A stretch of DNA of 64,000 bases from Mobula hypostoma (lineage: Eukaryota): NCBI RefSeq assembly GCF_963921235.1, contig NC_086097.1:93560001-93624000 (forward strand), in the 5' to 3' direction. The notes under the pieces were generated by a model. It saw nothing but the letters and a program-made list of their open reading frames with translations. It made no database searches and was not told where the DNA came from. Positions 1 to 64,000 of this stretch are shown one piece after another; the first letter of the stretch is position 1; each line of letters begins with the position of its first letter. The translations under genes were made by a program, and so were the position numbers.

Positions 1-2041
1 ATTACCACCACCGGGGTCACCAGCAAAGGAAGCTACTACCTTGGACTGTACTGTGCTGACAGAGACCTCCCATGCCTCTATTGCATTCTCCTCCTCTCTT
101 ACTTCTCTGATCAGCTCGACAAACGAGGGAGGGAGGTGCATCTTATGAGACAGTCGGAGATCCCAAGCGATCAGGCCCTGTGACTGTGTGTCTTTTGCCA
201 CTTGGTCCATTCTTAACTGATTTACCTCAGCCATTTGAATGACCCTTCTACTCTGCAAACAATTTAGCTGCCTCTCTAGCCAAAAAATGTAGGCGGAAAG
301 TTTCTCCCACTTCTCCTGAAACATGTTCTGAAATTCCATCATAAGCTCCATTGGGCTTCTGTTGCACCAAAAGCATTTTCTAGTGCTTGCATGTAGCCCA
401 CAGAAGTATCGAAAGGGTTCTGTGTCTTTACTGATCTCACTACATCAGCAGCCGGCCCCCTCAAACTTTCAACCAATCACTGCCATCAGAGCACTGTCAC
501 TCATCCGGCATCTGAGAGGTCTGCTCCGCCCAAGTCTCATACTCCTCCTCCCTGTCGGGGGTAGGGGTTATTCCCGAGAACATCCTGAGCTGACGATAAC
601 TAGGATTCTCTGCCCGTGCACTTTGCCATTTATCCGCCAGGGGCGTAAGGGCTGATACCAACTCAGAGTGCTCACCCCTCGCTGAAGGACTCATTAAACC
701 TTCCAAATCAGACCACTCCTTCCCCTCGCTCCACCGAAATAACAGCACCCTGACTTTGAAGTCTCCGCCCCCGGCTACGGGAAACTCAGCTTCTGATTGG
801 GCACCTTCTCCTACACTCCCCTCCTCCAGGAAAGTATGGACAGCCCACGGCCCCCTCTCCTGGGGTCCCAATAGTACCAGGCAGTTCCACTGCCGTTACG
901 TCAGCGCTAGTCTGAACTAAAACAAAGACTTTGGCCACCATTTTGTCAAAGCTTAGGCTCATGTTGTAACTCCTCCTGAAGCTTTACTGGTACTTAAAGT
1001 TCAAATTAACAATTCATTGGGAATATGAATATCTACCCCACTCAATACACACACACATTCGTTACCGGTAACCTCGTGTATTCACACCACTGCTCAACCC
1101 CTTCAGCGTCCATAACCACGTATCATACAACACACATAAAAGTTGCTGGTGAACGCAGCAGGCCAGGCAGCATCTCTAGGAAGAGGTACAGTCGACGTTA
1201 CGGGCCGAGACCCTTCATCAGGACTCATAATCACTCTACCAGACAATAGCTTTACACAACCCAGTGGATCAATGCTCAGGGCAATCACACAGCATCCAAT
1301 GAAATCGTTCCCAGACGGGGCCCCCACAATGAAACCAACTGGTTTCCTTGGCTGCATAAGTCTGGGAAGTACACTCTCTGGTCCCGTCAAGCCCGTGAGA
1401 TTGAGATGGCTCTCCCACTCCAAACCCCGGTTCATGTGGATGCAGTGTAATATGCTACCCTGTTACAACTCAGTGCCAAGAAATAACAGACAGCACACTG
1501 CATGCGATTAAAGGAATTACGTTTGTGAATCTTAACTTAACTAAAGGGTTAGTAAAGAAAAGAAAGAGGAAACAAAAAGGGCACATTATAATTAACTCTT
1601 TGAGAGTTGGAGCTCAACTCTTCCAAAAGTCATACCTATTCACTGATCCTCAGTAGCCCCTGGCATGTTGCACCATCAAATCACGGTCCTCCACTGGGTC
1701 AAATCCATCGACCGGTTCTCTCCAGCGTCTTCTCTCTTCCTCCCATGCTGAACAAAAGCCCCAGCTCACACTGGTGTCAGGCACTTAACACAAAAACACA
1801 CTCGCCTCATTTGACGGCTCGCATTCCAAAGTACCCGTTATCTCTAACCATGACCCAAACTACTGCCCTGAATCTCATGCCTTGAAACTCCTGGTCTGAA
1901 ACTCATGCCCTGAATCTCATGCCCTGAAACTCCTGCCCTGAATCTCCTGCCCTGAAACCACAGCCCTGAATCTCATGCCCTTCTTCTGCTTCTACAGAAA
2001 GGCCGTTACGTTAGCAGTGAAGCCCTTCCCAGGGTGTTACA
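1..2041 (-). mobile_element. Degenerate Ty3/Gypsy element, 5' part: LTR, PBS and PNMA-like gag (runs off the window start)
   Basis: Minus-strand gag YRQLRMFSGITPTPDREEEYETWAEQ then LVESLRGPAADVV...LENAFG...FVELIREVREEE (PNMA/MOAP1-type capsid), with stops and frameshifts. LTR and a tRNA-Pro-like PBS (TGGGGGCCCCGTCTGGGA, about 1309-1326) lie upstream. Confidence 0.8.
1330..2041 (-). repeat. 5' LTR of the PNMA-gag Gypsy element, containing a 14-bp tandem repeat (about 1863-1980)
   Basis: Minus strand begins TGTAACA and ends TTTCA just before the PBS; internal tandem units CCCTGAATCTCATG. Confidence 0.65.
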
Positions 2042-2940
2042 TCTGCAGACACTGGAAATCCAAGCAACACCCACAAAGTGCTGGAGGAACTCAGCAGACC
2101 AGGCAGCCTCTATGAAAAAGAGTAAACAGTCAACATTTTGGGACGAGACCCTTCGTCAGGACTGGAAAAAAAGTTGAGAAGTCAGAGCAAGAAGGTGGAG
2201 GGGGAAGGAGGTAGGAGATTGGTGAAAGTGGGAGGGGAGGGGTGAAGTAAAGAACTGGGAAGCTGATAGGTGAAAGAGATAAAGGGCTGGAGAAGGGGGA
2301 AGGGGTATGATAGGAGAAGGTAGAAGATTATGGAATAAAGGGAAGGGGGATAGGTGGGTAAGGAGATGAGGTGAGAGAGGGAATGGGAATGGGGAATGGT
2401 GAGGCGGGGGCATCACTTGAAGTTTGGGAAATCAATGTTCATGCCATCAGGTTGGAGGCTACCCAAACGGAATATAAGGTTTTGTTCCTCCAACCTGAGT
2501 GTGGCCTCATCACGGCAGTAGGGGAGGCCATGGACAGACATGTCAGAATGGAAGTAAAATTGAAGTAGGTAGCCCACCAGGAGATCCTGCTTTTTCTGGT
2601 GGATGGAGTTTAAGTGCTCGCCGATATACAGGAGGCCACACCGGGAGCACCGGATACAGTAGATGACCCCAAAAGACTCACAGGTGAAATGCCGCCTCAT
2701 CTGGAAGGACTGTTTGGGGTCCTGATTGGTAGTGAGGGAGGAGGTGTAGGGGCAGGTGTAGCACTTGTTCCGCTTGCAAGGATAAGTGCCAGGAGGAAGA
2801 TCAGTGGGGAGGGACGAATGGACAAGGGAGTCATGTAGGATCCCTGCGGAAAGCAGAAAGTGAGGGGTTGGGGATGGAGGGCAAGATGTGGTTGGGGTGG
2901 GATTCCATTGGAGATGGTGGAAGTTATGGAGAAGCTTCCT
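2042..2940 (-). mobile_element. Penelope-like element 3' fragment (GIY-YIG endonuclease plus terminal repeat)
   Basis: ORF 2413-2985 contains PCKRNKCYTC...TCESFGVIYCIRCSRCGLLYIGE and EQNLIFRLGSLQPDGMN; degenerate hammerhead motif at 2128-2163. Confidence 0.8.
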
Positions 2941-4234
2941 TGTAAGATTTATTGTAACACAGTGAATCCAGTGCCCTTTATTCATTTTGTTCTTACTCCT
3001 GAGATTAAGTGTCCAACAATAATTTAGAATACTTAATTCTTAATCACTGAGATCTGGGATCTTCACACAACCTTAAAGAGCCTTAGGAGTGCATGGACTG
3101 TTCTGCCCATTGAGAACATGGTTACATAACAATCACTCTTGGTTTCCTGGTCTTAGCACTATTCTGTGGTGCTGATGGCTACTGCATCTCATAGTTTGCT
3201 GTGCAAGGGAGATCAGGTGAACTCCATACTTCAGGAGAGGAAAGTTCATTTACTTGTTAAGCCCACAGAGGCTGACAGAGCAGGCATGTACATTCACCCA
3301 CACTGCAGGCTGCCCTGAACAGTGGGAGAAAATAAAAAAATTCCGACATTAGAAACTCAAAATAAAAACAGAAAGTTCTGGAAACACGGATAATGTTTAG
3401 ACATGAGAACAAACTCTGATCTAACCCTTTTCTCTCTCCACGCATGCCAGCTGAGTGTTTCCAGCATTTTCCATTTTTCTTCTCCACATTGTAAACATTC
3501 ACGGAGAGCTTCTTGCCAGCCACCTTTGAGAATGGTTGCCGTGGCCTTAGTGGATAAAGCTCACATCTTGTGCGGGTTGTGTCTTTCAGATGGACGTTAA
3601 AGTCTCTCTGGCTCCTTGTGGTCACTTGCCCAATCCTCCTTATCATTGCAACATCCATCCATACAATAGTTGACCCCCACCCTCTCTCTGGATCTCCAAA
3701 GCAGGAAGCATGTGGCTTGCATTGATTGCACCTGTTGTGCTGAGAACTGCAAGGTCTTGCAACAGCAGTGCGGAGAGTTGGCAATGCTGTGCTATAAACA
3801 TGGACATTTTACTCTGTGGGTCTTTTGTAGACTTGCATTCCAACAGTGACAGCACTTCTAGAGCACTCAGCTGACTATCAGTTCCACATGATCATCAGCC
3901 ATGATCATATTGGCCTGTTGTTTGAAAAGTCCTGTGGACATTTAAAACAGCTCAAAGGGCTTTGACAGCAGCAAGCTGTTAAAAGACTGTCAAGGTTAGG
4001 ATCCATTGCACTGAGTAGCACTGCAAGCTGATGCAATGGCAAAGCTCTGAAAACTATTTATATGCAGGGAACTAGGTGAATTTCTGTGCTGTGCTGAGAA
4101 AAGGGTTGAAGATTAACTGCCACAGCTCTCCCACTGCACACGTCCTATCCAACTTCATAGTCACCTCAAAGCAGGAGTGTGCCCTTTTCTGCACTGACAT
4201 TCCTGGATAAAGAAAGTAGGCGAGGGGGTTCACT

Positions 4235-4730
4235 ACAACACACACAGAATGCTGGAGGAACTCAGCAGGTCAGGCAGGTCATATGGAAATGAATAAACTG
4301 AAAAGGAAGGGGGAAGATGCCAGAGTAAGAAGTTGGGAGGAGTAGGGGAAAGAGGCTAGTTAGAAGGTGATAGGAGAATCCAGGTGGGACAGAAAGGTAG
4401 AAGTGCTGGAGAAGAAGGAATCTGATGGAGAGGAGAGGAGAGGGGTCCCAGGGAGAAGTGATAGGTAGATGAGAAGAGGTAAAAGGCCAGACTGGGAAAC
4501 AGAAGATTGGGAGAGGGAAGGGAAAAAATGACCAGAAGAAGAAATCAATGTTCATGCCATCAGGTTGGAGGGTACCCAGACGGAATATAAGGTGTTTCTC
4601 CTCCACCCTGAGGATGGCCTCATCTTGGCACACAAGGAGCCCATGGACTGACATGTTGGAATGGGAAAGGGAATTGCAATTACAAAGTTTGGCCACTGGG
4701 AAGTTCTGCTTTTGGCAGATGGAGTGGAGG
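4235..4730 (-). mobile_element. Penelope-like element 3' fragment
   Basis: EEKHLIFRLGTLQPDGMNIDF followed by the same pyrimidine-rich terminal sequence as other copies. Confidence 0.75.
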
Positions 4731-4806
4731 GGTCCCTTCTTTTCTGGAAAAGCTGGATTTAAATAAATATTATTTAATATTTATTTATATAAATATTTAT
4801 TTATAT

Positions 4807-5441
4807 GGCAGGAGGAGAAGACGGCGGTGCGACACAGTGCACGCGGCCATTCCGAATGATATCGATTACGTTTAAATAGGGGGCCGTGCACAATCCGGAT
4901 TTGATGGAGACAGCTGTGAGAGGCATGGAGGAACACCTGGAGTATCTTCTGAAATGCCTGCTTCACTGCCACTGCAACTGCGCGATCGAGCACCTCCGGA
5001 GACAAAGGCCCCAAATCCTCGGCTTTGCCTATCGCCTGTTGCCGGGGGCGGGGTTGAAGTGCTCGGCGGAGATGGTGCTCGGTGTCGAAGAGCTGGTCGG
5101 AGGCTCGGAGTTTCCAGACGGACTCGGAGTCGGACTGTGGTCGGATGCTTCCAGGATTCTGCATTGGCAAGTTGGCGCTGGAGGTTCACCGTCTGCGTGA
5201 GATGATGGGACTTTAGAGAGACTTTGAGATTTTTACCGTGCCATGGTCTGTTCTTATCAAATTACTGTATTGCTTTGCACTGTTGTAACTATGTGTTATA
5301 ATTATGTGGGTTTTGTCGGTTTTCAAGTCAGTTTGTCATGTGTTTCCGCGATATCATTCTGGAAAAACATTGTATCGTTTCTTAATGCATGCATTACTAA
5401 ATGACAATAAAAGAGGACTGCCTGTCCTCATAATCTAATCT
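4807..5441 (+). mobile_element. Non-coding interspersed repeat of about 640 bp, SINE-like (copy 1 of 3)
   Basis: Similar copies at 29880-30417 and 45871-46530; ends AATAAAAGAGGACTGC...TAATCTAATCT. Confidence 0.75.
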
Positions 5442-5689
5442 ATTCTATTGTGTATTGTCTACTGATATATGGATTTTTGTGCACAGGTGTCACGGTCCTG
5501 AAAGACCTGTTTCAGGCCCTCCATACAACCCACCTCCCCAGAGACATCTTCCACATGTACTAATAACAAATCCCATTCTCTCCATGTGTTACTATTTTAA
5601 AATTATTTTTAAGTGCTAAGGTAGAGAGCTTCAAAGATTCACTGCCCCTTGAGTGAAGAAATGTCTGCCCATTGCAGTTATAGATAAAA

Positions 5690-5985
5690 ATTAGCTTTAT
5701 TTGCCACATACACATCAGAAAATAGTGAAATGCCTCGCTTACGTTGGGGATGTGCTGGGGGCAGCCTGCAAATGTCACCATGCTTTGGGTGCTAACATAG
5801 CATGCACACAGCCTACTACCCCTAACCAGAACGCCTGCGAAGAAACTGGAGAATCTGGGGGGAGCCCATGCGGGGGTCACAGAGAGAGAGTGCAAACTCT
5901 TTACAGACAGGAATTGAATCTGATTTTACAGCCGATGTGTAGTAAAGCACTGCACCAGCTGCTTCATGACCATGCTGGCCCTTAG
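5690..5985 (-). mobile_element. Degenerate V-SINE/HE1-like SINE
   Basis: Minus strand GAGTTTGCACTCTCTCTCTGTGACCCCCGCATGGG resembles the V-domain seen in better copies at 51760, 57460 and 59545. Confidence 0.5.
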
Positions 5986-6354
5986 TTCAGAATGGCCTGC
6001 CCGTTATTCCTCAACCAGGAGGAAATGCTCCCTGCGTCCACTCTTCTTAGGCACTACGTAAATGCTCAGTGCATTGTCCAGCTTGTGGGACAGCATTCAG
6101 GACATGGCTTGGAACATGGCAGTTAATCCCCAGACTCGTGCAAAAGAATGTGTAAAGGCAGAAAATCCTTTCAAGGTAACAAAGACAGCCTTACCAGCTG
6201 GAATTGACACTTCATTCACACAGCAGCTGATGGACCCGTTTCCATGGAGACGGTCTATGTTCAGAACCTCTGTGTTTCTCTCTGGAGATTCAGACTCGTC
6301 CCTTTAGAATTCTACTGGGATCAGATTACCACGTGAGAGAATGGGGTTTCTAGG

Positions 6355-7365
6355 CATAGTCATACTTTATTGATCCCGGGGGAAATTGGTTTTCGTTACA
6401 GTTGCACCATAAATAGTAGATAGTAATAAAACCATAAATAGTTAAATAGTAAAATGTAAATTATGCCAGGAAATAAGTCCAGGACCAGCCTATTGGCTCA
6501 GGGTGTCTGACCCTCCAAGGGAGGAGTTGTAAAATTTGATGGCTACAGGCAGGAATGACTTCCTATGACGCTCCGTGTTGCATCTTGGTGGAATGAGTCT
6601 CTGGCTGAATGTACTCCTGTGCCCACCCAGTTCATTATGTAGTGGATGGGAGACATTGAACAAGATGGCATGCAACTTGGACAGCATCCTCTTTTCAGAC
6701 ACCACCGTCAGAGAGTCCAGTTCCATCCCCACAACATCACTGGCCTTACGAATGAGTTTGTTGATTCTGTTGGTGTCTGCTACCCTCAGCCTGCTGCCCT
6801 ATCACACAACAGCAAACATGATAGCACTGGCCACCTCAGACTCATAGAACATCCTCAGCGTCGTCCGGCAGATGTTAAAGGCCCTCAGTCTCCTCAGGAA
6901 ATAGAGACGGCTCTGACCCCTTGTAGACAGCCTCAGTGTTCTTTGACCAGTCCAGTTTATTGTCAATTCGTATCCCCAGATATTTGTAATCCTCCACCAT
7001 GTCCACACTGACCCCCTGGATGGAAACAGGGGTCACCAGTGCCTTAGCTCTCCTCAGGTCTACCACCAGCTCCTTAGTCTTTTTCACATTAAGCTGCAGA
7101 TAATTCTGCTCACAGCATATGACAAAGTTTCCTACCGTAGCCCTGTACTCAGCCTCATCTCCCTTGCTGATGCATCCAACTATGGCAGAGCCATCCGAAA
7201 ACTTCTGAAGATGCCAAGACTCTGTGCAGTAGTTGAAGTCTGAGGTGTAAATGATGAAGAGAAAGGGAGACAGGGCAGTCCTCTGTGGAGCCCCAGTGCT
7301 GCTGATCACCCTGTCGGACACATAGTGTTGCAAGCACATGTACTGTGGTCTGCCAGTCAGGTAAT
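6355..7365 (-). mobile_element. Rex1/Babar-like LINE, 5'-truncated (RT C-terminal half and 3' tail)
   Basis: SSTGAPQRTALSPFLFIIYTSDF...LQKFSDGSAIVG...LNVKKTKELVVD...YKYLG...YFLRRLRAFN...RKSFLPVAIK; near-identical copy at 55425-56115. Confidence 0.85.
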
Positions 7366-10300
7366 TCTGCTCATCTCCATGATAGTTCTGAGTATATTAC
7401 TGCTCTGTTTGGAAAGATAAGTGAGAGGTGGCCCATGTGGTAGACCCACTACGTCACAGCCGCCTGACCTCGGGCACAGTCTATGCGGAGTTTGCCTCTA
7501 GTGTTTAAGTGAGTGATGGCACTTAGGGAAATTGATGGGAATATAGAAAGAATATTTTACAGGGAAAATGAATGGTCCAAATAGTCTCCTTATATGTTGC
7601 ATGGAGTTGAAAGAAGACCAGTCTTCAAGGGTAGACTGCAGAGTTAGGTTACTGGGGTTTGGTACTTGCATCTCCCAGGTCACTGATCCCTGCCTTGTAT
7701 TGCCTATCAGTTCAGACATACAGATGTCTTTCCTCGGGCAATCAATGTTTGATCACCTAATTACGGACTGTGAGATCATTCCCGTAGCCCGATCCACTGC
7801 TAGCCATCCCACACGTGGTAGAACACCACAGCTGGAGACCGCTCCATCCCAGGCAGAGTTCGTGGTGAGTGGACGTCCCAGTTCGAAGCTGCTCAATATA
7901 AAGGTAAGTTTGTGTAGCAAGAACAAAAGATATTGATACTCAATAGTCTTTGACACATAATTTTTATTTCTGTACTATCAACTGCTTCCAGGTTACACCG
8001 CTCACCCACACTGTCAGGAGAAGCCTTTTCATTCGCCCTCACTCAAAGTGTGAATGATGGTTGATTTAGAACTGACCATTACAAGAAAAACGTAGGAAAC
8101 CCCAAGCAAGCTTGGCCTCAAGGTCCACAGAAGCGTAAAGTCATTAATTTTCTGATCAGTGAGCCACTAACATGTCCTTTGCCAGTCTGAATATAGAGTT
8201 TATTTATTTTCAGACAATGATATTAATGCGGAGATCATCGCCTTTTTGTTCTTTATTAGACAAAGATGATTTTTCCTCCCAGCAAATCTCCTCAGCTAAG
8301 CATTCTCATTTGATTAGGTGGAAGATTATAATATCAGTGAAACATCAATTTTTGCACATAAAGAATTTGTAAACACGAAATTATATTCCATTTCCTTGGC
8401 TCTAGGTACTGGCACAGGGAGCAGGAGGTTTAGTAGCTTTGTTCTGGATCTAATTAAATCCCCATCATTAAATGTAAATATAATGCAAAATAAATGGACA
8501 TTACTTGTCCATAGGAGTGGCTGTTCAAGCCGGAGGAACTTCACAATTTATCTCACTGATTTCCCATAGATGTAGAGTGACCACAAACACATCTATCAAA
8601 GCATGTGCCTCCTGGGAGTCTTTAACATAATCCATTATGGCTGTTTAATCAAAAACACTGAGACTAGGTCTGGGGCTTGGTAAAAGTCCGCACACACCGT
8701 GGTGCTGAGTCATCAGTACCTGCCCAGCCGAATCACTGGCCAGTTGTGAGGGTGGGCATAGGAGGACAAGGATCAAATGCTGGTAAATGAGGTGAGTTGC
8801 ATCAGGCACTTGATGGACATGGTGATCTGAAGAACTTCTCTCTGTGCTCTATGACGCTTACAAAAACCCTGCAAGGAATCACGAGTACCTATGGTTGGTA
8901 CATTCGTGCTGCATCCACTGGGGGGAGCTCCACACTAGTTGTGCACAGAGAACCGAGAGCAATACAACACAGGAACAGTTCAGCCAATGATATTATGACA
9001 ACCATAACTCCAATGAAAATTATTACCATCTGCTGGTGTCAGGTATACATTCCTCTCATAGTTTTATAAACTTCTATCAAGTCGTTTTTCAGCCTCTGAT
9101 GCTTCGGAGAAAACAACCCAAGTTTCTTCAACCTCTCCTAATAGCTAATACAGTACTTACTAATCCTGGTGAATCTCTTCTGCACCCTCTGCATAGCCTT
9201 CACGTCCTTCCTGTAATGCAGTGACCAGAGGTGCGCAAAATGTTCCAAGTATAGCCTGGAGTTCTATACCGCTACAAAATGACTGCCCGACTTTTATATT
9301 CAACATTTCAACTAATGAAGGCAAGTATACTGTACGCCTTCTGGCCTTCCCACCACCTGTGTTGCCAATTTCAGTGAAGTCAGGATGTAATGTATCAATC
9401 CATTTCTTTTAGCACAATGACTTCCCTTAGCAATACTTACTGATGGATAACTTACCCATGTGCATTAATCTGTTGCTCTCCCTCTGCAAAGTGGATATAC
9501 CAGCTAACCTCACCCTCTGCATGCATGCTTTTGTTTAGTTGATATGTAGTTGTACAGACACGACAAATTGGCAGCAAGTCCAAACCTGAATGTCAGCGAA
9601 TATCAGTAACTGCGTCAACGGTTACAAGACGACAGAATTTGGAGGAAGGGAAAGAGACAGTGAAAGGAAAGAGTGAATCAGTATGGAGAAGGCTGTCACA
9701 GACACTAACAAAGGGATGCATGAGTAATAGTGCATGGTAGACAGTAAGAGATGCACAACTGGCAAAGTTAAAGTGAAAATAACGTGACGATGGCCTTAGT
9801 TGGGATGGTTGATGAATTTGATAGTGCTAATGAGGACTGGGAATCATATGTCAAGAGGGATGAGTTGTATTGTAATGAAAACAATGTGGATGAGGAAAAG
9901 AAAGCCTCCACACTTCTTAGCTTCATAGGTGCTAAATCATACAAGCTTTTATACAAACCCTGACAAGCCAGCAAGCAAGCTGTTCGGTGAAATTGTTGCA
10001 ATTTTACAAAATTGCTTGAGCTCTAAACTACTTGTAATAGATTTAGATTTCACAAAAGGAAAAAGTCAAAGGATGAAAGCATTTCTAAACACATTGCAGT
10101 ACTGCGCAAACTTTCCCAGTACTGTGACTTTGGAGATGGACTTTCTGATGCACTAAGGGACAGGCTTGTATGTGGCATGCACAGTCAAAGCACTCAAAAG
10201 AGGCCACTGCCAGAAAGAGACCTAACCTTAGAACTGGCATTGACCATTGCAATATCGTTAGAGACAGCAGAAGAGCGTCAGAACTACAGAAAAAGAGTAT

Positions 10301-13300
10301 AGAATGTGAAACACACAAAATGTTGCTAAATGGGGCAAAAAGACAAAAATGTTATTGATGTGGCAAATGACTTTTGGTTAAAAGAAAAAAGTTTGCAGAA
10401 AGTGTTGCAGACAAGATCACATAGAGAGTGCATGCAAGGCAGACAAAAAGTACAGCCAAAGAGAAAATGCACACAAAGTGCAAGTTTTAAACAGAAAACT
10501 AAACAAATGCACAAAGTGACTGAATGTGAAACTGAATCAGACAACACAGATTCTGACAAAGGCGAGCTGCCATGCCTAGAATGCATAGCATTACTGAAGG
10601 AGATCACAAAATCATCTGGATTGCAACAGATGTGTCCGGTGTAAAGCTGAAAATGGAGCTGGATACAGGGCCAGCTTTGACTGTAATTTCCGAGATTGAC
10701 TACAAAAGACTGTTTTCTAAGCTACCATTAGAAAAGACTGCAGTGAAACTAAAGACCCACACAAGCAAAAAAATGTGTCCCAAAGACAAACTGAAAGTAA
10801 ATGTGACGTACGGAGGCAAAACACAGCAGTTAGAGCATTATGTGTTGAAAAGTAGAGGGCTAGCACTTTTCAGCCGTAATTGGTTGAGAAAAAATCCAAC
10901 TAGACTGGCACACAGTCAAAGCTCTCAATGTGTCATCAACAGGCAACTGCAGGCCAGATGGATGGTAGCACTAACCAGAGACTGTCATAGCAGCTTACTG
11001 CTAACGAGAAGGTGTTTGAGAAGGGGATTGGTAAACTCAAAGGCATGAAGGCTAGAATTGAACTGGATGAAACAGCAACACCAAGATTCCATAAAACGCG
11101 TCCAGTGTCTTACGCACTATGTCCTAAAGTGGATGTTGAACTGCAGAGCTTGGAGATGTCTGGCATTCTCTCCAAGGTTGAGTGAAGTGATTGGGCCACA
11201 CCCATTGTCTTGGGGTTCAAGAAAGGGAGGATGCAGCTGTTGGCATATGCGGGAACTTCAAAGTGAACATCAACCCTGTGCTGCGTAACTGTGTAGTATG
11301 CCCCTTTTGCATCTTTGGCAGATGGGAAGAGGTTTTCAAAGAGTGACCTGTCACAATCCTATCTGCAAATGGACATTGAGGAGTCAAGCAGGAAGTTCTT
11401 CACAATCAACACTCACAAGAGACTTCCAGTATAATTGTCTCATCTTTGGCGTCACATCAGCTCCAGCAATTTGGCAAAGAGCAATGGACTAAGTGCTCCA
11501 GGATATCCCAGGGACACAGTGTTACCTTGATGACATCATCGTGACAGGCAAGAATGATGGAGAGCACCTCCAGAAGCTTGGTGAAGTGTTTACCAGGCTG
11601 AGTGAGTGTGATCTGCATGAAGACAGAGAAGTGTGAGTTTTTCAAGAATGAAATCTCATGTTGTGGACATGTCACTGACAAGCATGGCTTACATCAGTCA
11701 CAAGAGAAGATTGAAGCAGTGCTACAAGCACCCAAACCAGAAAATGTGTCACATCTCAGGTCATACTTGGGCCCTATAAACTACTACCACCAGTTTCTCC
11801 CAAACATTGCTACATTGCTGCATCCATTGAATGCACTGTGACAGACAAGAACAAAGTGGGAATGGTCAGAAAGATGTGAAAGAGCATTCAAGGAAACAAA
11901 GAGATTAATAACACCAGATGAACTGCTCACCCATTATGGCCCATCTGTGCCTGTCAGACTGGTGTGTGATGCATCCTTTGTGGCATTGGGGCCATTTTGT
12001 CACACATTACGAAAAATGGATCTGAACGTCCGATTGTGATTGCTTCAAGATCACTGACGAGAACAGAACACAACTACGCACGGATTGACCGAGAGGACTC
12101 TAGTCTAGTATGGGGAATAAAGACGTTCCACCACTACCTCTACAGACAAAACTTTACACCAGTGACAGATCACCAGCCTCTTGTGTCCATTTTCAATCCC
12201 AGGAAGGGAATTCCAGTGCTGACTGCTACCCGTTTACAATGTTGGTCACTATTCCGAGCAGCTCACTGTTATGACTTAGAGTTCAAGGATACCAGACAAC
12301 ACAGCAACATTGATGGCTTGTCAGGTCTTCCACTACTGACAACTGAAGAAGAAAGGTTGGTGGACCAGTTGCCGGTAACAAATTCGGAAATACAAAGAGA
12401 AACGAGGAATAACCTGACATTGTCAAAAGTCTATGACATCACCATGCAAGAATGGCCAGTTCATGGTTAACACTATGTTTCCAGAGTTCTCAGTGAGACA
12501 AGACCAACTGTCTGTATATCAAAGAACACTGATGTGTGGATCTCCTGTTTAGGTCCCCTCTAAACTGCGCACCAGAGTGTTAGAGAATCTGCAAGAAGGA
12601 CACCTGGGTACAGAGTGATGGTGTTCCCGAGATTCCTGATGTAGAGAAGGATGAGGAACTGTAAGTTGAAACCTCATTGGAAGTATGGAGGGGGATTGAT
12701 AATGTGGTGTTCAATACATGTCGAATATCTGCCTTTACTGACTGGAAACATCATTCAGAGTTCAACGTTCAAATAAAATTTTTTATCAGAGCACATACAT
12801 GTCACCACATCTGAAGAGTCTCGCCTGGAGCTACATGTGATGGCCAGGAATCAGTAGACAGGCTGAAGACTTGACCAAAGACTGTTCTGGATGCCACAAA
12901 GTTCAAAATGCACACCCACAGGCACTGTTACAGCCATGGGAGTGGCTGTCTTCACCATGACAAAGAGTCCATATTGTCGTTGCTGGGCCATCCACGTTTC
13001 TGACTGCTGTGGATGCTCATTCGAAGTGGCCAGAGGTCATAGCAATGAAATTAACCACCTCTGAAAAGACTGTCTCCACTCTGAGGACTATCTTCGCCAG
13101 AAATGGCTTACCTAAACAAATTGTGAGTGACAATGGACCACAATACATGTCAGAAGAATTCTGACTGTTTATGAAGAAAAATGGCATCAAACATTTCAAG
13201 TCAGCTCCTCACCACCCAGCAACAAATGGCTTAGCTGATAGGTTTGCCCACAACTTCAAGAAATCCATTAAAGTGATGGACAAGGAGGGTATTTCTCTAC

Positions 13301-13469
13301 AGCATGAAGTGGACAACTTAATTTTTTTGTATATCAGTACCCTGTTCATGTGACGACAAATCAAACACCTGCAATGTTGTTCATGAGCAGGCATCCGAGA
13401 TCTCACACAGACCTCCTGAAATCAGATCCACGGCGGGAAGTGCAGAATAAACAGCTCAACCAGTTACCG

Positions 13470-15040
13470 AGTACACCCTATCCTCGTTATATGTGTCTTC
13501 AGACAATGTGGATTCACAGTATCCGAGGAACGAGGAACCTATTTCTACCAACTTCTCGTTATATGCATCCAAAACTCACAGTTATGCTTTCCCGCCAATA
13601 CAAGTCATGTGTGCATGCCTCACAGTCTCACTGTTGGGACGAGAAGCACCGCTTTCTCACCAATACAAGTCACGTGCGCACGCCTCACAATCTCACTCCC
13701 ACCAGTCTTGCATTGGTTTTGGCAATATGTGGATGTGTGATCTTGCACTCTTAAAACGTTTTTATCTATGGTGCAGTGATTTTGTGCTTGAAATATTTAA
13801 CTATGCCTCCTAAGCGTCTGATGTCAAGTCCTGGGCCATCAGCCAAGCCACAGAGAACTGCTTTAACACTTGAAAAAAAGTCAGAAATTATAAACAGGTG
13901 AAGGTAACACAGCTCTGGGACGCTACTCTTTGCAGTTGCGGGCTATGATAGCTGAGTTAGGCATCACACCAAAGCAGGTGTTTAATGCAGACGAGACCGG
14001 GCTTTCCTAGAAGTGTATGCCAAAACGCACTTATATAATTAAGGATGAAAAAAACTGCGTCAGGTTTCAAGGCAACAAAGGATAGATTGACTTTGCTTAT
14101 GTTTTCCAATGCCGAAGGAGACTGTAAAATGAAGCCTCTCTTAGTTTACCATTCACTAAACCCCCGTGCTCTTAAGGGTTTGAGTAAGAATATGCTTCCT
14201 GCGCACTGGGCAGCTAACAAGAAAGCATGGGTCACTGGTCAAACCTTTGAAGATTGGTTTGCTAATCATTTTGCTGTAGAGGCTGAACGCTACTGCCGGG
14301 AACAGAATCTTGCCTTTAAAGTTCTTTTGTTGCTTGACAATGCACCAGGCCATCCTTAACATTTGGACAGCATTCATCCTAAGATAACAGTGCGCTTCTT
14401 GCCACCTAACACAACACCACTGATTCAACCACTCGACCAGGGTGTGATATCCACATTCAAGGCATATTTTTTTACGGCGAACTGTCTCTCAGATGCTGCA
14501 AGCAACAGACGATTTTGAAAATCCCGGGAGTTTACCTTCTTCCCTGCAAGCCAATTTATGCTGAAAAACAAAATGCTGCCAAGCAAACAACCCTCACCAC
14601 TTTCTTCAAACCGGTGTCATCTCCTGCTGCCGGCAGTACTGAGAGTTCTGTGAGTCTTCCTTCACCCCTTGCTGTCCTTGATGATCCTGACAACACACAA
14701 CCATCCATCTCATCCACGTAAAGTTGCCCAACACAACAACAACCACTCATCTCCCGGAACGAACCCACCTGCCACTGTTGGCGAGTACTGTACACCCTAG
14801 TATGTTAACTTTCTATGATTTATTACGATGAATATAACCTGAAATTGATGAAATATAATACGCATATTGCCTTGTGGTACTGCTTTTGTGTTGTATTGGT
14901 ATGAAAATGTGAATAAGTTAGATAAAACGTATTTAGGAAGCCTCCAGAATGCATCCCTAATTTCTCCATTTAATTAATTTTTCACATTATGCGTCGACTT
15001 CGAGGAGCGTATCCCCTGCATATAACGAGGATAGGGTGTA
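13470..15040 (+). mobile_element. Tigger/pogo DNA transposon (internally deleted) nested in the Gypsy integrase
   Basis: Perfect 20-bp inverted ends CACCCTATCCTCGTTATATG (13474-13493) and CATATAACGAGGATAGGGTG (15019-15038). DDE_1 motifs KDRLTLL, KKAWVT, LLLLDNAPGHP, PPNTTPLIQPLDQG. Confidence 0.9.
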
Positions 15041-15507
15041 AATCAGCAAGGAGCCTAGAGGTTAGACAAGAAGTCCGAGCGTGTGATTGTCGAGAAGACA
15101 AGTGGACACCCGGAAGGATAACTACAAGAACCACTGATGTACACAGTGGATTTTGAAGATCAGACATGGAGACGTCATGTGGACCAGATACTAGATGCTC
15201 AGCCGAAGAACACAGCTGAACTGAATGTATCCAACAGAATAGATACATTGCATTCACCGAAATTACCTCTCAGTGACGATCATGTCACTAAAAGCAACGT
15301 GACATCTGCAGCAGAGAAAGTTGTCTTTCACATGTCACCCAGCCAAACATGGTGCCAATCCACAGGTACAAAGACACTATCCTGAAAGAAACGGAGTGCC
15401 ACCCAAAAGACTGAATCTTTAGTATTGTGAAGCTATTTATGAAATGTTACTGTAAAAGCATGTTTATCTGAATATGGTTTGTTAAAGGGAAATTGAATGT
15501 TCAATAG

Positions 15508-16040
15508 GTTTCAAAGGTACATTTAATGTCAGAGAAATGTATAAAATATACATCCTAAAATTCTTTTCCTTCACAAACATCCAGGAAAACACAGTGCCCC
15601 AAAGAATGAATGACAATTAAATGTTAGAACCCCAAAGCACCCCCCCAGTTCCTCCCTCCCATGCATAAACAGTAGCAAGGCAACGAACCCCCTCCCAACC
15701 CCCACCAGCAAAAAAAAGCATCAGCGCCATCCACCGAGCACTCAAGCATGCAGCAAAGCACCAATAAAGCCACAAACTGGCAGTACAGGTACCCCAAAAA
15801 CTGTACATTCACCCGGTAATTCGACTTATCGCAAGCACGCTCTCTCTCTCCTTATAAGGGAAAAAGGGATGTCCCTGTTTCACAGTGTGAGGGGAGACAT
15901 AACTAACAACTCACTGATTTACGATGTTAAAAGCCTGTTGCGTTGCTTTTCTCGAGCTCTATGCCCAGAGAAGTCAGCATCTAGAAGCTGCATCTCTCGG
16001 GACACACAGCCTGCAGCTAACCTGCTGCTTCTGATGTTTT
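15508..16040 (-). mobile_element. Unclassified retroposon-like insertion in the Gypsy 3' region
   Basis: Interrupts the Gypsy 3' untranslated region; minus strand ends ...CTGACATTAAATGTACCTTTGAAACCT, a tail similar to that at about 59500-59540. Confidence 0.45.
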
Positions 16041-16289
16041 GTTACATTAATCTAAAGGCAGAGGAAGTGTGATGTATGGATCTGCTTACTGACTGATAAC
16101 TTACCCATGCACATTGATCTGTTGTTCTCTCTCACCAAAGTGAATATACCAGTTAACTTCACTTCTACGTGTGTGTGTGCTTTTATTTAATTGATACGTA
16201 GTTGTACAGATGCAAACCATTCCCGTGTCAGGTGTACATTTGTCCATTTCCTGCATCATGAGCCTCTTAAATGTTTTTAATCATTAAAA

Positions 16290-16900
16290 AAAAACTTTTC
16301 TCATAAATCTCGTTAAAAGTTTCCACCTCTCCTTATGGTCTCCATTCCTTCTCACCTTATGATCTCCAGTCCTTGACATCCCACAAGGAGAAAAAGATGC
16401 TGTCTATTTACCCTATCTAGACCTCTCATAGTTTTATAAACTTCTATCAAGTTGTTTTTCAGCCTCTGATGCTTCGGAGAAAACATCCCAAGTTTCTTCA
16501 ACCTCTCCCAATAGCTAATACTTACTAATCCTGATGAATCTCTTCAACACCCTCTACAAAGCCTTTGTGTCCTTCCTGTAATGCAGTGACCAGAGGTGCA
16601 CACAATGTTCCAAGTGTGGCCTGAAGTTCTAAATTGCTACAAATCGACAGCCCAACTTTTATATACAACATTCCAGCCTTTGACGGCAAGTACGGTGTGT
16701 GCCTTCTGACCTTCCCAACCACTTGTGTTGCCAATTTGAGTGAACTCTGGACTTGCACCACAAGATCTCTCCGTACATCGATATTCCCAAGTGCTCTGCT
16801 GCCTAGTGTACTCTTCCTTCTTGTATTTGACCTCCCGGATGTGCAGCTCCTCTCACTTATCCAAACCGAACTCCATCTGCCACTTCTTTGCACGCATTTC
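16290..16900 (-). mobile_element. Old CR1-type LINE 3' fragment (partly duplicated at 9052-9378)
   Basis: Degenerate RT-tail motifs RRDLVVQVQSSLK; 3' region resembles that of the CR1 at 36900-37590. Confidence 0.65.
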
Positions 16901-17294
16901 CATCTTTATGCCATGGTTTCCTAAAGTCAGGAATGCAGTATTTCTGTAATTTCAGTGTGGGAGGTGTGCTGCAGTTTTATAGAATGTTAGGTGTCCCTCA
17001 GTGACTTCCTACCACGTGTTCTTCACAAATGCAAATTTTAGCAAAGTAATTTCATTCTAGAAAGCCTCAGGGTGAACTTATACAATGACAAAGTCAACCA
17101 GTGGTTTATTATTAGTTGTCACCGCAGTGAAAAACTAGATTTTTTCATGCCAAAGTGTTGCATTTCAATAACCTCTAGAGGACAGTGTTTCTCCAGAACT
17201 GGCATTCTTTCATCACTAGGAATGTTCTGAGGTTGAAGTCGTAGGGAGATACAACACTAAACAGACCCAGCCCACCAAATCCACATGTTGATGC

Positions 17295-18340
17295 TCACTG
17301 TCTCACATCAACTCTTCTCGGGCTTCCAGCTGGGTCCAGGTGTCAATTTTAACCAAAGTTTCGATGACAAAATCCGCCATCTTCATTGGGGTGATGCCTA
17401 TGCAAGTCTGGTGGTATATACAGTCAACTCCCGTCATCCATCCCTCCTGATTTGTTAGTACTCAACAATCTGGTTTCCACTCTTGTTTACAATCTTATAC
17501 CATTTCTTACTTAGAGCGAGACCTTCATCCTTCTTGAGATTCTTACTCTCGTCTTATTTCAACGGCTTCCTTCACTAGGTGATCTCACAGTAGTTCTGTG
17601 CCATCAAAGTCAATCCTGTGGTCAATGTAAATGCAATGTTCTGCTGCTGCCGATTTCTCCGGGAAACCCAAACGGATGCACTTCCTTTGTTCCTTGATGC
17701 GGGTTTCCACCGCCCGTCCCATCTGGCCAATATACGCTGTTCCGCATTCACAGGGAATCCTGTGAACGCCAGCTGGCCTGAGTCCCAGGTCACCTTTGAC
17801 CCACATAAGCTGTGATTTGAGTTTCCTTACGGGTTTGTGGAAGGTATTTATCCTGGTGATCCTTCCAAAAACCATGGAAATATAAAGATATGTGAATACA
17901 CCCTCAAGAAGCATCAGAGGTGTATCCATTTGGGTTACGCGGAGAACTCAGCAGTAGCAGAAGATTGCATTCACAATGGCCATAGGATTGACTTTGACAG
18001 AACTACTGTGCCACACCAATGGCTTTTGGGACCTGGTGAAGGAAGCCATAGAAATAAAACTGGAGAATAAGAATTTCGAGAAAGACAAAGGTTTCGCTCA
18101 AGTAAGAACTGGAATATGATTTTATACAAGGTGGGACAGCAGAAACCTGATTGGCTGAGGATTAACCAATCAGGAGAGACAGATGATGGGAGTTGAGTAT
18201 GTATACCACCAGACTAGACATGTTTAGGCCTTAGTAGATGGCAGAGTTTGTCATTGAAACATCGGTTAAAATCGACTGTTGGACCCGGCTGGAAACCCAA
18301 GAAAGGTTTATGTGTCATATTATCGCAGGGAAAGCACTAG
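17295..18340. mobile_element. Penelope-like element of a second family, as an inverted pair of 3' fragments
   Basis: Minus ORF 17585-17929 has GVHRIPCECGTAYIGQMGRAVETRIKE (GIY-YIG); 17900-18340 repeats the 3' part on the + strand. Confidence 0.8.
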
Positions 18341-18765
18341 ATTCTTGCACATTCTGTCCTTACCCATCTTATTCTCTCCGCATTGGCATAAACTCTCCGC
18401 AGATTCTCCCTCTCATGTACATACTGGGGATAATTGAGGTGTACAGTTAATCTAGGGTCTTGGACCAAAACGTTGACTGTTTATTCCCCTCTATAAATGC
18501 TGAGTTCCTCCAGCATTTTGTGTGTGTTGCTTAAGATTTCCAGCATCTGCAAGAATCTCTTGTGTTTAGGTTATACAAACCTACATGCCTTGGTGATGTG
18601 GGAAGGAACTGGAGCACCCAGGAAAAACTCACACAATCACAGGAAGATAATAAACTCCGCTCAGCGAAAATAGCTTCTATCCTGAACAGATCAGGTTTAA
18701 AACACTTAGGTGATAATATTCAGCAATCTAATAACTGGTCCTAGGCCTTGTGGGACTGTGAAGAT

Positions 18766-19997
18766 CAGGGGTTCCCAACCTAGCGTTCACGGACCCCTCG
18801 GTTAATGGTAGTGTCATGGTCCGGTCCGTGAAGTCTGCATTCCGGTTCGTGGTCCGGTCCATAGACTCAGGACTCCGGGTCTTCCAGCTGTCCCTCGTTT
18901 GGGTGAGTTAATCCTAGGCACCTGATTCCCATCTTGCGGCTTGGAATATAAGTAGCCTTGGGATTGAGTGGGGGCTGCTGGTTTGTCTTGTCAGTCCCCC
19001 TTGGAGCAACCTGCTGATGGAAGGTTAGTGAAACCATTTGTGATCTCTAGGCCTGTTTGGAGGACCACTGCTTCATGGAGCCTTGTTGCCACTCGTTGGA
19101 TTAGTCTTTGTGGTATGGATTTGGCTGCTTCCTGGGCCAGCTGAGTGGCTGTTAGCCACTCTGAGCCAGGTACGGATCTGGCTGTTTCTGTAGCCAGCTG
19201 AGGTTGCTGGCTGTAACTGTGACTTGGAGCTTCCCCAGAGCAGAGATGGAACTGTCTGTTGTTCTTTGGTGTTTGTCTCTTCTTGTCCTTGCCTTTGTGG
19301 GGTAAATAAGGCTATTCTGCTGTTGCCTTGTGGGGGGGGGGGGGGAGGGAACATGTCTTTGCCTTTGTTGGGTAAGTCTGGCTGTTCTGCCATTACCCAA
19401 CAGGTGGACCTGTCCCACCTTGGTGTGGAGAGGTTGAGTCCTGGCTTGTCTAAGTCCTGGCTTTATGTCTATGTACTGTTCTGTCTCATGTTAATGATGA
19501 GTCCTGGCTTTTCGAAGGAGAAGTCCTGGCTCTAGCTTGATGTTCAGTTCCCAGTCTGTGTCTCAGCTCCAGTCTCCGAGTTATCAGCCTCTGCATTCCA
19601 AGCCTGGAGGACCCTGCGGCCAGGCCCCACGAACCCTAGCCTCATGGACTCCAAGCCAAGCTCAAGACCCAAGACCCCAGCCTGCAGTCATGTCAAGTCC
19701 TTGCCTGGTTCTGGGGTCCGAGCCCGAGGCAAGACCCAGGTTCTGGGTCCTTGTCCAGTCTCGGGCTCGGAGTTGAAGCCTTGCCTCCTAGTCCATGGTT
19801 TCTAGTCCTGGTCCCGCTTTCCCTAGCCCAAGTCTGCGTTCTTGTTCCTGCTCCTGGTCTGTATCCTGTCACGTCCCTACTCTAGTCAAGTCCTGTTCCT
19901 TGTACTTCAGTGTCTGTGTCTTGCATTTGGGTCCGTTCCCAGCACCCCACTGTGACAGGTAGGGGTCCATGGCATAAAAAAAGCTTGGGAAACCCTG
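18766..19997. mobile_element. hAT (Charlie/MER5-like) MITE split by a solo LTR
   Basis: Ends CAGGGGTTCCCAA and TTGGGAAACCCTG; 8-bp flanks GTGAAGAT/GCGTAGAT (6 of 8 match); halves match the uninterrupted copy at 40811-40876. Confidence 0.75.
18812..19957. mobile_element. Probable solo LTR (1146 bp)
   Basis: TGTCA...TGACA termini, perfect 5-bp TSD GGTAG (18807-18811 and 19958-19962), internal degenerate short repeats, no recognisable coding capacity. Confidence 0.8.
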
Positions 19998-20487
19998 GCG
20001 TAGATGCCGAGTAAAATAGCCCTGCTCGTGTTCCTATGGATTTGCAAAAACTGTCTGCATGTGAGTTGTGCTTGGATTCACTCTTGTCGTGCAGACTGTA
20101 ATGCTATTTCTTCCCCACGATCACTCATTGCCACCAGATAGATTTCATGCTGTAATTGCAAATTATTAACATGAGAGGTTCTACAGAAGCTGGAAATCCA
20201 GAGCAATACACATGGGAGGAACTCTGCAGGTCAGGCAGCATCTATGGAAATAAATAAACAGTTAGTGTTTCAGACTGAGACCCTTCAGGAGAGAAGAATG
20301 GTCTCGTCCCAAAACGCTGACTGTTCATTCATTTCTATAGATGATGCCTGACCTGTTGTATTGCGAGTCATTGCCTAGTTGTGTGGTGCTGCTTATCATG
20401 TTTAGGTGGCAGGGAATGGACTGGAAGTGGACTGCATTCCTTAGTTCCAAACACATTCCAGTTGGAAACTATGAACGGATATTCTAA

Positions 20488-21453
20488 CAGATAGATAGAC
20501 ATACTTTATTGATCCCGAGGGAAACTGGGTTTCCTTACAGCCGCACCAACCAAAAATAGAGCGTTAAAAATATAGCAATACAAAAACCACAAACAATCAA
20601 ACAACAAAATGCAAACTATGCCAGATGGAAAATAAGTCCAGGACCAGCCTATTGGCTCAGGGTGTCTGACCCTCCACGGGAGGAGCTGCAAGTTCGATGG
20701 CCACAGGCAGGAATGACCTTCCGTGCCACCCAGTGTTGTATCTCGGTGGAATATGGCCGAAGTCCAACAGTAAAAAGTTCAATATCCGGTCTACAAACAT
20801 GTTCCTCGATCGTAATATGACCCGGATTGCACCATCAGAACAGTAAGCACCCAACTCCTTTATGCTTACCGCTCTCGGTGCACTTCCGGTCAGCTGGAAC
20901 GGTCTGGAAGCCGTCCATGGAGAAGTTTTGATCAGGTATGTCCTCGTGCAGCCCCATTCCAGTGAAACACATAACACTGCACTCCCGAAATGTTCTCTGA
21001 CACCTGGCTAGCGCCGTGAACTCGTCCATTTTAATACCCACCGAACTCCTCTTCTCCATAAGTCTCTGTTGTCTCGACCTGGTCCTCTTTCCTCGACCTT
21101 GTGATTCCCCCCTCTGCATCCTCTGTGTGTTTTCCTCCAGATTTCAGCAGGGGTGTCCACCGCTCTGCTCGCTAAACTGGCCGGCATAAGCGCAAGCAGC
21201 TGGTCCCTGGAATACACAATGCGACCTTGCTTCTGTCCCACTAATGAGACATGTCGGAATGTAACTATTTCCGGCGCTTAAATCCCAAATAAAACTCTCT
21301 CCACCAGCATGTTAGAGAGGGTGCAGCTTCAATGTGTTACTGTGCAAAAAAAAAATACAAAACATAACGTAAGTTTAAAAAAGTAAGAAGAAAAAGGTAA
21401 GAATAGTCTGGAACGGCTGTAACAGGCTGCATGCACGACCGGCGCATGCGCAC
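20488..21453 (-). mobile_element. Internally deleted Rex1/Babar-like LINE derivative
   Basis: Retains a 5' ORF start (MGQKQGRIVYSRDQLLAL), an endonuclease fragment (KMDEF...CSVMCFT...DGFQTVPADR), the 3' RSFLPVAI motif and an (ATCT)n tail; no RT core. Confidence 0.65.
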
Positions 21454-22143
21454 TAAGATCTGCCTCCATGTTGGGGGGGTTAGGTGGAAGTGAAGTTCAC
21501 AGGCCTGAACAGCATTGTTGCCCATTTACATCAGTCAAGGTTTTCTGTAGAACCCATGATAGCTGTGAACTGCCTCGAGTCCATGCTGAGGTCCGGGAAG
21601 AACTCCAAACCCTTGCCGGAACTAAAGAAGTCCAACTAGGAAGGACGGGCTTGGGTATGCTTTGGACAGAGCCTGGCCCTATAATTTGGTCAAGACCCTT
21701 AGTGAAGGATGTTCTTCTCCCCAGCCTCTCTTTCTCCCCATTTCCCCCACGCCCCCTTCCTCTTGCTGCAGGTGCCATTTGGCCAAATATGCCTCACCAA
21801 CATTTTTGACAGAGTTAACCAATTACCTCACTTAACACAGTGCATTCCAAGAGCTTAATTTACTGAACAAACTAACTTGTGGGTAATTGTTCACTTGAAA
21901 CAGTTTCTTTCTTGTTGCTCAGAAACCTGTAGAACAGAGAGCAATAATCTGGCTCTTCAGTTTGTTCGCTAAAGCTGTCTTTCTCTCTCCACAGATGCTA
22001 CCTGGCCTGCTGAGTACTTCCAGCAATGGTGTTGTTTCTGTCACCGGTATCTCCAGGTTCCTTTTTGAGTTTCAATTCACTTTTTTATTATTTATGTTAT
22101 GGCTGATATACACCTTATCTCCATATTACTAGACTCTGAAATA

Positions 22144-23416
22144 CAGTACACCCTATCCTCGTTATATGCATCTTCAGACAATGTGGATTCACAGTTATGC
22201 GAGGAACCTATTTCTCGTATGCATCTAAAACTCTCAGTTATGCGAGGAGCACTGCTTTCCCGCCAATACAATTCAGGTGTGTGTGCCACACAGCCTCACT
22301 CCCGCCAGTCTCGCATTGGTTTTGGCAACATGTGGATGTGCGATCTTATGCTCTTAAACTTTTGTTGGTTTTACCTACAGTACAGTGATTTTGTGCTTGA
22401 AATATTTAACTATGCCTCCTAAGTGTCCGATGTCATGTCCTGGGCCATCAGCCAAGTGGCAGAGAACCACTTTAATACTTCAAAAAAGTTGAAAATTATA
22501 AACAGCGCGGCATCAGCTGAAGGAAACACAGCTCTGGGACGCCACTGCCGGGAACAGAATCTCGCCTTTAAAGTTCTTTTGTTGCTTGACAATGCGCCAG
22601 CCCATCCTTAACATTTGGACAGCATTCATCCTAACATAACAGTGCATTTCCTGCTGCCTAGCACAACATCGCTGATTCAACCACTCAACCGGTGTAATCC
22701 ACATTCAAGGCGCTTTTTTTTTCACAGCGAACTATCTCTCAGATGCTGCAAGCAACGGACAATTTTGAAAATCCTGGGAGTTTACCAACGGTGAGGAAAT
22801 GGTGGAAGTCGGAACACTTGGCACAAATGGCGATGGACATGGACCCACGTTTAGAATGGAGTCAGCACTTCAGTCATTCCCTGCCGCCAACCCTTCTTCC
22901 CTACGAGCAAATTTATGCTGAAAAACAAAATGCTGCCAAGCAAACAACCCTCACCACTTTCTTCAAACCGGTGTCGTCTCCTGCTGCCGGCAGTTCTGAG
23001 AGTTCTGTGAGTCTTCCTTCACCCCTTGCTGTCCTTGATGATCCTGACAACACACAACCATCCATCTCATCCACGTAAAGCTGCCCGACACCACAACAAC
23101 CACTCATCTCCCGGAGCGAACACACTAGCCACTGTTGGTGAGTACTGTACACCAGAGGATGTTAACTTTCCATGATTTATTATATTGAATATTACCTGAA
23201 ATTGATGAAATAATACAAATGTTGCCTTGTGGTACTGCTTTTGTGGCGTATTGGTATGAAAATGTGAATAAATTACAGATAAAACATATTTAGGAAGCCC
23301 TCTGGAACACATCCCTATTTTCTCCGTTTAAATAATTATTCACATTATGCGATTTCACATTATGCGTCGACTGCAAGGAATGTATCCCCCGCATATGATG
23401 AGGATAAGGTGTACTG
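22144..23416 (+). mobile_element. Tigger/pogo DNA transposon, second deleted copy of the same family
   Basis: TIRs CAGTACACCCTATCCTC... and ...GAGGATAAGGTGTACTG flanked by TA on both sides; high similarity to 13470-15040 with different internal deletions. Confidence 0.9.
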
Positions 23417-23459
23417 TACAAATCTGCAGAGTTTCTCTAGTTTGTGATTGTGATAAGGC

Positions 23460-23461
<2 letters not shown>

Positions 23462-23521
<60 letters not shown>
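23462..23521. repeat. (CA)n microsatellite, about 30 units
   Basis: Directly visible. Confidence 0.97.
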
Positions 23522-23525
<4 letters not shown>

Positions 23526-24482
23526 AGCTCCCGTGTGTTGGAGAGTACTGCATATTATGTCTTTCCAGTTACCAAATAACACTTATCACTTCTTTGCTAG
23601 TACAAAGCTAAGTCCTCTTATTTCTGTTTCCCAATCACCTTCCTATTTTAACCAACATACAGAACTGTGCAAAAGTCTTGGGTACCATAACTATATGCAG
23701 AACGGTATATTTAAATATTGAATGTGTTCTTCCTTGCAGTCAGGCAGGTGAGGTGATTTCCATCATTTGATGCATATGAACTTGCAAATGAATAATCTCA
23801 ATGGTGAAATCAGGTATCGCCTGTCATGCATTACCTGTGCGAAGTTGAGGGGTACGACCCACTGTATAAATGATCTGGTAAGACAAAGAACTATTTTGCT
23901 TGGCATAATAAATTGAGGCGAAAGTTCCATAAGGTCCAGCTTGTTGTAAGGATCTCACTGGATGAAAGAACAATACAGTGAATTGGAACGGAGGCCAAGG
24001 CACACAGTTGTTTCAACAGGGTTTTATGTTGAATTTATTTTTGATAATCCTGGAGTATTTGGGTTGCATAAATCATAAAGTCAAACAGCATTGAAAAACT
24101 GAAAAGTCAATTTGCACTAATCCCTACATTCCCATCAACTCACTCCCCTGCCCCCTATTCTACCAATTACCAGGAGTTGTTTACAGTGGTCAATTCATCT
24201 TCCAATTCTTTGGGATGTGGGAGAGGATGGGGATGCAGTCTCAGGCAGAACATGCGGACTCCACAGAGCTAGCACTGGAGGTAACTGGAGTTGTGAGGCA
24301 GCAGGACTGTGTGTTTCACTCAGCACTCTGCTGCCTGGTAGGGCTGAAGGGGTTAAAATTGAGTCCAGTATCACTGTTTATTCAGACATGAGAGAATTCC
24401 ATAATTTGCTGTGATGGCAAATGAAATGTTGTAGATGTTTGTAAAATGACTTTCAAATCTCTTACTAACTCTTCCTTCAGTT

Positions 24483-24518
24483 AGTCCTGACGAAGGGTCT
24501 CGACCTGAAACGTCGACT
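24483..24518 (+). ncRNA. Minimal type I hammerhead ribozyme motif in a Penelope-like terminal fragment (about 24450-24575)
   Basis: AGTC-CTGACGA-AGGGTCTCGACCT-GAAAC-GTC-GACT: intact core, stem I AGTC/GACT, slightly altered stem II. Confidence 0.65.
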
Positions 24519-25239
24519 GTACCTCTTCCTAGAGATGCTGCCTGGCCTGCTGCATTCACCAGCAACTTTGATGTGAGTTGTAGATGTTACTGTGATCCTG
24601 ATGCACAGTCATCGGAAATCGAAGTGTGTTCATGGCCTTGGCCAAGTTTATATTCTGTCCAAGCTTGGAGATATTCCATGTTGTGTAAATACATTGTGAT
24701 AATGTGTGTGTTTGAATATGAATACTTTATATTACAAAGTCCTTGTACATTGCAGCAGGCCTTTGCCAATTCATGAGAAGAATTATCCACTCTATTTCAG
24801 CCAATGCCTCAAGAACTTAATCCACCACGAAGGCTTCCAGATCTGGTTACTTGTACATCTTAAATCTAAATAAATGCTCATGCCTTGAATAGACTTTGCA
24901 GTGGAGTAGTACCAAGGAGACAAGAAGTTGCAGATGCTGGAATCTAGAGCAACAAACAATCTACTGGAGGAACTCAGCAGGGCAAACAGCATCTCTAGGC
25001 GAAAAGGGATTGTCGATGTTTTGAGTCAAATCCTGCATCAGAAGCCCATGGAACATGAGTCAATAACATACCTCTTTCAGCTTACTCTGTCATTCAATTG
25101 GAACATAGCTGAACTGTACCTCATCCTTATTTTGCCTGCCTATGAAATGTATCCTCTTCTTCGTCTTGTTTTACGGCAGTTGGCACCCAGTTTAATGGTG
25201 CATTACTGCCACCTTCTGCTCTGGAGTGTGCAATAGACT

Positions 25240-25660
25240 TGCATTCTCTCTCTCGCTCTTTTTTTTCCCCCCCCTCCCCTCAGCCATCCTAGTACCCTAT
25301 TCCTGCTTATCCTCTGTACCCCTTAAAGCTAAAAATACCCTGACCTGTGCTCTCTCACCCGTGCCCAGCAACCCTTTTAATGTGAATTCCTGCACCCCCA
25401 ACTCCCTTAGGTTAATATGTAACCCATACTTCCTGCAACTCAGAACTACATGTTCTACTGACTCTTCCTGATATTCCTCACACAATCCTGTCTGGTGTTT
25501 CCTTAGCATTTTCAATGTTTTGTTTAATGCACAGTGCCCCAGCCTTAACCTAGTCCACACAGTCTCCTCTTCTGTATCCACTATGTACCCTCATACCTGC
25601 AACAGTTTTTTGTATTTGATATAAATGCCTCCCTGTCCCATCTTTCTTGCCACATTTGGT
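25240..25660 (-). mobile_element. I/Nimb-like LINE 3' fragment
   Basis: TRLRLGHCALN...GLCEEYQEESVEHVVLSCRKY, a degenerate C-terminal CCHC region typical of I-group elements. Confidence 0.6.
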
Positions 25661-25894
25661 TGATTCCCCCCCCCCCGAGAATATGTGCAAAACAGATTGC
25701 GGCTCAGAACCTAGCAGAGACCTTGAAAATTAAAGATGTAATGAGTTTATCCTTGAAGAGGGAGACCAGACTATGGATCATAAATACAAGGTGACCACTC
25801 ACAAACCAGTTGGACAAACAGGAGAAATATCTTGAGCATCTGGAACTTGTTACAAGGAGTAGTTGAAGTGAATGTTGTGTTTAAAAGCTAGTAA

Positions 25895-26590
25895 CATTTG
25901 TGCCACAAAAGGGCCAGGCAATAGGATAGCCAGCATTGGAAAGTCCAGTTATCACCATCTACCATTCAATGATACCACTGAATCCCCCCACTACCAATAT
26001 CCTGGGGGTTACCATTCACAACAAGCTGAACTAGAGTCGTCAGGTACACAGGGGCAGGTTAAAGCTGAGAAATCCTGCAGTGAGTTACTTCCTAAATCCT
26101 GCTCACCAGCCACAAGGCTCATATCAGGAGTGTGATGGAACACTTTCACTTGCCTGGATGAGTGCAACTTCAACAACACAGAGGCTCAGCAGCAAACAGG
26201 ATGTAGGAGCCCACTTGTCAAGCTCCCCATCCACAACCACTCACTCCCTCTGTCATTAACACACAGTGGCAACAATCTGTACCATCTACACAACCCACTG
26301 CAGCCACTCACCAACCCTCCCTAGACAACACCCTCCAAACCCACAACCCCTACCAGCCAGAAGGACAAGGGCAGCAAACACCACCACCTTGAATTTGCCC
26401 TCCTTGCCCCACACCATCCTGAACTGGAAATATATCAGGGTTCCTTCACTGTCGGTGGGTTAAAATCCTGGAACTCTTCCCCCTAACAGCATTGTGGCAT
26501 ACCCACTCTTCAAGGACTGCAGTTGTCCAAGAAGGCAGCCCACCACCTCCTTCTCAGGGGCGGGCAATTAAACATTGGCTCAGCCCGCAA
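25895..26590 (+). mobile_element. Highly decayed CR1-group LINE 3' fragment
   Basis: Remnant RT-tail sequence (...TGGAACTCTTCCCCCTAAC...AAGAAGGCAGCCCACCACCTCCTTCTC); similar tail at about 29500-29640. Confidence 0.45.
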
Positions 26591-26679
26591 AAATGAAGGA
26601 AGTTAAATAATCTGAAAAAGGAAGATCATCATCCTAAAAATTAACGTTCTTTTTCCAGAAGCTGCTGAGTTTAGACAAG

Positions 26680-27250
26680 ACCAAATGTGGTCTACAAAAT
26701 CCAGTGTGGAGACTGCAGCAAATATTACATTGGCCAAACCGGGAGAAAACTACCCACAAGGATCCATAAACCTCAACTGGCTGTAAAGTGGTATGACCAG
26801 CTCTCCCGAGTATCTACCCATGAAGACCAAGAGGGGCACAAATTGCCCTGGGCATCAGGAGAAGTCATGGTGCAAGACAACATATGACATGCAAGGGAAT
26901 TCCTAGAAGCGTGGTCTTCCATGAGAAATTCTGTAAACCAGCACGTAGATCTCAATCCTTTTTATGAGCCGATGCAGGCAATTTCCAGACCACAGCGCAC
27001 AAAGTTTGCCAGACAGCCAATCAGCGACAGGATTTCCTCCCCACATCAAAACTGAGTTTCTGAAATGACGTCCAGTCAGCTGACTGAAATATATAAAGGC
27101 CAAGCATGCGGAGGACACAGCACAGTCAACAGCGCACTGACGATGTCTCCTCGCGTGGCGATGAAACGTTTGCAAGTCAATGGCCAAGATTGGAGAACAA
27201 CTGAAGCCACCCATCAACAGCCGGAGCCACACATCTTCCGAATTATTTCC
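26680..27250 (+). mobile_element. Penelope-like element of a third family, 3' fragment
   Basis: VVYKIQCGDCSKYYIGQTGRKLPTRIH...AREFLEAW (GIY-YIG), followed by a hammerhead motif. Confidence 0.8.
27134..27173 (+). ncRNA. Minimal type I hammerhead ribozyme motif (second family)
   Basis: GCA-CTGACGA-T-GTCTCC-TCGCGT-GGCGAT-GAAAC-GTT-TGC: intact core, stem I GCA/TGC, stem II with one mismatch. Confidence 0.6.
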
Positions 27251-27929
27251 AGCTGCTGAGTACATAAATTGAGCTTTTGCCATTTTGTAATATTTCAGAT
27301 TTCCCAGTATGTGCAATGATTGGTGCAGTAGTCAGAGGAATTGGTGACTGGTCTGGAAGCTGCAGTACAGGAGGAGGAGGATGGCCAGCAGGAAGAGCAG
27401 TTCAGACTACATGAGCCAATGGCTCAAATGCTAGGCTGTGCATTCTGTATAACAACCTCACCTTTCAAAAATCTGTCCATTTCAGTCTTGGAAGTTTCAC
27501 TCGTTCACCATCCATGGCCACAGATTTGGAAAAGGTACTCCTTGAAATCTCCCATCAAATTAGTATCCACAGAGAAACGTTTACTGTGTCTTCCCTCTAG
27601 AATCACTTAATCATTTTAAAGGCTCTGATCAGATCACTCTTCACCTTATTAGCACAAGTGTGATCTTCAGTTTAATCATGTATCCCAGAATCATTCAGAT
27701 GAATCTGTGCTCCAATCCGTTCAAAGTCTATGCATTCTTCTAGCGGTTTTGTATCCAAACTTGTAAACAGTGCCCCAGTGTTTTTCTGTCCCAGAGGGGG
27801 GGAAAGGGGGAGGGAACATTTCAAATTCTTTATTTAAATTACTTTAGTACTGCTTTCTATCTCCTAACCAAGGAGAAGGATGGGGCGTATGTGGGAATAC
27901 TTGGTCTCTCTCCGAGTAGATAGAGGTAG

Positions 27930-29440
27930 TTAGATATTTTATTGATCCCGAAGGAAATTACAGTGTCTAGGTACCATTACAAGTGCACAGATATAAATAT
28001 TCGAAGAGAAGTAGAAAGAATAAAAAATAAGTTACCATAAACAGTTAGCTGGGGGGGAGGGGTCATCACTTCCCTGGCTATAGGTTGACTCATTATAGAG
28101 CCTAATGGCCGAGGGTAGAAACAATCTCATATAGCACTCTTTGGAGCAGCACAGTTGTCTTGGTCTGTTACTGAAAGTGCTCCTCTGTTCAGCCAAGGTG
28201 GTATGCAGAGGGGGGAAACATTGTCCAGAATTGCCAGGATTTTTTGTAGGGTCCTTTCTTCTACCACAGCCTCCAGTGTGTCTAGTTTGACTCCTATAAC
28301 TGAACCAGAGTCTTTCTAATCAGTTTATTGAGCCTGCTGGCATCACCTGTCTTGATGCCATTGCCCCAGCACATCACCACATAGAAGACTGTACTAGTGT
28401 CAACAGACTGGTGGAACATGTGAATGAGAGGCCTGCATACTCCAAAGGACCTCAGTCTCCTCAGGAAGTAGAGGTGACTCTGGCCCTTCTTGTACACGGC
28501 CTCTGTGCTGGTGTTCCACTCAGGTCTGTCATCCAGGTGCACCCCCAGATACTTGTAGGTCCTCACCACATTCACGTCCTCACCATCAATAGTAACAGGG
28601 AGCAGTGCAGGCTTTGACTTCTGGAAGTCCATCACCATCTCCTGTGTCATACTAATGTTGAGCTGCAGATGAGTCATTTGACAAAGTCCTCCACCAGGGC
28701 CCTGTATTCAGCCTCCTGTCCTCCCTGTCTATACACCTGTCTATTGCAGTTATCAGAGAATTTCTGCAGATGATAAGACTCAGTGTTATATCTAAACTCT
28801 GAGGTATACAGAGTAAATAGGAAGGGAACCAATACTCTGGGGCCCCAGTGCTGTTTATAGTCATGTCTGACATACAGCTCTGAAGATGCACAAACTGTGG
28901 TCTGCCAATCAGAAAGTCCATTATCCAGGATACAATGGAGGTGCCAACCTGCATTGAATGAAGCTTTTCCCCCAGCAATGAGGACTATGGTACCAAAGGC
29001 ATTTGAGAAATCAAGCAACATGATCCTCAGTGCTGCCCTGATTATCCAAATGGGAGTAAGCTCTGTTCAGAAGGTAGATGACAGCATCGTCAACTCCAAT
29101 GTGCTCCTGGTAAGCAAACTGCGGGGGACTGAGGACTGATCTGGCCAGGGGTCAGATGTGAGCCCAGACCGGCCTCTCTAGGGTCTTCATGGTGTGTGAG
29201 GTCAGGGCCACTCGACGGTAGTCATTCAAGACTTTCGGTTGGCCCTCCTTGGGTACTGGGACCACAACTGATGTTTTCCACACAGTCGGGAGGAACCCTT
29301 TCTAGGCTGAGACTCAGAGTGAAAATGGGCTGGAGAACTCCACACAGCTGCTCAGCACCCTCCTCCAGGACCTTGGGGTTCGCACCATCCGGTCCCAATG
29401 CTGAGCTTCCCCAGAGCCCTTCTCACCTGCTCAGTAGAGA
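27930..29440 (-). mobile_element. Rex1/Babar-like LINE, decayed RT and 3' end
   Basis: LDFSNAFGTI, INSTGAP, LFTLYTSEF...LQKFSD, YKYLGVHLDD...YFLRRLRSFGV. Confidence 0.85.
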
Positions 29441-29879
29441 AGCTGAGTCCACTAGGTCCTGTAAAAATATAACATTATGCCCAGTATTGCTGGTGCAGTC
29501 TGGGGACTCCCTACCCAGCAGCACTGCTCATTACCAAAGCTGATATGGCAGTTCAAGAAAACAGCTCAGCACCACCTTCTCAAGGACAGTAGGCGTGGCT
29601 AATGAAAGCTGGCCTTGTCAGTGTTTGCTACATCCTGTAAATCAATATTAAAATACACAATGTACAGCTTTCTGGGTCCCTCCTTTTCCAAGTGTTCTGC
29701 TATGCAATGAATATCACACTTCAGCTTATAAACTTACTTTTCCCTACATCAGTCTCAATATAGCACACACATTCTCACTTAGTTCATTGTTCTATATTCC
29801 TTCGTAAATTCCAGTTCCCAAGTCCATGGCCTTATCACACCACGAGGTTCAGGGACAGTTCTGATTAGGGGCCATGGAC

Positions 29880-30417
29880 AATTCTGATTTGATGGAGACA
29901 GCCGTGAAAGCACAGGTAAACAGCTGGAGAAATTTCTGAAACGCCAGTTTGCTGCTGCTGTTACTGCGCGGTGGGGAATCTTCTGGAGGGAAGGCCTCAA
30001 AATCCCCGGCTTTGCCTGCTGTTGGCAACCAAGATTGATGTTGAATCGTTCGGACAGAGATGGCGCTCAGTACTCGGTGTCGGAGAGCTGATCGGAGGCT
30101 CGAAGTTTTTGGATGACTCAGGGTCGGACTGTGTTCGGGCATGGCAGGGAGAGTTTTTCTTCCTTCTCCCGTCTACGTGAGATGTGGGACATTTGAAAGA
30201 CTTTGAACTTTTTACTGTGCTCATGGACTTATTCATCAAGTTATGGTATTGTTGCACTGTTGTAACTATATGTTATAATTATGTGGTTTTGTTAGTTTTT
30301 TCTGTCTTGGTCTGTCCTGTGTTTTGTGATATCACACCGGAGGAAATATTGTATCATTTCTTAATGCACACATTACTAAATGACAATAAAAGAGGACTGC
30401 GTGTCCTTGTAATCTAA
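29880..30417 (+). mobile_element. 640-bp SINE-like family, 5'-truncated copy 2
   Basis: Aligns by eye with 4897-5441. Confidence 0.75.
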
Positions 30418-31917
30418 AAGTTATTCCCCCTCAACCTCAACCAAAGGGGGATGGCCACACTCAACTTCCCCATAATTGAAATGTTCCCGTAACCAATGGA
30501 CTCAATTTCAAGGACTCTTCAACTCATATTCTCAATATTTATTACTTATTTCTATTTTTTGTATTTGCACAGTTATGTTTTGCACAGGGGTTGAATGCCC
30601 AAGCGGGTGTGGGCTTTCACCGATTCTGTTATGGTTATTAATCTATTATGAATTTATTGAGTATGCCCACAAGAAAATGAATCTCAGGGTTGTATATGGT
30701 GACATTTATGTACTTTGATAGTAAATCTACGTGGAACTTTGAATGTTATTAAAAGCTTTTTCTCCTTCATGGATGGTCTGTACACTTAGTGAAAGGCTAA
30801 GGGTCTCTCTACAAAATTCTGTGAAACCCTGCTTCTTGCGTTGCTGCTTATCAGACAGTGGGATGAGAGGGTTGTCCTGTTCCCAGTGGCTGAATAAATT
30901 CAATCTGTACTCTCTGGAGCTTGAAGAATGAAAGATGATTTCAATTAAATATGAGGTCCTAAGGCAACATAACAAGTTAAATGGCGAGATAGTTCCATTA
31001 GTGAGTTTGTAGGTTTTCACAAATAAAAACGGTGGAGGCTTTTTCTGTTTAAGAAAAACCATAGTAACTCATTTATTCTACTCCAAACACTGAACAAAAA
31101 GTGCGTGAAACAACTTTACATAATTACATCAGACCAGCCTCTTAAAGTGAACCCCAACTCCACAACTTAATGCTGGTGGTTGTGAATGATGTACTTTTAA
31201 ACCAATTACATTACCCTACCCAGACCCCTCCAGAATTCACTAAAACCGGTATTGTGAGCCTGTTTAGAGCCGCCCTGCTCAGGTCTTATGTTCCATGGGT
31301 CGAGGAACGGCAGAGGTATCTGGTTTGTTCAGAGATGAGTCATGGCGTGAGGGCAGGGGCATGGCGGCAGAATCCTCAAATCTTGAAGGGCTGGTTTAAG
31401 GCAATTTACCGAAATATATTCCGGTTTACCCTCTTGATGAGGCATCCATGGAGAGGAGAATTGATGGAAGACGTCATCGATGGGAATGGGAGGACCACAG
31501 GTGCAGGCTACTAGAGTTGACTTCCATAAATGTTATAATCTCTGTTCTGTTCTTGTACAGGACAGCTTGTCCTTCTCTCTTTGTGGAGGGAGAAAAGAGA
31601 ATGATCAGCAGTGACAGAACAATACAGCACAAAAACTGTCCTTCTGGTTCACTACATCCATACCAACTGCTACGTACCCATCTATACTGGGTGGGGGAAA
31701 GTTTCCTACTCTCTGTGCCATTCGTAATTTGGCATTCACCTTGCAGCATGCCCACAGTTGCCTGAGTTCCTAGAAAACAAGCCCGACCTATCCAAGTGTC
31801 TCCTTGTAACTGGAATATTCCAGGCAATGTCCTCCTAAATGGAACTTTGAGGCTTTGACTCGAGAGGCCTTGATGAGAAGAGGCAGAGGATGAGCTAGCT
31901 TCCAGTTAGTTTTTACA

Positions 31918-32859
31918 ATGCCTCCTGAGACGGTGATGTGACTCTCATGTGAGATGTGGCAGTCTTGGGGGAACGCCCCTCCCCCGCAGAGTCACATCTG
32001 CCAGAAGTGCATACGGCTGGGCGATCTGGAAGACCGTGTAAGGAATCTGGAGCAGCAGCTGGATGACCTTCGACTCATAAGGGAGAATGAGGCAGTCATA
32101 GATGAGAGCTACAGGGAGGTAGTCACACCTAGGCTGTCGGAAGCAGGTCGTTGGGTGACAGTCAGAGGGGGGAAAGCGATGGTGAGCAGACAGGTAGTGC
32201 AGAGCACCCCTGTAGCCATTCCCCTGAATAATAAGTTTACCGTCCTGGATACTGTTGGCGGGGACGACCGAGCAGGTGTGAGCCACGGTGGCAGGGCCTC
32301 CAGCACTGAGTCTGACCCTGTGGTGCAGAAGGGTGGGACGGAGAAGAGGAGAGCTGTCGTCATTGGAGACTCTATAGTCAGGGAAGCAGACAGGAGATTT
32401 TATGGTCGTGAGAAGGACACCCGCATGGTTTGTTGCCTCCTCGGTGCCAGGGTCCAGGATGTCTCCGACCAGGTGCACGACGTCCTGGTACAAGAGGGAA
32501 AGCAACCAGAAGTTGTGATACATGTTGGGACCAATGACATAGGCAGGAAGAGGAATGAGGTCCTGAAGTGTGAGTTTCGGGAACTAGGCAGAAGGCTGAA
32601 GAACAGGACCTCAAGGGTGGCGTTCTCAGGATTGCTGCCAGTGCTACGTGACAGTGATGGTAAGAATTGGAGGAGATGGCAGTTGAATGCATGGCTGAGG
32701 AGTTGGTGCAGGGAGCAGGGTTTTAGATTTTTAGATCATTGGGATCTCTTCTGGGGAAGGTGGGAGCTGTACAGATTGGATGGGTTGCACCTGAACTTGA
32801 GGGGGAGCAATATCCTTGCAGGTAGGTTTGCTGGCATGGTTCGGGAGGGTTTAAACTAA
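31918..32859 (+). pseudogene. CR1 ORF1 (zinc-finger/coiled coil plus SGNH esterase); open for 301 codons after an early stop
   Basis: VIGDS, HVGTND and DGLHL SGNH motifs; in-frame ATG at 31918 with TGA at 31939-31941 in the position of the first Cys of a CxxC...HxCxxC motif. Confidence 0.8.
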
Positions 32860-33969
32860 TTTGCCAGGGGGATGGGACCCTGAGTGATCGAGCAGTGAAA
32901 GGAGTGCATGGAGTAAAGCCAGATCTAACATATAGAGAGGCTTTGAGGAAAGAGAAGCAGAATAAACAGAGTAAAGGTAGTAAGGTAGAAGGGCTGAAGT
33001 GTGTGTACCTCAATGCAAGAAGCATCAGGAACAAAGGTGATGAGCTGAGAGCTTGGATGCATACATGGAATTATGATGTAGTGGCCATTATAGAGATGTA
33101 GCTGGCACCAGGGCAGGAATGGATTCTCAATATTCCTGGATTTCAGTGCTTTAAAAGGGATAGTTGGGGGGGGGGGAGGGGAGGAGGGGTGGCATTACTG
33201 GTCAGGGATACTATTACAGCTACAGAAAGTGTGGGTAATATAGCAGGATCTTCTTTTGAGTCAGTATGGGTGGAAGTCAGGAACAGGAAGGGAGCAGTTA
33301 CTCTACTGGGGGTATTCTATAGGCCCCCTGGTAACAGCAGAGATACAGGGGAGCAGATTGGGAGGCAGATTTTGGAAAGGTGCAAAAATAACAGGGTTGT
33401 TATCATGGGTGACTTTAACTTCCCTAATATTGATTGGCACCTGATTAGTTCCAAGGGTTTAGATGGGGCAGAGTTTGTTAAGTGCGTCCAGGACGGATTC
33501 CTGTCACAGTATGTTGACAGGCTGACCGGGGGAATGCCATACTAGATCTAGTACTAGGTAATGAACCAGGTCAGGTCACAGATCTCTCAGTGGGTGAGCA
33601 TCTGGGGGACAGTGACCACCACTCCCTGGCCTTTAGCATTATCATGGAAAAGAATAGAATCAGAGAGGACAGGAAAATTTTTAATTGGAGAAGGGCAAAT
33701 TATGAGTCTATAAGACTAGAACTTGCGGGTGTGAATTGGGATGATGTTTTTGCAGGGAAATGTACTAAGAACATCTGGTCAATGTTTAGGGATGTCTTGC
33801 AGGATGTCAGAGATAAATTTGTCCCGGTGAGGAAGATAAAGAATAGTAGGGTGAAGGAACCATGGGTGACAAGTGAGGTGGAGAATCTAGTCAGGTGGAA
33901 GAAGGCAGCATACATGAGGTTTAGGAAGCAAGGATCAGATAGGTCTATTGAGGAATATAGGGAAGCAAG

Positions 33970-35787
33970 CTGTGTACATACATCTACTGATGCTTCTGGA
34001 CACATCTTCAGTGATATTCCTGGAATCATTGGGTGTTTCGGGTCTTTCAACATCATACAACCTCCTCCAGGTGACCCAGCCGGTGCTGATCAGACCCCAG
34101 CTTGTGTCCAGATGGCTAGCTACTTATGACTCCATGGCTCCCCTCTTTTGAGCCACAGCCATCTTGAGGCCCTCTCTGTCGCATCGGTGGTACTGCGGAT
34201 GGCTCTCCTCTTCCTCTCTCCCTCGATGCCCAAAACACTGAAGGCTCTAACTAAAGAACGGGCTACAAATCCTCTACAACCAACCTCCACTGGGAGACAC
34301 CTCGCTCTCCATCCAGCCTGCTGGCAATTTCTGACCAGTCCTGCGTACTTGGAGAGCTTCCTTTCAAAGGCCTCCTCCAAGCTATCTTCCCATGGGACTG
34401 GCAGCTCCAGCAGCACCACTTGCTTAGTAGACTCAGACACTAGGACAATGTCTGGTCACAGGGTGGTGGCTGTGATATGGTTGGGGAACTTCAGCTGCCC
34501 TTCGAGGTCCACCAACAGCTGCCAGTCCGTTGCAGAGGTCAGAATGCCTGCAGATGTTCTTTTGGCAGGTATTGGCTGCTCCCCAGCTCTGACAAAGGCA
34601 ATGGTCTGCTTGGGGGGTCGGGACCGCTTCACCCACTCAACTCTTGCGCTGACGGCTTCAGCGATGGTCTTCAGGACCCGATCATGCCTCCATCGGTACC
34701 GTCCCTCACCAAGTGCTCTTGCACAGCCGCTGAGGATGTGCTCCAGGGTTCCTCGCTTGGAGCACAGTGGGCACGCCGATGACTCTGCCTTGCCCCATGT
34801 GTGCAGGTTTGATGGGCTTGGAAGCACATCGTACACTGCCTGGATGAGAAATTGGATGCGGTGTGGTTCGGCTTTCCAAAGCTCAGCCCAGATCACTTTC
34901 CTCTCAACCGCATTCTCCCACCTTGTCCAAGCTCCCTGTTGCTTCATTCCCATCGCCTTGCAGGCTCCCATCTCCTCCACTACTGCTCTCACCTCCTCCT
35001 GAACTAGACGACGCCTTTCCTTCCCTCTGGTGTCCAGTTGGGGAGTTGGAAAGGATCCTAGCCCAGCTCGGCCTTGTGTGACCACTCCCACCAGCCTCCT
35101 GTGACGCAGCCTCGCCTCTGCCTCCTGAACAGCTTCCTCTGCCCTCCACTTCCTGCCAGTCTTCACTTGGATCCCTGCTCTAGCCACTTTCGGATCACTT
35201 GAGTCCCTATACTGTAGCACTTCTCTGGCTCTTGTTACCCTGAATTCTTCCTCCAAGGATTTGAAGGGCAGTTGCAGTTTGTTGTGGTGTCCATAGAGTG
35301 CGATGCTGCTCTTTGGCAGCCCCAGCCATCTCCTGAGGTGGTTGCTAACCCTCCTCTCTAAGGTTTCGACTGTCGAGATCGGAACTGCGTAGACGAGGAG
35401 GGGCCACAGGATTCTGGGAAGAATGCCATGCTGATACATCCAGGCTTTAAACTTCCCAGGTAGGCCAGACTTGTCCACAGATTTCAGCCAGTCATCCAAC
35501 TCGGTGCAGGTTGCCTGAATGGATGTTGCATCCCTTAAAGAGCTGTCAAAAACTTTGCCTAAGCTCTTGACTGGCTTTTCTGTGATGGTTGGCATGGCTG
35601 TGCCTGCGATGCTGAACTGGAACTTGTTCTCCACCTTCCTTTTCCTCAGCACCAGCAATCTTGATTTGGCAGGTTTGAAACGCATCCGGGCTCACTCCAC
35701 CAGCTTTTCGAACCCTTGCAGAATCCACCGGCAGCCTGGGACTGATTCTGTGGTGACTGTGAGGTCATCCATGAATGCCCGGATAGG
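33970..35787 (-). mobile_element. 5'-truncated HERO-like (R2-group, RLE) non-LTR retrotransposon inserted antisense in the CR1
   Basis: PIRAFMDDL (RT), FKPAKSR, CPLC...TLEHILSGC (CCHC), YRWRHD, PDIV...LELPVPWE...KLSKY (restriction-like endonuclease); I count two in-frame TGA stops. Confidence 0.85.
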
Positions 35788-38700
35788 AAAGAAAGGAGCT
35801 TAAGAAGGGGCTGAAGAGAGAAAGAAGGGGCCATGAGAAGGCCTTGGCGAGTAGGGTAAAGGAAAACCCCAAGGCATTCTTCAATTATGTGAAGAACAAA
35901 AGTATGACAGGAGTGAAGGTAGGACTGATTAGAGATAAAGGTGGGAAGATGTGCCTGGAGGTTGTGGAAGTGAGCGAGGTCCTCAATGAATACTTCTCTT
36001 CGGTATTCACCAATGAGAGGTGAGGACAATATGAGTGAGGTTGATGTTCTGGAGCATGTTTATATTAAGGGAGAAGAGGTGTTGGAGTTGTTAAAATACA
36101 TTAGGATGGATGTCCCCGGGGACTGACGGAATATTCCCCAGGCTGCTCCATGAGGTGAGGGAAGAGATTGCTGAGCCTCTGGCTAGGATCTTTATGTCCT
36201 CGTTGTCCACGGGAATGGTACCAGAGGACTGGAGGGAGGCGAATGTTGTCCCCTTGTTCAAAAAAGGTAGTAGGAATAGTCCGGGTAATTATAGACCAGT
36301 AAGCCTTACATCTGTGGTGGGAAAGCTGTTGGAAAAGATTCTTAGAGATAGGATCTATGGGCATTTAGAGAATCATGGTCTGATCAGGGACAGTCAGCAT
36401 AGCTTTGTGCAGGGCAGATCATGTCCATCAAGCCTGATAGAGTTCTTTGAGGAGCTGACCAGGCATATAGATGAGGGTAGTGCAGTGGATGTGATCTACA
36501 TGGATTTTAGTAAGGCATTTGACAAGGTTCCACACGGTAGGCTTATTCAGAAAGTTAGAAGGGATGGGATCTAGGGAAGTTTGGCCAGGTGGATTCAGAA
36601 TTGGCTTGCCTGCAGAAGGCAGAGGGTCATGGTGGAGGGATTACATTCGGATTGGAGGGTTGTGACAAGTGGTGTCCCACAAGGATCGGTTCTGGGACCT
36701 CTACTTTTCGTGATTTTTATTAACGACCTGGATGTGGGGGTAGAAGGGTGGGTTGGCAAGTTTGCAGATGACACAAAGGTTGGTGGTATTGTGGATAGTG
36801 TAGAGGATTGTCAGAGGTTGCAGAGAGACATTGATAGGATGCAGAAGTGGGCTGAGAAGTGGCAGATGGAGTTCAACCAGGAGAAGTGTGAGGTGGTACA
36901 CTTTGGAAGGACAAACTCCAAGGCAGCGTACAAAGTAAATGGCAGGATATTTGGTAGTGTGGAGGAGCAGAGTGATCTGGGGGTACATGTCCACAGATCC
37001 CTGAAAGTTGCCTCACAGGTAGATAGGGCAGATAAGAAAGCTTATGGGGTATTAGCTTTCATAAGTCGAGGGACAAAGTTTATGAGTCGTTAGGTAATGA
37101 TGCAGCTCTATAAAACTCTGGTTAGGCCACACTTGGAGTACTGTGTCCAGTTCTGGTCGCCTCACTATAGGAAGGATGTGGAAGCATTGGAAAGGGTACA
37201 GAGGAGATTTACTAGGATGTTGCCTGGTTTAGGGAGTATGCATTATGATCAGAGATCAAGGGAGCTAGGGCTTTACTCTTTGGAGAGAAGGAGGGTGAGA
37301 GGAGACATGATAGAGGTGTACAAGATATTAACAGGAATAGATAGAGTGGACAGCCAGCGCCTCTTCCTCAGGGCACCACTGCTCAATTCAAGAGGACATG
37401 GGTTTAAGGTAAGGGGTGGGAAGTTCAAGGGGGATAATAGAGGAAGGTTTTTTACTCAGAGAGTGGTTGGTGCGTGGAATGCACTGCCTGAGTCAGTGGT
37501 GGAGGCAGATACACTAGTGAAGTTTAAGAGACTACTAGACAGGTATATGGAGGAATCTAAGGTGGGGGCTTATATGGCAGGCAGGGTTTAAGGGTCGGCA
37601 CAACATTGTGGCCCGAAGGGCCTGCAATGTGCTGTACTATTCTATGTTCTATGTTCCATCTATAATAGAAGTCTTTTCTCTCCATTGCAAAACGTGGAAT
37701 GGGCCATTGTAAGGGGGCTTAAGGGGATGTTGGTGTGCATCATGGTGAATGAAAACAAACGAGGTAGAATGAAGGTCAGTGGGAACCCAAGAGTGCGGTC
37801 CACCACGATGGGAGGTAGGAGGAGATGCAAAGGAACTGAATTTACAAAAGAGGCCAACCAGGTGGTCGTGGCATCAGGAATAAAATTGCTTGGCACTTGT
37901 AACGGCTACCCATATACCAACTCTGCCATGGACAGCTGCAGAACCTCTTTTGGAGCTGTTCTGAGCCCCAGCAGGAGACGATCATGCCTACACTCATCGA
38001 TCAGGGAAGCCCTCAGAGCGGCCTTTAAGGAGCGGTGAAACCACTCACGTAGGCCGTTGGACTGCGGGTGATACGCTGTGATGTAGACTAACACTGAATT
38101 CTGGGCCATTGCAACCCAGAGGTCTGATATGGATTGGAGACCATGGTCAGAGCAAATATCAGATGGGTTGCTAAACTGATGAACGTCCAAGCCACGTCTG
38201 CAGCCATCGTCGATGCTAGAGGGACAACCTCACGCCACCCGATGGTATGGTCCACCATGGTAAGGAGATGTGTGAAACTGCGGGAGGGGGAAAGAGGACT
38301 AATAAAGCCCATACTGACTTGGTCAAACTGTCACTCAGTAACCTCAAAAAGGTGCCAATAGCACTTGAACATGATGGTTAATTTTTGCCTACTGGCACTC
38401 CACACAGGACACAATCCAATCACACATGATCTTTCCAAGCCCTTGCCAAACAAACTTTAGTGCAACCAGTTTCTGTGAGGCCTTCCGGCCCGGATACGAG
38501 AGGCCACGTATGGAGTCAAACACAGTCTACCTCCAGTCTGCGGACACTATGGGGCGAGGGCGACCGGTTGAGACATCACACAGGAGGGAAACCCCAGTCT
38601 CCTCGAACTTAATGTCAGAAAATCGCAGGCCCATGACTGCTGTTCGGTAAACCTGGACCTCTGGGTCAGTAACTTGGCTGGCTTCCATGCCAGCGTAGTC

Positions 38701-40810
38701 AGCCCCTATGTGTACAGTCTCAGCGGCTGGCCGTTGACGTTGACATACATAAGCAGGCAATTCTGAACATTGAATAATAGTCCTTGGACTATTATTGGCT
38801 AGGCCTACTGGCTAGGCCTCTGCTCCGTGCACACAGGAAATCTGCACGGAGCAGAGGCCTAGCCAGTTTAGCCAGGACAAAGTCTATGGGTAACATTGCC
38901 CACTGAAGCAGAGTGTCAGCCGTTGTGTCCCGTAAGTCTGGAACCCTGCTGCCGTTGGAGGTCTCCAACAAGGTTTAATCGCTCCTTGCCTTCTCATCAA
39001 TAAGCGGTGCCAGCAGCACACTCACTTTAGCACCCACATCGCCCTGAAAGGGTGTTTGTAAGGAACAGTAGATGACCCTGGAACACAGGGTGTTCACAGA
39101 CCTCTGGCTCTGGCACTGTCGAAGCTGCAAGGCAGTCAGCACTTCCTCATGTTCGTACCAAAGCGAGCACACTAAAAACACAGGCCCAGCATTATCTGTT
39201 TCACAACTGTGGGCGTCCTCATGCTGGGGGGCTTTCCTGACCCGGTTTATTGAGGTAGAGAAAGGAGGAGGAATGATGCACTGCTGCCTGGCTGAGTGTA
39301 GGCTATCAGCCATTTTAGCAAGCTCCCTGTCGTCCTTTTCATTGCAAGGGCTGTGTGAACTTGATCGGGCATTTGCTGCAGGAAGAGTTCTTTAAAAATA
39401 AAACAAGGATGGTGATTTCCCAGGAGAGACAGCATGCAGTCTATTAGCTCTGATGGCTTAGCATCGCTGATGCCGAGCAAGGAGAGCAACTGTGTGACGC
39501 GCTCAGACGCCGATCCTGCAAAACTCTGTAAAAGGTGAGTTTTCTGCAATGGGTGTTTGTCGTGTTCATGTGGGTGTCCAAGCAGACCCACCACTCCCAC
39601 AGTCGTGGAGTTGCTGAGCGACGCTACCGCTTAGTGATGTCGGCAGTAATTTCTCGGAGGGCAAACTGGGTCTCGGCTTGTACAAATCAAGCAACAGCAT
39701 TTTCCCCCCAAAACTCTGGCAGTTTCAAAGCAGCTGCCTTGGCTGACATGTTCAGTAACTCTGGATCGTCCTAGAGCATCAGGGTCACCAATGTCAGTTT
39801 TTGCAAATACAACGGCAGAGGCATTTTAAGAAAAACAGTAACAACTCATTTATTGTAATCCAAACACTGAACACAAAGCATGGTAAAAAAAAACTTATAT
39901 AATTACATCATCACATCAGACCAGCCTCTTAAAGTGAACCACAACTCAATGTTCATGGCTGTGAATTATGTACACTTCCATCAATTACATTATCCTACAA
40001 GTTAAGCTCACATGAGGGGGACAAGATTATGGTACGCCATTTAAAATTGACCCAGATAATAACTCCTCCTTGTGGAGAGCAATGAATCTCTGGAATTCTC
40101 TACCCTGCAGGATTGTGGGGGTTGGATCACTGGAGCATTTAAAAGAGAAAGAGATACATTTTTGAGAGATTGTAGAATTGAGGTTTATGGGAGCTGGCAT
40201 AGAAGGCAAAATAAGGCCTGGAGCAGATCAGCCAAGGTCATACTGAAAGGCAAGTCCAGTTCGAGTGGCCTACGCCTGTTCCTGTTTTCTTAAGCCTTTA
40301 TGCTCTCTTTGTCTTGCTCTTTACCAGAACATTCTGCAGTGTGCGGTACAACATAGCTTTCTATTCTGTGAGCTTTGATTCCTGTTAACAATGTCTCTCA
40401 TGGGTATGAGCAGTGGTGGAACGTGGATCATTTGGAGTGTTTGCATGACGCTTTGTTATCTGGTATTCTGGACTCTTTCTTTTCAACAATCTGTCTTCTG
40501 TATTTTAGATTACTCATGATTAAAACTTAGCTCCTCACAGCCTCCAGAAAGGTCTCATTAGCTTGGAAATCTGCATGCATTTTAATAACGTATCCAAAGA
40601 AACAATATTTTTAAACCCTGCCTGATTCATCTGTTTTTCCTCTGAATATTTTGTTGACAGTCTCATAAAAGATCATCAGATGAGTCCAAATATTATTTTA
40701 AACATTTTTTTTGCAAAGTTGTGGGATTAGTGTAAATTAATGCTTAATAATAGATATGGATTGTAGCCTGTTTCTGTTGTGTTTCTCTCTATGATGTCAT
40801 GACTCTAGAC

Positions 40811-40876
40811 CAGGGGTTCCCAATCTTTTTGATGCCATGGACTCTTACCATTAACCAAGGGGTCTGTGAACCCCTG
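40811..40876. mobile_element. hAT (Charlie/MER5-like) MITE
   Basis: CAGGGGTTC...GAACCCCTG ends; 8-bp TSD CTCTAGAC/CTCTATAC fits the NTCTAGAN preference of Charlie elements. Confidence 0.8.
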
Positions 40877-42049
40877 CTCTATACTTTCAAGAATGCATTG
40901 CCTCAAACAATATTTCAATGTTACCCCCAAACCTGCTTCAGAAAGACTTGGGTGAACACCTGAATGCACTAGGGCGAGAAGAGGACAGCCAACAATTTGC
41001 TCTGGCACAGAAAGAATCCATTTAACTGTCAGGTCCATGAGAGCAATTCCATCAGCTCCTTCCCCCCTCCTACCTTCCTGTGTCCCACTGCTTCGTCCCT
41101 TTCACAGAGCCAAAAGTTCCCCTTCAATTCCTTCTGCCGTTAACCTACACAGAAGGAAATTTGTGGTGGCTAATTAACTCTCCAGCACACCTTTGGATGG
41201 AAACTAGAGTCCAGGGTGGGGGGTGGGGGGAACCATGCATTCAGAGAGAATGAGGAAACTCCACGGTATCAAACCCAGGTCTCTGGAGCTATGAAGCAGC
41301 AGTTAGCTGCTCTGCCACCATCTTATCATTGTTTCAAAGTACTCCTTCAAAAACTTCTTCTGAAGTGACCTATAATACACATGCCTGTTGGCTAACCTTC
41401 TGAAAGGAAACTTATAAATGTTTGCAATCTTTATGCTACGACGTGACCTTCATACACTGATCTACTTAACTTTTGCAAACTATATTTGGCCAGAAGTTAC
41501 CAAGCTATCTAATTGACTTTAATTGAACCAAGTTCATAAATGTTCCTCCAGCATTAATGAATTTCAAAGTCTGCCGACTGGTTTCACTTTCAGCCTAACT
41601 GTACAAATTAGAAATTATGCTTTGCTTGAAATTAGTTCTGCAGCCCCAGAGGCAACGTTTCTCCATCCATCTAAGTGTGACTCCTCCCATCAGGAATTCA
41701 AAGGATCTGTCTTTACTCATTTCCAGTTTCCACTTGGCTAGCCCATGCTTGATCTTTCTTCCTGTGTACTCACCATGAGGCATCCCAAGTCACCCCATAA
41801 CTGCATTATTAGACAGTGACTCCAAGCCAATGCAGGACATATTTCGATAGGTGGGCATGAGCTTGGTTAAAGTAGCATCTTAAAGAGAAAAAAGGGAGTT
41901 CTTGGTTAATGTATTTCATCTCTAACTTAGGCTTATCCGTGGCACGTTGACTGAAAGATGGGAGTTAATGTTACCAGCAGAATCAGGTGGTGGTGTAATC
42001 ACCTTAACAGGGCTGATGTCATTGACTCTGAAAGCCTATTGAAGTACAT

Positions 42050-43730
42050 ACACAAACGCAGGAGATTCTGCAGATGCTGGAAATGCAGAGCAACACACGC
42101 AAAACTCTGGAAGGAAGGAACACAGTAGGTCAGGCAGCATCTGTGGAGAGGACGCAAACATGAGGAATTCTGCAGATGCTGGAAATTCAAGCAACACACA
42201 TCAAAGTTGCTGGTGAACGCAGCAGGCCAGGCAGCATCTCTAGGAAGAGGTACAGTCGACGTTTCGGGCCGAGACCCTTCGTCAGGACTAACTGAAGGAA
42301 GAGATAGTAAGAGATTTGAAAGGGGGAGGGGGAGGGGGAGATCTGAAATGATAGGAGAAGACAGGAGGGAGCCAAGAGCTGGACAGGTGATTGGCAAAGG
42401 GGATATGAGAGGGTCATGGGACAGGAGGCCCAGGGAGAAGGAAAAGGGGGAGGGGGGAAAAACCCAGAGGATGGGCAAGGGGTATAGTGAGAGGGACAGA
42501 GAGAGAAAAAGGAGAGAGAGAGAAAGAATGTGTCTATATAAATAAGTAACGGATGGGGTACAAAGGGGAGGAGGGGCATTCCCTTACCACCATTCAGGGC
42601 CCCAGACAGTCACTTCACCTGTGAGTCGGCTGGGGTGTGCGTCTGGTGCTCCCGATGTGGCCTTCTATATATTGGTGAGACCTGACGCAGACTGGGAGAT
42701 CATTTCGCTGAACACCTACGCTCTGTCCGCCAGAGAAAGCAGGATCTCCCAGTGGCCACACATTTTAATTCCACATCCCATTCCCATTCTGATATGTCTA
42801 TCCACGGCCTCCTCTACTTTAAAGATGAAGCCACACTCAGGTTGGAGGAACAACACCTTATATTCCGTCTGGGTAGCCTCCAACCTGATGGCATGAACAT
42901 TGACTTCTCAAACTTCTGCTAATGCCCCACCTCCCCCTCGTACCCCATCCGTTATTTATTTATATACACACATGTTCTTTCTCTCTCTCTCCTTTTTCTC
43001 CCTCTGTCCCTCTCACTATACCCCTTGCCCATCCTCTGGGTTTTCCCCCCCTCCCCCTTTTCTTTCTCCCTGGGCCTCCTGTCCCATGATCCTCTCATAT
43101 CCCTTTTGCCAATCACCTGTCCAGCTCTTGGGTCCATCCCTTCCCCTCCTGTCTTCTCCTATCATTCTGGATCTCCCTTTCCCCCTCCCACTTTCAAATC
43201 TCTTACTAGCCCTTCTTTCAGTTAGTCCTGACGAAGGGTCTCGGCCCAAAACATCGACTGTACCTCTTCCTAGAGATGCTGCCTGGCCTGCTGCGTTCAC
43301 CAGCAACTTTGATGTGTGTTGATCTATGGAAAGGGTTTGTTTTGGGCCAAGACCCTTCTTCAGAACTGGAAGGGAATAAGGAAGAAGCCAAAATATAAAG
43401 GTGGGGGAAGGGGAAGGAGTGCAAGTTAGAAAGTGATAGATGAAACCAGGTGATGGGGAAGGTGGGTGGGTGGGGGAGAGGGATGAAGTGAGAAGCTGGG
43501 AAGTGATAGGTGGAAAAGGTAAAGGGCTGTAGAAGATGGAATCTGATAGGAGAGGAAAGTAAACCATGGGAGAAAAGGAAAGGGGGACCAGACAGTTGTG
43601 ATCGGCAAGAGGGTGAGAAGGGAGCCGGAACAGGGAATGGGAAAAGAGAGCAGGGGATGGGGGAAGGAATTGCCGGAGGTTAGAGAAATCTATGTTCATG
43701 CTGACAGGTTGGAGGCTACCCAAATTAATT
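42050..43730. mobile_element. Cluster of Penelope-like fragments, including an inverted pair (about 42194-42580 minus, 42580-43319 plus)
   Basis: GIY-YIG remnant (CSRCGLLYIGET...LGDHFAEH...EQHLIFRLGSLQPDGMN) between inverted terminal repeats; a further minus copy at 43340-43725. Confidence 0.85.
42254..42289 (-). ncRNA. Minimal type I hammerhead ribozyme motif (best-preserved copy)
   Basis: Minus strand AGTC-CTGACGA-A-GGG-TCTCGG-CCC-GAAAC-GTC-GACT: CUGANGA and GAAA core, GUC triplet, stems I and II paired, palindromic ACGT in place of stem III. Confidence 0.75.
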
Positions 43731-45129
43731 ATGGGGTACAGTACGTACGCAGTTCTTTTTAAACAAATAGGTTCCATATATATTATAAAAATTATAGGAG
43801 ACAAGTTTTGACAAAATTGGTTATTAATGTCCAAGTTTCTCTCAAATAACGTTTACTGGTCTACAAAAGAGCAACTTTAAGAAAGGTTGCAGCCTCAGGA
43901 CAGCTTGTTAAATTAAACACGGAGAACAGCTTCTGTACTTTGCATGAAAATATTCCCAATTCTATCTGTTTGGTAATGGAGCTTGGCGTTGGAGAGAGCC
44001 TTTGAAGAGGGGAAAGTGAAGAGGGTACAGTGGTCTAGAGAGGGAGTTTTGGAGGTTAGGATCCAGGCAGTCACTGGTGGAGAATGGATGAATACTGACA
44101 TTGTATAATAGGTACAAAATGAAAGAACAATTGACTTCTGGAATGTGGTAGAGTTGCGGGGGGAGAGGGGAGTAGGGTTGGTATCTGGTGTGGAGGTTTT
44201 TGAAAACAAGGACAGGAATTCTAAAGTTAGTGGGACCTAGTGAAGACTCACAGGGTTTGATGGCGGTGTGTAGCGGGTGGAAGATAGGAGGCTGATTGAG
44301 ACAGCAAGTCAGCAAATCAATGATGAGGACTTCCATTTCCTGCAACTCTGAATTTCTTCGACTGCTTGACAGCTCAAGTGGTGAGAAGCTAATTACTAAA
44401 TCTTGCTGCAGGCAAACAGTAAATTCGGCTATTTTTGATCACAGCATGTGGTAACAAGCTGTCCAAGCTCTCCAGCAGCCCATTCCCCAGGCTAGGGAAG
44501 GGGTGCAGGCTGAAAATGCTTGCCCCCCTGCCCCATGAACGTAAGTGATCTACTAAGTCCACTACTCTTCTTTGAACAAACATACATGAACATTTGGTAC
44601 AATGTAGTCCCCATGACGTCTAGTTATGAGAGATGTTGTGCCCAAATACATAGTCCTATTGTTTGTTGTGGACAATATAATACATTCCTCTGAGAGATCT
44701 GTGATGCTTACAAATGCCTCCTCTTGCAAGTACAGCTACTAATGTTTAGGGATTGCAAAAGAAATTTTCCCTAACTTATCCTCACATGATTGTGTACCCT
44801 GACTCTATAGCTGTATCATTGCCGATAAAGGCTAAGAGTGTTGTAATCATCTTCCCTTTTTATACAGTATGCTTTGAAGGAAAATACCACTGACTAACTT
44901 ATTTCAATATAATCATTTCAATATGTTTATGATGTATTTCTGTAGTGGGTCTCTTCCAGCTCCCTGTTCCTCAGATCTTGAATCATAAGCAGCAATCTTC
45001 CCTCATCAGTAAGCTATCTGCTGGTTCAGTTTGTGTCCCTGATGGCCTATTTGGCTTGAGTTCACACACTCGCCAATGCAATGGCAGTTGGCTAAGCCTT
45101 TTGGCAGCTCTGTCAAAACTTCCCAGTTA

Positions 45130-46855
45130 CATTGCAAAGTTTCCCCTCACTGATACTACTTTGGATTCTGGTGAGGGGGACGACCTACCGGGTGGGAACC
45201 ATTGCCACCGGGTATCTGGCACCGGGTCTAGTGCTATGGCTCAGTAGAGAAGAGAGTTGAAGAGGCCTGCAGTGGTGATAGGAGATTCCATAGTCAGCGG
45301 AATAGAGATGAGGTTTGGTGAGCGTGATAGAGACATTCAGATGGTGTGTTGCCTCCCAGATGCCAGGAGCAGAGAAGTGTCAGATCAGATCCACGGAATT
45401 CTAAAGGAGGAGGGTGAACAGCCAGAAGTCTTGATACATACTGGCACCAATGACATAGAAGGGAAAAGGGAGGAGGTCCTGAAGAAAGATATTCGGGAGC
45501 TAGGTAGAAAGCTGAAAAGCAGGACCTCCAGGATAGTAATTTCTAGATTGCTACCTGTGTCAGGTGCCATTGAGGGTGAGAATAGGATGATTTGGCAGAT
45601 GAACTGGTGCAGGGGGAAGGGGTTCAGATTTATGGACCACTGGGATCTCTTTTGGGGAAGGTGCTACCTAAACCCGAGAGGGACCAATATTCTTGTCGGC
45701 AGGTTTGCTAAAGCTGTTCGGGAGGGTTTAGACTAATTTGGTGGGGGGATGGGAACTGGAGTGATAGTGCTGGGGATGAGGTAGTTAGTTTACAAGCAGA
45801 GGCAGGGTATAGTGAGACTGCTAGCAAAGAGAGGCTGATGATAGGGCAAAATAGGGCAAAAAATGATACAGCAGGAGGAGAAGATGGCGGCATGACGCAG
45901 CGTGCGCGGCCGCTCCGAAATGATATCGTATTTGTGAAGTAGGATGCCGTGCACAATCCTGATTTGATGGAGACAGACGTGAGAAGCACGGAGGAACATC
46001 TGGAGAAACTTCTGAAATGCCCGTTTGCTGCCACTGCTACTGTGCGATCGAGAATCTCTGGAGGGGAAGGCCCCAAATCCTCGTCTTTGCCTATTGCCTG
46101 TTGCCAGGGCCGGGGTCGAAGCGCTCGGCAGAGATGGTGCTCGGTGCTCGGTGTCGGAGGGCTGGTCGGAGGCTCTAAGTTTTCGGACGGACTCAAGAGT
46201 CGGCTGTGGTCGGTTGCTTCCAGGGTTTGCGGCGTTGGAAGCTCATGGCAGGAAGAGTTTTTCTTCCTTCTCCCGTCTGCATGAGATGATGGGACTCCCG
46301 AGAGACTTTGAGACTTTTTTTTTACTGTGCCCATGGTCTGTCCTTCTATCAAATTACGATATTGCTTTGCACTGTTGTAACTATATGTTATAATTATGTG
46401 GCTTTTGTCAGTTTTTCAGTCTTGGTCTGTCTTGTGTTTCTTTGATATCATTCTGGAGGAACATTGTATCATTTCTTAATGCATGCATTACTAAGTGACA
46501 ATAAAAGAGGACTGCATGTCCTCATAATCTAAAAAAAATTTGCAGTCAATGGGATGAGATACAATGTAAAGGCAGACAAAATTGATCTAAAGGTCATGGG
46601 TTAAGGGGGAAAGGTGAAATGTTTAAGGGGAAATACGAGGGGAAACTTTTTCACTCAGTGGTGAGAATGTGGAACAAGCTGCCAGCAGGTTTACTTCCAA
46701 CATTTGAGAGGAATTTATGTAGATATATGAATTGGAGAGACATGGGGGTGGTGGGGACTATGGTCTGGGTGTAGGTCACTGGCACTAGGCAGGTTAATAG
46801 TTCGGCATGAACTAGGTAAGCTGAAGGGCCTGTTTTTGTGACTTCTCTATGATTC
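45130..46855 (+). mobile_element. Deleted CR1 LINE (esterase ORF1 fragment plus 3' end), interrupted by a 640-bp repeat
   Basis: ORF 45257-45736 has VIGDS, HTGTND and FMDHWDLFWGR, paralogous to 31954-32859. Confidence 0.8.
45871..46530 (+). mobile_element. 640-bp SINE-like family, copy 3
   Basis: Aligns with 4807-5441; interrupts the CR1 just after ORF1. Confidence 0.8.
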
Positions 46856-46859
46856 CATG

Positions 46860-48860
46860 ACATTCTTCCCCACCCTCCGTACTTTCCTCTGATCAGTTTT
46901 AAGTTATTCCCCCTCGTATTAGCCTGGGAAATAAGTCCCTTGTTATCCATTTGATTTATGCCTCTTATCATCTTGTACACCTTTATCAAGTCACCTCTCA
47001 TCCTCCTTTGCTTTGCTCCAAACAGAGAAGTCCCAGCTTGCTCAACCTATCCTTATAAGATATACTCTGCAATCCAGACAGCATCTTTGTAAATTGCCTC
47101 TGCATTCTCCCCAAAGCTTCCACACCCTTCCTATAATGAGGTGACTAAAATTGAACACATAGTCCAGGATTTATAGAGCTGCAACTCTACCTCTTGACTC
47201 TTGATCTCAGTCCCCCGACCAATGAAGGCTAACACACCATATGCCTCATTAACCACGCTATCAACTTGTGCTGCAATTTTGAGGGGTCTATGGACTAGGA
47301 TCCCAAGACCCCTCTGTTCTTCCACACTACTAAGACTGTACTCTGCTTCAAGTTTCACCTCCCAAAGTGAATCATCTCACACTTTTCTGGACTGAACTCC
47401 ATCTCTCATTTCTCAGCCCAGCTGGGCAATGCATCCTATTAATGCCCCTTTGTAACCTACTACACTATTCACCTCACCACCAACCTTCTTGACATCTGCA
47501 AACTTACCAACCCACCCTTCCACTTCCTCATCCAAATCATTTATAGAAATCACAAGGAGCAGGGGTCCCAGAACAGATCCCCGTGGAACACCAACTGGTC
47601 ACAGACCTCCAAGTGGGACACACTCCATCGACTACCCTTTCTGCCTTCTGTGGGCAAGCCAATTCTGAATCCATGCAACCAACTTTCCCTGGATCCTATG
47701 CCTCCTGGCTTTCTGAATGAGCTTACCATGGGAACCTTGCTGAACACCTTATTAAAATCTGTCCACTGCTCTGCCTTCAGTAATGTGTTTCATCACTCCT
47801 CAAGTAATCCCATTAGATTCGTGCCTGTCGCCTGCCCTTTACAATGCCACGTTGACTATCCTGAATCAGATTGTACTTCTCCAAAAGCATGTAAATCCTG
47901 TCTCTAAGAATACTCTTCAATGTTCAACCATTACTAATATTAGACTCACCCGTCTGCAGTTCCCAGGGTTATCTGTATTACCTTTCTGGAACAAAGGAAT
48001 ACCATTTGCCACCCTCTTCTGGTACTACCCCCATGGCCAGTGAGGATGTAAAGATAGAAACATAGAAAACCTACAGCACAATACAGGCCCTTCGGCCCAC
48101 AAAGCTGTGCTGAACATGTCCCTACCTTAGAAATTACCTAGGGTTACCCATAGCCCTCTATTTTTCTGAGCTCCATGTACCTGTCCAGGATTCTCTTAAA
48201 AGACCCTATCGTATCCGCCTCCACCACTGTCGCCGGCAGCCCATTCCACGCACTCACCACTCTCTGTGTAAAAAAACTTACCCCTGACATCTCCTCTGTA
48301 CCTAGATCATTGCCAAAGACTCAGTAATCTCCTCTTGCTTCTTGTAGTAACCTGGGTATATCTGGTCTGGCCCCATCACCTTATCTATCCTTATGTTTTT
48401 CAAAAGTTCCAGCCCGTCCTATGTTCCAGCACATCAGCCTGTCCCATGCTGACCTCACATTGGTCAAGTTGCCTCTCACCAGTGAATACTGAAGAAAAGT
48501 ACTCATTAAGGGCATCCCCTGACTCCTCAGACTCCAGGCACATTTTCCCCTTCTTTAATGGTCCAAGCTCACCTCCTTGTTCCTGATACTTTTTGCATTA
48601 AAATAGACATTTCAACCCATCCAATTATGCACTTTCCATTACAGTACCTATCCTCACTACACACCACATCTACATTTACACCAACTGCTCCATCATATGA
48701 CCCATCACTCTGGTTCCCATCTCCCTGCCAAATTAGTTTAAGCCCTCCCCGACGGCTCTAACAAACCTGCCAGCAATGATATTGATCCACCTCGAGCTCA
48801 GGTGTAACCCATCCTTTTTGTACAGGTCAGAAGAGAGCCCAATGATTCACCAATCTGCAG
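46860..48860 (-). mobile_element. Decayed CR1 LINE on the minus strand with a nested CR1 3' tail (about 48056-48303)
   Basis: RT remnants (GVPRGSVLGPLL, FADVKKVGG, VEEQRGLG, RGDLIKVYK) and the ORF1 end (AGRFVRAVGEGLN); nested piece flanked by AGAT on both sides. Confidence 0.75.
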
Positions 48861-48864
48861 AACT

Positions 48865-49200
48865 TTGTGAGTGTCTTTGGTGACACACCAACTCTCGTCA
48901 AACTCCTAATGAAATACAGCTGCTGTGGTGCCTTCTTTGTAACTGCATCAATATGCTGGGCCCAGGATCGATCCTCAGAGATGTTGACACCCAGGACCAT
49001 GAAACTGCTCACCCTTTCCACTGCTGATCCCTGGATGAGGACGGGTGTGTGCTCCCTCAACTCCTCCTTCCTGAAGCCCACAATCAATTCCTTGGTTTTA
49101 CTGACATTGAGTGCAAGGTTGTAGCTGCACCACTCAACCAGCTGATCTGTCTCATTCCTGTACGCCTCCTGGTCACCATCTGAAATCCTGCCAACAATAG
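48865..49200 (-). mobile_element. Rex1/Babar-like LINE fragment
   Basis: LALNVSKTKELIV...VERVSSFMVLGVNISED...LYFIRSL. Confidence 0.7.
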
Positions 49201-49529
49201 CTTGGCACATATATGATTGCCCCTGTAACACTATAGGTGTATATGCAATGGCCGTGTATGTGATGTGTTAAGGTTCTATGCATGATATAGGTACAGCTGT
49301 CCCTGGTGTCTCCAAACCTAATGCACAGTTCATTGTATTGCTGGATGTACACGCCCTGTACAGCCGATTCGGAGTGTCTGTATTTACTTGGTGGTCATTT
49401 GGGTTTGTTGGTGATGTGCCTCGGTAAGGGGTTATATTTGGGTCAATTCGTTGCGCCCTGCTACAGTACAGAGTGAGTCAGTCTGTGCCGTGTTCCTGTG
49501 CATCTCACGGAGACTTTGTGTAATGTTTT

Positions 49530-50120
49530 ACCCCGTCGGAAGGGGCGATATTTCAGTGGGATCGGGTAGCAGGAGCGCTCGGGCCAGGCCGGTCTCTGTC
49601 CGGTCGGGGGATAGGTAGTGTGTATGTCAGGGACCCCGGCCGGGTGAGCCTGCGTGCCCCAGCGCCGCTCCGGGGCGGCAGATGCGAGGGAGCGGGACTA
49701 TGTCGACCGGCTGCACAGACGCCCGGCTGGAGTGAGCGCTGCGAGCGGGGATCGGGAGCCGGTTCGGGAGGAAGGAAGGAGGCTCGGGATCTGGAGAGGA
49801 GACTGGCTGAGAAACTATGGCCGATGTAGGAACTGCCACCATCACCACCAGGATTAAAAAACTGCTGCGTTCCCCTTCGCTGAAGCTGCGGAGGAGCAAA
49901 CACCACGGCACGGGGAAGAATATCACGGACAAGGTGAGTGTCTCCTGCGTCTGCCCAGCCAATGCAACATGTAAGAGGCGGCCGGGCAATGCATTGCTAC
50001 GATTGCATTAAATGCAACCCGATCTCCAACGACAGCAGCGCACGAAAATGCAAAGGAGCCCCGGGTATCATCCGGGCAAGAGGCGAATGTCCGGGTGGAG
50101 GTTGTGTAGGCAGAGGGAGA
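49530..50120. promoter_or_regulatory. CpG island / probable promoter and 5' UTR of the MAPKBP1-like gene
   Basis: Sharp local rise in GC and CpG density in an otherwise CpG-poor window, surrounding the ATG at 49817. Confidence 0.75.
49817..49933 (+). CDS. MAPKBP1: First coding exon of a mitogen-activated protein kinase-binding protein 1-like gene (WD40, MAPKBP1/WDR62 family)
   Basis: Encodes MADVGTATITTRIKKLLRSPSLKLRRSKHHGTGKNITDK, closely resembling the MAPKBP1 N-terminus as I recall it (MAVEGSTITSRIKNLLRSPSIKLRRSK...SSK). Ends at a phase-0 donor AAG|GTGAGT at 49933/49934, just where VTLEKVLG should follow. Lies in a CpG island. Paralog identity needs synteny. Confidence 0.88.
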
Positions 50121-50288
50121 GTTTCAAATGCATGAATAACCGAGCGATTAATTGCATTAAGTGACTGGATAAAAGATGTTTGCATGTACTGTAACCGAGG
50201 GTTGACAGGTAACGTGGTGCAGCAGGGTGCTGTGTAGTGAGTGACTAGCGGCACAGCACCCAACCCTTATATAGCGATCGCCCGGCAG

Positions 50289-50314
50289 GGAGAGAGAGAG
50301 AGAGAGAGAGAGAG
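50289..50314. repeat. (GA)n microsatellite
   Basis: Directly visible. Confidence 0.9.
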
Positions 50315-50944
50315 CAGCTTGCCATGGCAAATCGGAGAGCACATTTGCTTTATTGCTGAGCGTGCATTCATGTAAGTGAAGCTTGAGTTTTGTCAGAGCT
50401 GTGCAGAATTCATGCGTCGGTATCTCAGGGTTGTCTCCCATTGGTTCTGGTCTTCGGGTTGTCAACCTGGCATTGAGGTCGCGATTGGAATTATGGCCTT
50501 ATATATCCCCCCGGCGTGGTTCTCTTAGCCTGTGACTGAAACACTGTTCATGGCCCAGCTTGGGGTCTAGGATGCTGCTCTTCTGTCTGTGCCCTGAATC
50601 GCCATTAATTCTCTCTGTATTGGTGGTGTCACACCTGACTCTGTGTCAGGATTGTAACTCACCGCGGTTCTGTCTGTACCAAGATGTTACAGCTGACTCC
50701 CTGTATCAGAAATGTAACTGCCACTCTGCTTGTGACCAGCACGTTAATGCCCTTCTTGGATCTGAAATGTTGTCAGTCGAATTGCCCCGCCACTCAGCCT
50801 GGATGTGGGTTGCATAGTCCACAGCTGGCTCACTCTGCCTGTATCTGGAGCACCACAGTTCAGAGCCCACTCTGTACATGTATTGAAAGTGAAGCATCAC
50901 TTTTCACCAGTCTAGTCTCTGCCTACAGCAAGTGAAACAGTTCT

Positions 50945-51300
50945 ACCCACTCCGCCTGTATTCGGAGTGAAATATCACTGTTAATGGCCCCTCTCCCTGC
51001 ATCTGTAATTCATAGTTCGTCACCCAGTCGGCCTGTAGCTGAACTGAAATATGACTGTGCATGGGTTGGGTCTCTCTGCCTGTATCTGGAGTGTCACAGT
51101 TCATCACCCAGTCTGCCTGTACCTGAACTGAAATATCACTGTTCATGGATTGGGTCTCTCTGCCTGTATCTGGAGTGTCACAGTTCATCACCCAGTCTGC
51201 CTGTATCTGAACTGAAATATCACTGATCACAGGTCTCTCTGCCTGTATCTGGAGTGTCACTGTTCATCACCCACTCTGCCTGTATCTGGAGTGTCACTCT
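50945..51300. repeat. Minisatellite with a period of about 85 bp built from TCTGCCTGTATCTG-containing subunits
   Basis: Repeated CTCTGCCTGTATCTGGAGTGTCACAGTTCATCACCCAGTCTGCCTGTA..TGAACTGAAATATCACTG; the ORF track shows the matching peptide periodicity. Confidence 0.85.
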
Positions 51301-51759
51301 TCGTGGCTGCCTGCCCATGAGCAGAGTCCTGATATTCCTTGATTTGAATCTACAGGGAATGTCAGCATTTGTGAGATGCTGCCTGTGTGTGTGACATTGG
51401 TATTCATAGAGTACTTTGCCTGTGCCAGAGTGACAGTTTTGAATTAGTAACCTGGAAAGGATTTGGGTACAGCTGTAGATCAAGTGTATAAGTTTGACGT
51501 ACATTGCAGATTTCCCTGGGTCCCATCTCACACAATAAGGATGGAGCATGGCTGTGAATCTGCAGGACTATGGAGTGACGGCTGATAATTCCTCTGCCTT
51601 GCATCTCAGGCACCCAGTGCTTAAGGCCTGAGAGGATGGGATGGTGCATCCAGCTGAACTTCAGAATGAGCTGAAACCAGAGTGGGGCGAGGTGGCAACT
51701 TGACCAGAGGAAAGGCACAGACAGAGACTTTGTGGCCTGATTAATCAGATAATTGTGGC

Positions 51760-52035
51760 GATAGGCAGCACAGTGGTGGTGTGGTTAGTACCAGCGACCC
51801 GGGTTCAATTCCCACTGCTGTCCATAAGAAGTTTGTACCTTCTCCCCGTGACCCCGTGGGTTTCTTCTGGGTGTTCCAGTTTCCTGCCACAGTCCAAATG
51901 TGCACCGGTTGGTAGGTTAATTGGTCAGTGTAAATTGTCCTGGGATTAGGCTGGGGTTAAACCAGGGATTGCTGGGTAGTGCGCCCCGAAGGAAAGGAAT
52001 GGCCCATTCCACACTGTATGTTAATTAAATTTAAA
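51760..52035 (+). mobile_element. V-SINE/HE1-like tRNA-derived SINE
   Basis: B-box-like GGTTCAATTCC, V-domain GTTTGTACCTTCTCCCCGTGACC...GGGTTT...GGTTAATTGG. Confidence 0.7.
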
Positions 52036-53559
52036 AAATAGTGCACTGAGTTGCATCCAAGTCCTTATGATGGAGTAAGTATGCAATTGGAAGCTAACCT
52101 CCCAGTTAAGTTGGGTGTCAGTGCTTTCAATACTCTGCGAAAGGATGGGGGTGAAACTGCATTTAGGGTGCAGGTACTGTGAGTGGGGTCAGGAGTGCAA
52201 AGTCAATGTCTTTGACATTCTATGTAGTTAACTAGAGAAATCCGACAGTAGATGAGCAGTCAGAAATAATAAAGGGCTTGAAAGAAGTCAGGTAGGGCAG
52301 GGTGTCGTCGGGGTTTTTTAGTCTGCAACATACTGAATGTAGTGAAGGGAGCAGCACAGAGTTATGGAGCATTACAGCACAGAAACACGCCCTTCGGCCC
52401 ATCCAGGTTGTGCCAAACTATTATTCTACCTAGTCCCATTGACCTGCACCTAACCATGGCCCTCCCTACCCATGCTGTTCATGTACTTATCCAAATGATC
52501 TGAAAATCAAACCCGCATCCACTGCTGCCGCTAATTCACTCTCACCACCCTCTGAGTGAAGAAGATCCCCCTCAGGTTTCCCTTAAGAATTTCACCTTTC
52601 ACTCTTAACCCATGACCTCCAGTTCTAGTCTCACCCAACCTCAGAGACGCTGAGACAATGGGATTCACAGCCCAGTGAGCAACAGTGGAGGGGGTCTGAA
52701 AGATGACATTACCAGTTCTTCAGACAACCTGGATAGCAGGTTTTCCCAGTCCAATTGATCCTGGAGGTACATTATAGGGCCGGCTGCATTTGTCCTCTTG
52801 AAATACTTGTAGCATTTTTTGGTAGAAAACTAGAGCCAATGGAGAATGATCATAAGTTGCTCATTTCAGGCTGTGCTCCAGCAAGTCACTGCAGGAGGCA
52901 ATTACACTGAACCACCCCACCCCATAGTAGATGTCAGATTGGTGTAGATTTGGGCTTTAATCTCTTGATTTGGGGTCAAAATTTCTGTCCAAATCCTGCT
53001 AAACGCCATGTTTTATGTTTGACCTTGGAAGATCTTCCAATGGATTTAAAATCACATCCCTCACAGCCCTTTTAGGAGGTCTATGCCAATGTTATAGTTT
53101 CTAATGTTTATTTTCCTTGAACCAAAACAGATTACCTAATCAATCATCTTGCTTCTGTTTGTGAGGCTTGGCTGGAGTTGGAGTTGTTTACATGTTTGTC
53201 TGAAATAACATGGATCACTGAACTTAAAAGTAAATTATATTATTTGAAATGTTCCTCTGATATGAAAATGGTAAAGGAGTTATGTATTTTTCTCTCTGTG
53301 CTCTATATTAGTGTTCTAACAAGTAACATTGCAGTTAAGTTGCAGGGAATTTGGCTGGACTCTTCGGTGGTGGACCTGTCTTCTCACCATCCTTGGGGTT
53401 ATTGTTTATTCATGAGGTCAGGGATCTGATATCACCTGGTGTGGATATCAAGAATCAAGAATGTTAGACACAAAGAGGGAAACCTGGTTGCTGTCTGGAG
53501 ATATTCACTCAGGTCATTTGTTTATGAAGCACCTTTCACAACCTCAGCTTGTCCTGTCC

Positions 53560-53880
53560 CCTGATTAAGATGTCTAGAACCAGGGGCCACTCTTTCAGAA
53601 TAAGGGACCGACCATTCAAATTTAACATGAGTGGAAATTCCTTTACTCAAATGGTGGTAAATCTTTGGAATTCTGTACCCAGGAGGACAGTGGAGGTTCC
53701 GTCACTGACTTAATTCAGAGTGGAGACTGATAGATTCCCGAATATGGAAGACGCAAGGGATACGGGGTTAGTGCAGGAAAATGGTACTGAGGTGGAAGAT
53801 TAGTCGTATTTTGTTAAATGACAGAGCAGACTTGAAGGGCTAAGTGGCCTATTGCTGCTCCTGTTTGTTATGTTTTTGAT
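53560..53880 (+). mobile_element. CR1-type LINE 3' tail fragment
   Basis: AGAACCAGGGGCCAC...TTCCTTTACTCAAATGGTGGTAAATCTTTGGAATTCT (RGH...FTQ..V.LWN); related tails at about 40030-40290 and 52360-52640. Confidence 0.65.
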
Positions 53881-53939
53881 CTTCAGAACAGCTGCATGTA
53901 ATATTTTCCATGTATTTGAGTTTAGTAGCTTGCCTACTG

Positions 53940-54137
53940 GTCGGCTGGTGGTGTAGTGGCATCAGCACTTGACTTCAAGCCAGATGGTCCTGAGTTCAAG
54001 CCCAGCCGGGTCCCAACCCGGGCAGCAGCTGTAAGAAAGGCTTGGCAATCTACTTCCATAGCTTGCCATGAAAACCCTATGGACCCTGTGGTCCATGAAG
54101 TCATGAAGAGTCAGACTTGACTAAAGACTGAACAACG
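53940..54137 (+). mobile_element. tRNA-derived SINE with an RTE/Bov-B-like 3' tail
   Basis: A box TGGTGTAGTGG, B box GAGTTCAAGCC; tail GGTCCATGAAGTCATGAAGAGTCAGACTTGACTAAAGACTGAACAAC resembles RTE-BovB 3' ends. Confidence 0.65.
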
Positions 54138-55424
54138 AGAAAGCTTGCCTATAAGACAGTTCACACAGTGTGTGGAGAGCACCCTCAGCCCACGTCTCTG
54201 GAGTGAGGAATTGTACTTGTACCTGTACTTGGTTTGACTCAAACAAGTGGATCTCCTCTGAGGCACAGCTGGTGAATGGGTACAGGACCGAAAGAGGAAG
54301 GGAAAGGACATTTGGACAGGAGATGTTGGAAATGTCATTCGGTCATGGAGCACAAAAATGACCAACTAATCCACTCTGACCTCCAAGTACCGATCTACAC
54401 ATACTTACCCAGATTCCTCTCAACTACCACTCTGCTTTACTTACAATTTACAGTGGCCAGTTAGTCTATCAACTCCCACATCCTTGCAACGTGGAAGCAA
54501 TCAGGAGGGTCCGTGGTGACAGAGAGAGTATGCCAAGTCTACACAGATAGCACTGCATTTCCAACTGGGTCCCTGGAGCTGGGAAGGAGCAGTTTTCCCA
54601 GCCATGCCATTATGTCAAAGTGGGGGGAGCAAGAATGGCAGGCCCAGAGAAGGAGATAAACTATGGCAGTAATTTACTGTGTAAAAAACCAAGGACTAAT
54701 TGATACTGGAGATTGTGGAGAAGAGGAGGTAAAGAGAAGATTGCATTTTCCAGTGATAATGTGTGGGAATACCCAAAGCTGAACCTTTTTCCATCAGGAG
54801 CTTCTCTTCTCTCCTGAACTACCACCTCCAACTTCTAACCACCCTGGCCCTCATTTAGACTTTGTTGAAGCTGGGCAGTAAGTAATGGGCTTGAATATCC
54901 CTTGACTCTGTTTTACATTACAAAGTGCACGTTTCTGAAACAAGCCTATCAGTTTGACCCCTGAAATATCTGTTCCAGAGCTCTTGGCCCTATTCCCTAA
55001 CTCCTAACTGTACGTCTAACTTGTAACGTCAAACACAAAATATTAGTCCTTAAAAAGAACCTTTAATCCACAAAACAAAGCCTTTGACCTTTTACCTGCG
55101 GCTGCTCAGTAAAACCCTAACACCCAATTTCACCCTAAAGTATCCCAGTCATAACCTTCAGCATAACTGCTTCTTCTTCTTTTGAGAAATGAGCATTTAT
55201 GTTGAACCTTCCAACATATTCTCATCCTCGGCTGGATAATCACAAACTGGACACGGTTAGTGAAGCGCCTGGTCCAAATTGGAGTGATGGTGGCCAGTGA
55301 AACTATGACTCATGGGAGAAGAGAGTAACAAACATAATGGGAGAAGGTTCAATTATCCCGTTGCCCATAATCATCCTTTTGTTGGTTAATAGATTGACTA
55401 ATTGTAGACTCTAGCGATCCTTTG

Positions 55425-56115
55425 TCATAGTCATAGTCATAGTCATACTTTATTGATCCCGGGGGAAATTGGTTTTCGTTGGTTTTGTGCTCATCCGGTA
55501 CATTATGTAGTGGATGGTAGACATTGACCAAGATGGCATGCAACTTGGACAGCATCCTCTTTTCAGACACCACCATCAGAGAGTCCAGTTCCATCCCCAC
55601 AACATCACTGGCCTTATGAATGAGTTTGTTGATTCTGTTGGTGTCTGCTACCCTCAGCCTGCTGCCCCAGCACACAACAGCAAACATGATCGCACTGGCC
55701 ACCACAGACTCATAGACCATCCTCAGCATCGTCCGGCAGATGTTAAAGGACCTCAGTCTCCTCAGGAAATAGAGACGGCTCTGACCCTTCTTGTAGACAG
55801 CCTCAGTGTTCTTTGACCAGTCCAGTTTATTGTCAATTTGTATCCCTAGGTATTTGTAATCCTCCACCATGTCCACACTGGTACCTTAGCTCTCCTCAGG
55901 TCTACCACCAGCTCCTTAGTCTTTTTCACATTAAGCTGCAGATAATTCTGCTCACACCATGTGACCAAGTTTCCTACCGTAGCCCTGTACTCAGCCTCAT
56001 CTCCCTTGCTGATGCATCCAACTATGGCAGAGTCATCAGAAAACTTCTGAAGATGACAAGACTCTGTGCAGTAGTTGAAGTCCGAGGTGTAAATGGTGAA
56101 GAGAAAGGGAGACAA
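55425..56115 (-). mobile_element. Rex1/Babar-like LINE fragment
   Basis: Near-identical to 6640-7270; LQKFSDDSAIVG; (ATGACT)n tail at 55425-55446. Confidence 0.88.
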
Positions 56116-56929
56116 GACAATCAATCCCTTTCACCATGTTACTGTCTCAAGTTGAATTGGGTCAGTTGCAAGCATTTCATCCTGGCTGGCCCCACTGATC
56201 GATTGCCCCTAAAGACGTACTTGTGGAACTCTGACCCTGGCTCAGTCACTTTCCGGAGGACTGTGGATTCTCCTGCTCTGAGATTCCAGTACTGTGTTTG
56301 GGGACTCCACATTCCATAAGCTCCACAGAAGTTGGCTTAGATCTGCTTACGCTGTCAACCCTGTTGTCAATCGGCAGCTCTAATGGGACCATCCTTGACA
56401 TTGGTATTGGAAGCTGCAGACCTGAGCTGCACCTCCTCATCACTATCAGGCATATCCCCATTTGTTCTAAACACTTCCCTGTTCAGTAGATTATCATCAC
56501 AACTCAATTCATACCCAACTAATTTCCCAGTTTAGGATTTCCGTCCTGAACCTGGAACATACAGGCTTGCACAGTCACTTTCATAATCACAAATCCCACA
56601 TTTCCTGGTCTGAATTGTTTGTGCTTGTGAAGTTCGGGGATTTTGCTGCCAAGAGTCATTTCATTGATTTTGTAGGAATTGGTTGTTGTTCCCCTTTTTT
56701 GAAAAGTTATCAGTTGCTGAGGGCTCATCCTGGAAGCCTGAACAATGCTAAAGCATTTTGCAATGTTACCACTGATTGCTCCCACTGTAGCAGTCGTTCC
56801 TCATGGTAGTTTGGATTGTGCTTTTGCTTTGAGGAAATCGTTGAACCTTTAGGTGTGGTAGAAGGAAATGCCTCAACATGCTCCTTCACAAGTCTGAACT
56901 GCTTGTGAGAGACTGTGCTCCCACAGGTA

Positions 56930-57146
56930 AGAAGAAGAAGAAAGCCCTTAACTCCGAGTGGAGTCATCGGGACACCGTCATGACGGCGTTTTTTTAAGCA
57001 GGCTTTCTTATTTTTATGAGGCCGAGTTGCTAGCTCGACGCTCAACCCAGCATGGATGGAAAGTGTGCAAGGGAGCCGGCTGGATTCGAACTTGGGAGCC
57101 TTCGCTCTGAAGTCCAGTGCTGATGCCACTACGCCACCAGCTGGCT
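56930..57146 (-). mobile_element. tRNA-derived SINE with a (TTC)n tail
   Basis: Head GCTGGTGGCGTAGTGGCATCAGCAC...AGTTCGAATCC shared with 53940; different body and tail. Confidence 0.65.
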
Positions 57147-57459
57147 GCTCCCCCTGGGTACTTTAACCTAAACACTGTGTTAACGAGAGCTGTGGAAATA
57201 ATAGCTGAAGGTGGATTCTCGCCGTGGGACTGGCGGTTAGGTGGTTGTAAACGTCATCAGCCTGGGACCATGAAGATCAGATCTGGTGTCAGAGAGATGA
57301 AACACAGGGTCTGATGGAAACGGGAGCCATGCTAAAGCTGATATGAAGAGTAAATCACTTTCACTTGGAGCCATTCCTCTGACAACCGGTGCCATCAACT
57401 GACTTCAGGTGTATTTTTTTTCCATTCATTTATTGCTTTACTTGCAATTTTATTTATTT

Positions 57460-57700
57460 TGTTTTGAGATACAGCACGGTAGCAAGCTCTTCTGGCCCAT
57501 TGAGCCTGCGCTGTCGGATTACACCCACGTAACCAATCAACCTACTAACCTGTGCATCTTTGGAATGTGGGAGGAAACCAGAGCACCTGGCGAAAACCCG
57601 GGTGGTCACAGAGAGAATATGCAGACCCCTGACGGATGGTGGCGGAGTAGAACCTGGGTCGCTGGCGTTGTCATAGCGCCACACTGCTACGCTGCTATCC
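57460..57700 (-). mobile_element. V-SINE/HE1-like SINE
   Basis: V-domain ...TTCTCTCTGTGACCACCCGGGTTTTCGCCAGGTGCTCTGGTTTCCTCCCACATTCCAAAGA; related copy at 59545-59860 (+). Confidence 0.7.
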
Positions 57701-57979
57701 TACTCCAAAGTTCCTCATGCCAAGGGTGGCACCTATGTTTCCAAGGATCATCAGCTTGTCGTGTTGGAGAGGCTTGCGAGATCCTGAGTTCCCGAAAGTG
57801 ATGCTGTTCGGCAATTATCTCCTGGTAGTGCCACCCTTGGCACTAAGGTCAAGGGTGAGGTTCCAGACGAAGAGCGATCCAACAGAGACCTCAGTGGTGG
57901 AGCTGGTGGAAGATGGTGATGCATTATAACAGTGGTGAACGTGGAGGAAAGCTGCAGCAGTAAAGTGTCCCAGTCTTCT

Positions 57980-58081
57980 TGCACTCCACGTCACTGGACC
58001 CTGACCCCGATCTGCACTCCACGTCACTGGACCCTGACCCCGACCTGCACTCCACGTCACTGGACCCTGACCCCGATCTGC
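57980..58081. repeat. 33-bp tandem repeat, 3 copies, inside a probable non-autonomous RTE-derived element (about 57925-58390)
   Basis: TGCACTCCACGTCACTGGACCCTGACCCCGA(T/C)C three times; the host element ends in (TGA)n. Confidence 0.85.
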
Positions 58082-58859
58082 CGAGGACCATGTAGTGGCT
58101 GCCTGTGCATCAGCCTTCCCACATTAGACAAAGTCACACACAAGCGTTTTCCAGACAACCCCTTAGGACAGGTAGTGCATATTAAAAGTCCTAGTTGTGC
58201 GACCACTGGCGCCAGGTAGACAATCACTGAAGTGTATTGATAATGGCCGGGGTCACCCGTCTTGTAAAGACACTGACCAGAAGAAGGCAATGGCAAATCA
58301 CTTTGGTGGAAAAATTGGCCAAGCACAGTCTTGGTTGTGGATAAGAACATGCTTGCCTGCATCACATGACACATAATGATGATGATGATGTTTCTGAGTT
58401 GCTGGGATTCCTGTGGTCTTGAGTGCATCTGTACCAAACCTTTAAACACACACACCAAAAGTGTAAGCAAATCCATAGGGTGAGTTCTTGAAGCACTCGA
58501 AGATGTAAATGTACGGATAAATTACACATTAACTTGTTTTAACAGCCGTAGTCACAGTGGTGACTGAGTTACATCTAAAAATTGAATACCTAATGGAAAG
58601 ATTAGATTTATTCTTTGGGGTTTCTTGTTTTGTGGATGTCTGCGAAGAGTAAGAATTTCAGGTTGTGTACTGTGTACATATTTTAGAAGATGCTGACTTT
58701 GTGGATGACCTCACATAACTATCACGTACATGCCAGCACTTGCAAGGGAGAGCTGAGTGCCTGTGTTCTTTAGTGGACAGGTTGGACTCAGAGTCAGCCA
58801 GAGAAAGACTGGGACCCTGACCCTCCATGTAGAGTCTCTCCTCCTCCCATCGAGGCATA

Positions 58860-59490
58860 CGGCATCACCGTACCCAGCACTGGCAGAATCACCTTCCTGG
58901 GCGGCAGCATTTGGCTGGACGGTGGGACCAAAGGCAACATCCGGTGCAGACTCAGCAAAGCTAGAAATGTCCTCAGGTCAATGACCAACATATGGCGATC
59001 AACCAAGTAGAGTATCCACATCAAGGTGAAGCCGTACCGGAGCTGTGCTCTGTCCACACACTTTTACAGGTCAGAGTGCTGGCATGTAACAGAGAACGAC
59101 CTTGCCAAGCTCTCGTCAGTCCACACCATGAATCTCCGGAAGGCCCTCCATGTTTTCCGGCCAAGAAAGACCTCCAACCACACCTTACTCCTTCAGTGTC
59201 ATCAAGAGGAGATGGCTACAAGCATCATGAGGAAACGTTGGAGGTGGATTGGGCATATGATGAGAAGAGAAGCCAACTCCATCATCAAGGCAGCACCTCA
59301 TTGGACCCTCGAAGAACAGAGGAAACACAGGAGACCAGAGACAACGTGTCACTGTACCGTAGAGGCAGGAATGAGAACTCTGAACCACACCTGGGGCACA
59401 ATAGAGAAGATGGCCAAGGACAGACAGAGGTGGAGGACCTTCATTGGTGCCCTAAATGCCGGTGGCGTAACAGGCATTTGATGACGATGG
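58860..59490 (+). mobile_element. RTE-clade LINE 3' fragment
   Basis: YRSECW...RKRWRWIGHMMRRE...HWT...RRPETT...MAKDRQRWR, typical of RTE C-termini; (TGA)-like tail. Confidence 0.75.
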
Positions 59491-60209
59491 TGACTGTATA
59501 CATTCTCTGATATTAAATTGAACCATTTGATTTGAACACCTTTGCAGTGGGGTGGCACGCTGTCTGCAGTTAGTGCTGCAACTTCAGAGCTCCAGTAACT
59601 TGGATTCAGTTCTGACCAGGTGCTGTCCATGTGGAGTTTGCACGTTCTGCCTGAGACAACGTGGGTTTTGTGGGCACTCTGACTTCCTCCCACATCCCAG
59701 AGGTGTATCGGTGTGTTTAACTGGCTACTGCAAATTGCACAGCAGTGTAGGTAAATAGCAAAAGAATTGTGAAGCTCAGAAAGGACCAAGGAAGTAAGAA
59801 GCGGGGAAATGGGGATTGCTCTGATGGCATGCAGTTGATGGGCAATTGACCTCTATTGTCTGTTAACACATAATGAATTTCTGAAAGGGGGAAGTGAGAT
59901 TTAGTGTATTAGTGAGAGAGCAGCACCTATTCCTGGGAAAAAGGTTTGAGGAACCTTTCTGGGAAGTCACTATTTCTTGGAAAAGGCTGTGACCCGTTGG
60001 GCAGCTGAATCTTCTTTTTCCAGTCTTGTACATTGCCAGCTGTTGCCGCAGCCAAGATGAGAGTGGTCAGTACATGGGGTTTGGAACAGTCGGTTTGCAC
60101 AGATTGTTTGTTTCTGCCCTCTCTCAGTAAAACCTGAAGGTGTTCTACCAACTCCAATAACGTCACCAACCAGGCTTTGTTGCAAAAGCAGCCAGTAATG
60201 AATGTAAGT

Positions 60210-61190
60210 AACACACATCAAAGTTGCTGGTGAACACAGCAGGCCAGGCAGCATCTCTAGGAAGAGGTACAGTCGATGTTTCAGGCCGAGACCCTTCGTC
60301 AGGACTAACTGAAGGAAGAGCTAGTAAGAGATTTAAAATGGGACGGGGAGGGGGAGATCCAAAATGATAGGAGAAGACAGGAGGGGGAGGGATGGAGCCA
60401 AGAGCTGGACAGTTGATTGGCGAAAGAGATAAATGAGAGGATCATGGGACGGGAGGCCCAGGGAGAAAGAAAGGGGGAGGGGGGAAGCCCAGAGGATGGG
60501 CAATAACGGACGGGGTACGAGGGGGAGGTGGGGCATTAACAGAAGTTTGAGAAGTCAATATTTACGCCATCAGGTTGGAGGCTACCCAGACGGAATATAA
60601 GGTGTTGTTCCTCCAACCTGAGTGTGGCTTCATCTTTACAGTAGAGGAGGCCGTGGATAGACATATCAGAATGGGAATGGGATGTGGAATTAAAATGTGT
60701 GGCCACTGGGAGATCCTGCTTTCTCTGGTGGACAGAGCGTAGGTGTTCAGCAAAACACTCTCCCAGTCTGCGTCAGGTCTCGCCAATATATTGACTCACT
60801 TCACCTGTGAGTCGGCTGGGGTGATATACTGCATCCGGTGCTCCCGATGAGGTGTCTATTATAAGCCTATGGACTCTCACAGCTATCTGGACTATTCCTC
60901 TTCTCACCCTGTCTCTTGCAAAAATGCCATCTTGCAATTCCTCCGTCTCCGCCGCATCTGCTCTCAGGATGAGGCTTTTCATTCCAGGATGAAGGAGATG
61001 TCCTCCTTTTTTAAAGAAAGGGGCTTCCGTTCCTCCACCATCAACTCTGCTCTCAAACGCATCTCTCCCATTTCACGCACATCTGCTCTCACCCCATCCT
61101 CCCGCCACCCCACTAGGAATCGGGTGCCCCTTGTCCTCACCTGCCACCCAACCAGCCTCTGGGTCCAACATATAATTCTCTGTAACTTCC
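60210..61190. mobile_element. Penelope-like element with an internal inversion (3' end minus 60210-60792; RT C-terminal region plus 60795-61190)
   Basis: DSHSYLDYSSSHP..CKNAI..QFLRLRRICS...FKERGF; terminal repeat with hammerhead variant at 60271-60306. Confidence 0.85.
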
Positions 61191-61839
61191 TCGTGTTTGC
61201 AGTAATGAATATCACACTTTATATCTACCATGTTCAGTTTCACGGCAGGGCAAGGAGAGGACATCTTGCCCCTTCTGTAAGCTTGACCTCATCTAGAACA
61301 CTGCCATTGTGTCCTAAGCCATGCTTAAAAAGCCTTGTCCCAGTGCCTTGCTTCTCACTATGAACTGTCTCTCAGTCCAGCACTACCTTGTTCCTCCCAT
61401 CATAACTACCAGTTTCTCCAAACTCTTGCTGGGCTGTGCTGCTGTTACCTTCCCTTGGCCCAGAGCCAGACGTTGTCTAGTGAAACTCCAGTGCTGGACC
61501 TTGGGATATTTCACTGTGCCACTAGCACGACAACAACAAGTACTCTGATGCTGAACATCTGAAAAGTGAAGAGAAATTGCTGGGAGTACTCGACAGCTCA
61601 GGCAGCATTTGTGGAGAGTGAAACAGTTGGCTCACAGTATTGAACCAGTTTTGATGAAAAGTCTTCAACCTGCAACTTTAACTATGTCTCGAAAGGATTT
61701 GTCGGGTCTACTGAGTGTTTCCAGCATTCACTGGAACTATATAAAGGAGAGTTGTTGTTATGAACTATCAGTCAACATCAGAAATACAGATTGGCAGCGT
61801 GTTTGGGGAAAGAGCAAGCTTCTTTAGAATCCTGTATGC

Positions 61840-62500
61840 AGAGGTGAAGATGGTTGACAGCATCAGATTCCTCAGTTTAAATATCATCAGCTTATCCTGG
61901 TCCAACCATACTGACACTACTGCCAAGAAAGCACACTGTTGCCTCTACATCCTCAGGAAATTCAGCAGATCCCCGATGACCTACGAGTTTTTATAGGTAC
62001 ACTTTAGGAAGCATGCTCTCCAGATGCACCATGCTCTGGTATGGCACTCTTCCTCTGCCCAAGAATGGGAAGGAATTGCAGAGAGTTGTGAACACAGCCC
62101 AGTCCATCACGCAAACCAGCCTCCTATCCATTGGCTGTGTCTATACTTCCTCTGGAAAGCAGCCAAAATAATCAGGGAGCCTTCCCACCCCAGTCATTCT
62201 CTTTCCTTTCCTCTCCAGTAGATATCAACGTTTGAGACCACTGACTGCCAGACTCAAGCAAAGCTTCTGTCCTGCTGTTATCAGGCTTTTGAATGGCCCT
62301 AATGATGAATTGTTCAATCTGCTTGGTCGCGGTTTTTGCACTTCAGTCGTGTACCTGCTCTGTATTTTGTAACTGCAAAGCTATATTCTGCATACAGTTT
62401 TCCTTTCTGACACCTTGGTGTAATTATGTGTGACGTGAGCCACTTAGAGGGGACACAAAACAAACGCTTTCCACTGTGGGTACACATGACAATAATAAAC
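61840..62500 (+). mobile_element. Decayed Rex1/Babar-like LINE 3' fragment
   Basis: VDSIRFL...LSWSNHTDTTAKKAHCCLYILRKF, followed by a HPSH...SFCP-like tail. Confidence 0.55.
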
Positions 62501-64000
62501 CAACACCAATGCCTGGGCGGAGGGCGCAGTGGTCCCAGGGGCTGGGGAGGATACGGAGGCAGTGCGTGAGGTGGCAGTGGAGGACAGTAGCAAGCCGATG
62601 ACTGGGAGTGCTCAAAGCCGAGAGTGCGTGAGGTCGGCAAGAAAGGTGCCTTCACGGAACACTGCCCTGTGCTGGTGAATGTCGCAGAGTCACAGAGCAG
62701 CAGCTCAGAAAGAGGCCCTTGGCCCATCCAGTTCCTGCCGAACAAGGTTCCCGTCTTAGCTAACCTCATTCGGCTGTTTGACCCATATCCCTCAAACTTT
62801 TCTATGCGTTTATCTGTCCAAGTGTCTTTTAAATGTTGTTAGTGTACCTCCCTCAGCCAATTCCTCTTACAGTTTGTTCATCTCCTTTCCTTCTCACCTT
62901 AAAGCCATGCTGTCTCTGGTTCTTGGTTCTCCAACCCTGAGGAAAAAGATAGTGTACATTCTTTCTTGATTCGTAAAAGCAGCAAAGGCTGCGGGAAGGC
63001 AGGGGAACAGGACTGAGAGGGGTTAGCAATTAGCAATAGTAGAATAGCAGAGCAGACTCAAGGGGCCGAATGGCCCAGTTATGCTCCTATGTCTTATGGT
63101 CTTATGGCCTCTCTGTTAAAGCTTCCATTTTCCCAAAGCATGTGGCAACCCAGACTCGTGACAGATGCTGACTGGCTCACTGTATTCCCTCAGGTCAGAA
63201 TCTGCTCAGCCTTGTCTGGGGTACTGCATTCAGCACTCCTTCTGTGCCTGCCTCCATGGGAACAGTTGCTCTGAAGGGCTGGATTGCAGAGCAGGGCAGG
63301 CAGCAAGCAGCAATTAGGCCTCAGATGGCAGATTCTCAGCTCCTGTTCCTTAACGCTGGAGAGCGCTTTAATCAAAAGGATCTGTAACTTTTTTGTAGGT
63401 AAGTCTTGAGTTGTGTAAAACAATTCAAATAGGATTTAATAATTAAAAAAAAAGTTTAAACTGCTGGAAATTAATTTTAAAGGAGAAGATAGAATAAACA
63501 AAAACAAACAATGCATTTACCTGGAGGTAGGTTTTGAATAGAGAATCCCCCCAATGCAGTGAGAGGGCTGTGTCAATGTCTCTAGACCCTGGTGAAGTGC
63601 TGTTGCCCTGGCAACAGACCTTACCCCTGCACTTCACGTGCCTGTTTCTAGACCGAGACCTGGATAAATGACTGTACCACTCGGCCCCATACATACTCTC
63701 TCTGTGTGGGCGATGACTTGACGTGCCATGTCCACATTCTTAACACCAATTTCATTGCTACGAATTTTCCACCTGACCTAATCTGCAAATATAAAAAAAT
63801 CAGAATCAGATTTATTATCACGGACTTATATGACATGGAGTTTGTCATTTCATGACAGCAGTACAGTGGAAATACATAAAACATCTATTGTAAAAATAAA
63901 AGTGTAATGCAAAAAAAAGATTAACGAGGGAATGTTCATACACACTTTCAGTCTGGAGGGCTGAAAAATCTTGGCTTCCTCCTGTTGTTTTTATATCAGG

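What the first reader, a model, noticed from the sequence alone, without database searches (positions are those of the whole stretch)
42254..42289. Family of minimal hammerhead ribozymes in Penelope-like termini, one perfect copy
Seen: minus strand AGTC CTGACGA A GGG TCTCGG CCC GAAAC GTC GACT, i.e. the hammerhead core, a 4-bp stem I, a 3-bp stem II, a GUC triplet and a self-complementary ACGT. Relatives occur at 24483-24518 (+, core intact), 60271-60306 (-, AUC triplet), 1190-1225 (-, GAAA to GTAA), 43224-43259 (+, GAAA to AAAA) and 2128-2163 (-, decayed). Established: Penelope-like elements carry minimal type I hammerheads that lack a stable stem III and can cleave as dimers. Inference: six copies in 64 kb imply a very large genomic population of catalytic-RNA motifs that is probably unannotated; several losses are at CpG sites.
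Basis: partly seen in the sequence, partly recalled or inferred. Interest (0 to 1): 0.7.

Follow-up and report, generated by a model that had tools for sequence, protein, structure and literature searches.

The report
Known-type hammerheads in ray jumping gene
These short repeated motifs are real minimal hammerhead-ribozyme sequences at the ends of a very abundant Penelope-type jumping gene in a ray genome, a kind of arrangement described in 2014, and the inserted copies were evidently made from RNA that was intact at this site.

Summary
Observation confirmed. All six motifs sit where stated. The 42254 copy matches the published minimal-hammerhead consensus of Penelope-like elements (PLEs) at every position (stem II is 4 bp, stem I 4 bp plus a U·G pair); a descriptor finds 3 sites in the window against 0.005 in shuffles. 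The carrier is a Neptune-type PLE whose endonuclease is 86-90% identical to Mobula and Hypanus proteins. 42152-43321 is one head-to-head insertion with a 13-bp target duplication: one arm ends 66 nt past the cut site, the other carries a further 40-nt tail. All six copies run through the cut site, none has an intact same-strand partner, and the naked motif folds into a closed rod, so protein-assisted cleavage (shown for an Anolis PLE) fits better than spontaneous dimers. In public contigs the block shared by old and young subfamilies ends at the hammerhead's boundaries, while CpGs in the core decay like flanking CpGs. Activity is untested. Known kind, new host lineage; this scan found the same kind earlier in a shark genome. 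A second, Poseidon-type hammerhead at 27134 resembles a liver-fluke motif.

The parts
42254..42289 (-). Minimal type I hammerhead, intact: stem I AGUC/GACU (plus U·G at 42290/42253), CUGACGA, extra A, stem II GGGU/GCCC with CUCG loop, GAAA, palindromic ACGU, predicted cut between 42258 and 42257
   Evidence: consensus in PMC4209133 Fig. S3
42152..42580 (-). Inverted pseudo-LTR arm; starts at the ORF stop codon, 368 of 401 aligned positions identical to the + arm
42152..42191 (-). 40-nt 'tail' present on this arm only
   Evidence: tail defined in PMC8557442 and PMC11167929
42291..42317 (-). Branch-point-like CTTACTA, pyrimidine tract and CAG/TTAG just 5' of stem I: candidate 3' splice site (inferred)
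   Evidence: D. virilis intron ends at helix I per PMC4209133
42581..42922 (+). 5'-truncated C-terminal GIY-YIG endonuclease of a Neptune-type PLE (CxxC before YIG, two His; one internal stop, a short deletion)
42921..43321 (+). Pseudo-LTR of the + arm, tail-less end 66 nt past the cut site
43224..43259 (+). Hammerhead copy with G12 to A and G16.2 to A (both CpG)
42139..42151 (+). Left target-site duplication (13 bp, 2 mismatches to the right copy)
43322..43334 (+). Right target-site duplication
43322..43737 (-). Older-subfamily pseudo-LTR split by the young insertion; its hammerhead (43332-43367) has lost the cut site and 3' stem I; it continues at 42151-42050
24449..24580 (+). 132-bp solo copy, hammerhead 24483-24518 with intact core, U-A and G·U in stem II; 12-bp duplication 24428-24439 / 24577-24588
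60204..61199 (.). Composite insertion with exact 11-bp duplication (60193-60203 / 61200-61210): minus arm endonuclease plus pseudo-LTR with hammerhead 60271-60306 (U11.1, G16.2 to A); plus arm endonuclease scrap, RT C-terminal piece and the end of the tail
1128..1225 (-). 98-bp solo copy starting at the first base of stem I; hammerhead 1190-1225 with A13 to U; possible 9-bp duplication
2042..3039 (-). Older-subfamily copy with linker zinc finger CX4CX2C, endonuclease, pseudo-LTR, decayed hammerhead 2128-2163 and tail

Best explanation
The motif is the minimal type I hammerhead of a Neptune-type Penelope-like element that has spread widely in a myliobatiform ray. Shown here: the sequence anatomy, the position about 300 nt after the endonuclease stop codon, target duplications, two discrete 3' ends (+66 and about +106 nt from the cut site). 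Inferred by analogy with the Anolis element: the RT-endonuclease protein binds the element's RNA, nicks both target strands and starts reverse transcription at two internal sites 3' of the hammerhead, which gives head-to-head insertions with a tail on one arm. The template was intact at the hammerhead (uncut, or re-ligated). The ribozyme is under selection in the transposing master lineages, rests in a closed rod (GACG pairs with CGUC) as naked RNA, and cuts slowly, most likely when the element's protein or a second copy in a tandem transcript refolds it, to process the element's transcript. The dispersed copies in this window are dead-on-arrival passengers decaying at CpG.
For: Exact fit to the published consensus CUGANGAH-G..C-GAAAN-palindrome-NUH. 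Endonuclease upstream in the same sense, 14 hits of 193 candidates, best 90% Mobula and 86% Hypanus; CX4CX2C linker and CxxC. Inverted arm, tail on one end and duplications as described for PLEs. 6 of 6 copies span the cut site; of the 5 young ones, 3 end at +66, one at +65 to +71, one at +106. In four sets of public contigs the commonest listed loose end is 42289, the first base of stem I, and 42252 is listed in three: old and young subfamilies share the hammerhead and differ on both sides. In related motifs from metagenome contigs, stem I positions left free by the pattern pair in 284 of 330 cells against 99, 68 and 67 when slid. Monomer rod -11.9 versus open fold -7.9 kcal/mol; active dimer -14.7 versus two rods -23.8. 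PMC11167929: no cleavage without protein, uncut RNA is the main substrate.
Against: No cleavage data for this family. Non-CpG variation in core and stems (1 of 24 positions listed) is not significantly below flanks (13 of 85; Fisher p=0.13), and 10 rows of that table were not shown. U11.1 makes up 38-61% of depth, so active lineages tolerated G10.1·U11.1. Nearest-neighbour energies omit core tertiary contacts and so understate the active folds. The protein-assisted mode was shown for a Poseidon element, not a Neptune one. No full-length element or RT tree was available. The metagenome motifs fall into few families (36 of 110 share one stem I) and are not independent. Run X1 may be the sample the window was assembled from.
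Confidence: 0.72

Rival explanations
1. Classical dimer model without protein: two copies in a tandem pLTR-ORF-pLTR transcript pair their ACGU palindromes and swap stem I, cut at both ends and may circularise; the circle is the template, which also explains copies spanning the site.
For: Palindromic ACGU is the major form; low cleavage of dimers and trimers of a schistosome motif in PMC4209133; a re-ligated template cannot be told from an uncut one in DNA.
Against: Active dimer is 9 kcal/mol worse than two rods and 17 worse than the extended duplex; no intact same-strand pair in the window; all 7 two-match metagenome loci (6 distinct) are head-to-head, none tandem; the Anolis motif showed no cleavage without protein.
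Confidence: 0.15
2. The motif is kept for a role other than cutting: it marks the exon start after an intron acceptor and is a structure read by the element's protein or by translation; catalysis is vestigial.
For: Branch-point-like and pyrimidine-CAG signals abut stem I in both subfamilies although their sequences differ; hammerhead mutants did not affect insertion in vitro, and no RNA ends were found at the site in Anolis; U11.1 is common.
Against: No non-CpG catalytic position is among the listed variants; the same core is kept from cnidarians to vertebrates; splicing evidence is thin: 1 of 2 ray gene models is compatible with the CAG acceptor.
Confidence: 0.11
3. Chance resemblance or host-domesticated regulatory ribozyme at this locus.
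For: The 42254 copy is intact while its sister arm has two losses.
Against: 3 descriptor hits versus 0.005 expected; clear transposon context; CpG loss of 7-14% per site in DNA runs makes an intact copy common (about 0.58 if losses were independent; arithmetic); a transcript through both arms would form a long hairpin.
Confidence: 0.02

Closest known systems
Minimal hammerheads (min-HHR) in pseudo-LTRs of metazoan Penelope-like elements (Cervera and De la Pena 2014, PMC4209133)
   Same: CUGANGAH, G10.1-C11.1, GAAA, palindromic CG, UC, short stem I, pyrimidine-rich 5' side, position after the GIY-YIG ORF, mostly solo truncated copies, opposite-strand pairs. Closest row by eye: Acropora digitifera Neptune (CUGACGAA GGG...GAAA C G U C).
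   Different: No cartilaginous fish in the Table S1 or Fig. S3 rows that I read; stem II is short (4 bp); about half the family has U11.1; abundance looks far above the 4,000-9,000 reported for coelacanth and Xenopus (rough extrapolation).
Poseidon element of Anolis carolinensis, PAc (Frangieh et al. 2024, PMC11167929)
   Same: Hammerhead upstream of two discrete 3' ends that define a tail; copies made from intact RNA; insertion into its own kind of repeat.
   Different: Different clade (Neptune-type linker here); ends at +66 and about +106 from the cut; no ATG at the start of stem II in these copies, whereas the PAc ORF starts there.
Neptune clade of endonuclease-bearing PLEs (as defined in Craig et al. 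2021, PMC8557442)
   Same: C-terminal GIY-YIG with CCHH, CX2-5CxxC linker, 5' truncation, inverted upstream copy, 30-40-bp tail at one end.
   Different: RT phylogeny not tested; no full-length copy in the window.
Canonical type I hammerheads and non-LTR retrozymes (Rfam hammerhead families; bioRxiv 10.64898/2026.07.22.740005)
   Same: Same catalytic core and type I topology.
   Different: No stem III, no 6-bp stem I with loop contacts, no Rfam match, not in tandem repeats.

Membership tests
PLE minimal hammerhead (Cervera 2014) | Core CUGANGA, GAAA, UH | tested here: met
   Intact in 42254 and 24483, and in 60271 apart from G16.2; broken in 1190, 43224, 2128
PLE minimal hammerhead (Cervera 2014) | Extra nucleotide between 9 and 10.1 | tested here: met
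   A in 6 of 6 copies
PLE minimal hammerhead (Cervera 2014) | G10.1-C11.1 closing stem II | tested here: met
   G-C in 42254; G·U in 2 of 6 copies and 38-61% of depth; G·U rows also occur in Fig. S3
PLE minimal hammerhead (Cervera 2014) | Palindromic 15.2-16.2, no stem III | tested here: met
   ACGU in 3 of 6 copies, CpG-decayed in 3
PLE minimal hammerhead (Cervera 2014) | Located in the terminal repeat after a GIY-YIG ORF | tested here: met
   About 270-300 nt after the stop in the 43224, 60271 and 2128 copies
PLE minimal hammerhead (Cervera 2014) | Structure conserved beyond flanks | tested here: inconclusive
   Subfamily boundaries coincide with the motif and relatives covary, but the position count is not significant, p=0.13
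PLE minimal hammerhead (Cervera 2014) | Self-cleavage (dimer or protein-assisted) | not testable with these tools
   Only assembled contigs were served, no raw RNA reads
Neptune-clade PLE | C-terminal GIY-YIG with CCHH | tested here: met
   CSRCGLLYIGE and downstream His residues; relatives P0001 and P0004 hit Pfam GIY-YIG just below its cut-off, the window fragment alone does not
Neptune-clade PLE | CX2-5CxxC zinc finger in the RT-EN linker | tested here: met
   CKRNKCYTC in the 2416-3039 copy and in P0001, P0002; truncated away in the 42581 copy
Neptune-clade PLE | Inverted upstream copy, 30-40-bp tail at one end, target duplication | tested here: met
   42152-43321 and 60204-61199
Neptune-clade PLE | Placement in the RT tree | not tested
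   No labelled reference RTs and no full RT at hand
Canonical type I hammerhead (Rfam) | Match to a covariance model; stem III and 6-bp stem I | tested here: not met
   No hammerhead family among 7 matches up to E=10
Non-LTR retrozyme | Tandem repeat units each with a hammerhead | tested here: not met
   Copies are dispersed or inverted; self-alignment shows no tandem array of the motif

The most novel reading that the evidence does not exclude
Ray genomes carry on the order of 100,000 intact, self-locked hammerheads, each behind a splice-acceptor-like signal. Whenever the element's protein is expressed it could switch them on in trans and cut host pre-mRNAs that contain sense copies: a transposon-gated, genome-wide RNA cleavage system, and the largest natural population of a ribozyme motif on record.
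Probability: 0.07. Interest if true: 0.75.

Novelty: new member of a known kind. Interest (0 to 1): 0.25.

Why it matters
It is mostly ordinary: hammerheads in Penelope repeats are the rule. Its use is as a test bed. The family is young and abundant, in a clade (Neptune) and lineage (rays) for which I found no study; its two fixed 3' ends extend the two-start-site model from Poseidon to Neptune; and thousands of natural variants, including a common G10.1·U11.1 form, let one ask what these ribozymes do for the element, which is still open.

Tried and rejected
No whole genome is held, so no genome-wide descriptor count. Rfam: no hammerhead match. Pfam on eight window fragments: 0 families. Expression: no RNA holder listed; runs guessed to be RNA were contigs only, so starts and ends of RNA could not be seen and nothing is concluded from them on expression or cleavage. 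Summed contig depth (16 in the flank, 1.2e7 at the motif in X1; 67 and 3.6e7 in X5) is not a copy number; it is used only as a sign of a very large family. Pattern scan of viral contigs: 0 hits. A conserved hairpin around the two 3' ends: consensus folding of 7 copies gave 5 pairs, -1.7 kcal/mol, no compensatory change, so not supported. The open frame through the motif (SPDEGSRPET...) as real coding: rejected, it is closed in the older subfamily and only 2 convincing hits of 4 were found among 1.84 billion representatives, both Mobula gene models that took up the repeat. Splice acceptor at stem I: inconclusive (1 of those 2 models compatible). Position-count test of core conservation: p=0.13. 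Lunse et al. on dimer cleavage was not held; I saw it only cited in PMC6765202, and it may list cartilaginous-fish examples. The supplements of the 2026 preprint, which name its one chondrichthyan genome, were not seen. Sequence look-up in earlier findings: nothing.

Full report
1. Observation. The six motifs are present as described, with 0-4 differences from the 42254 copy. On the minus strand 42254-42289 reads AGUC, CUGACGA, an extra A, GGGU-CUCG-GCCC, GAAA, C, G, U, C, GACU. Stem II is therefore 4 bp and stem I 4 bp plus a U·G pair. A descriptor written from the published minimal-hammerhead definition finds 3 sites in the window against a mean of 0.005 in 200 shuffles: 42254, 24483 and an unrelated motif at 27134. 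Rfam has no hammerhead match. 9 of 12 differences in the other five copies are at CpG.

2. Carrier. 43224 lies about 300 nt after the stop of a GIY-YIG fragment (42581-42922). Read with X at its one stop, it finds 14 proteins among 193 candidates, led by Mobula hypostoma (90%) and Hypanus sabinus (86%), so the host is most likely a myliobatiform ray (inference). The CxxC before YIG, the downstream histidines and a CX4CX2C linker in the 2416-3039 copy are the Neptune-type marks given in PMC8557442 (passages). No RT tree was built.

3. Insertion anatomy. 42152-43321 is one event: a minus arm from the stop codon outwards and a plus arm from within the endonuclease, 368 of 401 positions identical, flanked by a 13-bp duplication with 2 mismatches. 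It sits inside an older repeat end of the same kind, whose halves rejoin cleanly. The plus arm ends 66 nt past the predicted cut; the minus arm has a further 40 nt. 60204-61199 has an exact 11-bp duplication, a near tail-less minus arm and the end of the tail on the other side. 24449-24580 and 1128-1225 are short solo copies that also end at +66. Inverted upstream copies and a 30-40-bp tail on one end are standard PLE features. PMC11167929 (parts 1-2 of 4) explains the tail as two internal reverse-transcription starts and shows both target strands being extended; the structures here fit that model.

4. Family-wide view. No genome is held. Laying public contigs on 41950-42400 gave 141,013 (X1), 121,931 (X5, another organism label), 9,167 and 9,577 contigs; X1 may be the window's own sample. 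Depth is 16 in the flank and 1.2e7 at the motif in X1. The tool states this is no copy number, so I take it only as a sign of a very large family; 2 descriptor-passing copies in 64 kb would scale to about 30 per Mb if the window is typical. The commonest listed loose end in all four runs is 42289, the first base of stem I, and 42252 is listed in three (only 6 rows per run shown); the loose letters match the older subfamily, so the block shared by old and young subfamilies is the hammerhead itself. In the two DNA runs, CpG changes at G8, G12, C15.2, G16.2, C17 and G1.1 are 7-14%, like the flanking CpG (8-16%): inserted copies decay neutrally. C11.1 to U is 38-61%, too high for decay, so transposing lineages carried G10.1·U11.1. 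Outside CpG, 1 of 24 core and stem positions is listed as variable (a U·G to U-A change that keeps the pair) against 13 of 85 flank positions, p=0.13, with 10 rows hidden: suggestive only.

5. Relatives. Of 121 loci held, 113 distinct matches pair at stem I positions 1-4 in 105, 105, 82 and 63 cases and fall to about 20 beyond; 18 loci hit the ray RT-endonuclease. Pairing is 284 of 330 cells against 99, 68, 67 when slid (110 matches with full flanks). These are a few families, not independent samples. All 7 two-match loci (6 distinct) are head-to-head.

6. Mechanism. Shown: all six copies span the cut site, so the template was uncut or re-ligated. Computed: the naked 36-mer prefers a rod in which GACG pairs with CGUC (-11.9 versus -7.9 kcal/mol), as do 101 of 110 relatives (partly built into the pattern); the active double hammerhead (-14.7) is worse than two rods (-23.8), without tertiary contacts. 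No copy has an intact same-strand partner: 1190 and 2128 are both broken, and 43332 has lost its cut site. Published: low cleavage of dimers and none of monomers (PMC4209133, parts 1-2 of 4); cleavage only with the element's protein, and no effect of core mutants on insertion. Inferred: a gated, slow ribozyme that processes the element's transcript in master copies, inert in these passengers (0.72). Rivals: protein-free dimer and circular template (0.15); non-catalytic role tied to a splice acceptor (0.11). A branch-point-like motif, pyrimidine tract and CAG abut stem I in both subfamilies, as the D. virilis intron ends at helix I, but only 1 of 2 ray gene models that contain the repeat fits that acceptor.

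7. Novelty. The motif matches the consensus and rows of Fig. S3 of PMC4209133 (supplement parts 1-2 of 3); those rows include no cartilaginous fish. Searches found no paper on a ray or shark family; a 2026 preprint (part 1 of 5 and passages) reports hammerhead-bearing tandem retrozymes in one chondrichthyan genome, supplements unseen; Lunse et al. was not held. Passages only were read of PMC6765202, PMC2377424, PMC6155905 and PMC6515669. Verdict: new member of a known kind, interest 0.25.

Noticed in passing
window 26654-27220 (+), motif 27134-27173: A second minimal hammerhead family that passes the descriptor, behind a decayed Poseidon-type endonuclease (best close hits sharks, 50-53%). By eye it shares 35 of 40 nt, and similar flanks, with the Clonorchis sinensis (2) row of Cervera Fig. 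S3. The shark relative P0017 has flatworms as its nearest named non-shark hits (Trichobilharzia 56%, Clonorchis 52%; no bony fish named among 120 listed of 316). Possible old transfer between sharks or rays and parasitic flatworms; database bias not excluded, no tree built.
   Followed up: partly
window 17304-18314: Head-to-head Poseidon-type insertion with two decayed hammerheads of a third family near 17350-17390 (-) and 18225-18265 (+).
   Followed up: partly
window 4236-4733 (-): Older Neptune-type copy that appears to lack just the hammerhead, with a short repeat (CAGT / CTGT) at the junction: possibly a jump across the rod-like hairpin.
   Followed up: partly
window 20168-20393: Older head-to-head pair whose two arms both begin inside the hammerhead core, 9 nt apart.
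   Followed up: partly
window 42291-42317 (-) and 24455-24482 (+): Branch-point-like CTTACTAAC (exact in the 24483 copy), pyrimidine tract and CAG/TTAG directly before stem I.
   Followed up: partly
proteins P0137, P0138: Two Mobula gene models, one named STARD3 N-terminal-like isoform X3, contain a peptide read from this repeat; other ray models hold endonuclease-derived exons. Probably exonised repeats or annotation noise.
   Followed up: partly
window 42577-42580: The inverted arm starts exactly at the ORF stop codon, at an ATT on the + strand; the Anolis protein prefers ATT near the ORF-repeat junction. One case only.
   Followed up: no
window 6490-7396, 10027-12470, 14039-14359, 28294-29066, 33102-37591, 34120-35691, 55349-56130: The window is dense with other decayed retroelement and DNA-transposon frames; family names would be from recall and were not tested.
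   Followed up: no
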